Source: a virus
Length of the DNA: 48,670 nt
Virus record (IMG/VR): IMGVR_UViG_3300027784_000001
Location: 1-48,670 of that record
Reading direction: 5' to 3' (one strand)
In this document: positions 1-48,670 of the stretch, one piece after another
Position numbering within the stretch: the first letter of the stretch is position 1
Layout: every line of letters begins with the position of its first letter
Made by a program: the position numbers and the translations under genes
Notes under the pieces: generated by a model
The model's input: only the letters and a program-made list of their open reading frames with translations
Told to the model about the DNA's origin: nothing
Database searches by the model: none

Positions 1-99
1 TGCAAGTAGCGCTTGGGTTGACTGATATCAGCGGCATCGATGGCGCCACGACTTGCTACGGCGAATTGGCGCCGGGCGACGTGTTGCAACGCACGGATG
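1..99. repeat. Terminal direct repeat: bases 1-99 are identical to 48572-48670 (circular closure, assembly overlap or terminal redundancy)
   Basis: Compared base by base by eye: all 99 nt identical. An ORF reads in frame across the junction. Confidence 0.95.
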
Positions 100-326
100 G
101 GACCACGGCTGTGGTGTCCGAGGTTTATCATAGCGGACACCAAGACGGGCCCGTGCGGATTCGCCTTGTAGTGGGACAACGGGCGGCTCTACGGCGAATT
201 GAGACTATCACTAAGCCTGCCCATTGGCGCGTGTGGCGCTACGCTGTCGACCTCTGGGAATTGGGAGACGAGCTCGGCGAAATAACTCCACTTGCGGATA
301 AGGCCAAGGCCAAGGCTGAGTCCTAA
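1..326 (+). CDS. 3' part of the early hypothetical protein gene that starts at 48310 and crosses the window junction (about 195 aa when joined; first full codon at base 3)
   Basis: The listed ORF 18..326 is in the same frame as the open frame 48310..48670 once the 99-nt overlap is collapsed. Stop TAA at 324-326. Confidence 0.7.
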   Translation, partial: QVALGLTDISGIDGATTCYGELAPGDVLQRTDGTTAVVSEVYHSGHQDGPVRIRLVVGQRAALRRIETITKPAHWRVWRYAVDLWELGDELGEITPLADKAKAKAES

Positions 327-351
327 ACCTCCCTCCTCGGCTGGTGCTAGT

Positions 352-377
352 CCGCGGTTCAATTCCGCGGCGGGGGT
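352..377 (+). other. tRNA-like T-arm hairpin (CGCGG-TTCAATT-CCGCG) followed by a G-rich acceptor-like strand; not a complete tRNA
   Basis: 5-6 bp stem at 353-357/365-369 with the 7-nt loop TTCAATT, matching the T-loop pattern. No matching 5' acceptor strand, D arm or anticodon arm upstream. Confidence 0.3.
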
Positions 378-434
378 TGCCCTAGTAGTGGGATGGGCTC
401 CACACTACATTTAGTCCTAACATAGGATAGCATT

Positions 435-899
435 ATGCAAATTTTCATCGCAGAAGAATCGACTGCCGCCGTCCGTCGCGCACTGGAAGTCGCCGCCCCC
501 CGCTTGGTCGGCGACGACGATGGCAGCATCACCGTGGATAGTAAAGGCGTCATCGGCGACGACGATGGCAGCGGCGCCGCGGTGCCCGTGACCGTGGTGG
601 GCATTTTCGCCGATGAAATGAGAGATTGCGGACCGGGCCGTCCTCCGGCATTCATCGGGCAAAAAGAGAGTCCGATCGTGGAGGTGGCGCGACGCTATCT
701 CACGACTACCTGGGAGGTTGCTGGCTCCACGCGGGACGGGCAGATTACGCCCACCGGGATTCAGGCGGTTCGCGTGGAGGTGGCCGCCGAGGACGAGGCG
801 ACGGCCTACCTGTACGCGGATGGCTCGCTGGTCCGTAAGTCGACGGACGAGGATGGCGCTAGCGGCGCCGAAGAAGACGAGGAGGGTGATGATAGCTGA
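435..899 (+). CDS. Early hypothetical protein, strongly acidic (D/E-rich, C-terminal EEDEEGDDS)
   Basis: 154-aa ORF. AGGAT Shine-Dalgarno-like box 6-10 nt upstream of the ATG, as in the other early genes. Followed by a hairpin at 919-938. Confidence 0.7.
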   Translation: MQIFIAEESTAAVRRALEVAAPRLVGDDDGSITVDSKGVIGDDDGSGAAVPVTVVGIFADEMRDCGPGRPPAFIGQKESPIVEVARRYLTTTWEVAGSTRDGQITPTGIQAVRVEVAAEDEATAYLYADGSLVRKSTDEDGASGAEEDEEGDDS

Positions 900-918
900 G
901 CAATAAACGAAGCGCTTA

Positions 919-938
919 GGGAGCCCGCTAGGGCTCCC
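919..938 (+). terminator. Perfect 8-bp GC-rich hairpin (GGGAGCCC-gcta-GGGCTCCC) after the acidic early gene
   Basis: Stem 919-926/931-938. The downstream T-run is weak, so it may be a stabilising hairpin or a weak terminator. Confidence 0.4.
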
Positions 939-970
939 ACAACCGAAATTTATACCGAAGAGAGGGAAGC

Positions 971-1468
971 ATGTTGCAGCTGAACCGAGAACAACTCGAA
1001 AAATTGGCAGAAATCGGCACCCGCGAAGAAGAAAAAGCGCTGCTCAACGGGATCATCCACGACCAGTGGGCGCGCTTCTTGCAAGGGCTGGTGGACCATC
1101 CTCGGGCGCGGTGGCGTTGGGACGACGACTACCAGCACGGTGGCCAGAGCGGCAATATCGCCGCTACGGGGCTGGTCTACAGCGTGAATAGCAAAGGCCA
1201 CTACGGACAAGCCACGGGCCTTATGCTGCGATTCCATAGCGGGGCTACGTACTTTTATCATGATTCCATTTGCTATCATGGTGGCAAACTGTGGGGCTTC
1301 TTGCACGATGGTATCATCACCGACGGCCTTGTGCCTTATCTCTATGGCGCGCATAGAGGGAGTGCCCTTTTGGAGCTATTGAAGAGCAAGGGTACTTGCT
1401 ATAAGCAAGTCCAGCCGGGCACCGAAGCCGCTGATAAGTTGCTCCTTAGCAGTCGAGTGGACGAATAG
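971..1468 (+). CDS. Early hypothetical protein; the segment LMLRFHSGATYFYHD...W..F resembles a KTSC-type domain (tentative)
   Basis: 165-aa ORF with a GAGGGAAG box upstream of the ATG. The domain call is motif resemblance only. Confidence 0.65.
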   Translation: MLQLNREQLEKLAEIGTREEEKALLNGIIHDQWARFLQGLVDHPRARWRWDDDYQHGGQSGNIAATGLVYSVNSKGHYGQATGLMLRFHSGATYFYHDSICYHGGKLWGFLHDGIITDGLVPYLYGAHRGSALLELLKSKGTCYKQVQPGTEAADKLLLSSRVDE

Positions 1469-1493
1469 CTAGCATCGAAACCAAGCGCAAAGG

Positions 1494-1513
1494 GCCCGCC
1501 TTGATAGGCGGGC
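1494..1513 (+). terminator. Hairpin GCCCGCC-ttgata-GGCGGGC downstream of the 971-1468 gene
   Basis: 7-bp GC stem; poor U-tract. Confidence 0.35.
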
Positions 1514-1546
1514 TCTGGCATTCCACCTACAGACAAAGGCAGCACA

Positions 1547-1822
1547 ATGACAACAGAGCAAGCTCGGCACCAATCCGTGGACGCCCTATGGACAATCTTA
1601 CGCAAAGCTTATGCGCAAAAGGGCATTACGCTTGAGCGGCTGGAATATTTGCACCCCGATTTAGAGTCGGCATACCGCTTCACTATAGTCAGTATCATGC
1701 AACAAGTGGGCATAGGTGAGCATGGTGACCTTACAGTTAGCGAAGCTGTAATTATAGTCCGGGAGTTGGAACAACGCAATGTCAAACTACCATTCCGCCC
1801 GGGGGTAAACTGGAATGAGTGA
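1547..1822 (+). CDS. Early hypothetical protein (91 aa)
   Basis: ORF with an AAAGG box upstream. Overlaps the next gene by 8 nt, consistent with translational coupling. Confidence 0.6.
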   Translation: MTTEQARHQSVDALWTILRKAYAQKGITLERLEYLHPDLESAYRFTIVSIMQQVGIGEHGDLTVSEAVIIVRELEQRNVKLPFRPGVNWNE

Positions 1823-2102
1823 CAGTAGTGATATACAGTGCGCCCTTCAGACAATGGATGCACTGAATGGAGACGCGGCTACAGTCCACCCTAATGCTAT
1901 CTCTACACACCCGCAAACTCCACATATGGAGTGTGGTAAATATAGAATAGTCCCAACTTTAAACGAGGGATATATCATAAGAGAACAAGGCCAATGGGAG
2001 CCAATATCCTGTAGCGTGGCAACTCCAATGGCAAGTGGTCCTGTCCTATTCGTGCTCTGCATCGCGATAGCTTATCAGCTAACTATAAAGCAGAAACGCT
2101 AA
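1815..2102 (+). CDS. Early hypothetical protein with a C-terminal transmembrane helix (GPVLFVLCIAIAYQLTI); visibly more AT-rich than the rest of the genome
   Basis: 95-aa ORF with a hydrophobic C-terminal segment, immediately followed by the strong terminator at 2110-2154. Confidence 0.55.
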   Translation: MSDSSDIQCALQTMDALNGDAATVHPNAISTHPQTPHMECGKYRIVPTLNEGYIIREQGQWEPISCSVATPMASGPVLFVLCIAIAYQLTIKQKR

Positions 2103-2109
2103 CTATAAT

Positions 2110-2154
2110 CCCCGCGGGTTAAGTGCACTCCAATCGGAGCACGGGCCCGCGGGG
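2110..2154 (+). terminator. Rho-independent terminator closing the early operon
   Basis: 9-bp outer stem CCCCGCGGG/CCCGCGGGG (2110-2118/2146-2154). An inner stem GTGC..CTCC/GGAGCAC has loop AATC. Followed by CCACTTTTA. Confidence 0.6.
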
Positions 2155-2161
2155 CCACTTT

Positions 2162-2178
2162 TACGAAACTTTACATTC
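2162..2178 (+). promoter_or_regulatory. 17-nt box TACGAAACTTTACATTC, identical to 46722-46738 (the box just upstream of sigma54-type site S1)
   Basis: Exact 17/17 identity between two intergenic hubs about 4 kb apart on the circle. A shorter version, AACTTTACATTC, is at 46838-46849. Confidence 0.5.
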
Positions 2179-2240
2179 TCGAATCCACCATGCACAAACC
2201 ATGCCAGCCAGTGGGATTTTCTGAAAATAATCTGAGCGGT

Positions 2241-2277
2241 GTTTCACCTCTGAAACGAGGTGTTTCAACAGTGAAAC
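2241..2277. promoter_or_regulatory. Two adjacent 16-bp palindromes GTTTCA-N4-TGAAAC (2241-2256 and 2262-2277), operator-like
   Basis: Both have perfect 6-bp half-sites. Each is preceded by GGT, and their start-to-start spacing is 21 bp (two helical turns). Confidence 0.5.
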
Positions 2278-2466
2278 AACAGTGGGGGGCAAGTATCGTG
2301 CCAAGCAAAAATTTTTTATATTCCGCCTTCCAATTCTGCCATAATCCACCGCCCACTTTCAGACTATCCGCCCTTATGACAAGCCGCCCTACAGAGCGCA
2401 CCTCCTGGACCGTAGGAGCCGAAGATAATTTTTCCGCAAGGGGGGTGCACCCTTTCAGCCAAAACG

Positions 2467-2484
2467 CCGTCACAGCCCGTCACA
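2467..2484. repeat. Two CCGTCACA octamers 10 bp apart; outlying members of the GTGACGG heptamer family
   Basis: CCGTCACA at 2467-2474 and 2477-2484. Confidence 0.6.
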
Positions 2485-2527
2485 ACCGCCCCCCTTCAGA
2501 GCGGCAAAATTTCGGAAGGATAGGGCT

Positions 2528-2542
2528 GTTACAATTTGTAAC
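2528..2542. promoter_or_regulatory. Perfect 15-bp palindrome GTTACAA-T-TTGTAAC, built from the same TTGTAAC half-site that is reiterated at 46547-46945
   Basis: Read directly. The half-site recurs at least 8 times in the 46.5 kb hub. Confidence 0.5.
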
Positions 2543-3109
2543 GGCGGAAGGTCGGCGCTTAAAGGCTTGCTATACTAGGCGGATGGGACCCCAAGAAGGG
2601 GTCCCCCTGTTTAGAGGCCGGAGCTGCCTCCACGAGAGATTTACCCAGAATCGCAACACACACCTACCGCGGGGGCGTAGCGCGGGTACACGCGGGGGCG
2701 CACGCACGTAGGCAGGCCGAGATACTGCGGAGAGGACCCTGAGAGTAGCAGCAGGGCCTATCAGAGGCATTCAGCAGGCAGGGGGCATGCCAGCACACCC
2801 GCAGCAGGGAAGAACGGCACAGGCCGCCCTACAGACAAGCAACATTACACCTACTCCGCCATCGGACGCGCCCGCCCGCGCATAGAGCCGCCGCAGCTGG
2901 CACACTTACTCCGCCCTCTGACCCGGCGGTCCTGCCATAGCGCAGTGCCTCTAGGGAGGCGCAGAGCTTCAGAAGGTCAGCAGGCCCCTGTCACAGCGCC
3001 CGCCGGCCCGATAGCGTGGCGCCAAGCGCAGCGCAAGAGCAGGCCACGCCTAGAGCTTAGGGCAGCGCACGGAGAGGCCGCACGGAGGGGCAGCAGGCCC
3101 GCAGGCCCG

Positions 3110-3475
3110 CCCTGTGACGGCTGTGACGGAGTGTGACGGCAATGTGACGGCCCCCCTGTCACAGCGGCTCGCCCGCCTATAGCCCCGTTTAACGCATCCG
3201 TGCACGGGCAGTGTGACGCTGTGACGGCTCTGCCCTATTACTATATATATAAAACATGCTTTTTTCTTAAATTCTTTCCATTTTCAAAATTCTACCAATA
3301 TAAGAGAGGGGTGTCACAAACGTACAAAAAATTTCTAATCTGGCGCTATTACTGGATTTCCGCTGTGACACCCACCCCGTCACAGTGCCGTCACAGGCCG
3401 TCACAGCCGTCACAAATTGCAGATTCCCTAATGATCTCGGGCACTTAACCCCGTCACAGCCCCCGTCACGGCCAA
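3110..3475. repeat. Iteron module A: arrays of TGTGACGG / CCGTCACA at helical spacing flanking an AT-rich (TA)n core (3233-3310); homologous to module B at 25538-25895
   Basis: Forward octamers at 3113, 3122, 3132, 3143, 3212 and 3220. Inverted copies at 3157, 3312, 3377, 3388, 3398, 3407, 3451 and 3463. Long blocks are identical to module B, e.g. GGCGGCTCGCCCGCCTATAGCC, CCCTATTACTATATATAT, ATGCTTTTTTCTTAAATTCT and GGGGTGTCACAAA. Confidence 0.85.
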
Positions 3476-3726
3476 AGACCACAAGGCTTGCTAGCGCGCT
3501 CGCAGAGGGAGGCTTATCACAAACCTGAGTCCAGCGGGCTGTTATCCCTAATACCTTTCGGCTGTGTGTCGACAAAAGGAGGTGGCCTAGCGGGCTATAT
3601 GGGACCCACGAGGTGCGTAGAGAGTGATAAGAGCCCCTGAGCTCCTCCTACCCCTCCTTGCGTAGATTTCGTTACTGTGTAGGTTTGACCTTGGATGGCC
3701 CCACTTTACTGACCAGAGAGGCTTAT

Positions 3727-4566
3727 ATGCAATTCGACCCCGAGGCAGCAAAACAACAGATACGCGACCTCCATAAGAGGGGGCTCAGCGTCAAGCAAAT
3801 AGCAGAGAAGACGGAGCTACACCACACCGCGGTGAGTCGGGAGCTATACGGCCACGACCACTACCTCATCCAACGGCGGATGGTCAAGCTGCTCGACAAG
3901 GGCTATAGCCGCAGGGAGATAGCCAACAAGCTCAACGTCGAATATGAGTTCGTCCTGACAGTGCTCTCGCGGGCAGGCCGCTCTGGTAGCGAAGATCGGC
4001 GCATGCTCTCCCCCGGCGACCGAGAAGACGCGCTAAAAATGTACATGAACGGGGCCACCGCGCACGAAGTGGGAGAGAAGTACGACCTCGCCGCACAGAC
4101 CGTCTGGAACCTCGCCTCTAAACACGGCGCCCAGAAGTCTGGGAATGAGGACTGGGAGAAAGACGCCATCGCGTACCGCGTACTTGTCAAGCGCCAGCGC
4201 ATGACCACAGCGCTACAGGGGCTATCGATGGGCCGGAGCACGGCGGTCTGGTACCGCTTCAAGGACCCCATCACCAACCCGGAGTTCTACCGCAAGCATG
4301 GCATCACCTATGACGATATTAAACACCGCTATCGCTTCAAGGGCACCACGGCAGAGATTAGCCGCTATTGGAAGGTCTACGTGGATGTGAACGAGAACGG
4401 CATGTCCTATACGGACGCGCAAGAGAAGTACGCCATCACCCGCTACAAGGTGCGGGATTCGGCCCAGCTGGGCTCAGTCAACGCCTTCGTGGCCTGCTGG
4501 GAGCTCGCCCTCCGACGGGGCCAGCTGCCTATTGGCGATAATCATACGTCTGATGGAGGCCAGTAA
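3727..4566 (+). CDS. DNA-binding protein with 4-5 tandem helix-turn-helix modules (terS/resolvase-type HTH repeats), first gene of the packaging cluster
   Basis: Repeated segments: RGLSVKQIAEKTELHHTAVSREL, KGYSRREIANKLNVEYEFVLTVL, NGATAHEVGEKYDLAAQTVWNLA and GLSMGRSTAVWYRF. ATG at 3727 with an AGAGAGG box. The listed ORF start 3658 is a TTG with no RBS. Confidence 0.7.
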   Translation: MQFDPEAAKQQIRDLHKRGLSVKQIAEKTELHHTAVSRELYGHDHYLIQRRMVKLLDKGYSRREIANKLNVEYEFVLTVLSRAGRSGSEDRRMLSPGDREDALKMYMNGATAHEVGEKYDLAAQTVWNLASKHGAQKSGNEDWEKDAIAYRVLVKRQRMTTALQGLSMGRSTAVWYRFKDPITNPEFYRKHGITYDDIKHRYRFKGTTAEISRYWKVYVDVNENGMSYTDAQEKYAITRYKVRDSAQLGSVNAFVACWELALRRGQLPIGDNHTSDGGQ

Positions 4567-5075
4567 TGGGAGAATTTGGGCCATCTGACTGGGACAAGGC
4601 CATCGAGGTCGCCAAGTACCGTGCTTTCGGCTACACGCAGAGGGAGGTAGCAGCCAAGGTGGGCGTAAGTGCCCCGACTATCTCGCGCTGGGAGAATAGC
4701 AGCTGGTGGGGGCAGGCCATCGAGGAGGCGAAGACGGGCGAAATGCGGGAGCTCGCAGGCCGGGCGCTCAATACCGTCCGCGAGGCCATCGAAGAGGGCG
4801 ACGTGACCACCGCCCGCTGGTACCTAGAGCGTACAGAGCCGCGCCTCTCTAAGAGTGGGAGCGGGGGAGGCAGCAGCCACAATGTGCAGGTCAACGTCGG
4901 CGTGGCCGGCGGGGGCAATGCGACCACGGAGGTTATCGAAGACGCCAACGGCAACACCCGCCGTATCGAAGATATGTCCGAAGAGGAGCTACGGGAGCTC
5001 GCCGGCGAGGACACTAAGGGCGAGATTATCGACCTCCAATTCGAGGAAATGAAGGGGGAGCTCAATGCCGATTAG
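4566..5075 (+). CDS. terS: Small terminase subunit-like HTH protein
   Basis: N-terminal HTH (GYTQREVAAKVGVSAPTISRWE), 169 aa, GGAGG RBS. Lies directly upstream of terL and overlaps it. Confidence 0.6.
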   Translation: MGEFGPSDWDKAIEVAKYRAFGYTQREVAAKVGVSAPTISRWENSSWWGQAIEEAKTGEMRELAGRALNTVREAIEEGDVTTARWYLERTEPRLSKSGSGGGSSHNVQVNVGVAGGGNATTEVIEDANGNTRRIEDMSEEELRELAGEDTKGEIIDLQFEEMKGELNAD

Positions 5076-6600
5076 CTCTAGACAGCGCGCGCAGCAGGCC
5101 CGTGCAGAGAAGGCCCGCCGGCGCCTTGCCCGCGTCAACTTCCGCGACTTCACACACTATACCTTTGAATCCTTCAAGGAAAACTGGCACCACCGCCGCA
5201 TCATGGAGATACTCCACGGGGCAGCCAACTTTGACCCGGAGTACAGGAAGACCATTATCACCGCTCCGCCCCGGCACGGGAAGAGCGAGCTCGTAAGCGT
5301 TCGGCTCCCCGCGTACTTCCTCGGCAAGCGCCCAGAGCTAGAGGTCCTCCACGTGACCTACGGCGACGACCTCTCCGAAGATATGGGCACCAAAGTGGGC
5401 GACGTGCTGGAGACCCAGCGCTTCCGCGAGGTGTTCCCCAACTTCCGGCTGGAGGGCCGGAACACGAAGCAGAAAAAGCAGACCCACAAGGGCGGCTGGT
5501 ACCGGGCTATTGGGCTCAAGTCCGGGGGAATCACCGGGACGGGCGCTAACCTCCTGATTATTGACGACCCTATTACCAACCGTAAGGCGGCGGAGAGCCC
5601 CAAGACTCGTGAGCATATCTGGGAGGCGTTCCAAGACGACTTGCTCTCCCGCATGGAGTTCCCGTGGGCGATCGTTGTACTGGCTACCCGCTGGCACAAA
5701 GACGACCTCACCGGGCGGATACTCGACGCCGACGATAAGGATGAGTGGAACCATATCCATTTGCCTTGGATATGCGACTACCATGAGTACGATGAGGAGC
5801 ACCCGGATTACGACCCGCGAAGCCCCGGCGACCCGCTCTGGCCCGGCGTGAGCACCAAGCGCGACTACGCGGCAATGGAGGGCGTTAACGTCGACCCGCC
5901 CAGCCACGAAGAGCTCGTCCAAATGGAGCTGGAAAAGGCCGAGAAGATGCAGCAAGACCGGCCCTATAAGTACTACTCCCTGTACCAAGGGCGCCCCATT
6001 GGAAAGTCGGGCAACCTCATCGCAGAGGCGTGGCTCAAGCAGTACAACTCCACCCCGCAGAAATTCGGTGCTTACTGCCAGAATAAGATCATCTCTATCG
6101 ATGCAAACCAGAAGGCCAAGGCCAAGTCTCAGACCAGCTCTGACGCGGCCATCGTTGTCGGCGGCCGGAAGGCCGACGGGAGCCTTGCCCTCCTCGATGC
6201 GGACTGGGGTAACTGGTCGTTTATCCAACTCAAAAAGCGCGCCAAGGTCATGGCCGAGAAGTGGCCGGGCTGTGCGCTCTTGATTGAGAATAAGGCAAGC
6301 GGCGCTGCGCTTATCAACTCGCTGGAGGACGATTACAAAGTCATCCCCTACGAGCCCAAAGGCGTGGGCAAGGTCGACCGGGCACTGACGCTGGCGGACT
6401 GGGCGGAGGCCGGCAAGGTGCTGCTGCCCACAAGAAAAAACGCCCCTTGGGTAGAAGAGGCCCGGACCATCATCACCGAGTTCCCTTCGCACCCAAAGGA
6501 CGACGTGTTGGACGCGCTAGCCCAGCTCGCGAGCCACTACGATAGCCGGTCGCACGGGCTCCAAGAGCTGCGCCGCGTTACTGGCTATGCTGATCGGTAG
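5065..6600 (+). CDS. terL: Terminase large subunit
   Basis: Walker A-like PPRHGKSE, Walker B LLIIDDP, ATRWHKDDLTGR motif, C-terminal nuclease-like DDVLDA. 511 aa, positioned before the portal gene. Confidence 0.9.
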   Translation: MPISSRQRAQQARAEKARRRLARVNFRDFTHYTFESFKENWHHRRIMEILHGAANFDPEYRKTIITAPPRHGKSELVSVRLPAYFLGKRPELEVLHVTYGDDLSEDMGTKVGDVLETQRFREVFPNFRLEGRNTKQKKQTHKGGWYRAIGLKSGGITGTGANLLIIDDPITNRKAAESPKTREHIWEAFQDDLLSRMEFPWAIVVLATRWHKDDLTGRILDADDKDEWNHIHLPWICDYHEYDEEHPDYDPRSPGDPLWPGVSTKRDYAAMEGVNVDPPSHEELVQMELEKAEKMQQDRPYKYYSLYQGRPIGKSGNLIAEAWLKQYNSTPQKFGAYCQNKIISIDANQKAKAKSQTSSDAAIVVGGRKADGSLALLDADWGNWSFIQLKKRAKVMAEKWPGCALLIENKASGAALINSLEDDYKVIPYEPKGVGKVDRALTLADWAEAGKVLLPTRKNAPWVEEARTIITEFPSHPKDDVLDALAQLASHYDSRSHGLQELRRVTGYADR

Positions 6601-6889
6601 CCCCTTCCGCTAGGCAGTGGGCGCCCACGATCTCTCCGAGCAGGCATAAGGAGGAAGATAGCGCCAGCAAGGTATCGTGCTCTTTCCCCGACCGCAACGC
6701 CTCCTCTTCATAGGCTTCTAACATGCGTTTGGTTAGTTTAAGCAGCAGGGCCAGCTCGCCCCGCTCTAATAGGTCAACGGTTTCATTAATGTCGCGCACA
6801 ATCCGCTCTGCGGGAACGTTGGTGCCCATATCAATTGAGCGGTACATGGCGCGGGCAACCAAATCTTTCTTTACGGCATCTTTCATCAC
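6578..6889 (-). CDS. Hypothetical helical 103-aa protein; the only credible minus-strand gene, inserted between terL and the portal gene
   Basis: Fills the otherwise empty 306-nt terL-portal gap. GGAG lies 8 nt upstream of the ATG. Composition is protein-like, whereas the + strand ORF here (6723..6905) is S/R-rich junk. The 3' end overlaps the terL 3' end by 23 nt. Confidence 0.6.
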   Translation of the reverse strand: MMKDAVKKDLVARAMYRSIDMGTNVPAERIVRDINETVDLLERGELALLLKLTKRMLEAYEEEALRSGKEHDTLLALSSSLCLLGEIVGAHCLAEGATDQHSQ

Positions 6890-6906
6890 TAAACTCCGAG
6901 GTTAAA

Positions 6907-8298
6907 ATGGCTAATGAGCAGTTCGAGGCTGTCCATGACAGCATCAAAAACTATATCACGAATGTCGGGACGAGTAAAGACCCGATAGAGCATGGGCGGC
7001 CATCATACGGAGAAAGGCTGACCCCTAACGAGCTCGATGCCGCCTTCGTACAGAATGACTTGGCCCGGCGTATCATCACCGAGCTACCCACGGACTCAAT
7101 CCGCACCGGCCTCCCGCCCATGGTCTACGCGGACACCGGGGAGAAGGTGGAGCTTCCCTTTAGGCAAGAGCGCGAGCTCATCGACAAAATTAAGATGGGG
7201 GCTATCAACGGGCGCCTGTACGGCGGCGCTTTCATCTTGTGCATCACCGAAGAGACCGAGAACCTCGCGGAGCCTATCGACTGGGATAACCCGCCGAAGG
7301 CCGTCAACACCATTGGGCTAGACCGCTATGAGGCCGTGCCCACAGAGTGGGGCAAGGATGCCTTCCGAGAGGACTTCCAAAAGCCCCGCTTCTACTCTAT
7401 CCACCCCCAAGGGCGATCCGCTAAGCATAAGCGCTACCCGCGAGTGCACCGCAGCCGGCTCCTGCCCTTCCACGGGAACAAGCTCCCCAAGCGCATTCGC
7501 AAGCGCAACCAAGACTACCACGACTCCGTGCTACAGGTTGTGTGGTCTTGCATCTCCCGCTATGTCCAGTCTGAGAAGTCGGTGGCCAATATCATCAACC
7601 GCTTCGAGATTGCCACTATGTCCATCAGTGGGCTGCGCGATGCTATGTCCACAGAAGAGGGCGTAGAGATGGTGGAAACGCGCATGGATATGCTGCACCG
7701 CAGCTTGTCTATACTCAAGCTTGCCATGATCGATGCTGACGCCGGCGAACAGTATAGCCGACAGTTCGCACAGGTGAACGGCTTGGAGCTCCTGCTGGAC
7801 CGGCTAGCCCAGTCTGTGGCGAAAGCTGCGCGGTATCCCATGACCCAGCTGTTCGGTGAGGACAGTGCTGGCATACGCGGAGACGACGAGGCCGGAGCCA
7901 AGGCTTGGCGAAAGCAGGTAGAAGAGTACCAGATTAATGATTTACTTGACCCTACCCTGCGACTGGTTAGTGTAGTTACTGGACGTAGAGTTGAGCCCGT
8001 GCGCTCTGCCGATGGCACCGTTAGATGGGGCCTCGCAGAGAGCCCTCGACCCATCGACCAAGCCCGAATTGATGAGAAGCGAAAGGACTGGGTTACTGGG
8101 CTACTGACCGACGGCGTTATTACCCTCCGAGAAGCCCGCCAACTCATGGCACAAGACGAAATTGACTGGAGTGACTACAGTGAAATTGAGGCCGACGACT
8201 ACAGCGGCGAAGCAGAGCCAGAGCCGGGAGTGGACCCTGCTGAGGGACCGGGCACCGAATCTGGAGCCCCTGAACCCGGAGGCGGAGTATCGGTATAA
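6907..8298 (+). CDS. Portal protein
   Basis: 463 aa from ATG 6907 (GAGG RBS), directly after terL, with an acidic C-terminal tail. Size and context fit the DUF1073-type portals that pair with the downstream scaffold/capsid genes. Confidence 0.75.
   Translation: MANEQFEAVHDSIKNYITNVGTSKDPIEHGRPSYGERLTPNELDAAFVQNDLARRIITELPTDSIRTGLPPMVYADTGEKVELPFRQERELIDKIKMGAINGRLYGGAFILCITEETENLAEPIDWDNPPKAVNTIGLDRYEAVPTEWGKDAFREDFQKPRFYSIHPQGRSAKHKRYPRVHRSRLLPFHGNKLPKRIRKRNQDYHDSVLQVVWSCISRYVQSEKSVANIINRFEIATMSISGLRDAMSTEEGVEMVETRMDMLHRSLSILKLAMIDADAGEQYSRQFAQVNGLELLLDRLAQSVAKAARYPMTQLFGEDSAGIRGDDEAGAKAWRKQVEEYQINDLLDPTLRLVSVVTGRRVEPVRSADGTVRWGLAESPRPIDQARIDEKRKDWVTGLLTDGVITLREARQLMAQDEIDWSDYSEIEADDYSGEAEPEPGVDPAEGPGTESGAPEPGGGVSV
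6950..6978 (-). promoter_or_regulatory. Candidate sigma70 promoter for the antisense gene: TTTACT-N17-TGaTATAGT (extended -10), embedded in the portal 5' coding region
   Basis: On the minus strand the -35 is at 6978-6973 and the -10 at 6955-6950, with TG at -15/-14. It lies about 55 nt upstream of the ATG at 6889. Confidence 0.4.
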
Positions 8299-9373
8299 CC
8301 GGGAAGCGCCAGAGCGGCCTGCCTCTGTAAAAGAGCTGCCTAACGGCTCTTGGGAAGTAGAGGGCTATCTGGCCGCCACCGGCGTACTCACCTACGAAAC
8401 GGACGTGCCGGAGAAGCCCTTCCAGTACGTGCCGGAATCGACGCTCAAGGCCTCGCTCGACCAGATTGCCGGGCTCCCGGTTACGATTGAGCACCCTCCG
8501 GGCCTGCTGGACCCGCAGAATATCAAGGCATACATTGTTGGAGTGACCAAAGAAGCTAAATGGGACGCCGATAAGGAGGCAATATGGGTTAAGCTGATTT
8601 TGTATACAGAGGAAGCCCACGAGGCCCTAGAGGATAAGCAGGGGCTATCCCCCGGCTATCTGGCTAATGTCGTACCCGGCGCCCCCGACGGCGTAGATGC
8701 AACGCATACACAAAAAGAAAGACGCTATAATCACATTGCTATCACGGCTGCTGGTCGTGGAGGAGAAGAGATGGCCCTACAAGTAGATTCGGAAGGACTC
8801 ATCGCCAACTTTGATGCTGCCGATGGCGGCAAAGACGAAGAAGAGCAAGAGGACGAGAAAGACGAGAAGCATGACGAGGAGGATGAGCAAGAAGAGGAGC
8901 AAGAGGACGAGAAAGAAGAACAAGAAGACGAAGAGCCCACGCTAGATGGCGTTATGGAGACGGTCGACGCGCTCCGGGCGCAGGTGGATGAGCTCAAGTC
9001 TACAGTCGATGCTATGAACGAGGGAGAGCAGACGGACTCTGTGCCTGTACATAAACAGATGCAAGAGTATGTTGGAGCAGTGAACACTGCCCGGATGCTC
9101 GGCGTCCAGTTTGACTCCGAAGATGATGCCGCGCAGATTAAGCGGAAGGTTGTCCAAGAGCGAGCGAAACGCGACGTGAGTAACGAGCGCCAAGGCTACA
9201 TTGACGAGAGATATCGCGCCATCGTCGATATGAACCCCCAAGCTGATTCTGTAGCGCACCTGTCGGCGGCCTTCGGCGGCAGCCCCTCGGACGACTCGCT
9301 GAATCCCGCTGAGGCCCTCGGCGACTTGCCCGCCCCCACGAACCCCTTCGACTCCCCCAAAGGAGATAAGTAA
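8162..9373 (+). CDS. Prohead scaffold/protease-like protein (DUF2213-like) with a long acidic low-complexity insert
   Basis: Positioned portal -> this gene -> capsid. N-terminal region has NGSWEVEGYLAATGVLTYE...LPVTIEHP. It carries a DEEEQEDEKDEKHDEEDEQEEEQEDEKEEQEDEE tract. The start is uncertain: no in-frame ATG until residue ~200, only TTG/GTG/CTG candidates inside the portal 3' end. Confidence 0.6.
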   Translation: MTGVTTVKLRPTTTAAKQSQSREWTLLRDRAPNLEPLNPEAEYRYNREAPERPASVKELPNGSWEVEGYLAATGVLTYETDVPEKPFQYVPESTLKASLDQIAGLPVTIEHPPGLLDPQNIKAYIVGVTKEAKWDADKEAIWVKLILYTEEAHEALEDKQGLSPGYLANVVPGAPDGVDATHTQKERRYNHIAITAAGRGGEEMALQVDSEGLIANFDAADGGKDEEEQEDEKDEKHDEEDEQEEEQEDEKEEQEDEEPTLDGVMETVDALRAQVDELKSTVDAMNEGEQTDSVPVHKQMQEYVGAVNTARMLGVQFDSEDDAAQIKRKVVQERAKRDVSNERQGYIDERYRAIVDMNPQADSVAHLSAAFGGSPSDDSLNPAEALGDLPAPTNPFDSPKGDK

Positions 9374-10155
9374 TGAGTATTGAACAGAGAGCAGTACTAC
9401 GCAACTTGCCCAAGGGGAACCTCGGGCGCATCCTTTCGCCTCCGTACCATACGGAAGTGATCAACATGCCGTTTACGGAGCGGACGCCAGCTTCGTTTGA
9501 CTTCACAGTTATGGAAGCTGAGGCTGGAGACTATACCATCGTAGTTGATGGCGAGGCCGTGACCTACACCGCGGAGTCCTCGGATTCTGTCATGGATATT
9601 GCCGAGGGGCTGGTCGATGCAATCAACGATAATTTTATCGCTTCCGCCTCTGTTGTCGCAGAGGGGAACCAAGACGATACGTTTGTCCTGACGGGCAAGT
9701 CCAAGCTAACTACTTACGACGTGAGTATCCAGTCGGGCGACCTCTTGCTTACGACCACGGACGGTGATATGGGCGAAGCCTTCCCTGTGGCCCATCCGGT
9801 CTATGCTGACGACGGCATGGCCTCGCTTGAGCCTCCCGAGGGCACTTCCCACGTTGACGCCCTGATTGGATTCAGCGCCTACCGCTATGACTCTGAAAAG
9901 ATGACTATTGGCGGCAGCGGCCTGCTGGCCGGTACCGGGCTCGACCTCTTCCATTACGCGCCCTCGGATATTCTCGTTATCTTGCGAGATGGGCGAATCT
10001 TGGTAGACGTGCCGGGAGCCAAGGCGGGCATGCCTGCTTACCTCGGAGTGGACGGCGACGATGAGCACCAGTTGTTTGCCGAGGACGGCCCTGACCGCGA
10101 GGCAGTTCCGGGCCTGAGCTTCGATGAATCCGACGAATTGCGAGTGAAACTCTAA
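9373..10155 (+). CDS. Head protein of unknown role (possible decoration or scaffold accessory protein)
   Basis: 260-aa ORF with an AAGGAG RBS, between the scaffold-like and capsid genes. Confidence 0.6.
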   Translation: MSIEQRAVLRNLPKGNLGRILSPPYHTEVINMPFTERTPASFDFTVMEAEAGDYTIVVDGEAVTYTAESSDSVMDIAEGLVDAINDNFIASASVVAEGNQDDTFVLTGKSKLTTYDVSIQSGDLLLTTTDGDMGEAFPVAHPVYADDGMASLEPPEGTSHVDALIGFSAYRYDSEKMTIGGSGLLAGTGLDLFHYAPSDILVILRDGRILVDVPGAKAGMPAYLGVDGDDEHQLFAEDGPDREAVPGLSFDESDELRVKL

Positions 10156-10165
10156 GGAGAATATA

Positions 10166-11305
10166 ATGACGCTTTATAGTGTACAACAAGACAGCGCTCA
10201 AGGGGGGTTCCGGCCCCGCCCCGATAGTCCTATCGGGGAAGAGCTACAGCAACAGTGCTTCGACTCTGCGGACGTGCTACATAAAGACCGCAAGAGCTCG
10301 CAGAATAAAGAGGCTAGCCGCCGGTTCCAAAAGAACCGTGCGTTTGCCTACGAGTTGCTGCAAGACGCCAAGAACAGCCCCCGCTTTGGCGGGCTCAATC
10401 TCGACTCTCGGGACCTCCGTGCCGAGGCCGCTGGCTTTGCCCGCGAGCTAGAGCATGTCTACTCGGAGATGAATCGGGACCTCTACGCGCCTAATAGCGC
10501 GTTCGAGCTGTTTGAAACTGACACTTCTCCGCCCGCCGGCAAGAAGTATCACACCGTGCAGCGAATCAAGCACAAGGGCGATGCGCACTACTTCCGAGGC
10601 GACTCCAGCCGACGGGGTAACGCGGACGTGGCGACCACTGAGAAGCGGTTCCCCATCCACCCCATCGTGACCACCATCCGCTTCGATTTCTTCGATGCGC
10701 TGGCCAATAACTTTATGGCGATGGACCTTGAGCGTGAGCTTGACGAGGCGGCCAGCCAAGTCCTCATGAATTTTAAGAATGACAAGACGTTCTCTGGCCA
10801 AGACGACCTCGAAATTCGGGGCATCTTCAATTACGATTGGAACCCCGAGGGAATGGCCTCGATGGACCTTGAGGACAGCACCAACCCGGAAGGGATTATC
10901 CAAGAGGTGGGCCAGCTCTTCAACCGCGCCTATAACGAATCGCGCCAGCGGTTCTATCCCAACCGCATCATCGTGCCGCCCAGCACCAAGCAGGTGTGGA
11001 AGCGGACCTACCGCTCTGCGCAGTCTGACAAGACGGTGTACGATGCGATTATGGAGAATAACGAGCGCCTCGAAAGCATTGAGACCGCGCACGAGATGGC
11101 CGACTACGGGCCTGACGGTGCCAAGTCGATGCTGATGGACCGCAAGGGCGACCGCGCGACGATCTCCAACGTCATCCCTGCCCCGCCCTCCATTCTGGAA
11201 ATGCAGCGCACCGGCTTCCAAATTGAGATTCCGATGTTCATGCTGGACGGCGGAATCATCATGCGCAAGCCCCTCAACACGTACCTCATTCACTGGAGCG
11301 AGTAA
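10166..11305 (+). CDS. Major capsid protein (DUF2184 / HK97-fold type, tentative)
   Basis: 379 aa with an AAGGAG RBS, in the canonical position after portal and scaffold. Confidence 0.65.
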   Translation: MTLYSVQQDSAQGGFRPRPDSPIGEELQQQCFDSADVLHKDRKSSQNKEASRRFQKNRAFAYELLQDAKNSPRFGGLNLDSRDLRAEAAGFARELEHVYSEMNRDLYAPNSAFELFETDTSPPAGKKYHTVQRIKHKGDAHYFRGDSSRRGNADVATTEKRFPIHPIVTTIRFDFFDALANNFMAMDLERELDEAASQVLMNFKNDKTFSGQDDLEIRGIFNYDWNPEGMASMDLEDSTNPEGIIQEVGQLFNRAYNESRQRFYPNRIIVPPSTKQVWKRTYRSAQSDKTVYDAIMENNERLESIETAHEMADYGPDGAKSMLMDRKGDRATISNVIPAPPSILEMQRTGFQIEIPMFMLDGGIIMRKPLNTYLIHWSE

Positions 11306-11589
11306 TGGCTATCATCCGCAACCACACTGAGAAGGCGTATCTCATCCCCACTAAGACCACAAAGGAGGCCCGCGTAAGGTCTGTTGTTGTGGCCGACAAC
11401 AAGCCGGTGGTCACCTACGACCATATCGAGTACGAGGCCGCCGGCGAGCCGGTCGAGCTGGGGCCTGCCCTAGAGAGAGGGCGCTCTTCCGATACGGAGG
11501 TCACTAAGGAGGTGGCCGAGTACGTCCGGGAAAACGAGTTCTTCAAGAAGCTACTCGGCTCGGGCTCGCTGACCATCATGGAACAGTAA
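11305..11589 (+). CDS. Small head-associated hypothetical protein
   Basis: 94-aa ORF coupled to the capsid gene (ATG overlaps the capsid stop). Confidence 0.55.
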   Translation: MAIIRNHTEKAYLIPTKTTKEARVRSVVVADNKPVVTYDHIEYEAAGEPVELGPALERGRSSDTEVTKEVAEYVRENEFFKKLLGSGSLTIMEQ

Positions 11590-11598
11590 GGAGTAGTT

Positions 11599-11964
11599 AT
11601 GGGCCAGTCTATAGGCGAGCTTTTCGAGACTCTAGTCCCACAGGCTAGGGAGCTATCAGAAGAGCAACAAGAGGTGTTCCTCAATCTTGCAGCAGCGCAG
11701 ATTGACAAGTCCATCTTCGGGGGAGTCTATAGGCAGGCCCTTTGCTACCTTGCTGGCCACTTCATGATTATGTCCCGCAAACGTGATGGCGTGGGCGGGG
11801 CGCTGACCGGGCGACGGGCTGGGGAGGTCTCGGAGAATTACGGCGACCCCATGGTAGTTGGACAAGGAACGCTGTCTTCCACTTCCTATGGTATCATGTA
11901 TCGACAGCTCCAGCGCAGCAGAGTGGGCACGATGGCTACGGTGTCCGGGGGCAAGCATCGATGA
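11599..11964 (+). CDS. Head-tail connector / head completion protein (gp6 / DUF4054-like)
   Basis: 121 aa. Motif FGGVYRQALCYLAGHFMIM resembles head-tail connector families. Position is consistent. Confidence 0.5.
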   Translation: MGQSIGELFETLVPQARELSEEQQEVFLNLAAAQIDKSIFGGVYRQALCYLAGHFMIMSRKRDGVGGALTGRRAGEVSENYGDPMVVGQGTLSSTSYGIMYRQLQRSRVGTMATVSGGKHR

Positions 11965-12716
11965 AGATAAAGAAGTTTGAAGTAAAGGACAACGATAAAG
12001 GCTACGCGGCCTTCCGCGACCGCCTTGACGAGCTCTATGGCAAGTTTGACCACCAGATTGGCTTCTTCGATGCGCCCGACGATATAATCGAGAAGGCGTA
12101 CATTAACCAATTCGGAGGGGTAAGCAAAGACGGCTGGAATGTTCCGGGGCGCGCATTTATAACTGAGTTCTGGGACCACTCAAAAGATGCCATTCAGAAG
12201 ATGATTGTCGGGTATTATGAGGAGATAGCCAAGGGGAACATCGACTACGATAGCGCCGTTGCGGAGATGCGGGAAGAGCTGACCAACATGGCGAACACGT
12301 ACTTCGCCAGCAACCCGCTAAGCCCTCCGCTGAGCCAAGAGTGGCTGGAGGATAAAACCGGCCCCCACCAGATGAATGACACAGGGGCCATGCTCGACCA
12401 CCTGACGCTCCGTGTAGAGAAGCCGGGTCCCTCTCCACCGCCTCCGCCGCCTCCTCCACCGCCGCCGCCGAATACCGGGGGCCGCCCGCCCAGTCTAAAC
12501 ATCGGTAAGTCTATAATGTCGCTGGCCCGCTCGCTGATGGGGCCGGCCCTGTACGAAGGCTTCGGGCAGCGCGCACGGGCGGAATCAAAGGCCCTCCGCT
12601 CGACCACTAGAAACTATACGCCCGGCGGCACTAGGAACCCCATGAGGGACCTCGGCCGCTCCGACCTCTACAACCGGGGCCGCGGCCATTTCCCAAGTAC
12701 TGCAAGGGTACAATAA
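11961..12716 (+). CDS. Virion morphogenesis protein containing a run of 12 consecutive prolines
   Basis: 251-aa ORF. Codons 12435-12470 all encode Pro. Confidence 0.55.
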   Translation: MKIKKFEVKDNDKGYAAFRDRLDELYGKFDHQIGFFDAPDDIIEKAYINQFGGVSKDGWNVPGRAFITEFWDHSKDAIQKMIVGYYEEIAKGNIDYDSAVAEMREELTNMANTYFASNPLSPPLSQEWLEDKTGPHQMNDTGAMLDHLTLRVEKPGPSPPPPPPPPPPPPNTGGRPPSLNIGKSIMSLARSLMGPALYEGFGQRARAESKALRSTTRNYTPGGTRNPMRDLGRSDLYNRGRGHFPSTARVQ

Positions 12717-13159
12717 TGACTTCATTCGTTGGAGAAGAGCCAATCATAGTCCTGCGGCGAACGCTCGTGGGCCAAGACAAGGCCGGCAGGCCCGAGGGCA
12801 TCGAAGTTGAGACTTTCGGCGAGAACCGCCCGGTCGTGCTCGCCACGGTCAACCCGGTAGCCGGGGAGCTCTTGGACAGCATCCCGCCCGGCGAGGAGCT
12901 GGCGCACCACCGCCAATGCATCACCAACTTTGCCCTGCGCACAAGCGATGAGCAGCAGCGCACTTTCCCCGACTGGGTAGCTTACCGGGGCGACGTATAT
13001 ACGGTACGAGATATAAAAGCCTACGCTCGCGTTATCCCCTATACGCAGGCCCACTTGCGGCGAGTTAATGTGGTGGAAGCCGAACAAGAGATGCGCCACC
13101 ATATGGACGACTACCACGGCTCGAAACTAGAGGCCGCCCTACAGGGAGATTTAGGATGA
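12716..13159 (+). CDS. Head-tail joining / tail completion protein (hypothetical)
   Basis: 147-aa ORF with ATGA overlap to the upstream gene. Confidence 0.5.
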   Translation: MTSFVGEEPIIVLRRTLVGQDKAGRPEGIEVETFGENRPVVLATVNPVAGELLDSIPPGEELAHHRQCITNFALRTSDEQQRTFPDWVAYRGDVYTVRDIKAYARVIPYTQAHLRRVNVVEAEQEMRHHMDDYHGSKLEAALQGDLG

Positions 13160-13746
13160 GTATACCTTTCGCGGACTTCGAGGATAAATCGGATTTGCAG
13201 GTTACGGCCACGCCCAAAGCCAACAAGGTCACGGCTAAAGATATAAACCAGCTCCGGGATGCGGCAAACACTGCACTTGCTGCGCTCAATGACTGGGCGC
13301 TGGGCCAGCTATACACCCGCGAAGAGTTCAGCGTCTATATCGCTAATAGCGCGGACTACTTCGAGCTGGAGCCCGCCGGCCAAGCATTTACAGGAAACGA
13401 GGGCTTCGATAGCGAGGCGGGCAATGGGCTCACGTACACAGGATCGCCGCGCTTTTTCCGCATCAGTTCTATTGCTACGCTGGAGGGGCCGAGTAACCGC
13501 ACCCTCCGCTCTGCTATCCTCAAAAATGGGGTGCCCATTGAAAACTCAATCAGAGAGTTCCGCACTGGCCAAGGCGGCTCAGCCTTCGGCACTATCTCGG
13601 CTGGCGTTACGGAGCTCGTGGAGGGCGACCGAATTACTGTTGCGCTCCGCGCCCCGGCGCGCGCCGACTTTTCTGTGGACGTGCTATCGTTTAGCCTTGG
13701 CGCTTTTGTAGCCAGCCAGCCTATCATGGAGGTGCCGGAGCTATGA
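13156..13746 (+). CDS. Virion structural hypothetical protein
   Basis: 196-aa ORF in the head-tail block. Confidence 0.5.
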   Translation: MSIPFADFEDKSDLQVTATPKANKVTAKDINQLRDAANTALAALNDWALGQLYTREEFSVYIANSADYFELEPAGQAFTGNEGFDSEAGNGLTYTGSPRFFRISSIATLEGPSNRTLRSAILKNGVPIENSIREFRTGQGGSAFGTISAGVTELVEGDRITVALRAPARADFSVDVLSFSLGAFVASQPIMEVPEL

Positions 13747-14276
13747 ACCTCGAAGAGATAGTAGGATCGGAGACGGTAGATGAGCAGCTACTCCAGCTAC
13801 TCATGGGCTGGATTCAAAACGTATTCGGATATGACGACGAGAAGCTCCCCCAGTATTTCCGGTACGCAAGCCGCGGGACCATCCGCAATTTCCGGGAGCT
13901 TATGCCCTTCGTCGTTTACTGGTTCCCGGTGCTAGATATGCATATCGGGCAGGATGAGCTCATTCCCCGGCCCGACGAAGACGGTTACGCTTTAACAGGA
14001 GGCCGCGGCGGAGTAGTTTCGATGATAGGCTTCGGCAAGGCCACTGGCGAGCTGCTCACGCGACTGAGGGCCGCCGCCATCCCGGAGTTTAACACCGAGG
14101 GCTTCGACATTACGCCAGCCGGACCCAAAAACGATATTAGTGAATTTACCGACGCTTCTATTGACCAGAGCTGGGCCGCAGACTTCAACATCACGTACCG
14201 CATATCGAGTGACGGTATCTTCGTACCCGCTAAGTTCGCGCAGTCTACAGCAGATATAGACTTCACCATACAGTAG
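13743..14276 (+). CDS. Tail terminator / tail completion-like hypothetical protein
   Basis: 177-aa ORF immediately upstream of the sheath-like gene. Confidence 0.45.
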   Translation: MNLEEIVGSETVDEQLLQLLMGWIQNVFGYDDEKLPQYFRYASRGTIRNFRELMPFVVYWFPVLDMHIGQDELIPRPDEDGYALTGGRGGVVSMIGFGKATGELLTRLRAAAIPEFNTEGFDITPAGPKNDISEFTDASIDQSWAADFNITYRISSDGIFVPAKFAQSTADIDFTIQ

Positions 14277-14285
14277 AGGACTACA

Positions 14286-15356
14286 ATGCCCGCTAAATTT
14301 GACCAGTATGTACTCCAGCTCAACTTCAACCTCGCCCCTAGCCCCTCTTTTGCGGAGGGCTTCTCCCCCTACTTCCTAGTAGAGGAGCCAGAGTTCGACA
14401 GCGGGGAAGTCGTATCGGTGTTTAGCCCCGACGACGTAAGCGAGACGTGGGCGGACTACACGAAGGAGCTTGTAGAGCTCTGCTTCCGGCAGAATAAGAC
14501 GGCCACGCCCTTGCAGCTAGTGGGGGTAGGCGAGGGCGAGGCTGAGGAATCGCCCGGACAGAGGTATCTCGATGCGGCGCAGGCCCTCCAAGACGAGTTT
14601 GTGCCCATGCTGTGCATGCAGTCTATCGACCCCGCGGAGAAGGAGCCTGTTGCGCTCTTTTGCGAATTGAACGATATTATCTTCGTGCCCAAAACGGAGG
14701 GCGTCTTCGGGGATACGCCGGGACCGGAGTTCGAGGATGTTGAGGACTGGGTGGCCCCGATTGAAGTGGGGGAGTACGACGACGAAGAATGGCCCGATGG
14801 CCCGCCCGAAGCCGAGGCCGCTGTGGCCCGCTTCCTTGCTGCCGACCCCGACCGCAATGCCAAGCCCTTCCAGACCATTGTTGTGGGCGTAGACTCTACC
14901 GGGCTGGAGCTCCCCATGGGGAATCTTGCGCTGGAGGAGGGCTGGAATTTCTTTTCCGACGACCGCCAAGACAACACGTGGCTAACCGGCGGGACTACTG
15001 TCTCCCGGCGCCAAGTCGCAGAGCTCATCGGCGTCCTCGTCTTTAAGCAGCGCTTTCTGGAGGCACTGGCCGCGGAGCTTGTGCGGCTCGACTCCGAAGA
15101 TGGGGCCTTCCCCATTAGCGCGGAAGGTCAAGAGATGGTCGGCACGCTGGCCTTCGGCGTATACGATCGGCTGGCGGGCGCTGGCCACTTCGTAGAGGGC
15201 GGCTTTGAAGACCGCGATGAGGAGGGCAACCTGCCCGAGATTACCCCTGACCATATTGCGAGCGGTACGCTGCCCATCGAGTTCCGCCTCCAGCACCAGA
15301 CCGGCGCTCTGCGCATCGGCGGCGATGTCAACTTCCAGCGACAAGCTATCACTTAA
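14286..15356 (+). CDS. Tail sheath-like protein (short DUF3383-type)
   Basis: 356 aa. Gene order is sheath, tube, frameshifted chaperone, tape measure, as in Mu/P2-like myoviruses. Confidence 0.6.
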   Translation: MPAKFDQYVLQLNFNLAPSPSFAEGFSPYFLVEEPEFDSGEVVSVFSPDDVSETWADYTKELVELCFRQNKTATPLQLVGVGEGEAEESPGQRYLDAAQALQDEFVPMLCMQSIDPAEKEPVALFCELNDIIFVPKTEGVFGDTPGPEFEDVEDWVAPIEVGEYDDEEWPDGPPEAEAAVARFLAADPDRNAKPFQTIVVGVDSTGLELPMGNLALEEGWNFFSDDRQDNTWLTGGTTVSRRQVAELIGVLVFKQRFLEALAAELVRLDSEDGAFPISAEGQEMVGTLAFGVYDRLAGAGHFVEGGFEDRDEEGNLPEITPDHIASGTLPIEFRLQHQTGALRIGGDVNFQRQAIT

Positions 15357-15367
15357 GGAGATAACCC

Positions 15368-15847
15368 ATGATTATGCCAAGCCAGTTCTATAACTTCCGA
15401 GCCAACGCCGTCATGATTGGCGGTGCCCGAATCCGGGGCTTCGGAGAAGATGGAGGCATCGAGTACAGCTTTGACTCTGCTATCCACGAGAAGATGGTGT
15501 CCCCCGACGGGCAGACCGTCTACTCCAAGCAGAATAACTACGACGTACAAGCTACCATTACGCTGCATGCCCAGAGCACCGGGCACCAGTGGCTATGGAA
15601 TTTGTTACAATCGCAGGTGTTCACCACGGATAATCAAGGCATTGTGCCCATCCCGTTCAAGCATATCGACCAGACTAACGGGGACCTGATTATCTGCCCT
15701 AATATCGTGTTTATGGACTTCCCGGAGCCGAACAAGGGCCAGAACGTCTCTAACGTGGAGTACGTTATTGACTTGCCCAACGCCGCCTTTACCATGCAGC
15801 AGGGCGTCAAGAACATCCCTAATCAGCTCTTGGGCAACGAAGAGTAA
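15368..15847 (+). CDS. Tail tube protein (DUF3277-type)
   Basis: 159 aa with an AAGGAG RBS, between the sheath-like gene and the chaperone. Confidence 0.6.
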   Translation: MIMPSQFYNFRANAVMIGGARIRGFGEDGGIEYSFDSAIHEKMVSPDGQTVYSKQNNYDVQATITLHAQSTGHQWLWNLLQSQVFTTDNQGIVPIPFKHIDQTNGDLIICPNIVFMDFPEPNKGQNVSNVEYVIDLPNAAFTMQQGVKNIPNQLLGNEE

Positions 15848-15875
15848 TCAACCCAGCATATAGAAAGGAGATAAC

Positions 15876-16265
15876 ATGGCGAAAAAAGAAATTAACGGCC
15901 ACACTTATATAGTCGAGCCGCACCCTGTCCGAGAGATCCAAGGCTTCGCCCGGCGCTTCGCGGCGCTAGCCAGCGGCCCAGTGCTCTCTATGCTGGGCGG
16001 GGCCGCGGAGAGTGGCGAGGGCATGGATATGGAGCTCTCTAAGCTCGACTCTAAGGATATTCAAGAGTCGCTCTTGTTCCTCGTGGACAATATCAGCGAC
16101 GACGAGCTCGACCAGCTGTTTGAGTACACCCGCAGAGATGGGGCTCCGCTGGCTAACGAAGTCAATTACAATGAAGCCTTTAAGGGCAAGTGGGCCGACT
16201 GGTACAAAGTGCTGGTATTCATCCTGCGGACCAACGGGTTCCTTGATTTTTTGTCCTCACCGTAG
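15876..16265 (+). CDS. Tail assembly chaperone, short (in-frame) product
   Basis: 129 aa, AAGGAG RBS, acidic, directly upstream of the tape measure gene. Confidence 0.7.
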   Translation: MAKKEINGHTYIVEPHPVREIQGFARRFAALASGPVLSMLGGAAESGEGMDMELSKLDSKDIQESLLFLVDNISDDELDQLFEYTRRDGAPLANEVNYNEAFKGKWADWYKVLVFILRTNGFLDFLSSP

Positions 16266-16561
16266 AGTCGAAGCGGGAGCGGGAAGCGGGTGGTAGCCGC
16301 CTCTCTAAGGGCCAGCGCGATGCCCGGAAGGAATTCCGGAAGATACCTGACCCGATGTTCCCGTGGTATGTACAGGTTGCCGGTAGCGACCACATAGAAG
16401 CTACGATAGGCGAGATTAAGACCCAGTGGTCGCTCCGGGAGCTCGTCAGCGCTATCTACTACGTCCGCGGAGTAGACAAACTAGAGGAGGAGCAACGCAA
16501 GAAGCAAAAGCGGCAGCAAAGGCGGAGCAAAGTCAAGACTAAAGGCAGAGGCATGAGATGA
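15876..16561 (+). CDS. Tail assembly chaperone, long product made by -1 programmed frameshift: join(15876..16253,16253..16561), about 228 aa
   Basis: The -1 frame is open from the slippery site at 16247-16253 through listed ORF 16355..16561. It ends with ATGA overlap on the tape measure start. The otherwise non-coding 290-nt gap is explained only by this frame. Confidence 0.65.
16247..16253 (+). promoter_or_regulatory. Slippery heptamer T TTT TTG (X XXY YYZ) for the -1 ribosomal frameshift
   Basis: Zero-frame codons are gaT TTT TTG. It lies 4 codons before the zero-frame stop. Confidence 0.65.
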
Positions 16562-18375
16562 AACTGCGCGAGCTATTCGTAGAGATGTCCGTGGAGGCCG
16601 ACGACGATGAAGTCGAAGCCTTTAACGACTCTCTCGACAACTTAAAGAACGCGATGGGCCGCGTGGTTAAAGGGGCCGCTAAGATGGGCGCCGCAGTTGC
16701 GGCAGCCACCGGCGGCCTCGGCGTGCTGGCAGCCAGAGAATCGCAGCTCGCAGAGGAGTTTGTCCGCACTAGCCAAGCCTTTGACTTGGGCACGGATACC
16801 TACCAAGAGCTGCGCTTTGCCTTCCAGAGCCTCAACGCAAGCTCTGACGACCTCCATGATACCATGGGGAAGCTAGAGCGGCGCCTTGTGCGCGCTAACG
16901 AGGGTGCGGCCCAGTACCAGCGGACCTTTGCGGCCCTCAACATCGATGTTCAAGAGTTCTTGGATATGCCGATGGAAGAGCGGCTGATGGGCTTCTTTGA
17001 TGCCGCCCGTGACGCCTCGGATAGTGGCGAAGCGCTGGGCCGCCTGAGCCAGATTCTCGGCTCCGACTTGGCCCGCCGGCTCCTGCCGGGTATCAACGAT
17101 ACCTCCGGCGCTATGGAGCGCTACGTGGCCGTAGCCCAAGACGCCGGGCTGATTATTGAAGAGGAGCTCCTAGACAACGCGTTAGAGGCCCAGTTTTCTT
17201 TCCGCCTCCTCGGGGCGGCTGTCTCCGGCGTTACCCGGAACATCGGCGTCCGGCTGGCGCCGGCGTTTGCCCGCCTATCTGACCGTATCACCGATGCTAT
17301 TGTCCAAGTAGCAGACTATATACTGATACTGGCAGATAGCTTCACTAACTTCATATCCGGCGAGTTCGAGCACTTCTCGCAGATGTTCGAGGGGCTCAAC
17401 ACCGTCGTCCAAACGTACTTGGGAGGCTGGACGCCTATAATCAAGTTCCTTATCGGGGCCTTTGGCACGCTGGTAGCTGTGATGTCTGGAAAGGCTATTT
17501 ACGCTGCTATCATAGCCGCGAAGGTGGCCCTCGCCAAGTTTGCCGCGGTGGCAGGTGTTGCCTTTGCGCCGGCTATCGCCGCTATCCTCGCCATTGCCGC
17601 GGGGCTTGTATGGGGCGCCCTGCTGATACAGGACTTCATCGGGTGGTTCACGGATGCGCAGACCGCTGTCGAGCGGCTTGCTGAGCAGTCTGATTCCGAT
17701 ATGAGTTCGATGGTTGACGCCTTCTACAAGGTGGCCGGCGCCGTGCAGTCTATCTGGCGCGTAACGGCCACTATGTTCGGCGCGTGGATGATGCAAGTGC
17801 GCACTATGGTGGCCACTATTCAGCGGATATTCCAGAACCTCACTCCGCTCTTCTCTCTGCTGGTGCCTATAATTGTGGCGGTGGCCGGAGTGGTCGGCAT
17901 ACTCCTCGGCCTGATTATGAATTACTTCGCCATGCTAACCAACCTCGCGCTCCTCGTCATAGAAGCCTGGAGCTGGGCGGCTAAGCAGGTGATGCGTGTG
18001 GTGATGCCCGTGCTGGGCGCTATCGGCGACGCTATCGGCTTCATGTTTGACCAGCTGGGGCGGCTTGCCAGCCTCGCTTCTAACATCCCCGGCGTAGATA
18101 TGGGCGGCTCCGTAGAGGTAACCCGCGAGGAGGCCGAAGAGCGGGCGGGTACCGAAGAGGTAGACGAGGCCGGAAGGCGGGGCATGGAGGGCGGCGCCGC
18201 TAGCCGCGTAGACCGCTCCCGGTCCGAATCCCGCTACGAAGAAAATAACAACTTCGAGTACGAAGGGCCTACCTACAACATCGAAGGCGGGAGCCCCGAG
18301 GAAATAGCGCAGGCTGTCAATAAGCGAGAAGAGGACCGCGTTAAGCGGCTAGAGGATGATTATGCCCGTACTTGA
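16558..18375 (+). CDS. Tail tape measure protein
   Basis: 605 aa, Ala-rich and helical with central hydrophobic segments, following the frameshifted chaperone. Confidence 0.85.
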   Translation: MKLRELFVEMSVEADDDEVEAFNDSLDNLKNAMGRVVKGAAKMGAAVAAATGGLGVLAARESQLAEEFVRTSQAFDLGTDTYQELRFAFQSLNASSDDLHDTMGKLERRLVRANEGAAQYQRTFAALNIDVQEFLDMPMEERLMGFFDAARDASDSGEALGRLSQILGSDLARRLLPGINDTSGAMERYVAVAQDAGLIIEEELLDNALEAQFSFRLLGAAVSGVTRNIGVRLAPAFARLSDRITDAIVQVADYILILADSFTNFISGEFEHFSQMFEGLNTVVQTYLGGWTPIIKFLIGAFGTLVAVMSGKAIYAAIIAAKVALAKFAAVAGVAFAPAIAAILAIAAGLVWGALLIQDFIGWFTDAQTAVERLAEQSDSDMSSMVDAFYKVAGAVQSIWRVTATMFGAWMMQVRTMVATIQRIFQNLTPLFSLLVPIIVAVAGVVGILLGLIMNYFAMLTNLALLVIEAWSWAAKQVMRVVMPVLGAIGDAIGFMFDQLGRLASLASNIPGVDMGGSVEVTREEAEERAGTEEVDEAGRRGMEGGAASRVDRSRSESRYEENNNFEYEGPTYNIEGGSPEEIAQAVNKREEDRVKRLEDDYART

Positions 18376-19033
18376 AAACCAAGAGACCGGCGAATGGCTG
18401 ATGTTTGACGGCTTCGAGTCGGAGACTATCAGCTACCCGGCCAATGTCACGGACCACCCGCTGGAAAACAGCAAGTATGTTGTCGACCACATTCAGCAGA
18501 TGCCGTACACGGTAGAGATAACGGGGCTTATATCTAAGAACATCTTCGACCGCGGGCCTGACCCCGAGCTGGGCTATGGCGAGCAGCGCCATCGGCTCAC
18601 CCGCGACTACTTCGAGCGGTTAAAGGAGGATACGCTATTTACCTACATATCTTACAGCCTCGGCTACTTTGAAAACTTGGCCGTGGAAAACGTGGACCTT
18701 GAGACTAATAATGATATGTCCTCGGTGCTCAACGTTAGCATCACGCTCAAACACGTCGTAATTGGGCGCACGGAAGAGGTGGAGCTCCCGCCCATTATCG
18801 AGCCGGAGCAAGAGATCATGCTGGACGCCGGCGAGACACCCGCAGAGGAGGCCGATGAGGGCGCCCTGCTGCGTTTCGGGACGTGGCTAAACTCCGGGCT
18901 ATTCGGCGAGGTAGACCAAGACCCGCCCACGCCCGAGGGAGACGAGCTAGACGACGCCCCGCCGGAGCCACCGCCGCCCAGTGGTATATCTGACGTGCCC
19001 AGTGTTGGGGCAGGAAGTGGAGGAGCTGTATAA
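18356..19033 (+). CDS. Tail/baseplate assembly protein (position of Mu gp43 / P2 gpU-like)
   Basis: 225-aa ORF after the tape measure gene. Pro-rich C-terminus. Confidence 0.5.
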   Translation: MIMPVLENQETGEWLMFDGFESETISYPANVTDHPLENSKYVVDHIQQMPYTVEITGLISKNIFDRGPDPELGYGEQRHRLTRDYFERLKEDTLFTYISYSLGYFENLAVENVDLETNNDMSSVLNVSITLKHVVIGRTEEVELPPIIEPEQEIMLDAGETPAEEADEGALLRFGTWLNSGLFGEVDQDPPTPEGDELDDAPPEPPPPSGISDVPSVGAGSGGAV

Positions 19034-19341
19034 TGAGACTTCGAGAGCTAACTACGCTACCAGATAACGCAAAACATCGCATCTATGTAAGTATCAACGG
19101 CGTCCAGTACCTTATGGAGTTCGTATTCCGTAGCCGCTACTCGACGTGGTACCTGACGCTGAGGGAGCCCGGAGGCCGGAGGCTTGTGTCCGGCGAGGCC
19201 CTACACGGAGGCCAACGCCTATTCGACCTTAAAGGGCTGCAAGGCGACCCCTTCTACGTCCTTACGAAGGCGCGCACCGACCGGGAGACGCCGCAACTAA
19301 ACATTCCCCGCATCCTAATACTGGACCGCTATGAGCAATAA
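19033..19341 (+). CDS. Small tail/baseplate protein
   Basis: 102 aa with a GGAGGAG RBS. Confidence 0.5.
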   Translation: MRLRELTTLPDNAKHRIYVSINGVQYLMEFVFRSRYSTWYLTLREPGGRRLVSGEALHGGQRLFDLKGLQGDPFYVLTKARTDRETPQLNIPRILILDRYEQ

Positions 19342-20176
19342 GCAGGACAAGCTATATAGGGATGTCCGGCTACGCATGCTGGGCACCGAGTACAAGGACT
19401 TCCGCATAGACTTTGATATCCGGAAAGACTTGGCCGGGGAGCCCAACGAAGCGAAGATCCATATCTACGGACTATCGCCTGAGACTAGGGCGAGAGCGCT
19501 GGAAAATGAATTTGACACTGTAATCCAGCTCTATGCCGGGTACGAAGGCAACGTAGCGAAGCTGTTCGAGGGCCAGCCCATCCAAGAGGGAGTGACGGAG
19601 GAATCCGACGGGCCAGACAAGGAGATTATCATCGAGGCCGCGGGAGGCCGTAGCGTAATCAAGACGACTAAAGTCAGCTATAGCGTAGACCAAGTGCGCA
19701 CCTACCAAGAGGCAGTTAATGAGTTTACCATGGTAGCCGCCCGCGGGAACCCGCGGCTAGCCGAGCGGCCCATTGAGATTCAGCCGGACCTGCCCAACGG
19801 CCATAAGCAGCTGCCCGCGGGGATGGTGTACTCCGGCAACTTGCCCGAGATTGCTGATAGCTTGGCCGAGGACCTTGATGCAGATTGGAGCTTCCAAAAC
19901 GGCGTGTTTGTCTTCTTGCATAAGGAGGCCACAAGGCCCCGGCCCGGCCCGCTGTTTAGCGACGAGACGGGGAACCTCATCCATGGCCCCTCGCCGAAGG
20001 AGGGGGGCATAGAGATTACGGTGCTGCTAGAGGATATAGAGCCCGGCCAGCAGTTCAAAGTTAAGAGTAGGACGCGGCCCCAGAAGAACGGGGTCTATAA
20101 GGCGACCTCGGTGCACCATACAGGAAGCCGATATGAGGACAATTTCTACACTACTATCGAAGGGCGAGCAGTATGA
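19331..20176 (+). CDS. Baseplate hub protein (Mu gp44 / P2 gpD-like)
   Basis: 281 aa. N-terminal pattern FRIDFDIRKDLAGEPNEAKIHIYGLSPETR. Gene order supports the call. Confidence 0.6.
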   Translation: MSNKQDKLYRDVRLRMLGTEYKDFRIDFDIRKDLAGEPNEAKIHIYGLSPETRARALENEFDTVIQLYAGYEGNVAKLFEGQPIQEGVTEESDGPDKEIIIEAAGGRSVIKTTKVSYSVDQVRTYQEAVNEFTMVAARGNPRLAERPIEIQPDLPNGHKQLPAGMVYSGNLPEIADSLAEDLDADWSFQNGVFVFLHKEATRPRPGPLFSDETGNLIHGPSPKEGGIEITVLLEDIEPGQQFKVKSRTRPQKNGVYKATSVHHTGSRYEDNFYTTIEGRAV

Positions 20177-20856
20177 CTGTTAAATCAATGACAACGGGGA
20201 TAAAGAGCGTAATCAAGGGCATGTTCCGCAGCGTCTATACTACGCTGCCCGGAAGGGTGGAGGAGTACGATAAAGATACCCAGACCGCCAAGGTGAAGCC
20301 CCTGATTTCCCGGCACTACCTAGACGCTAAGAGGCTTGACCACGACTACGAAGAGTATCCGGTAATCCCCAATGTGCCCGTTATCTTCCCCGCCAGCGAC
20401 GCCGGGGGCATGACCTTCCCGCTGTCCGCGGGCGACCGGGTGTGGATACTGGTCTCAGCCCCGCCGCTTAGCGAGTGGCTACAGCAGACCTTGCCGCGAG
20501 TAATCAACCCGTTCTCTCGGCGGCGCTTCGACCTCTCCGATTCCGTCTGCCTGCCCGGCCCGCGCCCTCCCGGCGACGCGCTAGAGGCAGACAAGGTGCA
20601 CGATGAGGACGTGACTATCTACTCGGAGAGCGGGCGCCTACGTGTAGGGAGCTCTGCGGCTGAGCACCTGCTGGTGCGCGTGGACAAGCTGCAAGCCCAG
20701 CTGCAAGACTTGAAGCAGGCGTATGATGCGCACAGCCATAGCTACACCCAGCCGGCTACGGATAGCGAAGGCGGCACCACCAGCACCGGCAGCCCGGATA
20801 CTACATTCACAGTTAGCGAAGACCTAAATAGCGAGACGGTATATGTCGATAATTAA
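20173..20856 (+). CDS. Baseplate spike / assembly protein V-like (Mu gp45-like)
   Basis: 227 aa. An OB-fold-like N-terminus (LPGRVEEYDKDTQTAKVKP). Gene order supports the call. Confidence 0.6.
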   Translation: MTVKSMTTGIKSVIKGMFRSVYTTLPGRVEEYDKDTQTAKVKPLISRHYLDAKRLDHDYEEYPVIPNVPVIFPASDAGGMTFPLSAGDRVWILVSAPPLSEWLQQTLPRVINPFSRRRFDLSDSVCLPGPRPPGDALEADKVHDEDVTIYSESGRLRVGSSAAEHLLVRVDKLQAQLQDLKQAYDAHSHSYTQPATDSEGGTTSTGSPDTTFTVSEDLNSETVYVDN

Positions 20857-21196
20857 GTGGGACAGCGAGAGAGGGGCCGACGTAAGGAAGTCTGTTGAGG
20901 GGCCTCCGGCAGCAGTGCAGCGAGTTTTTATTCGACTAAACACAAAGTCTGGCGAGTATATATTGGACGATAGAGTTGGCCTTGACTGGGACAAGTGGCT
21001 CCAGAGTATGCCCTTCCCTGTTGAAGAGGCAAAAGAGTTTATCTTCGCTGCTATACAGGATACGCCCGGCGTCGAGAAGATTACCGGCCTCGATATGGAA
21101 GTAGACCCCGAGGACGCCAGCGTCGATATTCAGCTGCGGCTACTGCTAGACGGCGAAGAAGAGCCCCGCAATTATACTGTACACGTAGGAATCTGA
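20843..21196 (+). CDS. Baseplate wedge protein, gpW / gp25-like
   Basis: 117 aa, positioned between the V-like and J-like genes. Confidence 0.55.
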   Translation: MSIIKWDSERGADVRKSVEGPPAAVQRVFIRLNTKSGEYILDDRVGLDWDKWLQSMPFPVEEAKEFIFAAIQDTPGVEKITGLDMEVDPEDASVDIQLRLLLDGEEEPRNYTVHVGI

Positions 21197-21197
21197 T

Positions 21198-22394
21198 ATG
21201 TCTTTCATTGGCCCCGGCGGCCCGGAGATACCCACAGCAGCAGAGATACTGGAGATTTATCGTAATACCTACGAGGGAATAGCGGATGAAGAGCAAGACT
21301 GGGGAGAAGACACCTTCCTCGGTGCCCATAGCATCGCCCACGCGCAGATGCTTGCACCGCTAGGCGCCACTATCCAAGATTTGTGGGATTGCTTGTCGCT
21401 GGAGTCCGCTCCCGGCCCTGCCCTCGACAAAGTGTGGGGCGCACTGCTGAAAAGGCCCCGCAGAGCGGCCACACAGTCGCGTGCCCGCGTTACGATTGAG
21501 AACACGGGGAGCAGCTCCACCACGCGGAGCCCCGGCGACGTGTACGCAGATGACAACGGGGAAGAGTGGGTGTCTCTAGAGGCGGTTACGATTGATGCAG
21601 AGGAGACCGCGGAAATCCCCGTAGAGGCCGTAAGTGATGGGGCCATCTTTGCCGATTCCGGCGAGATTACCGAGCTCCTGACTGACCCGGCGGGCATCGA
21701 CGTGCTGGGCAACGAGAACCCGGCTATCCGAGGGCGGCCCCGAGAGCGGAACGAGCGCTACCGTGCGCGGCTCCGAGAGGCGTCCAAGGCCGGCAATGGA
21801 ATCTCCTATCTTGGCCTGCGCGATACCATCCGCGAGCTGCCCTTTGTGGAGACGGCAGAGGTCGTGCATAACCCGGAGAGCGAGGAGCAGGTCGTCAAAC
21901 AAGTGACGCTGCCTCCCCACTCGCTGGCTACCATCGTATACCCTCCCGAGCTTACGCAAGAAGAAGAGGAGGAGCTGTTTGACATTATAGAACAAAACTC
22001 CGCACCCGGCATCACGCAGGCCGCGCCCCCCGAGCTCGACGGACTGACTGTGGAGACCTTTCGGTCGGGCTACCCTCTCCGCTTCTCTTACGCGGCAGAG
22101 CTAGAGGTAGAAATTACCGGGATAGTTATCTACGACCCCGACTATGACGCGGATACGGTAGCGTTTGAAGTAGCGGAGGCCACGCTTGACTTGGTGCGCT
22201 CAACTCCGCTGGGCCGGGGCATTAGCGTATTTGATGTTATCGGGGCGATCCAAGGCGTAGACGGGGTAGTTAACTACGTGCCGAAGTTTAACGGCGTGCC
22301 CCTCACTGATATGGGGGTATTCGAGCCTGCGGCGTTCGAGTATATGGTCGTGCCCAGCGTAAACCTCGCAACGGTGGCTTCCGATGAGATATGA
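21198..22394 (+). CDS. Baseplate J-like protein (Mu gp47-like)
   Basis: 398 aa, in the canonical position. Confidence 0.6.
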   Translation: MSFIGPGGPEIPTAAEILEIYRNTYEGIADEEQDWGEDTFLGAHSIAHAQMLAPLGATIQDLWDCLSLESAPGPALDKVWGALLKRPRRAATQSRARVTIENTGSSSTTRSPGDVYADDNGEEWVSLEAVTIDAEETAEIPVEAVSDGAIFADSGEITELLTDPAGIDVLGNENPAIRGRPRERNERYRARLREASKAGNGISYLGLRDTIRELPFVETAEVVHNPESEEQVVKQVTLPPHSLATIVYPPELTQEEEEELFDIIEQNSAPGITQAAPPELDGLTVETFRSGYPLRFSYAAELEVEITGIVIYDPDYDADTVAFEVAEATLDLVRSTPLGRGISVFDVIGAIQGVDGVVNYVPKFNGVPLTDMGVFEPAAFEYMVVPSVNLATVASDEI

Positions 22395-22944
22395 TTTCGA
22401 GGCAGAAGACAATTACCCGGCAATCTATCGGAATTACCTGCTGGGTATCTGGGTGGGCTCCGGGACAATGCGCTTAGCGGACGCTGCGGCCAGCGTGGTA
22501 AACTACTTTGAAGGGTTGGCGCACCAGCTTAAAGTTGACGGACTAGCATTCGACTCCGGCACCGAAGAGACACTGCGCATATGGAGCCAGCTACTCCGCG
22601 AGCCGCAGGGTGCCCTGAGCGACGATAAGTGGCTTGACATAATCCGCGGGAAGTACAAGGCGTTAAATAGTGTAGGCAGTGTGGCGGATATTTTAGAGTT
22701 CGCGGAGCTCGTATCTGACGGTGAAGTAGAGCTCTACGACCAAGGTCCCGCGTGGTACCGGCTAACGCTGGCCGTCGCTGGCGGCCTGCCCGGAGACGAG
22801 GTAAAGCGGCTCTGGCGGTTCCTACGGATACTGACCCCGGCAGGGATTAAGTTCGATGCGATTCAAGGCGAAGAAGATATGTTCCGGTTCAATACTGGGC
22901 CGGGCTTTAACGAAGGCGGATTAGCGAGGATAATAGAACCATGA
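22384..22944 (+). CDS. Baseplate / tail protein I-like (Mu gp48 / DUF2313-like)
   Basis: 186 aa, following the J-like gene. Confidence 0.55.
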   Translation: MRYDFEAEDNYPAIYRNYLLGIWVGSGTMRLADAAASVVNYFEGLAHQLKVDGLAFDSGTEETLRIWSQLLREPQGALSDDKWLDIIRGKYKALNSVGSVADILEFAELVSDGEVELYDQGPAWYRLTLAVAGGLPGDEVKRLWRFLRILTPAGIKFDAIQGEEDMFRFNTGPGFNEGGLARIIEP

Positions 22945-24032
22945 GTCCAATTACAGAAGAGCCTGAAGACAATATCGAATGGGCGGAAAGCGGCATAGCC
23001 CCGCCCCAAGAAAACTCTACCGTTCCAGAGGAGCCCGCCTCCGATACACGGGACACCGGCTGGGGCTTTGGAGAGCCTCCCGGCCATGCGCAATTTAACT
23101 GGCTGATGCGGGCCTTTAGCCGATGGATACAATGGCTTAGCTACTTCATCGGGAACCACGTACATGACGGCGGCAGCGATGAACGCTCTGTGGATAAGAT
23201 AGACCTTGAAGAACACATTGACTACAGCGACGGCGACGGCAATGAAGCAGAGGGCCTAAAGGTACTACAAAACTCCCCCAGCGGGTTCGTTATAGAAGGG
23301 CCTAGAGGTTTTGGTGCGATTGCAGCAACCACTGCCGGCGAACAGATCCTCACGGACGATGTTGGAGCCCTACTTAATACCGGATCTGGGGAGTATATCA
23401 CACACCGACCCATCTCCTCCGCAGGGACTACTCTCCGCTCTACGCTGGCACCAGACATTCAAGCGCCTACAGGCACTAGCTCCGCGTTAATCCTGGATAG
23501 AGGTGTAGAAGTCGACGGTATTCGTAGCTTTAATACCCCCGCGCAAGTATTCCTCCGAGCCATATTCGGAATCTTTGAAGATCCGGAGGACGGCTCTACC
23601 CTTCTATTCCAACTAATTGGTGTAGTTAGCGGTGCAGGTACTCGTGAAGATACAAATCTTATTAATGTATCGCCAAGTACTAATGCTGAGGGTTTCGAGT
23701 TGTATACTGGAAACCTTGCAGGAGGCGGCCACGATAGTAGCGATCTACTAGATGTACAGGTTAGCGGCGGAAACCTTAGTAAAGCAAGCGGGGAAACCTT
23801 CGCTGCGGCCCTTACCCCTATTTTTGAGGTACTGCCAGATGAGGGTGAAGAGACTTTCGTCAACATCTCATTTATTTCCGCAGAGAGTGGTCTTCAAACT
23901 TTGTCTGACGTAGTGGAAGACGCTAACTCAAGGCCAGTGACGGTTGATGAGTTCCTAGAGGTACATATTAGAGTCTCATACCTTGACTCACCTATTTGGG
24001 CTGACAAAGACTTCTCAAGGGATTACAACTAA
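22941..24032 (+). CDS. Tail fibre / receptor-binding protein with an AT-richer C-terminal half
   Basis: 363 aa, last gene of the baseplate block. The composition shifts at about 23460. Confidence 0.6.
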   Translation: MSPITEEPEDNIEWAESGIAPPQENSTVPEEPASDTRDTGWGFGEPPGHAQFNWLMRAFSRWIQWLSYFIGNHVHDGGSDERSVDKIDLEEHIDYSDGDGNEAEGLKVLQNSPSGFVIEGPRGFGAIAATTAGEQILTDDVGALLNTGSGEYITHRPISSAGTTLRSTLAPDIQAPTGTSSALILDRGVEVDGIRSFNTPAQVFLRAIFGIFEDPEDGSTLLFQLIGVVSGAGTREDTNLINVSPSTNAEGFELYTGNLAGGGHDSSDLLDVQVSGGNLSKASGETFAAALTPIFEVLPDEGEETFVNISFISAESGLQTLSDVVEDANSRPVTVDEFLEVHIRVSYLDSPIWADKDFSRDYN

Positions 24033-24760
24033 TGACTAAGCTGATACATATTTCTGATTTACATATGCACGACTTCCGCTTCTCCGGGAATATGGTAGCG
24101 GCCACTAGGAAGCTGGTGCGCCGCATCATAAAGCAAGAAGACCCCGAGGAGTGCGTCGTCGTTATATCCGGCGACCTCGTGAGCTCTATGACAGAGCGGG
24201 AGAAGATTAGCGCGCTCTACGCCCTTCTGCCCCTTAAAGAGGCAGGCTTCCTAGTCGAGGTCTCCGAGGGCAACCATGATAACGGCCCGCTGGGGCTCAT
24301 CCTCCAAGACAGCGCTGTGCAGCACTTCAAGGCACTAGTAGAGGAGCTATGCGGCTACCGGCCCGACGACTATCCGCACCACGTAGAAGTCGGGGAGCTC
24401 ATCATAGTAAACATGAATAGCTCGCGCAGCCAGACGTTCCTAGCGAGTGGCCGGCTGGGTACAGAGCAGATGGACCGGGCGCAGGCGCTAATCGACGCGG
24501 CCCCGGACAAACACAGCGTGGTGACGTTCCACCACTGCCCCAGCAGCGGTAACCCCACTAGGCGGCTTAGCGACCGCATGGAGTTGAAAGAGCGCATCGA
24601 CTGCGACCTGATGCTCGTCGGGCACTTACACGAGGATAGGGAGTGGAGCAATACCTTCGGCGCTCGCCGGCTGATGAGCGTAGCGCCTAGCGCACGGGAA
24701 GACAAGTACAGGCGTATCTGGTTTACTGAGGAAGGAGGTATAGAATGGGACTGGGGCTGA
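24032..24760 (+). CDS. Calcineurin-like metallophosphoesterase with CpdA-type (class III cyclic-nucleotide phosphodiesterase-like) motifs
   Basis: Ordered motifs: ISDLHMHD (DxH), ISGDLV (GD), GNHDN (GNHD), TFHHCP (H), VGHLHED (GHxH). Confidence 0.8.
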   Translation: MTKLIHISDLHMHDFRFSGNMVAATRKLVRRIIKQEDPEECVVVISGDLVSSMTEREKISALYALLPLKEAGFLVEVSEGNHDNGPLGLILQDSAVQHFKALVEELCGYRPDDYPHHVEVGELIIVNMNSSRSQTFLASGRLGTEQMDRAQALIDAAPDKHSVVTFHHCPSSGNPTRRLSDRMELKERIDCDLMLVGHLHEDREWSNTFGARRLMSVAPSAREDKYRRIWFTEEGGIEWDWG

Positions 24761-25209
24761 GGCATCTACAAGACAAACTCGACAAGTGGGGTATCGAATA
24801 CTTCCGGGCAGAGGAGCTATGTAGGTTCCCCCGCTGGGGCGAGGTATCGGCGCCGCCTATTAAGCTACAGCGGAACATCCGTCCTACCGTAGAGTTCGCC
24901 GATGAGCTGCGTAGGCAGTTCGGGGCCGCTATTCGGTGCATCAATGGGTACCGTAATTACCTATACAACCGCGAAGTCGGCGGCGCACCGCAATCAGAGC
25001 ACCTATCCTTCCGCGCGATGGATATACAGCCTCTTGAGTACACCCAGCCGGCCATGGAGCGGCTTCGAGCCCTCGCCGTGGAGCTCGCTGAGGAGTGCGA
25101 AGGCGACGTGCGCATACTCCAATATGACAAGTTCATCCATGTGGACTTTGGAGCGGCAGATTGGAAGACTAGGGACCCGGAGAAACTAGACAACCGTACA
25201 AGGAGATAA
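24745..25209 (+). CDS. Endolysin, peptidase M15 family (zinc D-Ala-D-Ala carboxypeptidase / L-Ala-D-Glu peptidase fold)
   Basis: Motifs SEHLSFRAMD (SxHxxGxAxD-like) and FIHVDF. 154 aa, located next to a membrane lysis protein. Confidence 0.75.
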   Translation: MGLGLRHLQDKLDKWGIEYFRAEELCRFPRWGEVSAPPIKLQRNIRPTVEFADELRRQFGAAIRCINGYRNYLYNREVGGAPQSEHLSFRAMDIQPLEYTQPAMERLRALAVELAEECEGDVRILQYDKFIHVDFGAADWKTRDPEKLDNRTRR

Positions 25210-25215
25210 ACAGCG

Positions 25216-25563
25216 GTGGAACAGGCCATTATAACCATAGCCTCAAGCGCAGGAGGAGGGGCGGCCATCATCGGCCTAGTGCTCTACCTGCTGGTCAAGC
25301 GGATGAAGCACCGGGAAGACCATAAGCTAGAGCTAGAGCGCCTCCGCGCAGATAGCGAAGAGGGCCTCTACCACCGCCTTCGGGCCGACGTAGAGCGCTC
25401 CCATGATGCGCTGGGCAGGCAGCGCGAATATATCCAAGTGTTGGAGGCCCGCCTACGGCAGTGTTCCCTCTGCGATGATTGCCGCGAGCGCACCGACCTG
25501 CCCCCAGCGCAAGCGCCACCCGGCGAGGGCGTTGACGACTGTGACAGCTGTGACGGGGTGTGA
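25216..25563 (+). CDS. Membrane-anchored lysis protein (holin or i-spanin-like): N-terminal TM helix, coiled coil and a Cys-rich tail
   Basis: GTG start with an AAGGAG RBS. TM segment IITIASSAGGGAAIIGLVLYLLV. The last 7 codons (CDSCDGV) are encoded by the first iterons of module B. Confidence 0.6.
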   Translation: MEQAIITIASSAGGGAAIIGLVLYLLVKRMKHREDHKLELERLRADSEEGLYHRLRADVERSHDALGRQREYIQVLEARLRQCSLCDDCRERTDLPPAQAPPGEGVDDCDSCDGV

Positions 25564-25895
25564 CGGCAATGTGACGCGGGGGGTGTCACGGCGGCTCGCC
25601 CGCCTATAGCCTCGGCTAAGCGATCTGACCGGGCTAGATGTGACGGCGTGACGGGGTGGCCCTATTACTATATATATATAATATGCTTTTTTCTTAAATT
25701 CTGTACAGATTGAAATTCCTACTAACTTATAGAAGGGGTGTCACAAATGGGGGAACAAAGCCGAGATCCGAGGCTATAGCTGGCCGATACGGTGTGACGG
25801 CCCCCCTGTCACAAGGGTGTCACAAGGCCCGGTAGCCGTCACAAAACGCCGATTCCTCAACGATTCCAGGCACTTAGCCCCGTCACAAGCCCCCC
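25538..25895. repeat. Iteron module B: second copy of the GTGACGG/CCGTCAC + (TA)n core module (core 25660-25735)
   Basis: Forward copies at 25540, 25549, 25559, 25570 (spacing 9/10/11, as in A), 25639, 25648 and 25793. Inverted copies at 25584, 25739, 25807, 25818, 25836 and 25880. Confidence 0.85.
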
Positions 25896-26002
25896 TCGGC
25901 GCACGGCTATTCGGCCATATAGGGGCTTTATCCTCGCCATACGACGAAAACAACGGGAGCTTGGCGCGCTTGGCGCGAGGGCAAGGGGGGCCGACCCTTC
26001 AC

Positions 26003-26030
26003 TTGACATTCAGCCTGCTTTTGCTATAAT
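26003..26030 (+). promoter_or_regulatory. Near-consensus sigma70 promoter for the replication module: TTGACA-N16-TGcTATAAT
   Basis: -35 TTGACA at 26003-26008. Extended -10 TG at 26022-26023, and TATAAT at 26025-26030. It lies 57 nt upstream of the ATG at 26087. Confidence 0.7.
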
Positions 26031-26086
26031 CTCCCATAGCATGCACGGCCCGCTGTGGGCCCTATTTACCAGTAAAAGGAGTTTAT

Positions 26087-26671
26087 ATGTGGCAAGTGTT
26101 GACCGCCCTATCGGAATTGAAAGTGGGGTCCCTGAACGTCGTCTGGGATGCGCAGGAAGAAGAAGTAACCCCCATCCGCGCCCGTAACGGCTCGCCCCGC
26201 GGGGTTGGCGCACGCTACACGGCGAGGTGGGTAGATACAGGCGAAGGCGAGTTTTATGGGCCTCCCCACTACACGCTGTCTTGGGCAGAGCGCATGGCCC
26301 GCTGCATCTTCGGCACCGAAGACTACGCCACGCCGGAAGACGCCCCCGCAGACTTCAGCTACGTGGTCCGCATCGAAGACGAGTACCGCCTCTCCATCGG
26401 CACTGTCATGGGCAGACGTAACACCGCGCTTCTCAACCGTTTGACCATCTCCGCTCTGAACACCAACCGCGACGGCATCCAAGCGGAGGGGCTGGACCTC
26501 AACTTGACACTGCGCTACGACCGTGGTAGCTACCGTTCTCTGGTGGCCACCTTCCTCGGCGCGCTGGAGCCGCTGCTGATGCGGCGCAACGTAGAGGGAT
26601 TCGCCCCCGCACCGCCGCCCTTCGGCATGGCGCGACGCAACATTGACAAGTACTTTTATCTTAAAGGCTAA
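26087..26671 (+). CDS. Hypothetical protein, first gene after the consensus promoter
   Basis: 194-aa ORF with an AAAGGAG RBS. Confidence 0.65.
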   Translation: MWQVLTALSELKVGSLNVVWDAQEEEVTPIRARNGSPRGVGARYTARWVDTGEGEFYGPPHYTLSWAERMARCIFGTEDYATPEDAPADFSYVVRIEDEYRLSIGTVMGRRNTALLNRLTISALNTNRDGIQAEGLDLNLTLRYDRGSYRSLVATFLGALEPLLMRRNVEGFAPAPPPFGMARRNIDKYFYLKG

Positions 26672-26673
26672 AA

Positions 26674-26850
26674 ATGGAATACGCATTCTACGCATATATC
26701 GCTACTTCGCTGTCCATCTTCATCTGCTGCATCGACAATATGGATGACCTGCCCATCGCCTTTATCATGCTCCTGTTCTGGCCCGTGATAATCAATGCCA
26801 TGGCCCTCGCTACCGCGGCCAACTCGCTCCTCCCCGATAGCTGGGAATAA
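26674..26850 (+). CDS. Small membrane protein (58 aa, two predicted TM helices); below the ORF-track cutoff
   Basis: Hand translation gives MEYAFYAYIATSLSIFICCIDNMDDLPIAFIMLLFWPVIINAMALATAANSLLPDSWE. It fills the gap between two genes. Confidence 0.5.
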   Translation: MEYAFYAYIATSLSIFICCIDNMDDLPIAFIMLLFWPVIINAMALATAANSLLPDSWE

Positions 26851-26883
26851 TCTCCTCCCCTCTGCCTAAGTAAAAGGATAGTA

Positions 26884-27900
26884 ATGATTAGTAGACGGAA
26901 AGATAGTTACGAAGGTTCGCACGCCCAACACCTTACCAGTATCGGCCCGCTTGAGTGGTACTTGCCGGAGGATTTAGTGGAGGATATTTCCGGCCCCACT
27001 TCCGACCTCTTCATGGTCCTCGACGATTGCGGCCAGTTCTACTTGACTGGGGGCTACGGCCTCACGCGCTTTGCTGAGGGAGATTATACCGCCCCCGCTG
27101 CTGCCCGGTTCCCCCGCATGCCGTATGGCTGCCTGCCGCCCATCCAAGACAGCGTGTTTGAAGTGCTGCGTAAGTTCTTCAGCTCCCTCGCCTCTGCCAG
27201 CGCCTCCCGCACCCGCCCCCGTGTACGCTTTAGGCGGGACGCGTACACCTTCCGCGTGGACCTCGACGTGGAAGGGGCGACCCCGGATGTCCGCATCTTC
27301 AATGTCCTCCCGGCTATGGTGCCGGACCACATTCCTGTGGGCATCACTATCTCCTCCTCCGACAAGTGCCCGAGCTTTGAGCTCGACTTAGATTACTCCT
27401 ATGGCGGCAAGCCTCCCGAGCTCCCGGCCACGGAGCTGGGCTCCAGACCCCGTAAGCTCGTCGCTGCCGAGTACATACTATCGGAGTTTCTCCGTGCTCT
27501 ATCCCTGCTTGGCATGCCCGCGGCCTACCTCGAAGGCTGGCGCTCCAACTTGTCCCACTTCGCCACTTGGGCAACGCGCCGCTACGCCTCTACTGCAAGC
27601 TTATATATGGACCCGCTCCGGAGCGGCTTATTCCTCTCCGCCGACGATTCCCCCGCCGATACCTGCTGGCACCCGCTTGGCGGCGATGGCGAGCTCCCCG
27701 ATTCCCCTTACTATCTGGTCTGGCACCATGAGGCCGGAAAAGGGCTTACCCTCCCTTCCATGCGCACGGGTGCGGACCTCAAAGCTATGGTAGCTGGCGA
27801 GCCCACCGAGCGGGGCCACGTCATTCCGTATAGTGTTGGGTATGCGTTCCCGCTCTTCCCCTGTGTGCAGTACCTCGTGACCCCGCAGTCCAATCAGTAA
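26884..27900 (+). CDS. Hypothetical protein (338 aa)
   Basis: Long ORF with an AAAGGA box upstream. No recognisable motifs. Confidence 0.65.
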   Translation: MISRRKDSYEGSHAQHLTSIGPLEWYLPEDLVEDISGPTSDLFMVLDDCGQFYLTGGYGLTRFAEGDYTAPAAARFPRMPYGCLPPIQDSVFEVLRKFFSSLASASASRTRPRVRFRRDAYTFRVDLDVEGATPDVRIFNVLPAMVPDHIPVGITISSSDKCPSFELDLDYSYGGKPPELPATELGSRPRKLVAAEYILSEFLRALSLLGMPAAYLEGWRSNLSHFATWATRRYASTASLYMDPLRSGLFLSADDSPADTCWHPLGGDGELPDSPYYLVWHHEAGKGLTLPSMRTGADLKAMVAGEPTERGHVIPYSVGYAFPLFPCVQYLVTPQSNQ

Positions 27901-27926
27901 CTCTGTATTTCACCAAAGGCGTAAAG

Positions 27927-30314
27927 ATGAATGTTACTCTATTTAATCGGCTAAACGTTCCGGGCTGGTCCGGCCAAGGCCGCTGCACGACCCCCCGTGC
28001 TCCTGTCATGACACTCGAAGAGGCACTGGCCAAGCAGAGCCGCGGCGCGCTCCTCATCTGCGGGTATGCCCCGCTAGACGAAGACAAGGCCCAGTGCCCC
28101 CGCCTCCTTAAGTCCTCTATCGCCCGCTTTGGGGCCTCGCGCTATGCCTACACTGCGGTGCTTGTTGATATTGATTACGAAGACCACGAAGTCCCCCCGG
28201 ACAACTGGCACAAAGGGGTGCTGGGCAAGGTCGCCAGTACCGACTTGCCGGCGCCGGCGTGGTACCGCACGCCCCACGGCATGCGGCTGGTATGGCAGCT
28301 CGAAGCTGCTATCCCCCTCAAGTTCGCCGATAGCGCCAATGCTATGGTCCACCGTAAGCTCAATGCTGCGGGCATCGCTACGGATACGGGCACCACGGAC
28401 TGGACGCGGATGTTTTACGGCCCGTTCGCCCGCGGCAGGGACCTGCCCCACGGCAGGCTTGACGACGTGCCGGAGCTGGCCATCGACCCTGCAAACCACG
28501 AGGAGGCCAAGCCCAAGTCCCTCGGCGAGACCACGGCCCGCGACCGGCCTGCCGACCTCTCTGAGACGGTCAAAAGGGCGGAGTTGCAGCCGGTCAAGAG
28601 CGTGAACAAACAGCTGGCCGACGACCTCTACCGGGGCGCGCTGGGAGCGCCTGTGGGCAAGCGGCATGCCACACTGCTTAAGGTGGCTCTAGAGCTCTCC
28701 TTTATCTACGAGAGCGCGGACCCACTAAAGCCCTACCGCCTCCTGTACAACTCTTGCGTCCAGATGGGCAAAGACCCCGCGGAGCTCTGGCGGATATGCG
28801 AATGGTCGGCAGCTGCCTTTGCTGGCCACCTAGAGGAGACTGAGGAGGACCGTAAGAGGGCCATGAAACAGGCCCGAGAGGCGTTGGACTGCGACGGCGA
28901 AGAGATTGAGCAGCAGCTCGTGCTAATGCAGAGCCCCGAATACTACGTCTGGGATTCCACGGAGCGGACTTACTCGCACGCATACACCGACAAGGCCCAG
29001 ATACTAGCGGCCCTCAAGCGCCACTGCCCGATGCTGGCCATGGACCCCATCTGGGAGGCCATGCAGAACCGGATTATCCTCCGAGACTACTCCAGCCCGC
29101 TCCGTCGGGTTATCTACTCCTACAACGCGGACTCTGCCCACTATGATAAGGACTACCAAGAGCTCCTTATGCCCACGGCCAAGCAAGACCCGGAGCTCAT
29201 CCCTACCTACCACGAAGACGTAGCGGGCTGGCTATCTGCGCTCTTCGGGCCGCACGAGCAGCGGGGCCTCAACTGGCTTGCGGCTTATCCCCGCCTAGAC
29301 CGTCCGGTCTGTGCCTTGTATGTCAACGGGCCCAACTCCATCGGAAAGGGGCTCTTGGCCGTTGGCCTAGCCCGGCTCCACTCTCGCCATGGGGAGTTCA
29401 CAAAGTACGGCGAGATCGTCAACCAGTTCCAGTCTAGCTTCGCCCACTGCCCGCTGGTTGTGGCCGACGAGAAGGTCCCTACTGACGCCTTCACTAAGAA
29501 CGACTCTTCGCTCTTCCGCCAGTTGGTAGGTAACGGCACGCACTCTGTCAACGAAAAGAACCGCTCCGAGTATACTGTACTCGGGTACCCACGGGTACTC
29601 ATCACTGCGAATAACGAGGATGCGCTTGCCATCCGCGAGGACCTCAACTCGGAAGACCTAGAGGCGATTAAACGCCGTGTTGGTTATATCGATAGAGGAG
29701 CGGATAACGCCGCCGAAGAGTACCTTGTTGAGATGACTGCCGACCGCGGATTTGAGAATACCCACGACTTGACAGAGAGTTGGGCGGATGGTAGAATCGC
29801 GGAGCACGTCCTGTGGCTCGAAGAGAACCACGAGTACAAGGCCGACCAAAGGTTTTTAGTGGAAGGCTGGAGCTCGGACTTTACGGAGAGCTTAGTCACT
29901 AATGTCGGCAGAGCCGGCGAGATAGCTGAGACGGTTATTATGGCAGTCGCACAAGACTACAATTGCCCCGGTATCCGGTGGTTTGATGGCAAGCTGTTCG
30001 TTAATGCCAACGGCCTGATTAGTAACTGGAGCAATATCCGTAATAACGACTTCGATAAGCCGCCCAGCCCGCATAGCCGCACCAAGGCCCTGCGCTCGCT
30101 GGCGAACAACTCCAAGAAGCGGCTCCGGCGGCAGGGCTCGATGAAACGCTACTGGGAGATTGACGCGACGGTGCTGGCCCGCCTCGCTGATAGCCAGAAC
30201 ATCATGGACCCCGATAGCCTGATAGCGGCCACGTCCCGAAGCAAGGACAAAGATAAAGAGCACAGCAACGGCGGTAACGCCGGTACTTCTAACAAGATAG
30301 TGGAGATGGGATGA
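27927..30314 (+). CDS. Bifunctional primase-polymerase / D5-like (SF3) helicase
   Basis: N-terminal prim-pol-like VLVDIDYEDHE and TPHGMRLVW. Central P-loop NGPNSIGKG and Walker B LVVADEK. 795 aa. Confidence 0.65.
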   Translation: MNVTLFNRLNVPGWSGQGRCTTPRAPVMTLEEALAKQSRGALLICGYAPLDEDKAQCPRLLKSSIARFGASRYAYTAVLVDIDYEDHEVPPDNWHKGVLGKVASTDLPAPAWYRTPHGMRLVWQLEAAIPLKFADSANAMVHRKLNAAGIATDTGTTDWTRMFYGPFARGRDLPHGRLDDVPELAIDPANHEEAKPKSLGETTARDRPADLSETVKRAELQPVKSVNKQLADDLYRGALGAPVGKRHATLLKVALELSFIYESADPLKPYRLLYNSCVQMGKDPAELWRICEWSAAAFAGHLEETEEDRKRAMKQAREALDCDGEEIEQQLVLMQSPEYYVWDSTERTYSHAYTDKAQILAALKRHCPMLAMDPIWEAMQNRIILRDYSSPLRRVIYSYNADSAHYDKDYQELLMPTAKQDPELIPTYHEDVAGWLSALFGPHEQRGLNWLAAYPRLDRPVCALYVNGPNSIGKGLLAVGLARLHSRHGEFTKYGEIVNQFQSSFAHCPLVVADEKVPTDAFTKNDSSLFRQLVGNGTHSVNEKNRSEYTVLGYPRVLITANNEDALAIREDLNSEDLEAIKRRVGYIDRGADNAAEEYLVEMTADRGFENTHDLTESWADGRIAEHVLWLEENHEYKADQRFLVEGWSSDFTESLVTNVGRAGEIAETVIMAVAQDYNCPGIRWFDGKLFVNANGLISNWSNIRNNDFDKPPSPHSRTKALRSLANNSKKRLRRQGSMKRYWEIDATVLARLADSQNIMDPDSLIAATSRSKDKDKEHSNGGNAGTSNKIVEMG

Positions 30315-31579
30315 GTGATAGTAAAGAAGAGTTCGACCCGAAAGAATTGTGGATTTCTTCCACGGCGATTAGCCGCCGGATAGACTGCGACCGTAAATTC
30401 CGGTATGACCTTGACCACGGCATCAATATCGGCAGCGACCACTCCCGATGGGGGAACCTGTACCACGATGCTATGCAGGCTTACGTGCACTTCGATATGG
30501 ATAGCATGGAGGGCTTAGAGGCCGCCATGGCCGAGGTCCCTACGGGGGACTACGGCGAGAATGAGCTCCCCCACGAGGCATTCTATGAGGACGCCCTGCT
30601 GGGCGACGACGAAGAGCCCGGCACCCGGCTTATGTGGCCCGACGTGAAGCGCCGAGTAGAGGACACCATCGGCTCGGAGCACTTCCAGACAATCATCCGC
30701 GAGTATTCGCCTGTGGCAGAGAAGAACGTCTACGACTGGAAGGTCCCTCTGGGCGACCACGGCACCGTCGGCCACGGCCATATTGACCTCTTCCATACGC
30801 GCGAAGACGGCACGCCTGTTGTGTCTGACTACAAGACCCGCGGCTCGCTGGGCTACGCCCCCCGCACCGCGGAGGATTTCAAGAAGTTCCCCCAGACCGC
30901 CTACTATGCCTCGCTTGTCTACGCGCATGCCAAGGCCACCGGGGAGTGGGAACCCGCTAAGGGCGTAGTCGTCGCGCATATCAACGTGGTGCGCGATTCC
31001 ACGGGCTACCCGCCGACCATCTATAGCCACCACTATAGCCCGGCCTACTTGGAGTCGTGCCTCAACTACTTCAACATGTTCGTGAATGATGCCATCGAAG
31101 ATGCCCGCAAGGCGCCCGAAGACGTGGAGCCAAACCGGGCTTCGTGCTACAAGTATGGGAAGCCGTGCCCGTACTATGATAACTGCCCCGCCTATAATCC
31201 CCACGGCTACACGGGGCTTAAGTTCCTCATCTGGCATAATCAGCAGAATGCAGATAAAATTAAATTCGAGAAAGGTGAAGAGATGAATCCAAATAGCCCG
31301 CAGTGCGGCGATAGAGTCCTCCCTACTCCCATCCCCGAAAAAGAGATTGACGTGCTCGATGGCGTCACTCCCCGGCCCAAAAGCAAGCTCCACGGAGTCG
31401 AGGTCTATACCCTCGCGCAGCTTGTGGCCTATATTATGGAGCACGGAGGCCTAGACCACCTCAGCTACGTGGGCAAGGTGACTGAGGGTAAGATTGCCGC
31501 TTCGCTGGCTGAGTACTGGGTTTCGTTTGAGGACGCCACTGCGGAAGAAATGGAGGTGCTAAATGAGCTCGCCACCTGA
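30311..31579 (+). CDS. PD-(D/E)XK nuclease of the Cas4/RecB type with Fe-S cluster cysteines, plus a C-terminal extension
   Basis: N-terminal Cys (RIDCDRKF), catalytic HIDLF...VVSDYKT, and C-terminal CYKYGKPCPYYDNC. Confidence 0.7.
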   Translation: MSDSKEEFDPKELWISSTAISRRIDCDRKFRYDLDHGINIGSDHSRWGNLYHDAMQAYVHFDMDSMEGLEAAMAEVPTGDYGENELPHEAFYEDALLGDDEEPGTRLMWPDVKRRVEDTIGSEHFQTIIREYSPVAEKNVYDWKVPLGDHGTVGHGHIDLFHTREDGTPVVSDYKTRGSLGYAPRTAEDFKKFPQTAYYASLVYAHAKATGEWEPAKGVVVAHINVVRDSTGYPPTIYSHHYSPAYLESCLNYFNMFVNDAIEDARKAPEDVEPNRASCYKYGKPCPYYDNCPAYNPHGYTGLKFLIWHNQQNADKIKFEKGEEMNPNSPQCGDRVLPTPIPEKEIDVLDGVTPRPKSKLHGVEVYTLAQLVAYIMEHGGLDHLSYVGKVTEGKIAASLAEYWVSFEDATAEEMEVLNELAT

Positions 31580-32423
31580 GATTGACCTGACGAAGGACTA
31601 CGAGCCGCTAGAGGCTGCCGAGTGCGACCGCCTTGTGGTTGCATACCAGCAGGGCGATAAGGAGGCGGGGCGGCGTGTTGTGCTCTCCATCATCCCCTTC
31701 CTACTGGGCAGCTCGCCGCAGGCGGGTGCCGGCGGGGGGACCTACTTCAAGGGCCACGAAGACTGGATACCGTTCGGCGTTATCCAAGCGTATAAGGCGA
31801 TGGATACCTACAAGCCCGAGGGGGGCCGTACCTTCCTGAGCTGGCTCCGGTACTACATTTCCGGCTACCGCAGGTATAAGCGCTACGACCGCTACGGAAT
31901 GCGGTTTAGCAGCTCTGCCAGAGTCCGCAAGGTACTGAGCCGATGGCACGAGCTCAAAGACTACAGCACCGAGGAGCTCTGCGACTGGTTAATCGAAGAC
32001 GGGATGGACCCTAAGATAGCCCGCACTTGCGCCATATCTCTCCACCCGCGCCGCCCGTCTCCGATGGATGATGAGGCGTTCCGCGGCGTGCCTTGCGGAG
32101 GCAGCCCGGCGCAGGCTCTATGGGCCCGCGACGTGGCCATGGAGGTGGCGTCTCCCCCTGCCCAACAAGCCAGCGTAGATAGCGCTCGCGATGAGCTCAT
32201 GGCAATCATTGGCCCCGCCCTAAAGGAGCTCACCGAGGAGAACCGCGTCATCTTTGAGCTGCACTATCTCCACGAGGTGCCGGCAGTTAAGATAGCCGAT
32301 GACCGCGGCCTGAGCCGGCAAGCTATCTCTCTACGCTACCGGAAAGTGTGCAGGCATATAGCCGACCACGTAGCCGAAGAGTACGGTGAGGATGCAAGGG
32401 AGCGTGTACTTGAGGTTATTTGA
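31563..32423 (+). CDS. Phage-encoded sigma-70 family sigma factor (group 3/4-like)
   Basis: Region 2-like FGVIQAYKAMDTYKPEGGRTFLSWLRYYISGY. Region 4 HTH LTEENRVIFELHYLHEVPAVKIADDRGLSRQAISLRYRK. Confidence 0.7.
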   Translation: MSSPPEIDLTKDYEPLEAAECDRLVVAYQQGDKEAGRRVVLSIIPFLLGSSPQAGAGGGTYFKGHEDWIPFGVIQAYKAMDTYKPEGGRTFLSWLRYYISGYRRYKRYDRYGMRFSSSARVRKVLSRWHELKDYSTEELCDWLIEDGMDPKIARTCAISLHPRRPSPMDDEAFRGVPCGGSPAQALWARDVAMEVASPPAQQASVDSARDELMAIIGPALKELTEENRVIFELHYLHEVPAVKIADDRGLSRQAISLRYRKVCRHIADHVAEEYGEDARERVLEVI

Positions 32424-33984
32424 TATTCAACAGGCGGCCCTGTCGACGCTCGAAGAGCACGGCAAGGGCTTCTTCTCTATCGGCGTCGGCGGGGGCAAAA
32501 CGCTCCTCACGATGCTGGCCCACCAAGCCCTATCCGTTCACCCGGACGACGTGCTGGCGCTAACCAAGGCCAAGCTCGTCAAGGAGGCTGATAACGAGTA
32601 CAATAAATTCAAAGACAAGCTTGACTTAAAGCCGACAGACTATAAGTCTTACAGTTGGATAAGCCGTAACGAGCGGTACTTTTGGGAAAAGGAGCCCAAA
32701 GTTATTGTGGCCGATGAGTGCCACATGCTCGCTAACAAGTCCAGCAATCGCACCGCTTATTTCATCACGTACATGCGGGAGAACCCCGACTGCGTGTTTA
32801 TCCCCATGAGCGGGACGCTAACTGGCAAGTCAATCTTGGAGTATGCCCACTTGCTGAAATTCGCCCTCCGCGACGATATGCCCCTGCCTGACCCGTTCAG
32901 TGATTTCGGCTGGTCGCGTTTGCAGTCGATGTCGCGAGTCATAGATAGCAGGCCGCAGGCACCGCCCACTGCACAGGATTATCGCACCACCGCTTGGGAG
33001 CTCAACAAAGATGAAAGCGAGACTTATTATGAAGCGTACCATCGTGTACTGGCGTCGGCGCCGGGGGTACTCTTACAAGAGGGTACGGCTTTCGATGGCC
33101 CCATCGGAGTGGGCCAGTACTACTACGAGCTACCCGATGAGCTGGCCGAAGCTATAACCAAGATTAAGGAGGACGCGCAACTGCCTGACGATGCATACGT
33201 GACCAGCGAAACAGACGCCGCCAACAAAGTTAAGCAGCTCCCTATCGGCTTCTACTATCAGCGGATATATGAGGAATGCCATACCGCGGCTTGGCGCCGT
33301 GCCCGCCGCGAGCGAGATGAGCTCATCACAGAGCAATACCGCTCGGAGAAGCGCAAGAAGTTTGGCCGCCTCACCGATGCTCGGATAATGAACGCCTTCC
33401 GCTCTGGCGAATACAGCGACCCGCGCTGGGATAGGTGGGAGCCCTTTGCGGACGTGCCGGAGCCGGATGTCGAGACAATAGTAGTTGACACTAATCCGAT
33501 TTATTGTACCCTACGATTCTGCGAGGCCCTGTCAAGGGAGACCGGGGAGAATATACTGTTGTGGTACCGCTCGCGGGCAATCCGGGATTTTCTACAATCG
33601 GAGCTTGCATGGGAGCCCGAGGCGTGTTATATTGCTGTCCCCGGACGGGGAGATGCACCGCCCCGAGGTGCCGACCTCGGAGACAAGCCCACAGTAGCAG
33701 CCGTTAGTCTGAGTAGCCACGGCACCGGGCTTAATCTGCAAGACTACTCAATCAATGTGTTCCTACAGCCGCCGACGGGTGGGAGATTGTGGGAGCAAGT
33801 ACTAGGCCGGACGCACAGGCCGGGCCAAGAGGAGGAGGTGAGAGCTTATGTAAATAGCACTACAAGGGTGCTCGCACGCTGCCTAGATAAAGGGAAGCGT
33901 GACGCGGAGTACGTCAAGAAGACAATCAAGAGTGAACAGAAGCTAGTACTGGCAGATAACCTAGAAGATAAGGCAGCGAAATGA
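32386..33984 (+). CDS. SNF2/DEAD-like superfamily 2 helicase
   Basis: Walker A GVGGGKT, DEAH-like VADECH, motif VI QVLGRTHRPGQ. Start uncertain: GTG 32386, ATG 32392, or TTG 32410 with a GGGAG RBS. Confidence 0.75.
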   Translation: MRMQGSVYLRLFDIQQAALSTLEEHGKGFFSIGVGGGKTLLTMLAHQALSVHPDDVLALTKAKLVKEADNEYNKFKDKLDLKPTDYKSYSWISRNERYFWEKEPKVIVADECHMLANKSSNRTAYFITYMRENPDCVFIPMSGTLTGKSILEYAHLLKFALRDDMPLPDPFSDFGWSRLQSMSRVIDSRPQAPPTAQDYRTTAWELNKDESETYYEAYHRVLASAPGVLLQEGTAFDGPIGVGQYYYELPDELAEAITKIKEDAQLPDDAYVTSETDAANKVKQLPIGFYYQRIYEECHTAAWRRARRERDELITEQYRSEKRKKFGRLTDARIMNAFRSGEYSDPRWDRWEPFADVPEPDVETIVVDTNPIYCTLRFCEALSRETGENILLWYRSRAIRDFLQSELAWEPEACYIAVPGRGDAPPRGADLGDKPTVAAVSLSSHGTGLNLQDYSINVFLQPPTGGRLWEQVLGRTHRPGQEEEVRAYVNSTTRVLARCLDKGKRDAEYVKKTIKSEQKLVLADNLEDKAAK

Positions 33985-34487
33985 AAGCACTGGACGCATA
34001 TTTTGGAGATGACCTCGCCGATGATGATGGTAATAGTGCCGCAGAGCAGGGCGTAAAACTCCGCCTGAATGGCCGCCCGGACGACCCGGAGCTCGACTTT
34101 ATCGGGGAGTTCAAGGGCTTCTCGACCAACATCCGTGAGGACAAGGGCGAGGCCACCGACGGCGAGGAGTATTACCTCTTCCATATCGAAGTGGTCGACG
34201 CGAAGGGTACGCAGCTGTTGGAGGGCAAGGAGTACACGGCCTACTTCGACGGCGATACGAAGACCCGTAAGCCTGCTGCCCAGCGGCAGGAGACAAAGAA
34301 CATGCTCCGCCTCATTGCTGAGGTTGCGGGCAAGAGCCTTGAGTGGATGCACCACACCGACGAAGGCCAGCAGTTCGTCCTCGACTTCGCAGAGTCCGGC
34401 GGCGCCGACTGGGCCGGCACGGAGTACAACTTCTACCACGAAGTCCAGAAGGGCGGCTGGAAGAAGATGCGAGCTAAGAGCGCCTAA
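33981..34487 (+). CDS. Hypothetical protein (168 aa)
   Basis: ORF with ATGA overlap to the helicase gene. Confidence 0.6.
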   Translation: MKALDAYFGDDLADDDGNSAAEQGVKLRLNGRPDDPELDFIGEFKGFSTNIREDKGEATDGEEYYLFHIEVVDAKGTQLLEGKEYTAYFDGDTKTRKPAAQRQETKNMLRLIAEVAGKSLEWMHHTDEGQQFVLDFAESGGADWAGTEYNFYHEVQKGGWKKMRAKSA

Positions 34488-34504
34488 GCAGATAGGCGTA
34501 GCAC

Positions 34505-34522
34505 GGGGGCCGCAAGGCCCCT
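34505..34522 (+). terminator. GC hairpin with a GCAA tetraloop (GGGGCC-gcaa-GGCCCC), no U-tract
   Basis: Stem 34506-34511/34516-34521. Intergenic. Confidence 0.3.
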
Positions 34523-34561
34523 CCCGACCATTCCATACAATACCGAAATAAAGGTAAGTAA

Positions 34562-35071
34562 ATGAGCGACCAAGCGCAAGAAGATGTCAAATTCAACTTC
34601 CTCCTCATCAGCGATTCCAACGCCGACCCGGAAGACTATATCGGCCGCGATGTTGTCGTCACCGGCGAGGATGATACCCGGAACATCAATAACGTCTACG
34701 CCCCGCCCGCGTTCGCGGCTACGAGGCTCATCGCCGACGCCGATAGGCGTATCCACTGCGAAGACTTTGTTTTCAGCGATTGCGGTGAGGATGTTACCCT
34801 CCTTCTCGGGGCCATCCGCGAGGCCGCTACGGAGATGGAAGACAAAATTGTCGGCCTCATTCTGGACACCTGCGAGCCGTCCTTGTTCGCCCACTTCCAT
34901 ATGCTGGCGTCCGCGCTTGATATTGTGGTCGTGTACGGCCCGCCCAATCACCTCACCTCGATGCCGATTTACCGCACCCAAGAGGAGGCCCTCTCCGGCT
35001 TTGAGGAGGCCCTCGGAATCGACGGTGAGATGAGCGGTGTCCTGTCCGAGCTTGCCGGCATGCTCAACTGA
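34562..35071 (+). CDS. Hypothetical acidic protein (169 aa)
   Basis: ORF preceded by an AAAGG box. Confidence 0.6.
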   Translation: MSDQAQEDVKFNFLLISDSNADPEDYIGRDVVVTGEDDTRNINNVYAPPAFAATRLIADADRRIHCEDFVFSDCGEDVTLLLGAIREAATEMEDKIVGLILDTCEPSLFAHFHMLASALDIVVVYGPPNHLTSMPIYRTQEEALSGFEEALGIDGEMSGVLSELAGMLN

Positions 35072-35166
35072 TTACCCGGCCTAACGCCCCGCAGGGGGCT
35101 ATGGCCTTGCTGGTAGCGGCGTGCCCAGATAGTTTTTCTTCCCTTTTCTCTATCGACTGCACGCTC

Positions 35167-35191
35167 CGTGGTTCGATTCCTCGGGAGGCCC
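35167..35191 (+). other. Second tRNA-like T-arm (CGTGG-TTCGATT-CCTCG) plus an acceptor-like strand GGAGGCC; no complete tRNA
   Basis: GGTTCGATTCC motif in an intergenic gap. The stem has one T-T mismatch. A possible 5' partner GGCCTTG lies at 35103, but the 60 nt between are T/C-rich and do not form D or anticodon arms. Confidence 0.3.
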
Positions 35192-35229
35192 TGCATCGCC
35201 CACCCTATAACCCTAACTAAGAGGTGCTT

Positions 35230-35535
35230 ATGCCTGACCCAGAAGCCCCCGCCCCGCGGCCCCACCCGGATGAATACCGCGATAAGCTATCAGTGACGTT
35301 GGATACTGCGGACTGCGATAAGAATAGCAAGCGCGGCTGCCTCCAGCTTGGCGGCAACTGCGTATGCCATACTATCCCCATCCGCTATCGGGACGCGCTA
35401 ACTCGCTTACTGCGCATCACTTCGCGCCACGGTGAAGACCGCTATAGAGCGCTGTGGAAGCCGGAGCCCGAGCCCGAGCCCGAGCCGGAGCAAGAGCCGG
35501 AGCAAGAGCCGGAGCAAGAGCCCACCGACCAATAA
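35230..35535 (+). CDS. Small Cys-containing protein with a C-terminal (EP)n/(EPEQ)n acidic tandem repeat
   Basis: ATG 35230 with an AAGAGG RBS. Tail EPEPEPEPEQEPEQEPEQEP is encoded by tandem GAGCCN and 12-nt repeats (35461-35520). Confidence 0.6.
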   Translation: MPDPEAPAPRPHPDEYRDKLSVTLDTADCDKNSKRGCLQLGGNCVCHTIPIRYRDALTRLLRITSRHGEDRYRALWKPEPEPEPEPEQEPEQEPEQEPTDQ

Positions 35536-35566
35536 AGTAATGACGTAATACCATAGGAGAAGTAAC

Positions 35567-35815
35567 ATGTTTGGATTCTCAACGAAGCAAGCTAAAGCCC
35601 TCAAACAACTCGTAGAGCAGAGCGGCGACGACGGATTCATGCGCATCGGCATGGGGCTGGGTAAGGTCCACCACAAGACCGCAGCCGTGCTGCGAGACAG
35701 TGGCCTCATCACCATCACCGAAGATGCGGAGCATGGGCGCATTGCCACCATCACCGAAGAGGGGCGCAAAGCCGCCTCGCTATTCAGCGCCCAGCCCGAG
35801 CTGCCTACTGGCTAA
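35567..35815 (+). CDS. Small winged-helix / HTH-like DNA-binding protein (tentative)
   Basis: 82 aa. The pattern HHKTAAVLRDSGLITITEDAEHGRIATITEEGRK resembles a wHTH recognition helix plus wing. Confidence 0.5.
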   Translation: MFGFSTKQAKALKQLVEQSGDDGFMRIGMGLGKVHHKTAAVLRDSGLITITEDAEHGRIATITEEGRKAASLFSAQPELPTG

Positions 35816-35860
35816 TATTCCGTGCTCCGGGGGGAGTACGCCCCGCTATTAAAGGGAAGT

Positions 35861-37813
35861 ATGAGTGATACGAACGAAAGATGGATAGCATTCGACTGGG
35901 AAACTTACCCCATCGTAGAGTCCGGCAAGGCGACGACGAAGCAGATCCCACTGGGGATTTGTATGACGTGGGCCAGCCTCGACAGTCCGGGGGAGCGCCA
36001 TATCGCCCACCGCGCCGACGCGGTGCATATCTTTAAGGAGTGGGCAGAGGACGACGCTGTTCACCTCGTAGGGCACAACGTTACCTTCGATATGTTGGTT
36101 AGCTCCTACACCTGCCATATGGAGCAGGGCTGGGATATGACGAGCCTTATCTGGGGCATGTACCGCGCCGGCCGCGTACACGATACAATCATCACCAAAG
36201 CCCTCCGCCTCATCTTTGAGCGCGGGGAGTGCACGAAGACCAACTACAAGCTTGATTACATGGCGAAAGAGTACGCCAACATGGAGCTCACGGGCAAGTC
36301 GGGCGGCGACGCTTGGCGGATGCGGTATAACGAGCTCGACGACGTACCGCTTGAAGACTGGCCGGAGGCCGCATTAGAGTACGCCCTCACTGATGCAGAG
36401 GCCACGGCCCGCGTCTACAACGCGCTCAAGGGCAAGCGCCATGGGCCTAATGAGTACTTTCAGCTGTGCGGAGACCTCGCCTTTGGCCTCACCACGAGCT
36501 GGGGCATAATGTGCGACCCGGAATGGGCCGGCTGGATTTACGACCACAACATCCGTGAGATGGAGCCCCGCGCCGAAGTCCTCCGCGACGCTGGCGTGCG
36601 CATCGATGGCGTGAATAAACAAAAGCCGATGAGGGAGCTGTTCGCTAAGACGTGGCGGCGCCTCGGAAAAGAGCCCATGATGACTGATTCGGGCAAGAAC
36701 GTAAGCCTCTCCTCTAAGGCCGTAAAGGAATTGGAGTCCGCGGGGCTGTTCACGCTGGAGAATGCCGACGAGACCGTCGAGATTATGCGGGCTTACTCCG
36801 AGTTCTGCACGCTCTCAAAGCAGAACACTACCTACCTTGAGCCGATGCTGGACGCGGGGGATAGGTCGCTGTGTAGCCGGCTAGTTACGCTGATTAGCAC
36901 GGGCCGGAGCTCTTGCCGGTCTCCCAATTTTCAGAACATCCCTGCGCACCTAAATGCCGACGAGCAGCGCCGCAAGGAAAACGGCGACGAAGGCCCCTTC
37001 GGCCCGCATATCCGCGGAGGCTTTGTGCCCCGCGACGGCCGCATTTTCATGGTGGCCGACTACAGTCAGATTGAGATGGCCTCGCTGGCGCAGGTCATGG
37101 CGGCTATCAACGGCGGGAACCTGACGCCCATGGGCGAGATGCTTAACGAGGGCCGCGACCCGCACCTCCACTTGCTGGCTTCCTACTGGGATACAGACTA
37201 CAGCGAGCTATACGCCCGGTACCACGACGGCGACGAAGAGGTCGACTGGGGGCGCTTCCTTATGAAGGGTGCCAACTACGGCTTTGGCGGCATGGCTTCT
37301 CCCAAGACCTACCAACAGGATATTCGGAAGTTCGGCGTGGCCGTGGATATAGGCTTTTGCGAGGCTATCTACAACGCCTACCACGATACCTATCCGGGAG
37401 TTAAGGGGCCTTACCTCAACTGGCTAAACTCCTGCAAGGTCGGCTGGAATGAGTACCTTATCCCCCAGCTCGGCCCCGGTGGGCAGTTCCGCGATAACTG
37501 GCGAAAGCGGCGGTGCAACCGCCTCACGCAGGCTGCCAACACGCCCTTCCAAGGTCTCGTCGGCGACGGATGCAAAAAAGCCGCATGGGAGATCCAGAGC
37601 GCCTGTTGGGAGAAGGAAAGCTCCCCGCTCTACGGCGACCGTATGGTCCTGTTCGTGCACGATGAATTTTGCATTGAGATTGTCGACGAGAACCGCCAAG
37701 AGAAGGCCGACGAGTTCGTGCGGCTGGCGGTCGATGAAGGCATGGACGTATTCATCCCGGACGTTGAGATTGGCTTCGACGTTAATTTTATGGAAGAGCG
37801 GTGGGGTAAGTGA
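35861..37813 (+). CDS. Family A DNA polymerase with a 3'-5' exonuclease domain
   Basis: Exo motifs AFDWETY, VGHNVTFDM, YALTDAEAT. Pol motif A VADYSQIEMASLA, motif B KGANYGFGG, motif C LFVHDEF. ATG 35861 with an AAGGGAAG RBS; the listed GTG 35822 is less likely. Confidence 0.85.
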   Translation: MSDTNERWIAFDWETYPIVESGKATTKQIPLGICMTWASLDSPGERHIAHRADAVHIFKEWAEDDAVHLVGHNVTFDMLVSSYTCHMEQGWDMTSLIWGMYRAGRVHDTIITKALRLIFERGECTKTNYKLDYMAKEYANMELTGKSGGDAWRMRYNELDDVPLEDWPEAALEYALTDAEATARVYNALKGKRHGPNEYFQLCGDLAFGLTTSWGIMCDPEWAGWIYDHNIREMEPRAEVLRDAGVRIDGVNKQKPMRELFAKTWRRLGKEPMMTDSGKNVSLSSKAVKELESAGLFTLENADETVEIMRAYSEFCTLSKQNTTYLEPMLDAGDRSLCSRLVTLISTGRSSCRSPNFQNIPAHLNADEQRRKENGDEGPFGPHIRGGFVPRDGRIFMVADYSQIEMASLAQVMAAINGGNLTPMGEMLNEGRDPHLHLLASYWDTDYSELYARYHDGDEEVDWGRFLMKGANYGFGGMASPKTYQQDIRKFGVAVDIGFCEAIYNAYHDTYPGVKGPYLNWLNSCKVGWNEYLIPQLGPGGQFRDNWRKRRCNRLTQAANTPFQGLVGDGCKKAAWEIQSACWEKESSPLYGDRMVLFVHDEFCIEIVDENRQEKADEFVRLAVDEGMDVFIPDVEIGFDVNFMEERWGK

Positions 37814-37992
37814 TGCAACCATGGGCTGCTATTGTACTGACTATCGTCTGGCTAGCCTGCGCAGCCTTGCTGTTCTACGGTGCTGTAATGATGGACAAAG
37901 GCACCCCCAGCGAGGCGCTGGTGCTTATATCCTTACTTTGCCTCGTAGCGCTTGAGCTGCGCTACCCGCCGCCCCCGCCTACTGCCCGATAA
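37810..37992 (+). CDS. Small membrane protein (two TM helices)
   Basis: 60 aa with hydrophobic segments AAIVLTIVWLACAALLFYGAV and LVLISLLCLVAL. ATGA overlap with the pol gene. Confidence 0.5.
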   Translation: MMQPWAAIVLTIVWLACAALLFYGAVMMDKGTPSEALVLISLLCLVALELRYPPPPPTAR

Positions 37993-38018
37993 CTAACACG
38001 TAACTGCTGGAGATAAAG

Positions 38019-38474
38019 ATGGATAAAACACAAAAAGCAATCAGAGAAGAGTGCGAAGCTATCGCGGACTTGCTGGTCGAGAAGAACCGCAAGTATGGCA
38101 ACAGCGCACTGGAGCCCGCGCGAGTGTTTAGCACCGCCCCTGCCGATGAGCAGTTGCTAGTCCGTATGGACGATAAGCTGTCCCGGATTAAAACATCAGA
38201 GCCCGACGACCGGGAGGATGCGTTGTTTGACTTGCTGGGCTACCTTGTACTCTACCGCGTCCAGCAACGGCTTGCCGAAGAGCCGAAGGATGGGCAGACC
38301 AAGTGGGGCTTCGATACCACCTGCCGATGCTGCGATGCGCCTGTGGTAGTGGGAGGCAATAAACGCACCCTCCGAGAGGCAGGCCCGCGCTTGCGCAAGG
38401 TAAGCCATAAGTGCCTATACTGCGGCGAAGTATCGGAGTACACTATTGACCTAGCCGTAGGGGAGGTAATCTAA
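38019..38474 (+). CDS. MazG-like / DUF1599-like nucleotide pyrophosphohydrolase domain with a C-terminal zinc ribbon (tentative)
   Basis: Motif EKNRKYGNSALEP. C-terminal CRCC...CLYCG. Confidence 0.45.
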   Translation: MDKTQKAIREECEAIADLLVEKNRKYGNSALEPARVFSTAPADEQLLVRMDDKLSRIKTSEPDDREDALFDLLGYLVLYRVQQRLAEEPKDGQTKWGFDTTCRCCDAPVVVGGNKRTLREAGPRLRKVSHKCLYCGEVSEYTIDLAVGEVI

Positions 38475-38842
38475 TGGCAGGTATAACGGGAAACCAAGCG
38501 GCTCTTATGGGGTCGCCCAACTTTGACTTTAAGCCCGGCATGCGCGTGGAGTGGATCGACTACGTGGGCTTAGTATCCGAAGGGATAGTAGTGAGAGTCA
38601 ACGCCGGCGGGGTGATGGCGTGCGGCCCTGCTGGGCTAGTGCGCCTACATAATTCCTATCCGCACCTCGCCGGGACGCCTATCCCCGTACTGGACGACCC
38701 CGGCACCATAGGGCACCTCATCGAAATAGTAAGGGACCTCTATACATATCCGCGTGAGGTAGCAATTGAGTTCCACCTCTTGCGTGCCGGGGTAAGTACT
38801 GATAAGTTAGTCGAGATGATAGTAGACCACGGAGTTAAGTGA
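38474..38842 (+). CDS. Hypothetical protein (122 aa)
   Basis: ORF coupled to both neighbours. Confidence 0.55.
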   Translation: MAGITGNQAALMGSPNFDFKPGMRVEWIDYVGLVSEGIVVRVNAGGVMACGPAGLVRLHNSYPHLAGTPIPVLDDPGTIGHLIEIVRDLYTYPREVAIEFHLLRAGVSTDKLVEMIVDHGVK

Positions 38843-39267
38843 TGATTGAGATACTGCTATGTATGCTACTGACCTGTGAAGCGCCAGCGCCAGAGCCCGA
38901 CCTGCCCCCGGTCAGAGAGGCCGGAAGCGCCACGTGGTACGGCGACGGTAATTACCACGGCTCTATACGGGCCGACGGCGAGGAGTTCGTCCCCGAGGAG
39001 GTAGGTTGTGCCCACCGCTCTATCCCGCTGGGCAGTGAGATTTATGTCTGCCACGCGGGCACCACTGACTGCATCGTTTGCCCGGTCAATGACCGAGGGC
39101 CTTACTGGGCTCTAGACGACGACGGCGCGGGCTACGTCACGCTGAGTGCTGGCGATGGCGAGTATCGAGATATTTTAGATTTGTCTACCGGCGCAGTAGA
39201 AGCGCTTAACAACGGCCAGCCGGCCACCCTTGAAGTAGAGGTACGATATGACCATGACGCTCTATGA
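38839..39267 (+). CDS. RlpA-like double-psi beta-barrel protein (lytic transglycosylase-like) with an N-terminal signal/TM segment
   Basis: SATWYGDGNYHGSIRADGEEF...CAHRSIPLGSEIYVC...CPVNDRGPY matches the RlpA DPBB pattern. Confidence 0.75.
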   Translation: MMIEILLCMLLTCEAPAPEPDLPPVREAGSATWYGDGNYHGSIRADGEEFVPEEVGCAHRSIPLGSEIYVCHAGTTDCIVCPVNDRGPYWALDDDGAGYVTLSAGDGEYRDILDLSTGAVEALNNGQPATLEVEVRYDHDAL

Positions 39268-40795
39268 TATATTCTTTGAACACCTTCCCGAGTACGCCCC
39301 GCTAGAGTGGTCCTCTACAAGGGCGCTTGTCACAGATTTGGCCGAGAGTTACGAGCAAAACGCAGATTCCATGTATGCGGCCATCCGCCGACGCATGGGG
39401 CGCACGCCGACGCTCCAAGAGCTGCAAGAGGCCATTGAGGACGGACAGCCCGAGGCCCTGTCTAACGATGGCGATGGGCCGGATGCCGCACCGCCGACGA
39501 ACAGTAACCTCCGGCAGGTAGATATCCGGCACCACTATAACAAGGCCGACGACGTGTATGTCTTCTGGCTGCCCTATAGCAAGGGCAGGGGCATGGCTGT
39601 ACCGGGCGAAGATGTCCGTGAGGCCAAGCGCCGGTATAGCAGGTGGGAAGAGTCCGGCCCAGAGGAGACGATAAACAACGTCTGCGAAGCCTTCGGCTGG
39701 CCGCGCGAGTGGTTTATGCAGATGAAGCAAGAGCTTGGTTGGACCCACGACCAAGACCCCTTTACAGCGGAAGAGCATAAGGCCCATATCCGAGGGGAGC
39801 AAGACCTGCTGAAAGACCTCAGCATGATGAATCGCTCATGGCTAGAGCGGCAGGCCAAGGTCAAGCGCTGGCGCCGGACAGAGCGCGACGCGGAGAAGTG
39901 GCGGGCGTGGAAAGCCGGGAAGCTCGACCACCTCCAAGAGTTCTTTGAGCAGCACAGTACGGGGCTCCCCGAATCCGTGCCGAAGGTCGATAGGGACTTC
40001 AGCCAAGATGAGGGCCTAGTGGTCATCCACCCGGCAGATATACACCTAGGCAAGCGGCCCTTCCTCGGCCCTGACGCGGGGCTCGACCACTACATGCAGG
40101 CGATTATGGGCTCAATGGAGCGGCTATGCGAGCGTTCCGTGGATAGCCACGAAGCCGTGTTAGTGCTGGGCAATGACTTGTTCCACGTAGACGGGATGGA
40201 CGAGTCCACTACGCGGGGCACTGCGCAAAGCCTTGGGTGCGAGGTCCACGAGATGGTAGGCGCTGCCTATAGCCTGTCGGCCCGGCTTATCAACATGGCT
40301 CGCCGGTACTTCTCTGCGGTGACTGTTGTGGTGGTGCGCTCTAACCATGACGACGCGCTGAGTTGCGGCCTCTACCACCACCTAGACGTGGTGACGCAGA
40401 GCATCGAGGGCGTCGAGCTCCACACAGAGCAAGGCCCCGCGTATCGCCAGTACCTTACTTACGGCCACAATCTCATGGCCTTCGGCCACGGCCACGGCAT
40501 TAAAGCCGGAGAGTGGGTAGACCTCATCATGGCAGAGGCCCGCGAGCTCGTGAGCGATACAGTGTTCACTTACGTCTTTACAGCGCACTTCCACTACGCC
40601 GCCGATAAGAGCATTTCGGAGAGCGACGGTGAGGGGGCGGTGCACGTATTCCAAGCGCCCTCCCCTACGAAAGTCGACCGCTGGCATGACCTCAACGGAT
40701 TTGTCCTTGCAAGGCGGATGCTGGCGTGCTATACTTTCAGTCCCGAGGAGGGCCATCTTTCTCGGCATTTCGCCCCAATTGAGTTGAACCTTTGA
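39248..40795 (+). CDS. Metallophosphoesterase (Mre11/SbcD-like or related) with a ~250-aa N-terminal extension of unknown function
   Basis: Motifs HPADIHLG (DxH), LGNDLFH (GD/GNDxxH), VRSNHDD (GNHD-like), FGHGHG (GHxH). Confidence 0.65.
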   Translation: MTMTLYDIFFEHLPEYAPLEWSSTRALVTDLAESYEQNADSMYAAIRRRMGRTPTLQELQEAIEDGQPEALSNDGDGPDAAPPTNSNLRQVDIRHHYNKADDVYVFWLPYSKGRGMAVPGEDVREAKRRYSRWEESGPEETINNVCEAFGWPREWFMQMKQELGWTHDQDPFTAEEHKAHIRGEQDLLKDLSMMNRSWLERQAKVKRWRRTERDAEKWRAWKAGKLDHLQEFFEQHSTGLPESVPKVDRDFSQDEGLVVIHPADIHLGKRPFLGPDAGLDHYMQAIMGSMERLCERSVDSHEAVLVLGNDLFHVDGMDESTTRGTAQSLGCEVHEMVGAAYSLSARLINMARRYFSAVTVVVVRSNHDDALSCGLYHHLDVVTQSIEGVELHTEQGPAYRQYLTYGHNLMAFGHGHGIKAGEWVDLIMAEARELVSDTVFTYVFTAHFHYAADKSISESDGEGAVHVFQAPSPTKVDRWHDLNGFVLARRMLACYTFSPEEGHLSRHFAPIELNL

Positions 40796-40811
40796 GTAAA
40801 AAGGAAGTATA

Positions 40812-41159
40812 ATGGTGCAACATAAGAAAGTCAAAGTCGATCGTAACGGCGAGCTGGTTGAGCTGGAAGTGCGGACCTTCCCGGACGACGTGGAGCCGGC
40901 CAAGGTGACCGTTGCGAACAACACTATCATCAAGCTGGGGAGCAAGTACGATAAGTTGAAGCCGATGGTTTCCGTGACTATCCCTTGCTACAAGGAGGAA
41001 GTTGAGGAGGCCGGTATGGAAGCCTACGAGCTCTGCATGGGTATCCTCGGCGAGGTCTCCGACGACCTCCGTAAGCAGATTGCGGAGCACCAAGGCAAGA
41101 AGAAGGGCGGGCGCGGCCGCCACTCCAGTACCCGGCGCAAAGGGTATGCCGGCAGCTGA
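40812..41159 (+). CDS. Hypothetical protein with a basic C-terminal tail
   Basis: 115 aa, followed by the terminator at 41189-41216. Confidence 0.55.
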   Translation: MVQHKKVKVDRNGELVELEVRTFPDDVEPAKVTVANNTIIKLGSKYDKLKPMVSVTIPCYKEEVEEAGMEAYELCMGILGEVSDDLRKQIAEHQGKKKGGRGRHSSTRRKGYAGS

Positions 41160-41188
41160 GCCAGCGCGTTGATTGTTTGCTAATCCGC

Positions 41189-41216
41189 CTCCGGGCCTAG
41201 TGGTCCGGGGGCTTTT
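41189..41216 (+). terminator. Rho-independent terminator
   Basis: 9-bp stem CTCCGGGCC/GGTCCGGGG (two G-T wobbles), loop TAGT, then GCTTTT. Confidence 0.6.
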
Positions 41217-41231
41217 ACAAAAGGGAATACA

Positions 41232-42569
41232 ATGATTATCAGAGAGCCGAAAGATGAGTTCGTAGGCAACCCCGGAGCCACTCGGGATGTGCCCGTTGGC
41301 GAGTACATGTCATTCGTGCGGGACGCCTATCAAGGCACGGATATTGACGACCTACCGTGCGATTATGTCCTCCGCTCTGTCCGTTCCAACTACAAGTCCT
41401 ACGGCGGGTACCAGTGGCCGATGGAAGTCGGCGCCGTAGCAGAGGCAGACTTCCTCAATATCGGGACGGCCTGTGGCGGCGGGCTGCATGGCTGGTGGTG
41501 GGGCGCCGGGCATACTCACGCGCTCCTCAGCGCTCCCGCCCGGTGGATGGTATTGAAGGTGCCCCGACGTGAGATTATCGACCTGCGCGGCAAGGTCAAA
41601 TTCCCCCGTGCAAAGATTGTCCAGACCGGCACCTATGCCAAGTCCCTTGCCTTCCTCAAGCGTAAGCTGGTCAAGTTTGGCTCCAGCCGCATTAAGGATT
41701 ATATTCGGGCTTGGGGCAGTGTCTACGCCGACGGTCCCGAAGACAGTAAGACGGGGCGTATCATCCCCCGCGTTGAGCTAGGCAGGTACGAAGCCCATGC
41801 CGACCAGAGGCGGCGGCAGGTCGTCGAGGGCCGGGGGCTCTGCTCTGCGGTCGTAGGCGAGTACTGCGTTGCCGACTTGAAGGACGATGGCCGCGCCATC
41901 ATAGGCGATAATAGCGAAGCGTGCGTAGGCCACGGCGGGAGGGCTATCGCCGGCTATTACTCCAAAGTGCATATCGGCAATAATAGTGAGGCTATCGTGG
42001 GCAGCCGCTCCTATGTCAACGGCCGTAAGAAGTACCGCCGCTGCAAAGGCCCCGCCAACATCGTCGCCGGTGCGGAGTCTACGGTGGACGTTCCACTGGC
42101 GCGGCGCAGCTCCATTATCGCGGAGCGTGGTTCCCTCGTGCGGGCAGGGGTTAACGCGAAGATTATTGTAGAAGAAAACTCGGCAGTCCATTTCACCGGC
42201 GGCGAAGACCCGGACCACCCCTCGCCGTTGACGCCTCCGCCCCAAGGTACGCTCTTGGCCGAGGCCCCCGTTGCCTTCCGGTTTGATGGGCCGCTCCCGC
42301 CTGACGTAGTTGTCTCCTCGCCGGGCGTGCCTGCTGCCCATTTATGCCCGAACCTTGCGGACGAGCTTCCACAGGGCTTCTGGTACGTTATCGACCGAGG
42401 CGATAGCAACATGGCCGCAAACTTTGGGCGAGACTGCGGCATGGCCTCGCACTGCATAGAGCTCGACGGCGACTTCCGCCTATTGCGCTTCGATGGCCAA
42501 GGCTTCGATGCCAGCCGCTTCGGAGCGGATGAAATTCTTGACCACGTGGAGTGGGGAGGCAACCAATGA
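41232..42569 (+). CDS. Hypothetical 445-aa protein: N-terminal YGGYQWP...CGGGLHGWW domain plus a central ~18-20-residue beta-helix-like repeat region
   Basis: The repeat pattern in IIGDNSEACVGHGGRAIAGYYSKVHIGNNSEAIVGSRSYV...NIVAGAESTV...SIIAERGSLVRAGVNAKIIVEENSAV was read by eye. Confidence 0.65.
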   Translation: MIIREPKDEFVGNPGATRDVPVGEYMSFVRDAYQGTDIDDLPCDYVLRSVRSNYKSYGGYQWPMEVGAVAEADFLNIGTACGGGLHGWWWGAGHTHALLSAPARWMVLKVPRREIIDLRGKVKFPRAKIVQTGTYAKSLAFLKRKLVKFGSSRIKDYIRAWGSVYADGPEDSKTGRIIPRVELGRYEAHADQRRRQVVEGRGLCSAVVGEYCVADLKDDGRAIIGDNSEACVGHGGRAIAGYYSKVHIGNNSEAIVGSRSYVNGRKKYRRCKGPANIVAGAESTVDVPLARRSSIIAERGSLVRAGVNAKIIVEENSAVHFTGGEDPDHPSPLTPPPQGTLLAEAPVAFRFDGPLPPDVVVSSPGVPAAHLCPNLADELPQGFWYVIDRGDSNMAANFGRDCGMASHCIELDGDFRLLRFDGQGFDASRFGADEILDHVEWGGNQ

Positions 42570-43159
42570 ATAACAGCAAATACGATAAATGGATTGACTA
42601 CAATGACTTATGGGTGCGAGGGGCTTGCGAGAAGGGGAGGGTACTATTTGATAAGCTGTTTGGCCGCCACGGCAGGCTGCACGCGGGAGATAGCGGACTG
42701 GCCGGGCTATTGCTGCACGAAGACGCAAGGCAGCATATCGGATGGCTAGTCGATCAAGGTCTGTTGCGGGTAGACATGGAATGGTGGGACCTAAGCGGTA
42801 TGGACCTCAGATACCTTCAGCTTAGCGATGCGTATGTAAGGGCCTGTAATTTCGCGGGGGCGAGCCTCTTAGATAGCTCGATAGCTGGGCGTGGCCTTTT
42901 TGTATGCTGCGGCTTCGCGGGGGCAGACCTCCGGTTTTCGCGGCTGAGTTACTCCCAGTTTACGCGCTGCAACTTTGAAGGGGCAGACTTGGGCGGTACG
43001 AAGCTTAGGAATTGCAATATTGCCAGCTCATCGCTCCGCAACGCACGAGGACTAAATACGGCGTATTTTCACGACTGCACGATGCTTGAAGAGCAGCGCC
43101 GCACCCTGGTAGATGCAGGAGCCAATGTTTATAATCCCGTCATCGTAACAGGAGAGTAA
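42566..43159 (+). CDS. Pentapeptide-repeat protein (paralog 1)
   Basis: Repeats run from LSGMDLRYLQLSDAYVRACNFAGASLLDSSIAG through FAGADLRFSRLSYSQFTRCNFEGADLGGTKLRNCNI. ATG 42566 with a GGGGAGG RBS and ATGA overlap. Confidence 0.8.
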   Translation: MNNSKYDKWIDYNDLWVRGACEKGRVLFDKLFGRHGRLHAGDSGLAGLLLHEDARQHIGWLVDQGLLRVDMEWWDLSGMDLRYLQLSDAYVRACNFAGASLLDSSIAGRGLFVCCGFAGADLRFSRLSYSQFTRCNFEGADLGGTKLRNCNIASSSLRNARGLNTAYFHDCTMLEEQRRTLVDAGANVYNPVIVTGE

Positions 43160-43161
43160 CC

Positions 43162-43377
43162 ATGAGAGAAGGTACCCAAGAGGCACTATTCCTATGCGGC
43201 GCATGCGGCTATGAGGAATGGGTGACTTTCGTAGGAGAGCGGAGCAAGCCCCCGGCGGCCAAGAAGCTATCCGCTAACCCCCCGGTTATCGCAGAAGAGT
43301 GCTGCCCCTCTTGCGGGGCGGCAGTAGAGTTCCGATTCGACCAACTCCAACAATACAAATGGGAAGAAAATGAGTGA
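43162..43377 (+). CDS. Small zinc-ribbon protein (CGACG...CPSCG)
   Basis: 71 aa with two CxxC pairs and an AGGAGA RBS. Confidence 0.6.
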   Translation: MREGTQEALFLCGACGYEEWVTFVGERSKPPAAKKLSANPPVIAEECCPSCGAAVEFRFDQLQQYKWEENE

Positions 43378-43987
43378 AGATAAATACCTGACATATAATG
43401 AGCTCATGCGCAGCTACCGCGCCTGTGATGAGGCATTGGATACCTTCGCCAAAGTGCTAGGCCGCGATGGCCACCTGTCGCTGGGGAAGTCCGGCCTTAT
43501 CGGCTTGCTGATGCACCCCGAAGGGCGCCAGCATATCGGCTGGCTACTGTGGAGCACTCCGGCTAACTGGCATTTAGATATGCTGGACCTCAGCGGTGTG
43601 CAGCTGCCCCAGCTGTGTTTTAGGCAGGAGCACGTCACTTCTTGCAAGTTTGTCGGCACCGGGCTGCACAGGGCATGCTTTCGCCGGTCCTATATCGACG
43701 ACTGCAACTTCTCCGGGGCCTCGCTACAGTATGCCAACTTCCGATTCAGCCATATCAGCGATACCTCTTTCGCCAGCGCAGACCTACGTGCTGCGTACCT
43801 CTCCGAGGCCGACCTGTCCTGCTGCCATTTCTATAAGGCAGACCTACGGGGGGCTACCTTCCGACAAGCCAGCCTGATGGGCTGCTTCTTCGGGGACGCT
43901 AAACTCGAAGGGGCAGACTTCCGAGAGGCCGCCGGGCTCGACCCCGACCAGCGGGAGTACTTGGCGCAGATGGGGGCCACCGTATGA
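43370..43987 (+). CDS. Pentapeptide-repeat protein (paralog 2)
   Basis: The N-terminal domain aligns with paralog 1: LGKSGLIGLLMHPEGRQHIGWLL vs AGDSGLAGLLLHEDARQHIGWLV. Repeats include FSGASLQYANFRFSHISDTSFASADLRAAYLSEADLSCCHFYKADLRGATF. Confidence 0.8.
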   Translation: MSEDKYLTYNELMRSYRACDEALDTFAKVLGRDGHLSLGKSGLIGLLMHPEGRQHIGWLLWSTPANWHLDMLDLSGVQLPQLCFRQEHVTSCKFVGTGLHRACFRRSYIDDCNFSGASLQYANFRFSHISDTSFASADLRAAYLSEADLSCCHFYKADLRGATFRQASLMGCFFGDAKLEGADFREAAGLDPDQREYLAQMGATV

Positions 43988-45054
43988 GAGGGCGCAAAGC
44001 CGACCAGATAATCATTGACGACCCTGCACCGAAAGGGGACAAGATGCGACCATATAAAAACGCCGCAGAGGCCCTTGCTGATTTGCCCAAGGCCGAGAAG
44101 GTCTACCCCGGCGACAAGCGCCTGCCATACGAAGCCCTTGCTACGCTGTACTACCGCCTACGCAGCCGGGCGGCACAGGCCATGGCAGAGGGCTGGAATA
44201 TTTTCTGTACCGGCACAGCCCGCTCCCCGCAGCTGAGCTACTATCGCATTGCGGGAGGCGCGGACGGAGAAGACTTCTACCTCGCGCTCCTCGATATGAA
44301 GAAAGGCTGCGATTCGGGCTACATAGCGGAAGGCTACAACCTCCCCGAGCTGCGGGCGGTCACCGACCTCGCACTGGCCTTGGCGCCGGGGCGGCTCATC
44401 ATCCCCGTTGATACCCCGCGGCCTCCCGCCTTTGTAACGTCAGTATTTGCCCAGTCGCGATGTCGGCAGTTTGCCGATTACGAAGTCATTGGCGCGGAGA
44501 CCACGGGCGCGGGCCTCCGCTTACTCGGCATTGGCAGCCGGCAAGCAGCTATTCGCCCCGACGTGAATGAGGCACAAGACTTACAGATGCGGCTTAGGCG
44601 GCAGGCGGCATTCCTTCGGCGCATTGAGTTGGATAGCCATATCAGCCTGTCGAAGATTGCGGAAGCGCTGGCTCTGTATAACCTACGGCGCTACTGCTTT
44701 GTTAACTCCACTACCCTCCAGAGCGGGGTGCTATCCCGCATCGACGGGGACGTGGTTTACCTTGCCCAGCAGCTAGGCGATGGCTTGGGGCCGCGGGTTG
44801 GCGCTAGCCACCGATTCAAAGGAGTAAGTACGATCATCCGGGCAATATTGCTAGAGAAGCATTACCGCACAGCAGTGCGCCAGCACAATAAAATTGTCGG
44901 TGCCCCGGTAGCGAGCTTCATGGCCGCCGCAATGAAACACTGCGAGGGGGGCGGGGCAATGCCGGGCGATGTTGCCGAAGAGTTTGCCGGCCTCTGCTGG
45001 CTACGGAATCAGATGCTTAAAAACAGAATTGAGGAGAGCGCAGATGGGCAGTAA
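43984..45054 (+). CDS. Hypothetical protein (356 aa; start may be the internal ATG at 44044)
   Basis: Long ORF with ATGA overlap to the upstream gene. No recognisable motifs. Confidence 0.6.
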   Translation: MRGRKADQIIIDDPAPKGDKMRPYKNAAEALADLPKAEKVYPGDKRLPYEALATLYYRLRSRAAQAMAEGWNIFCTGTARSPQLSYYRIAGGADGEDFYLALLDMKKGCDSGYIAEGYNLPELRAVTDLALALAPGRLIIPVDTPRPPAFVTSVFAQSRCRQFADYEVIGAETTGAGLRLLGIGSRQAAIRPDVNEAQDLQMRLRRQAAFLRRIELDSHISLSKIAEALALYNLRRYCFVNSTTLQSGVLSRIDGDVVYLAQQLGDGLGPRVGASHRFKGVSTIIRAILLEKHYRTAVRQHNKIVGAPVASFMAAAMKHCEGGGAMPGDVAEEFAGLCWLRNQMLKNRIEESADGQ

Positions 45055-45673
45055 AAGAAAGACTTACGAGTTGTTAATCTCGATTGACCCCGGAAAACAC
45101 GAGGCGGGCTCCGCCGTATTCTGGGACGGCACGCTAGTTGGCGTTGCCTTCTCGGGCAAGACCGGCGACCCATACGCGGAAGCGGACGTAGGCCCACCAG
45201 AAGTCTGCACCGGGCTGGACTTGGCCGGAAAGACGCTCGCCCAGCTGGAAGCCCCGGCTGCGACTAAGGCCCTGCTTGATGCCGAGTCCGAGCACGGAGT
45301 AGAGGGCTTCAATTTCAAGCTCACAGTGGCCTACGAGCGGATGGAGGCACGCAGCAGTAAGCGGAGCGCCCACCGCAACCTCACTGAGCTCTCTGAGATG
45401 GCCGGCGTATTCATCGGCAGGATAGCCAACACAAACTTCGATGATTACTTCCTGTCTCGCGTCTCTCGTGCAGTGGTAGACTACAGCGGGAAGGTCGTGC
45501 CTACGCTCCCCTCGCGGTGGACCGGCAAGCTGAGTAAAAGCCAACACCAGAGCCGGACCATGGGCTCGCTCACCGACGCGGAGCGGGAGCTTGTAGGAGA
45601 GGCCGGCTACGCCGATAATTCGGAAGTCATCGACGCCATTGGCATTGGGCTGTATCGACTAGGGAGAGTATAA
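45044..45673 (+). CDS. RuvC-like Holliday junction resolvase
   Basis: LISIDPGKHEAG (first catalytic Asp), YERMEAR, and C-terminal EVIDAIGIGLY. ATG 45044 with a GAGGAG RBS 7 nt upstream; the listed start 44969 lies inside the previous gene. Confidence 0.6.
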   Translation: MGSKRKTYELLISIDPGKHEAGSAVFWDGTLVGVAFSGKTGDPYAEADVGPPEVCTGLDLAGKTLAQLEAPAATKALLDAESEHGVEGFNFKLTVAYERMEARSSKRSAHRNLTELSEMAGVFIGRIANTNFDDYFLSRVSRAVVDYSGKVVPTLPSRWTGKLSKSQHQSRTMGSLTDAERELVGEAGYADNSEVIDAIGIGLYRLGRV

Positions 45674-46176
45674 TGAGTGCACAGCTACAGATTAACATCG
45701 AAGAGGAGTCTAGCTTCCCGCTTACGGTGCCCTTTGGAGGCAAGGAAGTTGGTGCGGTCTGGGGCACGTTTAGCCATCCCTTCGGGGACCTGCCCCGCTT
45801 CACGGCCCGCGGCGGCCCGGAGCATAAGCCCGTGGCCCCGCTGATTGACGTGATGCCCTCGCCCATCGTCGTTATCCCAGAGCTCCGCGCGAAGCCCCAA
45901 CAGGCCGGCCTCATCAAGCGCTACATGCGCCTACTCCACCGCTCAGACCAGCCTTCGGTGCTGGCTATCTGGGGAGACTTCTGGACCCCTGCAATCATGG
46001 AGAAAGCGGCCCTCTACTCCTACGGCAATAGCGTGTTCCGGGTGGAGGAGGCCACGTGGCAGTTTGGCCGCGTATACGAGACTAGCAGAGTGGTGTACTG
46101 CTACAACGGGCTCGAAGACCCGCACCGCACGCGGCGCCTGAGTAACGGGGTGTCTTTCCGTGTTTCTCACCTGTAA
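45673..46176 (+). CDS. Hypothetical protein (167 aa), last gene before the regulatory hub
   Basis: ORF with ATGA-type coupling to the resolvase gene. Confidence 0.6.
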   Translation: MSAQLQINIEEESSFPLTVPFGGKEVGAVWGTFSHPFGDLPRFTARGGPEHKPVAPLIDVMPSPIVVIPELRAKPQQAGLIKRYMRLLHRSDQPSVLAIWGDFWTPAIMEKAALYSYGNSVFRVEEATWQFGRVYETSRVVYCYNGLEDPHRTRRLSNGVSFRVSHL

Positions 46177-46183
46177 TAGGGTG

Positions 46184-46214
46184 CCCCCATAAAAGGGGGG
46201 AGGGGGAGGGGGGG
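46184..46214 (+). other. C5/G5 hairpin (46184-46199) running into a G6-A-G5-A-G7 tract (46195-46214)
   Basis: Sequence GCCCCCATAAAAGGGGGGAGGGGGAGGGGGGG immediately after the stop codon of the last gene. Confidence 0.5.
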
Positions 46215-46546
46215 TACGCCCCGGCGCCGAGGCAGTTGCCAAAGTGTCCGGGGCTTTTCTGCGCCTGCTTTCTGCGGGCGCTCCGGAGCTCGCCGGGAAA
46301 CACCTCGGAGCTTCGCCGGGAAGAGGGCGGAGTAAGTCTGTAGGAAAGGCAGAGGGGCCGCCGGAGTTACTCGCGGAGCTGCTGAGAAAAGGTCCGCGCT
46401 GCCTCCCAAAATAGTCCGGGACTTGCTGTAGAAATACCCCGGAGCTCTCCGAGGCCCCTAGTGGAAAAGGGCAGAGGGTACTTATAAAATTTTTGAAAAA
46501 TCGCCAGAATAATGTGTATAGGGGTTCATAACCTCCAGCCACCCCG

Positions 46547-46720
46547 TTTGTAACTTTTTGTAACTTTTTGTTAAAAATCGTTAAAAATCGTTAAAAATCG
46601 TTAAAAATCGTTAAATTTTGTTAAATTTTGTAACGGAATGTAAAGCTGGTGATTATGTAACTTTTGGTTAATTTTTGTAACTTTTAGTAAAATATTGTAA
46701 AGCTTTGTTAAGTTGGATTT
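46547..46720. repeat. AT-rich array of 10-bp-phased repeats: 2x TTGTAACTTT, 4x GTTAAAAATC, 2x GTTAAATTTT, then looser TGTAAC/TGTAAA/GTTAA units
   Basis: Strict 10-bp register from 46548 to 46640, visible as identical 10-nt columns in the sequence listing. It degenerates toward 46720. Confidence 0.9.
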
Positions 46721-46740
46721 GTACGAAACTTTACATTCGT

Positions 46741-46756
46741 TGGCACGAACCTTGCA
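46741..46756 (+). promoter_or_regulatory. Sigma54-type -24/-12 element S1: TGGCACGaaccTTGCA
   Basis: Exact fit to TGGCACG-N4-TTGCW. Confidence 0.7.
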
Positions 46757-46794
46757 TGCGCGGACTCGCCCGCGTTACATTTCTTTTCACGCGC

Positions 46795-46810
46795 TGGCAC
46801 GGTTCTTGCT
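46795..46810 (+). promoter_or_regulatory. Sigma54-type -24/-12 element S2: TGGCACGgttcTTGCT
   Basis: Exact fit to TGGCACG-N4-TTGCW. Confidence 0.7.
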
Positions 46811-46850
46811 TTCAAAAATTCCGGCCTTCGCAACACAACTTTACATTCGT

Positions 46851-46866
46851 TGGCACGGATGTTGCA
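46851..46866 (+). promoter_or_regulatory. Sigma54-type -24/-12 element S3: TGGCACGgatgTTGCA
   Basis: Exact fit to TGGCACG-N4-TTGCW. Confidence 0.7.
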
Positions 46867-46905
46867 TGGCCGCCCGCCGGGGAAGTTACATTTCTTTTCA
46901 TTCGT

Positions 46906-46921
46906 TGGCACGGGCCTTGCA
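46906..46921 (+). promoter_or_regulatory. Sigma54-type -24/-12 element S4: TGGCACGggccTTGCA
   Basis: Exact fit to TGGCACG-N4-TTGCW. Confidence 0.7.
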
Positions 46922-46993
46922 TGGCTGGACGGGGCCGACTTGTAACATTTTGTACGTCTATGTAAAAGAATGTTGCGAAATTAATTTCTGGGC

Positions 46994-47009
46994 TGGCACG
47001 AACCTTGCA
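46994..47009 (+). promoter_or_regulatory. Sigma54-type -24/-12 element S5: TGGCACGaaccTTGCA
   Basis: Exact fit to TGGCACG-N4-TTGCW. Confidence 0.7.
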
Positions 47010-47060
47010 ATCCTTTATAGGGGGGGCTGAGCACGGCGATATACTTTCTGACTATGGCGC

Positions 47061-47089
47061 TTGACACCTCCTGCCCTATCCCTTACTTT
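47061..47089 (+). promoter_or_regulatory. Early sigma70-type promoter P1: TTGACA-N17-TACTTT
   Basis: Consensus -35 and 17-nt spacer. The conserved leader GGGGTGCGGCAGACGAGAAC(AC)n...AGAAAAGGA follows. Confidence 0.65.
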
Positions 47090-47136
47090 CGGGGTGCGGC
47101 AGACGAGAACACACTGACCAGAGAAAAGGATTACCA

Positions 47137-47574
47137 ATGCTCCGCATCCATCGTACATACCAACTCAACGGAACGCTCGGCGTTGTCTACAGCGTCGACG
47201 GCCAGCGCTGCTCTACAGCGCTCCCTAAAGGCGTGGAAGGGCGCGAAGCCATCGCCGCCTATCTTGGCGCCGACCTTGACCTTGAACCTGCTAGCGCTCC
47301 CGTGGAGGCGCCGCTTGCGATTGCGAGCGCCGGGTTGGCGCTGGCAGCGTTGGGTGCTCCGTTGGCGTTCGTCGCCACGCTGGCCACGCTGGCGTTGGCT
47401 ATTTGGCTGTCGACTAGTGACGCCACTGGTCCGGCCGGTCGCATTAGCGATGCCACCACGGCCATCCTGCCACCTAGTGGCGACGAGTTGGACTATGCCG
47501 CGTGGCGCGAGGGGATTCAGTCCGCGGAAAGCGCAAGGTGGACGCTGGCCAGAATTTCCGAGAAAAGCGCTTGA
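47137..47574 (+). CDS. Early protein with a central Ala/Leu-rich membrane-spanning region
   Basis: 145 aa with an AAAAGGA RBS. Hydrophobic stretch APLAIASAGLALAALGAPLAFVATLATLALAIWL. Its stop codon TGA lies inside the -35 of P2. Confidence 0.65.
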   Translation: MLRIHRTYQLNGTLGVVYSVDGQRCSTALPKGVEGREAIAAYLGADLDLEPASAPVEAPLAIASAGLALAALGAPLAFVATLATLALAIWLSTSDATGPAGRISDATTAILPPSGDELDYAAWREGIQSAESARWTLARISEKSA

Positions 47575-47599
47575 CACCTGCTCCTGCATCCCTTATTTT
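47571..47599 (+). promoter_or_regulatory. Early sigma70-type promoter P2: TTGACA-N17-TATTTT
   Basis: An ~82-nt promoter block (47555-47636) matches P3 (47917-47993) apart from one extra AC repeat in P2; their leaders diverge at the RBS. Confidence 0.65.
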
Positions 47600-47651
47600 C
47601 GGGGTGCGGCAGACGAGAACACACACACACAGACCAGAAAAGGAATGGCCC

Positions 47652-47915
47652 ATGGATACACCGCGACGAGCACGCAAGACCACCGTTCAGCGCCTTGTAA
47701 GGGGGTTGGAGGCAACCTTAGAGTTTGACCCTCAGACCCTCTATATCTACTCCCCCCGTGGCACGGTATTTAGCGCCACCGGAACGTCCACCATCGCCAT
47801 TGGATTTGCTGATGCTTTTGGTTCGTGGCGTCCAGTTGCTTATGGTGAAGCTGTGGACCTTCTAGACCACGGTGTCGAGTCCGCCCCCGCCGACTACCGC
47901 GGCTGGTGGGAATAA
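47652..47915 (+). CDS. Early hypothetical protein (87 aa)
   Basis: ATG 47652 preceded by GAAAAGGAA. The upstream part of listed ORF 47502..47915 covers the promoter and leader and is rejected. Confidence 0.6.
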   Translation: MDTPRRARKTTVQRLVRGLEATLEFDPQTLYIYSPRGTVFSATGTSTIAIGFADAFGSWRPVAYGEAVDLLDHGVESAPADYRGWWE

Positions 47916-47932
47916 GTTTCCGAGAAAAGCGC

Positions 47933-47961
47933 TTGACACCTGCTCCTGCATCCCTTATTTT
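47933..47961 (+). promoter_or_regulatory. Early sigma70-type promoter P3: TTGACA-N17-TATTTT
   Basis: Same promoter block as P2 (differs only by one fewer AC repeat); the leader diverges at the RBS. Confidence 0.65.
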
Positions 47962-48013
47962 CGGGGTGCGGCAGACGAGAACACACACACTGACCAGAGA
48001 AAAGGATAGCACA

Positions 48014-48214
48014 ATGAACGCCCCACTGTTTGACACCTCGACGGTAATTCTTATCAAAGCGGGGAAGGCTGCGATTCGGGCAGGACATACGCTGGATGAT
48101 TTCCTCGACGGCTACTTGCGCCATAGCGCTGAGCCCGAGCTTGACGCACGCCGCGTCAAGGGGGCGCGATTTGAGTTGGGCGTTTTTGAGCGCTGTGCAA
48201 ATAATCTCAAATAA
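48014..48214 (+). CDS. Early hypothetical protein (66 aa)
   Basis: ATG 48014 preceded by GAGAAAAGGA. Confidence 0.6.
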   Translation: MNAPLFDTSTVILIKAGKAAIRAGHTLDDFLDGYLRHSAEPELDARRVKGARFELGVFERCANNLK

Positions 48215-48218
48215 GCGC

Positions 48219-48247
48219 TTGACAAGGGGCTCGCACCCCGCTATTGT
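48219..48247 (+). promoter_or_regulatory. Early sigma70-type promoter P4: TTGACA-N17-TATTGT
   Basis: Shares AAGCGCTTGACA with P1-P3 but has a different spacer (containing a GGGG/CCCC inverted repeat) and a different leader. Confidence 0.55.
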
Positions 48248-48309
48248 CCCCCTCCCGGCGGAAATGGTTCCCTCGGGGCAAAATTGAAACTCTAGAAAAG
48301 GAATGACCA

Positions 48310-48670
48310 ATGGAATACACCACCGAGAAATCGATTCTCCACCACTCTCGCGACGGCTACAGCGCGCTAGAAGCCACCCTCTTCAACGCTCAACTTTCCA
48401 CGGTCCAGAGGAGCCAGCGCATTGGCGACCGGATTGGCCGGTTCTCAGCACTCCACGGCGCCGGTAGCAGGCTTCGTGCTGGACGCTATGCCGCCGGGCT
48501 GGCGCGCAAAGCGGGTGATGCTTGCCTCGCTAATGCAGCGCGCAAAGCGGCACTTGCCACCTGCGACGCGCTGCAAGTAGCGCTTGGGTTGACTGATATC
48601 AGCGGCATCGATGGCGCCACGACTTGCTACGGCGAATTGGCGCCGGGCGACGTGTTGCAACGCACGGATG
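48310..48670 (+). CDS. 5' part of the early hypothetical protein gene that continues across the junction to base 326
   Basis: ATG 48310 preceded by GAAAAGGAA. The frame is open to the window end, which is why it is absent from the ORF track (no stop in the window). Confidence 0.7.
   Translation, partial: MEYTTEKSILHHSRDGYSALEATLFNAQLSTVQRSQRIGDRIGRFSALHGAGSRLRAGRYAAGLARKAGDACLANAARKAALATCDALQVALGLTDISGIDGATTCYGELAPGDVLQRTD
48572..48670. repeat. Terminal direct repeat, the partner of bases 1-99
   Basis: 99/99 identity. Confidence 0.95.

Follow-up and report, generated by a model that had tools for sequence, protein, structure and literature searches.

This locus raises the question of what role is played by two facing arrays of short repeats, separated by an AT-rich stretch and located immediately upstream of the packaging genes of a tailed phage. 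A first-pass annotation had offered two answers: an origin of replication used by the phage's own primase-polymerase (prim-pol)/SF3 helicase, as in satellite phage P4, or a pac site resembling that of P1, with the multi-HTH or the terS-like protein encoded downstream as its reader. The comparisons described here support the former well and point to binding of the arrays by this helicase, while the latter found no support, as a second full copy of the module lies 22 kb from the packaging genes. The module is probably an iteron-plus-unwinding-element replication origin of the self-loading primase-helicase type, present as two paralogous copies in this genome, with the phage helicase as its putative initiator.

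The window, meaning the whole 48,670-bp stretch of DNA analyzed here, begins and ends with the same 99-bp direct repeat (1-99 = 48572-48670), and thus corresponds to a circular assembly of 48571 bp; it derives from JGI 3300000557 (SL_8KL_010_SED) and SRR490134. Nearly all of its genes are on the + strand, and no tRNAs were found in it. TerL shares at most 31% identity with that of any cultured phage, and no nucleotide match to the region 2100-3730 was found among GenBank phages. The multi-HTH protein retrieved no homologue but itself among 5.8 billion proteins at the sensitivity of the search used. Searches of IMG/VR with TerL peptides and a 19-mer of the AT-rich core gave no true match (locus L001 was a chance (TA)n match), and the conserved 20-mer ATGCTTTTTTCTTAAATTCT picked up 35 loci in a metagenome scan, every one of them a chance match of 20-26 nt. 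A literature search for the octamer yielded primer sequences only.

The four octamers TGTGACGG of the + strand and the four facing them on the opposite strand (CCGTCACA) were recovered exactly where the first-pass annotation had placed them (Table 1). The window contains 18 exact octamers, against 1.00 +/- 1.2 expected from dinucleotide-preserving shuffles, and this count was reached in 0 of 100 shuffles. The imperfect inverted repeat proposed around position ~3263 was also found by a repeat search, with arms at 3113-3167 and 3360-3414 (55 nt, 84% complementary, centre 3263.5), and the AT-rich stretch of ~80 bp claimed within it coincides with the lowest-GC 80-bp segment, starting at 3228 (GC 0.25 vs 0.58 for the genome). 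At least 18 copies of the GTGAC core had been counted between 2467 and 3470; there are exactly 18, at 2469-3469. Genome-wide, this pentamer is clustered but not enriched (69 found vs 64 expected).

The grammar of the module is nevertheless richer than plain four facing four. Each half-module consists of four direct outer sites, one inverted site that forms the palindrome TGTGACGG-C6-TGTCACA, a spacer of ~45 bp and a direct pair at the core, and the second half is the mirror of the first. Each module comprises about 14-16 octamer sites; in copy 1, 4+2 sites lie on the + strand at the left and 1+4+2 on the - strand at the right. The core of copy 1 holds (TA)5, TATATATATA at 3242-3251, and a 44-nt block, CCCTATTACTATATATATA.AA.ATGCTTTTTTCTTAAATTCT, that is almost unchanged in copy 2. 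The single-strand fold of the module has a z of -9.5, which restates the inverted repeat only, and Rfam gave no match either at gathering thresholds for the whole window or at E <= 1 for 2000-3800.

Table 1. Coordinates of the two modules and of associated genes and promoters in the window.
Feature	Position	Strand	Remarks
Two outlying exact TGTGACGG sites	2467-2484	-	630 bp left of copy 1
Further outlying TGTGACAG site	2988-2995		Left of copy 1
Copy 1 left outer array, four exact TGTGACGG iterons	3113-3150 (starts 3113, 3122, 3132, 3143)	+	Spacing 9, 10, 11 bp
Copy 1 inverted site TGTGACAG	3156-3163	-	With the 3143 site, palindrome TGTGACGG-CCCCCC-TGTCACA
Copy 1 left inner pair TGTGACGC, TGTGACGG	3212-3227	+	Adjoins core
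Copy 1 AT-rich core, presumed DNA-unwinding element	3228-3310	.	GC 0.25 over 80 bp
Copy 1 right inner site TGTGACAC	3311-3318	-	
Copy 1 inverted site TGTGACAC	3364-3371	+	Pairs as palindrome with first site of right outer array
Copy 1 right outer array, four exact TGTGACGG iterons (CCGTCACA on +)	3377-3414 (starts 3377, 3388, 3398, 3407)	-	
Copy 1 two distal right sites TGTGACGG, CGTGACGG	3451-3470	-	
Multi-HTH protein	3727-4566	+	At least 3 Pfam-supported HTH units, ~5 by eye; copy 1 ~250 bp upstream
HTH_3 protein, terS-like	4566-5075	+	Pfam HTH_3; weak terS PHROG matches
TerL	5065-6600	+	
Copy 2 left outer array TGTGACAG, TGTGACGG, TGTGACGG, TGTGACGC	25540-25577	+	Overlaps 3' end of ORF 25216-25563
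Copy 2 degenerate inverted site GTGTCACGG, GGCGGCTCGCCCGCCTATAGCC block and left inner pair	25584-25654	.	Inner pair at 25639-25654
Copy 2 AT-rich core	25655-25737	.	GC 0.25 over 80 bp from 25662
Copy 2 right half	25738-25887	.	Four site groups (next four rows)
Copy 2 right inner site	25738-25745	-	
Copy 2 right-half inverted site	25793-25800	+	
Copy 2 right outer array	25806-25843	-	3 of 4 sites kept
Copy 2 distal right site	25880-25887	-	
Sigma-70-type consensus promoter TTGACA-16-TATAAT	26003-26030	+	Between copy 2 and replication operon
Primase-polymerase/SF3 helicase, 795 aa, DUF5906	27927-30314	+	~2 kb downstream of copy 2, three ORFs between

The paralogous second module, missed in the first-pass annotation, extends over ~360 bp from 25539 to ~25900, at an offset of 22427 bp from copy 1 (3112-3475). 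Alignment of 3080-3500 with 25507-25930 gave a mean column identity of 83% (MAFFT), or 73% when a gapped global alignment is scored over every column. Copy 2 contributes six of the 18 exact octamers (25549-25887) and 13 GTGAC cores. The features kept between the copies are the iterons, the GGCGGCTCGCCCGCCTATAGCC block, the 44-nt stretch of the AT-rich core and the right flank, and the similarity stops at ~3475, past the inverted repeat. This boundary argues against taking the module for a duplicated recombination site, for a centromere used in partition or for a MITE, a mobile element that is not autonomous and whose 55-nt terminal inverted repeats would contain several transposase sites. Such a reading is in line with the presence of two ~360-bp copies, with terminal inverted repeats built of repeated sites starting with TG, and with the occurrence of arrays on multiple contigs of some MAGs. 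It is rendered highly improbable, moreover, by the positions of the modules, kept in relatives at 36-51% protein identity though the sequence diverges, and by the failure to find any relative of the module sequence beyond the arrays themselves. In addition, Pfam detected no transposase, ParA/ParB or recombinase among 30 ORFs, a set outside which lie the structural block (~6.8-24 kb) and several small ORFs.

Each copy heads a long co-directional operon, copy 1 that of the packaging and late genes and copy 2 that of the replication genes. The lysis genes, which end with Peptidase_M15_3 at 24745-25209 and the ORF 25216-25563, precede copy 2, and the replication block past it encodes, according to Pfam, the DUF5906 protein, a PD-(D/E)XK nuclease, a Sigma70_r4 protein (31563-32423), a ResIII helicase and PolA, a family A DNA polymerase. 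Copy 1, for its part, is 24.5 kb from the helicase gene. Such a layout would also suit operator/enhancer regions of the late and replication operons, in which the core would act as promoter and the multi-HTH protein, the Sigma70_r4 protein or the helicase as regulator. This would agree with the sigma-70-like promoter past copy 2, with the sigma-like protein of the phage and with a 10/12 promoter-like match on the - strand in the core of copy 1; the last, however, has no counterpart at the same place in copy 2. Promoters resembling that at 26003-26030 were read by eye in the relatives L201, L232 and L233, past the module and before the helicase gene. Origins often serve as regulatory regions too, and this function is compatible with an origin, so that both may coexist.

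The GC and AT skew of the genome is governed by its one-strand gene layout and locates no origin; the detrended cumulative GC skew peaks at 25800, within copy 2, with a sign opposite to that of a classical origin. A candidate for another origin site is the AT-rich repeat region at 46540-46720, composed of ~17 phased 10-bp repeats. However, five sigma-54-type promoter matches come after it, which makes an upstream activator or bent-DNA region more likely.

The relatives of the window helicase associate the module with this protein. Eight non-identical homologues were found (36-51% identity), and in every homologue locus examined (P0002, P0005, P0006, P0007 and P0009) the intergenic stretch that directly precedes the helicase gene had the same module grammar. 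In the syntenic relatives L201, L202, L233 and L234, the module region comes directly after lysis/Metallophos genes. Opposed iteron sets flank an AT-rich centre in the modules of L201, L202, L233, L234 and L204 and in copy 2, as in copy 1, but the iteron word varies by lineage. It is TGTGAC(G/A)(G/C) in L201 and L233, a TGTGAC/TGTTAC mixture, TGT(G/T)ACAC, in L234, TGTTAC in L202 and TGTGAGCT in L204/L205. A fixed architecture with a drifting word is what would be expected of an origin co-evolving with its initiator. The alignment of the helicases gives a hint in the same direction, as the residues at the start of the predicted wing appear to track the iteron word, being (K/Q)RTLR in two TGTTAC users and KKRLR or QKRIR in TGTGAC users.

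The two-copy layout recurs in two of these relatives. The contigs of SRR24555988 that carry the homologues of the helicase (L232) and of TerL (L207) open with a common sequence (57 nt, 93% identity), located 148 bp ahead of the helicase gene on L232 and 274 bp ahead of the multi-HTH-like, terS-like and TerL genes on L207; the simplest reading is an assembly break in a repeat found at both places. The pattern TGTGAGCT-N1-3-TGTGAGCT-N8-20-AGCTCACA has exactly two matches in all IMG/VR, both on IMGVR_UViG_3300002446_000155. One belongs to a helicase-proximal module (L272) and the other to a complete second module (L271, continuing into L273), which is 95% identical to the first, apparently inverted, and followed by tRNA-Met, a 141-aa ORF, tRNA-Ala and tRNA-Pro. 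Module identity is 73% and 95% within the window and this second genome, respectively, vs 47-59% between genomes, a range that we would expect to be close to that of unrelated sequence under this scoring. The higher identity within genomes suggests that both copies are kept at one specificity per genome.

The position of copy 1, 250 bp upstream of the multi-HTH, terS-like and TerL genes, nonetheless calls for considering a pac site. Copy 1 would be, or would double as, this site, with the HTH_3 terS-like and/or the multi-HTH protein binding the arrays and TerL cutting in or near the core. The three HTH units supported by Pfam (~5 by eye) could match four sites one helical turn apart, the place before the packaging operon recurs in L207 of SRR24555988, and a circular assembly is compatible with headful packaging. 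However, this would explain neither copy 2, which is a full module 22 kb away beside the replication genes, nor the association with the helicase, beside whose gene the module was found in all the helicase relatives examined. The closest relative by TerL (L206, 57% identity) carries multi-HTH, HTH_3 and TerL genes, but no TGTGAC or GTCACA hexamer occurs in its 8.2 kb and there is no intergenic gap before its multi-HTH gene; the arrays are thus no obligatory partner of packaging genes. In addition, no homologue of the multi-HTH protein was detected beyond this phage, and identical arrays elsewhere accompany primase-helicases, with no multi-HTH or terS-like homologue nearby. A pac function of copy 1 therefore seems unlikely.

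These identical arrays came from a scan with the pattern TGTGACGG-N1-3-TGTGACGG-N1-4-TGTGAC, for which less than one match is expected from base composition alone. It was found at 79 loci in IMG/VR and at more than 120 in genome collections. Control scans of IMG/VR with two permuted octamers of matched composition returned 18 and 4 loci, indicating that short-repeat arrays are common in viral DNA. The TGTGACGG word is several-fold over-represented in IMG/VR, in part because one phage group gives ~20 of the loci. The loci have no nucleotide likeness to the window beyond the array itself, and in many of them, in DNA of 36-69% GC, convergent arrays surround an AT-rich core.

Clustering of every ORF located up to 4 kb from an array gave primase-helicases as the largest family, in 73 loci. 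They comprise at least 26 groups at <35% identity and several architectures, such as DnaG Zn-ribbon/Toprim/AAA_25, D5_N/DUF5906/Pox_D5, PriCT_2/VapE and DUF3854; a DUF927 protein adjoining the array of L175 is an extra case outside the dominant family. Of 61 arrays placed relative to the helicase gene, 51 lie directly past its stop codon, nine within its 3' end and one upstream, with a median distance of 116 bp. Near these arrays no homologues of the window's multi-HTH or terS-like protein were detected, and the only terminase-related matches were distant TerL proteins at four loci (L010, L020, L075 and L027), 1-3 kb off. No regulator co-occurs with the arrays across loci, and in those 51 elements the arrays occupy the 3' end of a helicase gene and not the head of an operon, two observations that make an operator role about as improbable as a pac site.

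The helicase itself is consistent with an origin of the self-loading type. The AlphaFold2 model of the 795-aa protein (pLDDT 71) matched the folds of ASFV PrimPol, the NrS-1 helicase region, poxvirus D5/E5, SaPI PriRep1 (7pds), SaPI5 Rep (7ola) and the AEP domain of S-2L PrimPol, with E values from 4e-6 to 5e-2 for D5/E5, NrS-1, ASFV PrimPol and SaPI Rep, whereas the helicase-family profile had no match by sequence among solved structures. Pfam detected no Toprim or Zn-ribbon DnaG domain in it, and its N-terminus matches the AEP prim-pol fold (S-2L PrimPol and ASFV PrimPol). The last 144 residues were modeled separately (pLDDT 80, pTM 0.74) and gave a topology of helix / two short strands / helix / helix / beta-hairpin, from which residues ~680-770 (29965-30236) are predicted to form a winged-helix domain. 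The best PDB matches of this model were winged-helix DNA binders, all weak (E >= 0.04), among them TcpK bound to oriT (probability 0.97, E = 0.04), the PU.1 ETS domain, PadR, RTP and Cdt1; P4 alpha (1KA8) was absent among the 50 matches listed. Weak as these matches are, the predicted fold class would fit that of the origin-binding domains of P4 alpha and pRN1 ORF904 (PMC2777425). The C-terminal domains of the TGTGAC-associated helicases had no detectable sequence similarity to that of the window helicase, and for that reason a mobile winged-helix plus ori cassette is unsupported.

Among characterized systems, the origins of SaPIs and Gram-negative PICIs are located directly 3' of rep and consist of two opposed sets of iterons on either side of an AT-rich centre, to which the self-loading helicase Rep binds by its C-terminal winged helix (PMC9371898, PMC6092414). 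The arrays of the 26 unrelated groups match this published layout. The module of the window likewise has short iterons in two opposed sets, with at least two per side and an AT-rich melting region between them, and its helicase model matches the SaPI proteins PriRep1 and Rep. It differs in having ~14-16 octamer sites and a palindromic grammar, in contrast to the 6-12 penta- or hexamer iterons of SaPIs, in lying 5' of the helicase gene and in belonging to a full 48.6-kb tailed phage with a duplicated origin.

A second parallel is offered by phage P4, whose octamer iteron, TGTTCACC, is common to ori and the distant crr, both of which P4 needs; the two are unlike in structure and 4.5 kb apart. 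As in the window, an octamer iteron is present in two separate cis regions and the protein is a primase-SF3 helicase fusion; in P4 this protein, alpha, binds both regions by its C-terminal domain. However, the primase part of alpha is of the DnaG type, whereas the fold matches of the window protein are to AEP prim-pols, and the copies of the window are full paralogues 22.4 kb apart, with no sequence similarity to P4. The pac site of P1, for its part, consists of 4 + 3 hexamers carrying GATC Dam sites. Its clusters of short repeats also flank a central region, upstream of or inside packaging genes, but pac is single-copy, while TGTGACGG lacks GATC, occurs in two modules and belongs to arrays that track primase-helicases. 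The C-terminal domain of P4 alpha is a winged helix (PDB 1ka8; PMC2777425).

The duplication has its closest counterpart in phage SPP1, with oriL in the replication module and the similarly built oriR in the late/packaging region, both bound by gp38, where oriR has been proposed to stall forks and set off the switch from theta to concatemer replication (PMC6316719). Both phages thus have two distant regions of repeats and an AT-rich unwinding element, one of them in the late region. SPP1 differs in dividing the task between gp38, which binds the origins, the loader gp39 and gp40, a helicase of the DnaB type, whereas in the replication block of the window Pfam detected neither a DnaB-type helicase nor a loader; furthermore, oriL lies within gene 38, and its repeats are direct, in contrast to the dyad-symmetric ones of the window. 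By analogy with oriL/oriR of SPP1 and ori/crr of P4, copy 1 may be a second firing origin, or else a barrier or looping partner.

Taken as an origin, the module would be used as follows. The winged-helix C-terminal domain of the prim-pol/SF3 helicase would bind the TGTGAC(G/A)(G/C) iterons, and the two convergent sets of sites would load two helicase assemblies head-to-head, flanking the 80-bp AT-rich core. The core would melt, and the same protein would prime synthesis both ways by means of its prim-pol domain. Copies 1 and 2 would both stay matched to one initiator specificity, and the second copy could either fire as an origin too or, with the initiator bound to it, serve as a partner or roadblock that promotes the change to concatemer synthesis close to the packaging genes. 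The analysis shows the anatomy of the module, its duplication, the recurrence of both in relatives, the link with primase-helicases and the predicted fold class of the protein; helicase binding, melting, firing and the role of the second copy are inferred, the first of them from co-occurrence and co-variation.

The evidence for an origin includes the arrays beside primase-helicases, the module beside the helicase gene in relatives, the word varying by lineage and the predicted C-terminal winged helix. Counting against it are the place of the module upstream of the helicase gene here, vs directly downstream in SaPIs and 26 other groups, the weak C-terminal fold matches, the skew, which marks neither copy, and the arrays of permuted octamers in IMG/VR. 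A more ambitious proposal joins two claims, namely that the origin pair is functional, with one copy firing and the other acting as fork barrier or looping partner, and that TGTGAC(GG) is a shared origin word; their joint truth is rather doubtful. Under this proposal, the partner copy at the head of the packaging operon, kept matched by concerted evolution, would couple replication to concatemers, late transcription and packaging, and use of the TGTGAC(GG) origin word may be common to 26 or more primase-helicase groups that are not otherwise related and come from phages, prophages and a virophage-like element.

These results provide two concrete candidate origins for an uncultured soda-lake phage lineage without cultured relatives. 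The SaPI/P4-style origin of self-loading helicases would thereby be extended to full-size tailed phages, in a version that, judging from sequence comparison, would depart from those known by its elaborate dyad-symmetric grammar, its place upstream of the helicase gene, its duplication and the concerted evolution of its copies. The co-evolving copy before the packaging genes offers a tractable system in which a second origin, a fork barrier and a looping partner could be told apart, a question that bears equally on oriR of SPP1 and crr of P4. The occurrence of one octamer beside many unrelated primase-helicases provides a simple signature for the prediction of origins in metagenomic mobile elements. 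If true, a shared TGTGAC(GG) word would let satellites and helpers mimic each other's origins, or would indicate a common but cryptic domain for reading DNA.

Convergent arrays of the identical octamer TGTGACGG were located directly 3′ of the gene in no fewer than 26 primase-helicase groups, which share less than 35% identity and differ in domain architecture (array loci L002 to L200 of the public collections; for instance L028, L025, L046, L156, L175, and L006). No homology was detectable among the C-terminal domains of these array-associated primase-helicases. Convergent arrays of TGTGACGGG flanking a T-rich core were also found at 300-900 of L039, a very AT-rich IMG/VR contig whose products include an rve integrase and a protein with a major capsid domain of virophage type (MCP_V20_C); a helicase was not seen in this 4.3-kb contig.

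In the window, the detrended cumulative GC skew reached its maximum at 25800, inside copy 2, the iteron module preceding the replication operon. The skew was positive across the late operon and then negative for approximately 2.5 kb, and this maximum may originate from replication or from gene content alone. In L273, which carries part of the second module copy of a TGTGAGCT-lineage relative, the module is followed by tRNA-Met, a 141-aa ORF, tRNA-Ala, and tRNA-Pro (309-1121); no tRNA gene occurs in the window phage. L232, a locus of a relative of the window helicase, encodes an 863-aa product (7284-9875) after a PD-(D/E)XK nuclease gene and two small ORFs, and its weak LAGLIDADG_3 match hints at the insertion of an intein or homing endonuclease.

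Upstream of copy 1, the module preceding the packaging and late genes, lies approximately 1 kb of GC-rich DNA (2103-3110) without a convincing gene, the ORF at 2190-2711 having a GC3 of 0.53 versus approximately 0.7 in real genes. Rfam gave no match in 2103-3110. The palindrome in this region is similar to the TGTTAC iteron of the relative L202.

Repeat and promoter-like features in the window
Feature	Position	Strand	Context
Single additional sigma-54 consensus match	2289-2304	-	
Two further TGTGACGG sites	2467-2484		outlying, left of copy 1
Palindrome CTGTTACAATTTGTAACGG	2526-2544		left of copy 1
TGTGACAG site	2988-2995		left of copy 1
Phased 10-bp repeats, ~17 units (TTTGTAACTT / ATCGTTAAAA / TTTGTTAAAT)	within 46540-47010		
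Five tandem matches to the sigma-54 consensus	46741, 46795, 46851, 46906, 46994	+	

The window is a circularised assembly, as shown by the exact 99-bp direct repeat at both ends (1-99 = 48572-48670), and the true length of the phage genome is 48571 bp. Close to one end, the tandem sigma-54-type matches sit within 55-bp repeat units after the phased 10-bp repeats; approximately 0.09 matches to this consensus (TGGCAC-N5-TTGC) would be expected over the whole window. Beyond them, 47045-48224 holds three to four repeated units of approximately 90 nt, each with a sigma-70-like promoter (GCGCTTGACA-17-TATTTT) followed by small ORFs, an arrangement that resembles a cluster of reiterated early promoters. 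Two closely spaced genes encode pentapeptide-repeat proteins (42551-43159 and 43370-43987), for which a role in DNA mimicry or anti-defence is conceivable.

For the late operon, no good sigma-70 promoter was found upstream of 3727. The phage encodes a protein with a Sigma70_r4 domain (31563-32423), whose homologue in L234, another helicase-relative locus, has Sigma70_r2. This protein may serve transcription of that operon as a phage-encoded sigma factor.

Follow-up and report, generated by a model that had tools for sequence, protein, structure and literature searches.

What are two similar blocks of short repeats, each built around an AT-rich core, doing on nearly opposite sides of a single phage genome? 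The phage comes from soda-lake sediment metagenomes, and the window referred to throughout is the whole stretch of DNA that was analyzed (IMGVR_UViG_3300027784_000001; 48,670 nt). Bases 1 to 99 of the window are identical to bases 48572 to 48670, giving a circular unit of 48,571 bp with a mean GC content of about 58%, and all of the long open reading frames (ORFs) lie on the plus strand. A comparison with 50,697 GenBank phages returned no nucleotide match to the window; the closest large terminase (TerL) of any cultured phage is at most 32% identical, and there is no close cultured relative. Single-protein searches of IMG/VR with TerL and with the phage's primase-helicase gave zero matches, and no relative of the 795-aa primase-helicase was found in GTDB genomes. 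A search of 5.8 billion clustered proteins recovered only nine homologues of the primase-helicase, one identical and the others 36 to 51% identical. To our knowledge, the origins of uncultured phages are almost never located.

Anatomy of the two modules

The two blocks, modules A and B, consist of the following features, listed with the related sequences upstream of A.

2468..2484, minus strand: satellite pair of CGTCACA sites, 10 bp apart, upstream of A
2985-3015: partial copy of the TGTCACAGCG..CCCGCC..ATAGC block, upstream of A
3113..3471: module A, paralogous copy, with 15 GTGAC-core sites, 14 of them TGTGAC
3113-3165: left cluster of A
3164-3184: A equivalent of the B GC block, reading aGCGGCTCGCCCGCCTATAGCC
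3212-3227: inner pair of A
3233-3307: AT core of A, with the CCCTATTACTATATATAT...ATGCTTTTTTCTTAAATTCT stretch at 3233-3275
3308-3320: inner reverse site of A, GGGGTGTCACAAA
3364-3416: right cluster of A
3440-3471: distal sites of A, with GGCACTTA(G/A)CCCCGTCACA at 3440-3458
25540..25889: module B, the whole origin-type element, with 13 GTGAC-core sites (11 exact TGTGAC) around an AT core
25540..25592, plus strand: left outer cluster of B, four forward TGTGAC(G/A) sites and then a reverse site 14 bp on
25590..25611: GC block of B, reading GGCGGCTCGCCCGCCTATAGCC, and left GCCTATAGCC box
25639..25654, plus strand: inner forward pair of B, 8 bp apart, TGTGACGGCGTGACGG
25660..25734: AT-rich core of B with a (TA)n tract, a putative DNA-unwinding element; the CCCTATTACTATATATAT...ATGCTTTTTTCTTAAATTCT stretch is at 25660-25702
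25735..25747, minus strand: inner reverse site of B, GGGGTGTCACAAA
25772-25780: mirror box GGCTATAGC of B, counterpart of the left GCCTATAGCC box
25793..25846, minus strand: right outer cluster of B, one forward and three reverse sites, mirroring the left cluster
25869..25889, minus strand: distal block of B, GGCACTTAGCCCCGTCACAAG, with GGCACTTA(G/A)CCCCGTCACA at 25869-25888

The first-pass annotation had described B as a block-by-block repeat of A, about 22 kb away and nearly opposite it on the circle. Every block that it listed for B lies where it had been placed, including the four forward octamers, whose TGTGAC starts fall at 25540, 25549, 25559, and 25570 (spacing 9, 10, and 11), and pairwise alignment of the two copies gave 79.7% identity over 359 aligned columns (MAFFT mean column identity, 81%). 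The copies are 22,427 to 22,429 bp apart, or 46% of the circle. Their site-to-site distances are held in common (9, 10, 11, 14, 55, 8, 92, 52 to 54, 14, and 11) up to the end of the series, where A has 10 plus 9 and B has 19, followed by 44 in both.

Each module is a large inverted repeat with arms of 55 to 57 nt. The arms of A (3113-3167 and 3360-3414) are 84% complementary and those of B (25559-25615 and 25768-25824) are 74% complementary. The TGTGAC(G/A) sites, which we refer to as iterons, stand about one helical turn apart; the outer five-site clusters are mirrored (++++- on the left and +---- on the right), and the inner sites point to the core. In both modules the center of symmetry falls within the core of approximately 75 bp, which is about 20% GC (20% across 25670-25729 in B) in the 58% GC genome.

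The abundance of the iteron was compared with expectation across the window. TGTGACG occurs 20 times versus 3.6 expected, and as 0 of 100 shuffles reached 20, the excess is not due to chance. The shorter TGTGAC occurs 29 times versus 11.6 expected, and 28 of the 29 are in two noncoding regions, 2469-3458 or 25540-25887. The other ~47 kb, for which the expectation is about 11, has a single TGTGAC, so stray sites seem to be avoided outside the modules. There are no further copies of the module in the window, and no DnaA boxes (allowing up to one mismatch) were found within 2.5 kb of either one. Scanning the window for Rfam families and tRNAs gave no matches, and the modules are therefore not known RNA genes. 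Five exact matches to sigma54-type promoters and repeated sigma70 promoter units lie downstream of a third AT region rich in repeats (46537-46720); this region looks like a control region for early transcription, and it could itself be the real origin instead of the modules.

Gene neighborhoods of the modules

The genes and promoter that matter for the interpretation of the modules are as follows.

3727..4566, plus strand: 279-aa protein with three tandem helix-turn-helix (HTH) motifs, first gene after A and a rival candidate for binding the sites
4566-5075, plus strand: TerS-like HTH protein
5065-6600, plus strand: large terminase, TerL
25216..25563, plus strand: 115-aa ORF, after an M15 peptidase gene
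26003..26030, plus strand: sigma70-type promoter of the replication operon (TTGACA, 16-nt spacer, TATAAT)
27927..30314, plus strand: primase-helicase, 795 aa, with an AEP-like N-terminal domain and a Pfam DUF5906 match (D5-type SF3 ATPase family)
31563-32423: weak sigma-like protein

Module A sits in a gene-free stretch of about 1.4 kb, according to gene calls for the same phage from another sample. The multi-HTH gene, the TerS-like gene, TerL, and the portal gene follow it in that order and form the packaging and structural block, in agreement with the first-pass annotation, which had placed A at the head of packaging and structure. No sigma70-like promoter was found after A on the plus strand.

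Module B overlaps the 115-aa ORF at its left edge. The ORF ends in ...DDCDSCDGV*, and its final codons and stop (25540-25563) are also the first iterons of B, as had been noted for the last seven residues, CDSCDGV. The product, labeled a lysis protein in the first-pass annotation, is no more than a candidate for that role: it has an N-terminal hydrophobic stretch, no family match, and a weak homologue in one relative (L126). On the other side of B, the promoter at 26003-26030, earlier called near consensus, agrees with the consensus at 12 of 12 positions and carries a TG extension. Between B and the primase-helicase gene there are then three genes of unknown function (26087-27900). The replication block that follows the promoter and these genes encodes the 795-aa DUF5906 protein, a PD-(D/E)XK nuclease, an SF2 helicase, a family-A polymerase (PolA), and the weak sigma-like protein, which bears out the placement of B at the head of replication. 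By Pfam, the only helicases in the block are the D5-type primase-helicase and the SF2 helicase; no DnaB-type helicase or loader was detected there, nor did the large ORFs of the block yield any other initiator-type protein. A Rep_3-family initiator was likewise not matched in Pfam scans.

Because A and B are direct repeats that bracket the entire structural and lysis block, they might resolve the genome into a circle of structural genes and a circle of replication genes, or they might serve as centromeres of a plasmid prophage. Centromeres of the parC type consist of short-repeat arrays around a core, which the modules resemble. The contig assembles as a single circle, however, and copies at 80% identity with short exact runs would be poor substrates for homologous exchange. 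Furthermore, Pfam and PHROG scans of the module-adjacent genes and the large replication-block ORFs revealed no recombinase, ParA, or ParB, and we consider a role in recombination or partition highly improbable.

Conservation of the module pair and candidate binders

Among relatives with a 35 to 51% identical primase-helicase, B-type modules were found directly 5' of the primase-helicase gene and its sigma70 promoter in L120 (part of a 52-kb contig), L121, L126, and L123/L124, with the layout seen in the window: forward sites, an AT core, reverse sites, and TATAGC-like boxes. In L125 the equivalent sigma70 promoter likewise follows the module, and in relatives the last iteron stands 10 to 23 bp from the -35 element. 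A similar module is found in the more distant relative L137, with a small ORF between it and the gene. A-type relatives were found by their portal (45 to 54% identical) and TerL proteins; L131, L133, and L134 have the module upstream of the multi-HTH gene and TerL, and L128 has part of it. The modules of L020 and L042 are the most similar to those of the window, and Pfam gave their flanking genes no annotation.

Both modules are carried by a single 47,837-bp contig (L131 plus L121), about 27 kb apart and with the gene order of the window. Two further pairs come from shared samples and have complementary gene content, from which we infer that L126 and L134 belong to one phage and that L125 and L128 belong to another. 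In the latter pair, L125 has the replication genes and L128 the packaging genes; both contigs start at the same 57-bp module edge, as would follow from a break in assembly at a module present twice. No relative examined was shown to lack a module.

The iteron itself differs among these phages, and it does so in both copies at once. TGTGAC is the iteron of the window (14 in A and 11 in B), L120, L126, and L134; the 47.8-kb relative has TGTTAC in both of its copies (13 in A' and 10 in B'); L125/L128 have TGTCC(G), L123 has TGTGAGC, and L137 has TGTGAT/TGTGCA. Identity between the two copies within a genome is 79.7% in the window and 76.9% in the 47.8-kb relative, compared with 64 to 74% between genomes. 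The paired conservation, the joint change of the iteron, and the likeness within genomes indicate that both copies have been maintained since before these lineages split and that both track a single changing DNA-binding specificity.

These observations bear directly on whether B might be a recent, functionless duplication of A or an insertion resembling a miniature inverted-repeat transposable element (MITE). An element of about 350 bp with long inverted arms, present in two copies at 80% identity, has the appearance of one. Nevertheless, relatives with just 45 to 51% protein identity have a module at both positions, the two copies change their iteron in parallel, the genome as a whole avoids stray TGTGAC, and the window holds no additional copies. 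A recent duplication or MITE is contradicted by the syntenic, conserved pair and the parallel iteron change, and we regard it as almost certainly wrong; B is not a recent dead duplication, and with no relative shown to lack a module, neither of the outcomes that the first-pass annotation had named as fatal to its reading was observed.

Which protein reads the iterons? The two candidates are the primase-helicase and the 279-aa triple-HTH protein. The triple-HTH protein of the window is 20 to 25% identical to its counterparts in L134, L131, L133, and L128. Between the window and L134, which have TGTGAC in common, the multi-HTH proteins are 25% identical and their HTH motifs are not conserved, while the primase-helicases compared for the same question are 48 to 51% identical. 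A multi-HTH gene, whose DNA-binding product is a possible binder, follows every A-type module seen, and this counts against the origin reading.

To look beyond this clade, IMG/VR was scanned for TGTGACG arrays, yielding 119 loci, at least 57 of which have sites in both orientations within 450 bp. Many of the arrays abut the 3' end of primase-helicase genes of the D5_N/DUF5906 or AAA_25 families, and some flanking ORFs encode helicase domains of the VapE or DnaB type. The window protein was not matched by an HMM derived from the array-adjacent primase-helicases, and hhalign of the C-terminal regions of the window protein and the IMG/VR helicases reached an E value of 0.09 at best, which is not significant; detectable homology of a binding domain therefore does not account for the common iteron. 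Five TGTGACG-array loci have distant TerL homologues nearby, and a link between array and TerL was considered and rejected, as elsewhere TerL merely adjoins the helicase gene. Since the IMG/VR arrays lie beside helicase genes and the HTH motifs diverge while TGTGAC stays constant, the primase-helicase is favored as the reader. If the modules are origins, we think it somewhat probable that this protein reads their iterons.

The primase-helicase was examined by structure prediction. Its AlphaFold2 model (pLDDT 71) matched, in Foldseek, the African swine fever virus (ASFV) PrimPol C962R, the C-terminal region of NrS-1, MPXV E5/vaccinia D5, and SaPI PriRep1/PriRep5. The N-terminal domain matched AEP/PrimPol folds (ASFV C962R and S-2L PrimPol), and a Pfam scan gave no match to Toprim in the protein; on its modeled fold, it is an AEP-primase/D5-type SF3 helicase. 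Residues 634-795, modeled separately (pLDDT 76), have a helix-helix-hairpin topology with weak Foldseek matches (E 0.03 to 2), mainly to winged-helix proteins (TcpK, the Cdt1 WH domain, PadR, MarR, and RTP), and a winged-helix-like domain is predicted at residues ~694-746. The origin-binding domain of P4 alpha was not among the Foldseek matches of the C-terminal model. Across relatives, this region has a conserved helix, SR(L/T)KALRSL, and variable basic wing residues, with KKRLR...MKRYW in one form and QRTLR...QRRYW in another. The putative recognition helix hardly varies among phages whose iterons differ, so that the wing or some other part would have to confer specificity.

The first-pass annotation had offered, as one of two readings, a pair of control regions co-regulating the two gene blocks. 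In this account a regulator, either the 279-aa triple-HTH protein or the sigma-like protein at 31563-32423, would switch both operons together through transcription control. The modules do head both large codirectional gene blocks, a perfect sigma70 promoter follows B, the last iteron stands 10 to 23 bp from the -35 element in relatives, a multi-HTH gene comes next in each A-type case, and the HTH protein diverges as fast as a specificity-switching regulator might. With no sigma70-like promoter after A on the plus strand, however, the copies cannot regulate alike. An array of 13 to 15 symmetric sites over ~350 bp with a 20% GC core is far beyond the needs of an operator and has the form of an unwinding element; the window and L134 have TGTGAC in common despite their unconserved HTH motifs; and in unrelated phages the arrays track helicase genes. 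Co-regulation is thus unlikely as the main role of the pair, although autoregulation of the B promoter by its nearest iterons is plausible.

A packaging function deserves similar scrutiny, as the HTH gene, the TerS-like gene, and TerL come directly after A, and several IMG/VR arrays lie just 5' of TerL. In P1 pac, hexamer repeats flank a central cleavage region on both sides, a layout that the modules recall. The modules would then be pac- or cosB-like sites for the TerS or HTH proteins, and B would be a second packaging entry. Against this, a B-type module is kept beside the primase-helicase gene, distant from the terminase genes, in at least six relatives, and two sites 22 kb apart would lead to subgenomic packaging in a cos system. 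The IMG/VR arrays abut the 3' end of the helicase gene, with TerL merely as the next module, and the identity of the iteron follows the conserved primase-helicase more closely than it does the fast-evolving HTH proteins. We consider packaging sites very unlikely. None of these alternatives accounts both for the anatomy of an unwinding element and for the presence, in all relatives, of a B-type module beside the helicase gene.

Proposed paired origin-type sites and known replication systems

We therefore favor, as the likely explanation, that the modules are origin-type assembly sites for a self-loading AEP-primase/SF3 helicase, with B as the origin and A as a second site. Judging by the comparative evidence, both probably function as sites to which the phage's own primase-helicase binds. 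In the scheme that we infer for the binder, the melting step, and the copy that fires, the C-terminal winged-helix domain of the protein encoded at 27927-30314 would read the iterons, the protein would build up on both arms, and the AT core would melt. The primase-helicase would load itself as two opposed hexamers, the mirrored arrays placing the oligomers so that they face the AT core; the primase domain would then prime, and the phage family-A polymerase would extend. B would be the operon-proximal origin, beside the replication operon, and its promoter-proximal iterons probably mediate feedback by the initiator on the sigma70 promoter, as the 10- to 23-bp distance to the -35 element in relatives suggests.

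Module A, which immediately precedes the packaging genes, would give the same protein another place to bind and could fire as an origin in its own right. Alternatively, it may be an initiator-bound partner, like SPP1 oriR or P4 crr, that stimulates the origin by looping, or it may stall forks and so cause a switch to concatemer synthesis near the start of packaging. A more specific proposal, to which we give little credence, is that the duplicated origin couples replication to packaging, with A, loaded with primase-helicase, acting as an origin or fork barrier before the terminase operon. If so, A would launch sigma-mode concatemer synthesis and open the late operon, which is without a sigma70 promoter, and the specificity of the initiator would set replication, late expression, and packaging together; this would explain both the concerted evolution of the copies and the purging of stray iterons. 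Control by A of either a concatemer switch or late expression would make the pair a compact, testable link between replication and packaging.

In this phage, layout, synteny, iteron co-variation, and stray-site avoidance lend unusual support to a candidate origin assigned from sequence alone. What sets it apart is a conserved pair of equal modules of putative origin type, one at the replication operon and one at the packaging operon, that evolve in concert. The clade may also serve as a natural specificity series (TGTGAC, TGTTAC, TGTCCG, TGTGAGC, and TGTGAT) for DNA reading by winged-helix domains of the D5/Rep type.

Three known systems are informative for comparison. SaPI origins have 5- to 6-nt iterons on both sides of an AT-rich region, in opposite directions; the C-terminal winged-helix domain of Rep reads them, and two hexamers are loaded (PMC9371898). 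Each element has one origin, immediately 3' of rep, with 6 to 12 iterons (PMC9371898). Many short iterons in opposite orientations around an AT center are found here as well (15 in A and 13 in B), and in both cases the initiator would itself be an SF3 helicase fused to or paired with a primase, the fold of the window protein standing beside those of PriRep1/PriRep5, D5, and NrS-1. The modules differ in having 13 to 15 sites in a strict mirror layout, a second type of box (GCCTATAGCC), and two copies per genome. Position differs too: the B-type module is upstream of the gene, at a distance of 2 kb in the window and immediately adjacent in L120, L121, L123, and L126. The IMG/VR arrays, 3' of the helicase gene, have the SaPI arrangement. 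That B lies 5' of the helicase gene, where SaPI and IMG/VR origins are 3', is a further observation counting against the origin reading.

The pairing of the modules finds its closest counterpart in SPP1, whose oriL and oriR have a like organization of repeats and an AT-rich unwinding element and are both bound by gp38; one lies among the replication genes and the other in the late region, and the stalling of forks by gp38 at oriR has been suggested as the trigger of concatemer synthesis (PMC6316719). A and B are, similarly, two like regions, one at the replication genes and the other at the late/virion region. In SPP1, however, origin binding falls to a separate protein, gp38, which acts with a loader and a helicase of the DnaB type, and Pfam scans of the replication block here gave neither of the latter two; oriL is inside gene 38; and the SPP1 repeats are direct, whereas those of the window are mirror images. 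Homology with SPP1 would not be expected, and the comparison concerns organization only. Iteron plasmids of the Rep_3/RepA kind are different again, with a Rep_3 initiator and DnaA boxes, neither of which was found here.

The other reading in the first-pass annotation was a pair resembling P4 ori and crr, bound by the primase-helicase. P4 alpha consists of a Toprim-type primase, an SF3 helicase, and a C-terminal origin-binding domain; ori and crr reportedly share an octamer iteron that the C-terminal domain of alpha reads. The P4 iteron is TGTTCACC, and crr consists of two 120-bp direct repeats, 4.5 kb from ori, that are required in cis. Common to both phages are two separated elements with a shared iteron, here TGTGAC(G/A) in copies 22.4 kb apart, and the comparative evidence favors the part of the proposal in which the primase-helicase serves two iteron elements. 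Membership in the P4 type does not hold: the primase is AEP-like rather than Toprim type, the iteron is TGTGACG rather than TGTTCACC, and A and B are equal copies of one architecture, whereas crr is built unlike ori. By analogy, then, the layout would work like an SaPI origin and the pairing like SPP1 oriL/oriR, with P4 as the looser parallel, and the pair of modules would extend the idea of SPP1 oriL/oriR and P4 ori/crr to a clade with a putatively self-loading AEP-primase/SF3 helicase.

Iterons and a second conserved box in the modules

Across the whole window, some 11 copies of the iteron hexamer TGTGAC would be expected outside the two non-coding regions, but there is just one, at 39329; this near-absence suggests selection against stray initiator sites. 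Within modules A and B, the two origin-like elements, we also found a second conserved box, GCCTATAGCC / GGCTATAGC, which in both arms separates the outer group of iterons from the inner one, at the following positions:

3176-3184, box in module A
25602-25611, box in module B
25772-25780, box in module B

Counterparts of this box are present in the modules of relatives (L120, L126, L131, and L134); its binder could be a host factor.

Gene-free stretch and promoter arrays

The packaging genes are preceded by approximately 1.4 kb without genes, which includes module A. The following features lie in the part of this stretch upstream of the module (2340-3112) or, in the case of the sigma54-like match, just upstream of the stretch itself:

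2289-2303, minus strand, one sigma54-like match
2468-2484, two CGTCACA sites
2527-2543, palindrome TGTTACAATTTGTAACG
2985-3015, partial module block

At the same place, the gene-free stretches of relatives (L133, 1-1000; L134, 895-1760) are equally long and carry other repeat families.

Two further arrays were identified in the window:

46741, 46795, 46851, 46906, and 46994, plus strand, sigma54 -24/-12 consensus TGGCAC-N5-TTGC, matched exactly at each of the five positions
47045-48224, three to four repeated sigma70-like promoter units, GCGCTTGACA...TTATTT

All five sigma54-type matches fall within 55-bp tandem units in the interval 46537-47050, and 5' of them, in the same interval, phased 10-bp repeats (TTTGTAAC, TCGTTAAAAA) form an AT-rich array; this interval is an alternative origin candidate besides the modules. 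Sigma54-type promoters in tandem are unusual for a phage. Each sigma70-like unit includes a conserved leader of approximately 90 nt, and a small early ORF lies downstream of every one.

A sigma-like protein and an enlarged helicase

In the window, the late genes that follow module A are without a sigma70 promoter. A 286-aa protein (31563-32423) gave weak matches to sigma70 regions 4 and 2, and could be a phage sigma factor for these late genes. The SF2 helicase homologue in L125, another relative's contig, is 863 aa long (7284-9875) versus 532 aa in the window; its weak LAGLIDADG match suggests an intein or homing-endonuclease insertion.

TGTGAC arrays in other viral contigs

In unrelated IMG/VR viral contigs, two-orientation TGTGAC arrays lie directly 3' of primase-helicase genes that belong to the D5_N/DUF5906 and AAA_25 families (loci L011, L016, L027, L052, L054, L062, L075, L086, and L108; GC content, 35 to 67%). 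VapE-type helicase domains were found among the ORFs beside other such IMG/VR arrays; the recurrence of TGTGAC across different helicase families is partly a product of the search, which selected for this motif. In two other viral contigs, CGTCACAAA runs lie inside apparent coding sequence (L007, 6300-6390; L096, 9630-9665), an arrangement reminiscent of origins located inside initiator genes.

Follow-up and report, generated by a model that had tools for sequence, protein, structure and literature searches.

A helically phased array of TGTAAC-like cores upstream of five tandem sigma54 promoters in a viral genome: a candidate protein-binding strip

We analyzed a 48,670-nucleotide stretch of viral DNA (IMG/VR virus record IMGVR_UViG_3300027784_000001, positions 1 to 48,670; hereafter the window). 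Its largest intergenic gap, between a replication/recombination module and the early genes, holds an AT-rich repeat array followed by five tandem sigma54 promoters (P1-P5), and the gene at 47137-47574 lies downstream of both P5 and a sigma70-like early promoter. The 356-aa and 167-aa proteins encoded beside the array are ORFans among 5.8 billion proteins. We found no DNA similarity to cultured phages, and the nearest TerL from a cultured phage, a Bacillus phage, is 31% identical; relatives of PolA and TerL were either too distant or on contigs too short to reach the array region. All phage genes lie on one strand, and GC skew is therefore uninformative. GC-rich direct repeats (CCGGAGCTCGCCGGGAA-like) occur upstream of the array at 46283-46451, and GTCACAG arrays flank an AT-rich core directly upstream of a TerS-like gene. 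No known RNA families were found. The features discussed below are as follows.

2528..2542 (no strand assigned): palindrome GTTACA-ATT-TGTAAC, the core as an inverted pair, among the few sites outside 46.5-47.0 kb
46482..46503 (+ strand): AT-rich block TTATAAAATTTTTGAAAAATCG, a short way 5' of the array; repeat family D6
46548..46647 (+ strand): sub-array I, 10 units in strict 10-bp register
46648..46655 (no strand assigned): linker GGTGATTA, which moves the register by 7 bp (core 10 to core 11, 17 bp)
46656..46715 (+ strand): sub-array II, six units in strict 10-bp register
46720..46735 (+ strand): TGTACGAAACTTTACA, a TGT-N10-ACA dyad and the right half of an imperfect palindrome at 46696-46735 (inverted repeat I13)
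46741..46755 (+ strand): sigma54 promoter P1, TGGCACGAACCTTGC, with an inverted core TTTACA at 46730-46735
46774..46809 (+ strand): GTTACATTTC-TTTTCACGCGC-TGGCACGGTTCTTGC, including sigma54 promoter P2 (46795-46809); repeat family D3
46840..46865 (+ strand): inverted core TTTACA (46840-46845) and sigma54 promoter P3 (46851-46865)
46885..46920 (+ strand): GTTACATTTC-TTTTCATTCGT-TGGCACGGGCCTTGC, inverted cores and sigma54 promoter P4 (46906-46920)
46941..46980 (+ strand): sub-array III, TGTAACATTT, TGTACGTCTA, TGTAAAAGAA and TGTTGCGAAA in 10-bp register; repeat family D2
46994..47008 (+ strand): sigma54 promoter P5, TGGCACGAACCTTGC, followed by the first sigma70-like early promoter (TTGACA at 47052)

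A preliminary description of this locus had reported an ordered series of repeat units in exact 10-bp register, and both order and register were confirmed by the sequence and by Tandem Repeats Finder, which returned period-10 arrays at 46547-46571, 46570-46615 and 46656-46690. Sub-array I consists of two TTGTAACTTT units (46548, 46558), four GTTAAAAATC units (46570-46609), two GTTAAATTTT units (46610-46629), and single GTAACGGAAT (46630) and GTAAAGCTGG (46640) units. Its cores run TGTAAC (twice), TGTTAA, CGTTAA (four times), TGTTAA, TGTAAC and TGTAAA, with T4, A4TC and A1T4 tracts as spacers. The units beyond it, up to 46720, had been described as looser; they are indeed present, but six of them are also strictly 10-bp phased, at a 7-bp offset. 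These are the units of sub-array II, with the cores TGTAAC, GGTTAA, TGTAAC, AGTAAA, TGTAAA and TGTTAA (46656-46711). Because the linker shifts the register by 7 bp, sub-arrays I and II point to different sides of the helix. The cores of sub-array III (TGTAAC, TGTAC, TGTAA and TGTTG; 46941-46976) lie within the promoter series, between P4 and P5.

What is conserved among the units is the core, YGTWAM (TGTAAC, TGTTAA or TGTAAA; consensus TGTAAC), and not the A/T tracts: GT.A is invariant in all 16 units of sub-arrays I and II, and units 9 and 10 retain TGTAA with no A/T tract. All 16 GTWA tetramers between 46540 and 46725 are in phase, where about 0.8 would be expected from the genome-wide density of 4.25 per kb. 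The self-identity of the array at a lag of 10 was 0.68, compared to 0.335 +/- 0.035 in 2000 shuffles (maximum 0.44). The array is also the lowest-GC 150-bp window of the genome (20.7%), and the consensus core is concentrated around it, with six of the eight forward and two of the four reverse genome copies of TGTAAC falling in 46.5-47.0 kb. An independent JGI assembly (L480) carries the same 10 + 6 units and differs from the window at only three bases over 2.9 kb, converting unit 6 from GTTAAAAATC to GTTAAATTTT; this population variant alters one spacer type and keeps the core, unit number, length and phase. Because the window and L480 are short-read assemblies and a third contig, L056, ends inside the array, the count of identical GTTAAAAATC units may be too low.

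Sigma54 promoters are silent until an ATP-driven activator (bacterial enhancer-binding protein, bEBP) acts on them. The five promoters here lie downstream of sub-arrays I and II, with the -24 element (TGGCAC) of P1 starting 29 nt past the end of the last sub-array II core. At P1-P4, inverted cores (TTTACA or GTTACA) occur 5 or 15 nt upstream of the -24 element. The one at P1 (TTTACA, 5 nt upstream) is part of the dyad at 46720-46735, which is the sole TGT-N10-ACA in the region and one of three in the whole genome; P2 has GTTACA 15 nt upstream and a degenerate core, TTTTCA, 5 nt upstream. We considered whether TTTACA/GTTACA could be sigma70 -35 boxes and ruled this out, as there is no usable -10 at 16-18 nt. 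The core as a -35 box of a phage sigma-like factor was likewise ruled out, since the core is nearly absent elsewhere in the genome.

Strong intrinsic curvature had also been proposed for the array. We ran the prediction with hand-entered values for the wedge-model parameters, and both models used, Bolshoy/Trifonov and AA-wedge, made the array more curved than any other locus in the genome. Sub-array I is predicted to bend by about 80-100 degrees and sub-array II by about 75 degrees, and the ratio of end-to-end distance to contour length over 120 bp was 0.79 and 0.70 under the two models, against medians of 0.98 and 0.99. Tracts of T4-5, A5 and A3T4 recur every 10 bp in units 1-8 and 11-13, as in phased A-tract DNA. 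The array is predicted on these models to be strongly bent.

The same layout is found in other viruses. A second viral family (L092, L174, L178, L179 and L180; hereafter the L174 family) has TGTAAC units at 10-bp spacing interleaved with sigma54 promoters; the search pattern that found it specifies ~22.5 bases, for a chance expectation on the order of 0.1-0.2 if the collection has an assumed size of ~1e11 bases. Copy number in this family is 4, 4 + 2, or 8 + 2 (2-10 units), and units come as near as 1 nt to the -24 element. An 11-mer of the AT-rich block at 46482..46503, TTATAAAATTT, is the only block that the window has in common with the L174, L092 and L180 cassettes in an alignment. In L092, L178 and L179 an AlpA-like gene, divergently transcribed, adjoins the cassette, as read from the sequence. 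We found no protein common to the window and the L174 family by tblastn and phmmer, in a comparison that covered partial contigs of the family and that a small shared regulator may escape. The TGTAACCGAA run of L180, with eight units, is predicted to be straight (end-to-end/contour 0.99-1.00). Curvature is thus not kept across related elements, and because of this straight run we regard the phased protein-binding sites as the conserved feature and curvature as a local extra.

A third group, the ITR family (~11-kb contigs with inverted terminal repeats), carries TTAACATTTC-N11-TGGCAC, with the same 15-nt gap as the window's GTTACATTTC-N11-TGGCAC and no similarity between the spacers. Three unrelated groups pair tandem sigma54 sites, which a pattern scan located in >119 viral contigs, with a TGTWAM/KTWACA core (KTWACA being the reverse complement). 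Outside viruses, TGTAAC-N4-TGTAAT near sigma54 sites gave 14 genome matches across phyla, probably mostly chance in AT-rich promoter DNA. Conservation was seen only in two orthologous Spirochaeta MAG loci: in both, TGTAAC-N4-TGTAAC has stayed at exactly 30 nt before a sigma54 site, while the intervening sequence has diverged.

We also asked how widespread the motif is by itself. Viral and metagenome contigs hold at least 246 arrays of three or four TGTAAC units; a control hexamer, CAATGT, gave 45 loci, and TGTAAC at least 2.7 times the control. None of the 246 arrays listed has a sigma54 site within 400 bp, ruling out the idea that TGTAAC arrays form one widespread sigma54-linked class. Phased triplet repeats are common in phage DNA, and because of the 0/246 result and the control loci the motif alone implies no link to sigma54. 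An exact 20-mer of the array matches one unrelated viral contig, L001, which we rejected as a relative: it is an analogue only, in which a run of phased A-tracts immediately precedes a sigma70-type promoter.

The reading we favor, and to which we give a little short of an even chance, is that the array is a protein-binding strip occupied by one monomer per turn, probably of a co-opted host factor, which gates or assists the sigma54 early promoters. The sequence features behind it are the 16 + 4 in-phase cores, the inverted cores at fixed positions, and the filling of the spacers with A/T tracts. The preliminary description had suggested sites that are bound cooperatively on one DNA face, a suggestion that the invariant GTWA(M) core and the 10-bp spacing of TGTAAC in an unrelated family both support. 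Under the binding-strip reading, the array and the five tandem promoters would be a single regulatory unit. A sequence-specific DNA-binding protein would occupy the cores head to tail, one monomer per turn on one DNA face, and such cooperative, filament-like occupancy may bend or stiffen the DNA. Since the units lie against or among the promoters, their occupancy might then decide whether sigma54 RNA polymerase is engaged or activated at P1-P5, and the A/T tracts of this phage would pre-bend the DNA and so help distal units to reach the promoters. The effect could be activation or repression; its direction we purely infer. Known bEBPs bind dyads, and WalR-type sites have an 11-bp rather than a 10-bp period, which counts against this reading.

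As to the binder, scans of roughly 60 phage ORFs against Pfam and PHROGs returned no bEBP (Sigma54_activat), OmpR-type or Xis/AlpA-type protein and no match to an integrase or HTH_17. Two observations lead us to prefer a host factor: phages that are unrelated have the motif in common but no protein, and phages enlarge the array rather than lose it. It is possible, if doubtful, that the phage has co-opted such a factor and uses its many sites to capture it, favoring sigma54-driven early transcription. A broader claim, which we think unlikely, is that TGTWAM one-turn arrays are phage-borne 'super-enhancers' or capture platforms with which unrelated phages would hijack a host protein working with sigma54 RNA polymerase and thereby set off tandem sigma54 early promoters; the hijacked protein could belong to an undescribed class, a direct-repeat binder beside the -24 element.

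One alternative is that the locus is a replication origin, with the phased cores as iterons for a phage initiator, possibly the primase-helicase at 27927-30314, a superfamily 3 (SF3) helicase of DUF5906 type. The array would serve at the same time as a DNA-unwinding element, with transcriptional activation coming from the neighboring promoters, as at the origins of lambda and T7. Repeated sites in the most AT-rich segment of the genome give the locus the form of an iteron origin, though form says nothing of function, and its position in the largest gap, beside the replication/recombination module, and the presence of an SF3 helicase gene fit as well. SaPI and P4 origins lie just after the primase-helicase gene, and 19 other viral loci have three TGTAAC units at 10-bp spacing no more than ~5 bp from the stop codon of a VapE/BT4734/DUF5906 primase-helicase. 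In the window, however, the primase-helicase gene is 16 kb from the array, no initiator gene adjoins the array, beyond the helicase core the enzyme is not similar to those encoded beside TGTAAC arrays, and a consensus scan found no DnaA boxes within 6 kb. An origin would also leave unexplained why, in the window as in the L174 family, cores are interspersed with sigma54 -24 elements and keep a fixed distance to them. We judge this alternative improbable.

Similarly improbable, in our estimate, is that the array is an operator for a phage-encoded regulator, either of Apl/Cox/Xis/BldC type or the MarR-like protein at 35567-35815, whose cooperative spreading over the array would silence or switch the early promoters at a later stage of infection. 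The architecture is that of the operators of recombination directionality factors (RDFs) and Apl, with at least three adjacent one-turn direct repeats, bending, and a location at early promoters (PMC7498355). The AlpA-like gene beside the cassette in three members of the L174 family also favors a phage regulator, and the palindrome at 2528-2542 suggests a second operator. The protein at 35567-35815 has 82 aa and a winged-helix model (pLDDT 70) whose best PDB matches are of the MarR family (TM 0.6-0.7). It has no family assignment in Pfam or PHROGs, however, and being encoded in the replication module it could equally serve the GTCACAG arrays. No integrase or excision context was moreover found in the window, and the parts of the L174 family compared share no protein with it.

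A pure intrinsic bend without a dedicated protein, replacing integration host factor (IHF) for an activator bound at 46180-46470 or acting as an UP-like element, appears to us quite improbable. A-tract bends stand in for IHF at promoters of the nifLA, Pu and glnHp2 type, and phased A-tracts raise promoter activity via the alpha subunit of RNA polymerase; in the window, the highest predicted curvature of the genome under two models, the CCGGAGCTCGCCGGGAA-like repeats as possible activator sites, and the L001 run upstream of its sigma70-type promoter would all fit. A consensus scan found no IHF site near the array, which is compatible with replacement of IHF but proves nothing. Against a pure bend, the invariant GT.A core is not needed for curvature, units 9 and 10 are cores without a tract, the two bends lie in different planes owing to the 7-bp phase jump, and cores also lie between and beside promoters, where a loop-forming bend makes no sense. 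The L180 array, homologous in layout and with the longest run among the relatives, is predicted straight, and units of relatives abut the -24 element rather than lying between a distal enhancer and the promoter. The earlier proposal of a bend replacing IHF is thus not supported as the array's primary function.

We give a similarly low probability to a classical sigma54 enhancer, a sub-case of the favored reading in which a host bEBP, for example a TyrR- or GcsR-like protein, would use the cores as half-sites. TyrR and GcsR sites use the same half-site (PMC4894688), sub-array I is 130-220 nt upstream of P1 (94-193 nt counted to TGGCAC), within the ~70-200 bp typical of enhancers, and the dyad at 46720-46735 is 85-100 nt upstream of the P2 start. 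The 16 units are 10-bp direct repeats, though, and that dyad is the only one in the region, which has no TGTAAN-N6-NTTACA box; units of relatives 1 nt from the -24 element are too near for looping, and the scanned phage ORFs include no bEBP gene. Least credible is a partition centromere (ParR/parC- or TubR/tubC-like) or a repeat tied to genome ends or packaging: the array resembles parC and tubC, in which direct repeats phased at 10-12 bp cluster in two blocks, and it separates the last transcription unit from the first in a genome with all genes on one strand, but the scanned ORFs include no ParA, ParM, TubZ or other partition NTPase or adaptor gene (Pfam, PHROGs), and the GTCACAG arrays upstream of the TerS-like gene are a better packaging candidate.

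If the array is a binding strip, five sigma54 promoters and a strip of 16-20 sites before the early genes would tie the start of infection to a host signal. The literature searched did not describe arrays of sigma54 promoters in any phage genome. Were the capture-platform idea true, sigma54-dependent early transcription gated by host state would be a recurrent phage strategy. Should the binder be a host factor, the array would be a ready-made affinity bait and a lead to the host, possibly Spirochaeta-like, and the natural expansion of site number (4 to 10 to 16 units) would tune a cooperative switch. As an origin or a mere bend, the finding would be ordinary.

The array shares features with several known systems. 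A-tract bends aid sigma54 promoters at K. pneumoniae nifLA and at engineered Pu and glnAp2, and phased A-tracts also occur as UP-like elements. Like these, the window has phased A/T tracts upstream of a -24/-12 promoter, no IHF site, and strong predicted curvature; there, however, a bend without a conserved core separates a dyad enhancer from the promoter, whereas in the window a GTWA(M) core is what is conserved, and in a relative the cores persist without curvature. SF3-adjacent iteron origins (P4 ori/crr, SaPI ori) also combine short repeated cores, AT-rich context and an encoded helicase (here DUF5906), but the window array is not beside the helicase gene and is interleaved with promoters.

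The TyrR/PhhR/GcsR boxes have the same half-site, TGTAAA/TGTAAC: the TyrR box is TGTAAA-N6-TTTACA and the GcsR site TGTAACG-N4-CGTTCCG, and GcsR, whose promoter is preceded by three sites, is itself a true sigma54 activator (PMC4894688). These boxes are 18-bp palindromes, and bEBP sites generally are dyads (TGT-N10-12-ACA, TyrR boxes) (PMC6615313, PMC4894688), unlike the direct repeats of 10-bp period described here. The WalR/VicR box of the OmpR/PhoB family, TGTWAH-N5-TGTWAH, is a direct head-to-tail repeat (PMC4168254). Its half-site TGTWAH is matched exactly by 10 of the 16 units, and the other six differ only at position 1. WalR sites, however, have an N5 spacer, an 11-bp period and two units, whereas all units of the window array and of L180 have a 4-nt spacer and so a 10-bp period, and the array has 16 consecutive units. 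WalR also acts at sigma70-type promoters in Bacillota, which may not be the host group of this phage.

A further parallel in architecture is with RDF/Apl/Cox operators (186 Apl, P2 Cox, lambda/P22/Pukovnik Xis) and BldC operators, which are direct repeats one helical turn apart. RDF/Apl/Cox operators have 3-7 sites, at att sites or sigma70 switch promoters, with the protein encoded alongside, whereas the window has 16 + 4 sites tied to sigma54 promoters, with no integrase or cognate gene found. Apl and other RDFs bind such repeats with one monomer per turn and with an affinity that rises with site number (PMC7498355), and BldC likewise binds one monomer per turn, cooperatively and head to tail (PMC5859096). 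At RDF/Apl operators at least three adjacent sites are needed and binding bends the DNA, and Apl and Cox act at early promoters (PMC7498355, PMC5859096); the window array, with its 10 + 6 + 4 direct-repeat units at a 10-bp period, has the same one-turn arrangement.

The genome is circularly assembled and phage-like, with a 99-bp terminal overlap, a unit length of 48,571 bp, a GC content of ~58% and all credible genes on the + strand. Its genes were annotated with Pfam and PHROGs (a library of phage protein families).

Features of the window
3.6-25 kb, + strand: TerS-like HTH protein, TerL, portal, capsid and myovirus-type baseplate (Pfam/PHROGs)
26-46 kb, + strand: replication/recombination module with DUF5906 primase-helicase, PD-(D/E)XK nuclease, sigma-like protein, SF2 helicase, PolA, exonuclease and two pentapeptide proteins
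46741, 46795, 46851, 46906 and 46994, + strand: perfect TGGCAC-N5-TTGC sites (sigma54 promoters P1-P5; pattern scan)
47.1 kb across the junction to 2.1 kb, + strand: string of small ORFan early genes
2468-2485, 3113-3151, 3190-3230, 3377-3414, 3449-3473 and 25640-25830: GTCACAG-type repeats

The array lies in a 960-bp gap between the last replication-module gene (end 46176) and the first early gene (47137), and the proteins flanking it are ORFans. No close cultured phage was found for the window, and no known RNA families were found. The last replication-module gene has a potentially G-quadruplex-forming G-run, GGGGGGAGGGGGAGGGGGGG (46190-46215), right behind its stop codon, and GC-rich direct repeats (CCGGAGCTCGCCGGGAA-like, 46283-46451) follow downstream. 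Most of the small early genes are equipped with a TTGACA-N17-TAnTTT promoter of their own and with a 5' leader that recurs from gene to gene. On three of them (47052-47135, 47571-47650 and 47933-48013, with a variant at 48219-48300) these form near-identical cassettes of a TTGACA-N17-TA(C/T)TTT promoter and a ~55-nt leader (CGGGGTGCGGCAGACGAGAACACAC...GAAAAGGA), which suggests duplicated expression modules or a common leader-RNA function.

The preliminary description had reported an exact 10-bp register here, correctly: from 46548 the frames read TTGTAACTTT twice, TTGTTAAAAA, TCGTTAAAAA three times, TCGTTAAATT, TTGTTAAATT, TTGTAACGGA and ATGTAAAGCT (sub-array I). An 8-bp linker, GGTGATTA, follows unit 10 and produces a 7-bp register jump. 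The further units described as continuing loosely to 46720 do exist, but they are not loose, as six of them stand exactly 10 bp apart (46656-46711; sub-array II). Between P4 and P5 there is a further phased run, the third and shortest (46941-46976). All 16 GTWA tetramers within 46540-46725 are in phase, against ~0.8 predicted by the genome-wide density; self-identity at lag 10 is 0.68, compared with 0.335 ± 0.035 in shuffles, and the array is the GC minimum of the genome (20.7% per 150 bp). The units share a core, YGTWAM, in which G, T and A are constant (TGTAAC in five of the 16 units, CGTTAA in four, TGTTAA in three, TGTAAA in two, GGTTAA and AGTAAA in one each). The spacers vary (TTTT, AAAT, ATTT, GGAA, GCTG, ATAT, GCTT), and units 9 and 10 have the core without an A/T tract. 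The stretch from 46.5 to 47.0 kb holds six of the eight forward and two of the four reverse copies of TGTAAC in the whole genome; the core is nearly absent elsewhere, with two further copies accounted for by a palindrome, GTTACA-ATT-TGTAAC, at 2528-2542.

The phage is also present in run SRR490134 and in JGI sample 3300000557, where an independent, 99.5% identical assembly (L480, contig SL_8KL_010_SED) has the same array layout, its positions 766-865 corresponding to 46548-46647. Across 45784-48670 (2.9 kb) the two differ only at 46606 (A>T), 46607 (A>T) and 46609 (C>T). These changes turn the unit 6 spacer from AAAATC to ATTTT (A-tract type to A3T4 type) while keeping the core, the phase and all 10 units, and look like conversion or slippage inside the array.

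A one-mismatch scan of the whole window for sigma54 sites gave 10 matches against a shuffle mean of 3.1, and the five exact ones at P1-P5 are clustered. P1-P4 each have an inverted core (TTTACA, or TTTTCA in degenerate form) whose end is 5 nt ahead of TGGCAC; P2 and P4 have an additional GTTACA one turn further upstream, at a 15-nt gap. Unit 10 (GAATGTAAAG) is the exact reverse complement of CTTTACATTC, which adjoins P1 and P3. The array and the promoter cluster thus share one motif vocabulary and make up a single unit. A sixth perfect sigma54 site, on the minus strand at 2303-2289, is directed at the end of the early operon, with its 21-bp tandem repeat (2238-2277) and strong GC hairpin (2110-2156), and so could give rise to a short antisense or small RNA. 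A 16-mer, ACGAAACTTTACATTC, is common to 2164-2179 and 46723-46738.

Relatives were sought by pattern because protein searches reached none that covered the array region. Tandem sigma54 sites 30-60 nt apart occur in at least 119 viral contigs. Such TGGCACG-N4-TTGC sites (at least 119 loci, within L059-L177; for example L137, + strand 1964-2250, L073 and L131) prefer spacings of 26-28, 46-48 and 54-58 bp among the matches listed; L137 has up to 10 consecutively at 26-28 bp, too close for simultaneous polymerase binding. We found no description of tandem sigma54 sites in viral contigs in the literature.

Two of the contigs with tandem sigma54 sites (L174 and L092, 59% GC) have TGTAAC units at 10-bp spacing between these sites. 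A pattern of TGTAAC-N4-TGTAAY followed within 31 nt by a sigma54 site matched five viral loci, all of one family. L092, L178 and L179 carry the cassette TGTAAC cgaa TGTAAC ccct GCAAC cgtt CGTAAC c TGGCACG, to which L174 adds a second pair; L180 has eight copies of TGTAACCGAA and two more units, flanked by one degenerate and one intact sigma54 site, then a sigma70 promoter and the first gene. Copy number thus ranges from 2 to 10 across otherwise near-identical cassettes. The spacer in this family is CGAA, not an A/T tract. Among the contig parts compared, the window and this family have no protein in common, and the only common DNA is an 11-mer, TTATAAAATTT. A second group, of ~25 loci on ~11-kb contigs with inverted terminal repeats (ITRs; 44% GC), carries TTAACATTTC-N11-TGGCAC, with KTWACA, which is the core read in reverse complement, set 15 nt from the -24 element, a gap equal to that at P2 and P4, and with no similarity in the 11-nt spacer. 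Both ITRs of these contigs (L104 1-200, L149 1-320 and similar loci, mostly from IMG sample 3300045988) hold two to five tandem sigma54 sites that read inward, each preceded by TTAACATTTC-N11. In bacterial genomes the pattern of a TGTAAC pair ahead of a sigma54 site matched 14 loci from many phyla, most of which may be chance matches in AT-rich promoter DNA. Two are orthologous loci from Spirochaeta metagenome-assembled genomes (L183, minus strand 7354-7420, and L192, 2599-2665), ahead of an orthologous sigma-factor-like gene, with TGTAAC-N4-TGTAAC exactly 30 nt upstream of TGGCAC and diverged sequence between; in the window, 29 nt separate the end of sub-array II's last unit from P1. The two loci offer a lead to a regulator of host type and, possibly, to the clade of the host.

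The motif by itself does not imply a sigma54 link. At 10-bp spacing, viral TGTAAC triplets and metagenome TGTAAC quadruplets each occur at no fewer than 120 loci, and among the matches listed not one of the 246 arrays lay within 400 bp of a sigma54 site. The control hexamer CAATGT, matched in composition, gave 45 viral loci in triplicate, and 1.8 Mb of unselected viral loci contained a single 10-bp triplet, counting all hexamers. Short direct repeats in helical phase are thus a common device in phage DNA, with TGTAAC a frequent one.

What is kept across the window and both viral families is a GTWAC/GTWAA core, either self-phased or set at a constant distance from the -24 element; neither curvature nor AT-richness is kept. 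Such a pattern is the signature of protein recognition. The array is real and exceeds a curved AT-rich spacer, and we tentatively read it as a putative protein-binding regulatory array tied to sigma54 promoters.

An iteron origin is unlikely. At 19 viral loci (L200, L221, L245, L258, L274, L292, L310 and others) a TGTAAC triplet lies ~5 bp beyond a VapE/BT4734-N/DUF5906 primase-helicase gene, counted from its stop codon, and in many cases GTTACA, an inverted copy, stands a further 10-20 bp on. The placement is origin-like, resembling that in SaPI and P4, and the arrays probably serve the elements that carry them as origins or operators. The origin reading stays alive because the window too encodes a DUF5906 helicase, but that gene lies 16 kb from the array and has no further similarity to the array-adjacent ones.

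We likewise give little probability to a phage-encoded Apl/Cox-like regulator. An AlpA-like gene adjoins the cassette in L092, L178 and L179, and the window encodes, just upstream of PolA, an 82-aa ORFan (35567-35815) modelled as a stand-alone winged helix (pLDDT 70; best PDB matches in the MarR family, TM 0.6-0.7). This protein is a candidate binder of one of the window's two repeat systems, the second being unrelated GTCACAG / TGTGACGG units with a period of 9-11 bp. Its arrays at 3.1 and 3.4 kb are inverted about an AT-rich stretch (3240-3360), directly upstream of the TerS-like multi-HTH gene (3658-4566), and may be a pac/cos site or an operator of the late operon; the motif appears again at 25.6-25.8 kb, ahead of the replication module.

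A classical dyad enhancer for a host bacterial enhancer-binding protein (bEBP) is quite improbable. Predicted Clostridiales enhancer motifs are TGT-N10-12-ACA dyads (PMC6615313), and the array region has one instance, TGT-N10-ACA at 46720-46735.

Equally improbable is a pure intrinsic bend. The curvature proposed in the preliminary description was borne out in silico: under both a Bolshoy/Trifonov wedge table and a simple AA-wedge model, no other place in the genome is as curved as the array (peak at 46672). The 120-bp stretches with the lowest end-to-end/contour ratios begin at 46531-46541, with values of 0.79 and 0.70 where the medians are 0.98 and 0.99. Predicted net tangent deflection is ~80-100 degrees in sub-array I and ~75 degrees in sub-array II; all these numbers are indicative only. 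The 7-bp jump means that the two bends are not coplanar. The promoter block is predicted straight, and consensus scans found no IHF or DnaA sites nearby. Against a pure bend, curvature is not kept in relatives, the L180 run being predicted straight. Elsewhere, ~12 phased A-tract units (G/C-N-AAAAT-type, period ~10-11 bp) on an unrelated 90-kb viral contig (L001, minus strand 575-720) adjoin, upstream, a TTGACT-N17(TG)-TATAAT promoter, one of several repeated strong promoters there; a 16-mer, TTTTTGAAAAATCGCC, is common to L001 and window 46491-46506. No bEBP, Par or integrase genes were found among the window ORFs scanned, and a centromere or packaging repeat is a very remote prospect.

Under the protein-binding reading, a protein would bind the array, probably cooperatively with one monomer per turn; it would be host-encoded and would promote rather than block sigma54 transcription. 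A co-opted host factor that benefits the phage is favored because unrelated phages share the motif without a common protein, and because phages keep and expand the arrays rather than losing them. The benefit is most likely aid to the use of sigma54 promoters.

The array is best classed as an operator or architectural array of direct repeats in helical phase, here linked to tandem sigma54 promoters heading the phage early region, a combination not described in the searchable literature consulted. Its format (direct repeats, one per turn, variable unit number) is that of monomer-binding proteins that polymerize head-to-tail. BldC binds direct repeats in this way (PMC5859096), and the recombination directionality factors Apl, Cox and Xis need at least three sites, gain apparent affinity with site number and bend DNA (PMC7498355). 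The enhancer proteins TyrR and GcsR read TGTAAA/TGTAAC, as in the array, but as palindromes (PMC4894688). The direct-repeat format is also that of OmpR/PhoB-family response regulators, among them WalR/VicR, whose half-site, TGTWAH, is the one in the array, with a spacer of 5 nt where the array has 4 (PMC4168254).

Follow-up and report, generated by a model that had tools for sequence, protein, structure and literature searches.

Sigma-54 promoters constitute the one bacterial promoter class that needs an ATP-driven activator, normally a dedicated protein acting from its own enhancer, and the upstream activator sequences of these enhancer-binding proteins (bEBPs) are usually inverted repeats located 80-150 bp upstream, often together with an IHF site. 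The consensus of such promoters is reportedly that of Barrios et al. 1999, and the sigma-54 promoters of phage YuA are said to be described in Ceyssens et al. 2008, J Bacteriol 190:1429. The promoters of this Pseudomonas aeruginosa phage that depend on host sigma-54 are known experimentally (PMC5053324, PMC10914365), and the GenBank record of YuA annotates them as active, with a -24/-12 consensus. Sigma-54 sites also occur within genes of Salmonella, E. coli and Vibrio (PMC3844500; PMC4551910), and the roles proposed for sites that are not promoters include interference, a roadblock and an 'antenna' with which promoters are found faster (PMC3844500). It is also established that sigma-54 closed complexes can be opened promiscuously by activators without DNA binding (PMC3844500).

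We analyzed a locus in an uncultivated, myovirus-like phage from a soda-lake sediment metagenome, the genome of which is circular and 48,571 bp long; the window, that is, the whole stretch of DNA analyzed, comprises 48,670 nucleotides. Gene calls across the genome placed all phage genes on the + strand. The late genes end at 46176, and between this point and the early promoters lies an array of five predicted sigma-54 sites, directly followed by four repeated sigma-70 promoter cassettes, so arranged that every early gene has a cassette of its own (Table 1). The phage also encodes a FliA-like sigma factor of the sigma-70 family. Both the sigma-70-type promoters and the sigma factor had been reported in a preliminary description of this DNA and were verified here, and the -35 element of P1 was located exactly at the start position given for that promoter. 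No tRNA genes were found in the phage genome, and no prophage relatives or named homologues were found; the homologues of its RlpA-like gene likewise carried no taxon names.

The pattern TGGCACG-N4-TTGCW matched the window exactly five times, always on the + strand and with site-to-site spacings of 54/56/55/88 bp; these are the five perfect, co-oriented RpoN-consensus sites previously claimed, at the same starts and spacings. In dinucleotide-preserving shuffles of the window, a mean of 0.01 matches was expected by chance, and five matches were reached in 0/100 shuffles. The extended consensus YTGGCACGR-N3-TTGCW (Y before TGG, R after CACG, and W) was present at 5/5 sites, and within TGGCAC-N5-TTGC the GG and GC dinucleotides lie one helical turn apart at every site. 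We then compared the alignment columns from -24 to +40 and found that 11/11 core columns were invariant, compared with 2/53 of the others (Fisher p = 1e-10). Sites 1 and 5 have an identical 16-mer in unrelated flanks, and this 16-mer is all that site 5 has in common with the other sites. The earlier claim that only the N4 spacer and the flanks vary was thus upheld for the invariance of the core, whereas the flanks are not simply variable, since a 110-bp double unit occurs twice across sites 1-4 (order A-B-A-B) and contains conserved boxes upstream of the sites. All five sites are intergenic and co-oriented with the early genes and with every other gene of the genome; as had been stated, they point into the early genes, and the distances from site 5 to the sigma-70 -35 element and to the first early ATG, both downstream of it, are 52 bp and 128 bp.

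Table 1. Features of the control region and of the distal end of the early block (positions in the window)
Feature	Sequence	Position	Strand	Remarks
Non-coding control region		46177-47136		960 bp; head of early operon, houses the five-site array
Phased array of ~18 TGTAAC/GTTAAA boxes		46547..46721	+	10-bp phase; AT-rich, 22-27% GC
Box A	AACTTTACATTC	46727..46738	+	ends 2 bp before site 1
Predicted sigma-54 site 1	cgtTGGCACGAACCTTGCA	46741..46756	+	spacer AACC; predicted start ~46767
GC-rich hairpin, then T-rich tract		46758..46775	+	just 3' of site 1; terminator-like, relevance uncertain
Box B	GTTACATTTCTTTTCA	46774..46789	+	precedes site 2
Predicted sigma-54 site 2	cgcTGGCACGGTTCTTGCT	46795..46810	+	spacer GTTC; predicted start ~46821
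Box A, copy	AACTTTACATTC	46837..46848	+	precedes site 3
Predicted sigma-54 site 3	cgtTGGCACGGATGTTGCA	46851..46866	+	spacer GATG; predicted start ~46877
Box B, copy	GTTACATTTCTTTTCA	46885..46900	+	precedes site 4
Predicted sigma-54 site 4	cgtTGGCACGGGCCTTGCA	46906..46921	+	spacer GGCC; predicted start ~46932
Second short phased run (TGTAAC, TGTACG, TGTAAA, TGTTGC)		46941..46976	+	steps of 10 bp; separates sites 4 and 5
Predicted sigma-54 site 5	ggcTGGCACGAACCTTGCA	46994..47009	+	spacer AACC; predicted start ~47020
Sigma-70-type early promoter P1		47061..47089	+	TTGACA 47061-47066, N17, TACTTT 47084-47089
Four repeated sigma-70 promoter/UTR/RBS cassettes		P1 first; others from ~47571, 47933, 48219		
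First early gene		47137..47574	+	145 aa; ATG at 47137; AAGGA RBS; no family match
Box A, copy	AACTTTACATTC	2167-2178		third exact copy
Sixth near-consensus sigma-54-type site	TGGCACGATACTTGCc / TGGCACGATACTTGC(c)	2289..2303 (2303->2289)	-	far end of early block

Three features were absent from the preliminary description, namely the conserved TTACAT boxes, the upstream 10-bp phased TGTAA/GTTAA array and, on the minus strand, a sixth site. Box A occurs in three exact copies and gave 7 matches at <=2 mismatches, compared with 1.6 expected, and in box B the TTACAT is shifted upstream by exactly 10 bp relative to box A. The phased array extends 20-190 bp upstream of site 1 (repeat families D1/D2, motif map and GC profile), and nowhere else in the genome is the 10-bp periodicity of A/T tracts as strong; the run is a candidate for DNA with an intrinsic bend or for a binding platform that resembles an enhancer. 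The sixth site points back into the early block, at ~110 bp from a box A copy, and the minus-strand RNA predicted from 2290->2100 has an unusually stable fold (z = -2.9). The array itself provided no support for a structured RNA or a known RNA family: the fold of the array RNA was without unusual stability (z = -1.2), and comparison with Rfam yielded only a chance-level PsrR1 match outside the array (E = 0.86).

We searched for comparable arrays in other genomes, and found that the tandem-pair pattern occurs in at least 119 contigs of IMG/VR, compared with 2 for a base-permuted control. A strict triple pattern was present in 63 viral contigs, whereas prokaryotic genomes totalling 596 Gbp (185,579 species genomes) yielded only 10 matching stretches. 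Nearly all of these prokaryotic stretches are plain tandem repeats, with identical whole units and G after TTGC, and only one or two arrays of the viral kind were found in the entire prokaryotic set. Among the fetched viral loci, 106 arrays contained at least three sites, and in 78 loci (48 nucleotide clusters) all sites of such an array end in TTGCW; the array-bearing lineages in IMG/VR thus number at least 48 that are distinct at the nucleotide level, with GC contents of 34-68%. The 393 unique viral sites have Y before TGG in 82% and W after TTGC in 88%, with a T-rich spacer, so that their free positions reproduce the known sigma-54 preferences. For one-directional viral arrays, 30 of the upstream genes were divergent and 9 were co-oriented, the pattern expected of arrays that head transcription units, and crude gene calls identified a co-oriented downstream gene in only 30/50 one-directional arrays. 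In other viral arrays, spacings of 17-19 bp and 26 bp are common, and face-to-face composites occur at 28 loci. The array described here is therefore one instance of a recurrent, virus-enriched architecture and is not peculiar to one phage. The preliminary description knew of no account of tandem sigma-54 arrays in phage genomes, and our literature searches found no description of tandem consensus sigma-54 arrays in phages; this claim to novelty is qualified by the precedent of YuA for phage sigma-54 promoters and by the recurrence of the array among viruses.

A clade of phi29-like podoviruses of 11-12 kb (L091) carries two to five inward-pointing sites per terminal inverted repeat, and in complete 12-kb podoviruses the first sigma-54-type site lies ~55-70 bp from the DNA end. 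The syntenic cultured Astrithrvirus phages (astrithr, Phanie, DU_PP_III) contain tandem sigma-70 promoters in the same slot and no sigma-54 site; in other words, the sigma-54 arrays of the clade hold the terminal-repeat position that the sigma-70 promoters occupy in cultured relatives. No upstream box common to all viral arrays was identified (10/86 clusters, compared with 7/86 in the control region), and the likeness between the TTACAT/TTAACAT boxes of our phage and those of the podovirus clade is accordingly lineage-specific or coincidental.

No related phage that keeps the control region was found among phage records, in IMG/VR or in a metagenome scan. Searches of 50,697 phage records with megablast and tblastn returned nothing closer than 27% identity (PolA), and IMG/VR scans seeded with three window proteins returned no relatives. 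The contigs of two terminase homologues (57% and 46% identity) stop before the control region and are without a sigma-54 site, and the 356-aa protein encoded 1.7 kb upstream of the array had no homologue among 5.8 billion proteins. A metagenome scan for the architecture TTACAT box, site, TTACAT box recovered unrelated chance matches and the phage's own JGI contig, a 99.6% variant with an unchanged array, which is uninformative on conservation.

The preliminary description had noted no AAA+ enhancer-binding protein in the phage. This was borne out by the absence of a Sigma54_activat Pfam match in phage proteins of at least 240 aa and in early proteins, and of GAFTGA and EBP Walker-A motifs in the six-frame translation of the phage. 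Neither a phage sigma-54 nor an RpoN-box protein was found in the phage. Recognition of the sites by the FliA-like sigma factor of the phage was ruled out, because this factor belongs to the sigma-70 family and the 11-bp centre-to-centre spacing of the elements misfits the -35/-10 layout of that family. Near the array, no IHF consensus, NtrC-type consensus or inverted-repeat enhancer was recognized, and NifA, NtrC and IHF sites showed no enrichment; a single TGT-N10-ACA occurs in the neighbourhood, which is likewise no enrichment. The direct TGTAA/GTTAA run sits at the usual enhancer distance, and no known activator is linked to such repeats. The TGTAAA/TTTACA half-sites resemble TyrR/PhhR boxes, and this assignment was dropped since no N6-spaced inverted pair is present.

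These results suggest, at a probability that we place at roughly 0.55, that the five elements are real host sigma-54 (RpoN) sites acting as a tandem early promoter cluster that depends on a host activator. The sigma-54 reading of the preliminary description was thus partly supported: consensus, conservation, orientation and absence of a phage activator all held in the sequence analysis. Judged from the sequence, binding of sigma-54 to the five sites is highly probable, and their productive function as promoters is slightly favored. Sigma-54 host RNA polymerase would park on the sites as stable closed complexes, and the 54-56-bp spacing would give space for several holoenzymes side by side. Because the phage encodes no enhancer-binding protein, the complexes would have to be opened by a host AAA+ protein, which might work promiscuously from solution, or via the upstream phased TGTAA/TTACAT boxes and the putatively bent AT-rich DNA. 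Rightward transcripts from the five predicted starts (Table 1) would then run into the early genes and supplement the sigma-70 promoter of each. Several perfect-consensus sites may maximise occupancy by a scarce sigma factor, which would offset the missing dedicated pair of enhancer and activator.

The main rival explanation, which appears rather unlikely, is that the sites bind sigma-54 or its holoenzyme as a trap, decoy or roadblock and are not intended to fire. As a decoy, five consensus sites per replicating phage copy would outnumber ~70 chromosomal sites, the number found in a Salmonella genome (PMC3844500), and would drain sigma-54 from the stress-response, pili/flagella, RNA repair and nitrogen-control regulons; perfect consensus sequences favor such occupancy. 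As a roadblock, parked closed complexes, which are stable and silent without the activator that the phage does not have, would insulate the early operon from late-gene read-through on a circular or concatemeric genome. The location of the array, precisely where the late genes stop and before the early promoters begin in a genome transcribed in one direction, agrees with this role, as does the sixth site, which flanks the early block on its opposite side and points inward. Moreover, the early genes each possess a strong sigma-70 promoter, so that it is not evident why sigma-54 promoters would be needed, and the 17-19/26-bp packing and face-to-face composites of other viral arrays fit independent firing poorly and binding better, which hints at a binding-only role. 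However, the equivalence of promoter slots in the Astrithrvirus-like clade argues for transcription, one-directional viral arrays usually start transcription units, and a pure decoy would not need all five sites in productive orientation. Parked holoenzymes would also withhold core enzyme from a phage that uses host core polymerase with its own sigma factor, and our literature searches found no earlier case of phage DNA serving as a sponge for a sigma factor.

It appears doubtful that sigma-54 arrays in general are a widespread, virus-specific device that mainly captures host sigma-54, with transcription secondary or conditional. If true, this would be the first DNA-encoded sigma-factor sponge, and it would explain the dense packing, the face-to-face composites and the missing phage activator. 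By absorbing the small cellular pool of sigma-54 or its holoenzyme onto replicating phage DNA, the arrays would then shut down the host regulons for Psp membrane stress, RtcBA RNA repair, nitrogen control and receptor pili/flagella.

It is quite improbable that the repeats bind another protein, for example a replication initiator, the small terminase or an HTH protein of the phage, at an origin or packaging site, with a coincidental likeness to sigma-54 sites. The repeat-rich non-coding region adjoins the phased array of 22-27% GC and is in this respect origin-like, sites 1-4 come with conserved TTACAT boxes, the phage has genes for a multi-HTH protein (3658-4566) and for an HTH_3/small-terminase-like protein (4566-5075), and the phi29-like arrays sit in terminal repeats that are also replication origins. 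However, five matches to an independently defined 12-base consensus plus Y/R/W make coincidence not credible, and the core recurs with different flanks and sigma-54-like free positions in at least 48 unrelated viral lineages, whereas the base-permuted pattern gives 2 matches. Better candidates for an origin or operator are the TGTGACGG inverted arrays around an AT-rich core at 3100-3470 and 25555-25830. Iteron origins consist of direct repeats to which an initiator of the element itself binds, with an AT-rich unwinding element alongside and, as a rule, the replication genes close by. Here, an AT-rich phased region is adjacent to the array, the repeats carry the sigma-54 consensus and the replication genes are 9-20 kb away; no GC-skew switch, and hence no origin signal of this kind, was seen. 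That the repeats are neutral recent local duplications without function is hardly credible, since, although sites 1-4 stem from a duplicated 110-bp double unit, their spacers and downstream flanks have diverged to 25-50% identity around a core that is 100% identical, the flanks of site 5 are unrelated, and real bacterial plain repeats differ in having identical whole units and G after TTGC.

A phage with stacked sigma-54 sites and no activator either exploits active host activators or uses the sites for binding alone. The preferred reading, host-activated promoters, would tie infection to the physiological state of the host. The presence of arrays in at least 48 viral lineages, together with their near absence from the prokaryotic genomes, points to a phage strategy that is common and has so far gone unrecognised. 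Two questions thereby become testable, namely whether consensus sigma-54 promoters can be driven without an enhancer in vivo and whether phages manipulate the sigma-54 pool, and the array may serve as a simple sequence signature for predicting an rpoN-bearing host of a metagenomic virus.

Experimentally established titration loci, such as E. coli datA for DnaA and the incA iterons of plasmid P1 for RepA, offer an analogy for the decoy alternative only: a high-affinity cluster could lower the free regulator as copies rise, whereas datA and incA titrate a replication initiator, and we know of no sigma-factor sponge. In phage T7, the tandem promoters A1/A2/A3 for host polymerase lie at the leading end of the genome. 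Like these promoters and those of Astrithrvirus, the present sites would form a group of strong, co-oriented promoters packed into a few hundred bp where the early region begins. The sigma-70 promoters of T7 and Astrithrvirus, however, open spontaneously, whereas sigma-54 promoters stay closed unless an ATPase activator opens them, and firing would therefore depend on the state of the host activator. The canonical promoters glnAp2/NtrC, pspA/PspF and nifH/NifA have in common with our sites the -24 GG/-12 GC spacing, the extended consensus and bent or AT-rich DNA upstream, at the position usual for IHF or an intrinsic bend (background in PMC3844500). They occur singly, each with a cognate activator and an enhancer, whereas here five stand in series without an activator gene, inverted-repeat enhancer or IHF consensus. 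The intragenic sites of Salmonella, E. coli and Vibrio are single, scattered and often degenerate at -23/-11, in contrast to the clustered, consensus-perfect and intergenic sites of this phage. YuA is similarly a tailed phage that encodes no enhancer-binding protein, with promoters for host sigma-54 and sigma-70 and all genes on one strand. Its sigma-54 promoters, in the regions of which no TGGCAC-N5-TTGC match was found, are three dispersed single promoters in the late structural module (38.4, 40.9 and 47.2 kb), whereas five are arranged in tandem before the early operon here. Phage use of sigma-54 is thus already known from YuA, and the tandem, perfect-consensus early array is what differs in the present phage.

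We searched the window for the sigma-54 (RpoN) pattern TGGCACG-N4-TTGCW and found five co-oriented matches (sites 1-5), compared with a mean of 0.01 expected by chance from dinucleotide-preserving shuffles. In an ungapped alignment of the five sites from -24 to +40, 11 of 11 core bases were invariant versus 2 of the 53 other columns (Fisher p = 1e-10). The N4 spacer and downstream flank were only 21-54% identical between pairs of sites, except that sites 1 and 5 share the spacer AACC; the whole 16-mer of site 5 is identical to that of site 1, and site 5 otherwise bears no likeness to the remaining sites. Because a pyrimidine precedes TGG and a purine follows CACG in all five, the sites match the full YTGGCACGR-N3-TTGCW. 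The five consensus matches and the conserved core with varying spacers and flanks reported in the preliminary description were thus borne out as written.

The first 99 bases recur exactly at the end of the window (1-99 = 48572-48670), which makes the window a circular (or circularly permuted) assembly; it measures 48,571 bp and has a GC content of 58%. The phage stems from a metagenome of soda-lake sediment (JGI 3300000557 'SL_8KL_010_SED') and is also present in Logan SRR490134. Every gene is on the plus strand. Pfam and PHROGs searches identified a T4-type large terminase, a portal, an E217-like myovirus head/baseplate set, a DUF5906 primase-helicase, a PD-(D/E)XK nuclease, a family-A DNA polymerase and a 286-aa sigma factor of the sigma-70 family that matched FliA-like entries weakly. 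Sites 1-5 occupy the most extensive stretch that is clearly non-coding, flanked by the final gene of the long rightward block and by the first early gene. The early genes, small ORFs with no family match, have a modular, duplicated architecture of four near-identical cassettes, one per ORF, each comprising GCGCTTGACA (TTGACA), N17, TA(T/C)TTT, a leader that is conserved and contains a CACACAC run, and an AAGGA RBS. The sigma-70-type promoters, including P1 in the first cassette, and the phage sigma factor noted previously are therefore all real. The phage sigma was ruled out as the reader of sites 1-5, since their elements are 11 bp apart centre-to-centre, not separated by the 16-18 bp spacer of -35/-10 promoters. 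As had also been claimed, the phage appears to encode no enhancer-binding protein: no Sigma54_activat domain was detected in window proteins of at least 240 aa or in the early proteins, and six-frame searches revealed no GAFTGA loop, EBP-type Walker A motif or RpoN box.

Coordinates of features in the window and, where a locus is named, in the fetched loci
Feature	Position	Strand	Remark
Sites 1-5 (starts)	46741, 46795, 46851, 46906, 46994	+	
Non-coding gap with sites 1-5	46177-47136		
~18 TGTAAC/GTTAAA boxes	46547-46721		upstream of site 1; exact 10-bp phase; 22-27% GC
Control-region edges	46183-46215; 47012-47025		
First early gene, ATG	47137	+	
Four early cassettes	47057-48310	+	starts 47061, 47571, 47933, 48219
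Two adjacent pentapeptide-repeat proteins	42551-43159, 43370-43987	+	near end of rightward block
Sixth site, TGGCACGATACTTGCc	2303->2289	minus	found by relaxing the pattern to TGGCAC-N5-TTGC; sole addition in window
Second locus of 16-mer ACGAAACTTTACATTC	2163-2178		includes third exact copy of AACTTTACATTC (2167-2178)
Predicted RNA	2290->2100	minus	
Early/late gene junction	2103-3657		1.5 kb
ORF within junction	2190-2711		
TGTTTCA/TGAAACA inverted repeats	2238-2278		
~270-bp module, two copies	3128-3400; 25555-25830		head late (3658->) and replication (25817->) gene blocks
Terminal regions with sigma-54 sites	L091 1-280 and 11620-11897		complete phi29-like podovirus
Face-to-face composites	L137 3661-3779; L073 418-596; L078 55-227; L140 16-160; L168 3436-3575; others		
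Triple matches in GTDB genomes	L127-L135		almost all plain minisatellites or coding repeats

Sites 1-4 form a 110-bp double unit that occurs twice (A-B-A-B). A-type sites have AACTTTACATTC directly upstream, ending 2 bp before TGG, and B-type sites are preceded by GTTACATTTCTTTTCA, in which TTACAT lies exactly 10 bp farther upstream than in the A-type box. Nowhere in the genome is the helical periodicity of A/T tracts stronger than in the run of phased boxes upstream of site 1, and a second, shorter phased run is located between sites 4 and 5. In the control region, no IHF or NtrC-type motif was present and no NifA-type motif was enriched, and the RNA of the array matched no known RNA and showed no unusual folding. 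Both edges of the control region carry G-runs and CCCCC-ATAAAA-GGGGG-type hairpins (CCATAAAAGGGGGG and CCTTTATAGGGGGG). Searches of phage records, IMG/VR and proteins recovered no phage close enough to keep the control region; the only other copy found was a 99.6% strain variant with an unchanged array. This variant departs from the window only at 46606-46609, where a repeat type is switched within the phased run.

We searched 2.9 million IMG/VR contigs for pairs of consensus sites at a distance of 30-60 bp and obtained at least 119 contigs, compared with 2 for a base-permuted control; among the matches listed, none of the 119 showed DNA or protein relatedness to the window. At the free positions of 393 unique viral sites, Y precedes TGG in 82%, G occupies the seventh position in 89%, W follows TTGC in 88% and the spacer is T-rich, and these biases are known sigma-54 preferences. 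A strict three-site pattern was found in 63 viral contigs versus 10 stretches in 596 Gbp from 185,579 prokaryotic species. Eight or nine of these 10 prove to be ordinary tandem repeats (units identical, TTGCG present), some of them evidently coding, so strict-pattern bacterial matches should not be read as sigma-54 arrays; the only exceptions resembling such arrays are a contig from a Fibrobacter MAG and, less surely, a locus in Gracilibacillus. The Fibrobacter contig (24.9 kb), with a genuine-looking array of five sites at one end, may itself be viral. We estimate the per-base enrichment in viruses over bacteria at one to two orders of magnitude, at any plausible size of the viral collection. 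The 166 IMG/VR loci among the matches listed (91 nucleotide clusters; GC 34-68%) include 106 arrays with three or more sites, of which 88 have W after every TTGC and 93 have at least two different spacers. Arrays of three or more co-oriented sites occur in 48 of the 91 clusters. No activator or rpoN signature was found in the 1.7 Mb of fetched sequence.

Crude ORF calls around one-directional arrays gave 30 divergent versus 9 co-oriented upstream genes and 30 co-oriented versus 20 opposed downstream genes; arrays thus tend to mark the starts of transcription units. In a 21-locus podovirus cluster with an SU10/P22-type portal, the sites occupy a divergent region between small leftward genes and a lysis/terminase/portal block. 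Most informative is another cluster of 25 loci (L091 clade; complete phi29-like podovirus genomes of 11-12 kb; the 24 loci besides L091 are mostly from IMG sample 3300045988), which encodes a protein-primed family-B polymerase, a gp16-type packaging ATPase, a connector and a phi29-type capsid protein, and bears two to five inward-pointing sigma-54 sites per terminal inverted repeat. Its two diverged subclades keep the TGGCACG...TTGC cores with different intervening sequence. The cultured relatives of this clade, Salmonella phage astrithr, Acinetobacter phage Phanie and Pectobacterium phage DU_PP_III, share the gene order and a 57-58% identical capsid protein, but instead of any sigma-54 site have 2 or 3 TTGACA/TATAAT-type promoters arranged in tandem at that terminal position. 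This difference amounts to a swap of promoter class in a homologous slot and is the strongest evidence at hand for a role of such arrays as early promoters. A box starting 18 nt upstream of TGG (ACATTTC / TTA(A)CAT) is common to the L091 clade and box B of the unrelated window phage; since such boxes are not enriched across 86 clusters (10 versus 7 in the region used for comparison), the likeness is lineage-specific or coincidental.

Host sigma-54 very probably binds the five elements, and we consider, with a probability of roughly 0.55, that together they would serve as a tandem cluster of early promoters whose firing depends on an activator of the host. [quoted passage not shown] In contigs of the L091 clade that reach the DNA end, the outermost site is ~55-70 bp from it; given these terminal arrays, an upstream enhancer cannot be required for that site. 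In the window phage, a host activator could act from solution or via the phased TGTAA/TTACAT boxes, and the multiplicity and perfect consensus of the sites may offset the missing enhancer-activator pair. Additional sites close to a promoter might quicken its finding (PMC3844500).

The main alternative, considerably less probable, is that the sites serve for binding only, draining the sigma-54 pool (a genome has ~70 sigma-54 sites; PMC3844500) or acting as an insulator of the early operon in a genome read in one direction. Spacings between co-oriented neighbours in the 166 loci, counted with within-cluster redundancy and hence provisional, peak at 17-19, 26-28, 46-48 and 54-58 bp, approximately half-integer helical turns. 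In addition, 28 loci contain face-to-face palindromic composites (TGGCAC-N5-TTGC-N3..7-GCAA-N5-GTGCCA) recurring every 43-57 bp, a geometry that seems incompatible with both partners firing. These spacing peaks and the composites speak against a simple promoter reading. Binding-only and promoter roles are not mutually exclusive. That the sites belong to a protein other than sigma-54, or to an origin, is improbable, and neutral duplication scarcely credible; both are poorly supported.

The sixth site lies at the opposite end of the early block and points leftward, ~110 bp from the second locus of ACGAAACTTTACATTC. The predicted minus-strand RNA downstream has an unusually stable fold (z = -2.9, 0/200 shuffles) with a long GC hairpin at its end and no Rfam match, and the sixth site may drive an antisense or small RNA under sigma-54. 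The surrounding early/late junction is repeat-dense and probably mostly non-coding; the GC3 of its ORF is 0.3-0.6 versus 0.77-0.79 in confident genes, and the translation is low-complexity and Arg/Pro/Ser-rich. The ~270-bp module (76% identity between copies) consists of TGTGACGG and inverse CCGTCACA arrays on either side of an AT-rich core (GCCCTATTACTATATATATA..ATGCTTTTTTCTTAAATTCT), and is a candidate phage-sigma promoter/operator module or replication origin.

In searches of 8 million full texts, no paper describing tandem sigma-54 arrays in phages came to light, in agreement with the preliminary description. A phage-borne sigma-54-type regulator has been reported for phi1422 and a weak sigma-54-like protein for Pectobacterium phage Q19, neither being a promoter array. 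Neither sigma-54 promoters nor the dependence of phages on sigma-54 is new, whereas no description seems to exist of tandem consensus arrays as a recurrent architecture that is enriched in viruses and lacks a phage activator. The literature offers phage YuA as a precedent for phage use of sigma-54. The record of this phage contains three dispersed '-24/-12' promoters with high activity in the late region, and a sigma-54-like YuA promoter was found again by ONT-cappable-seq (PMC10914365); unlike the window sites, 0 of the 3 YuA promoters match TGGCAC-N5-TTGC.
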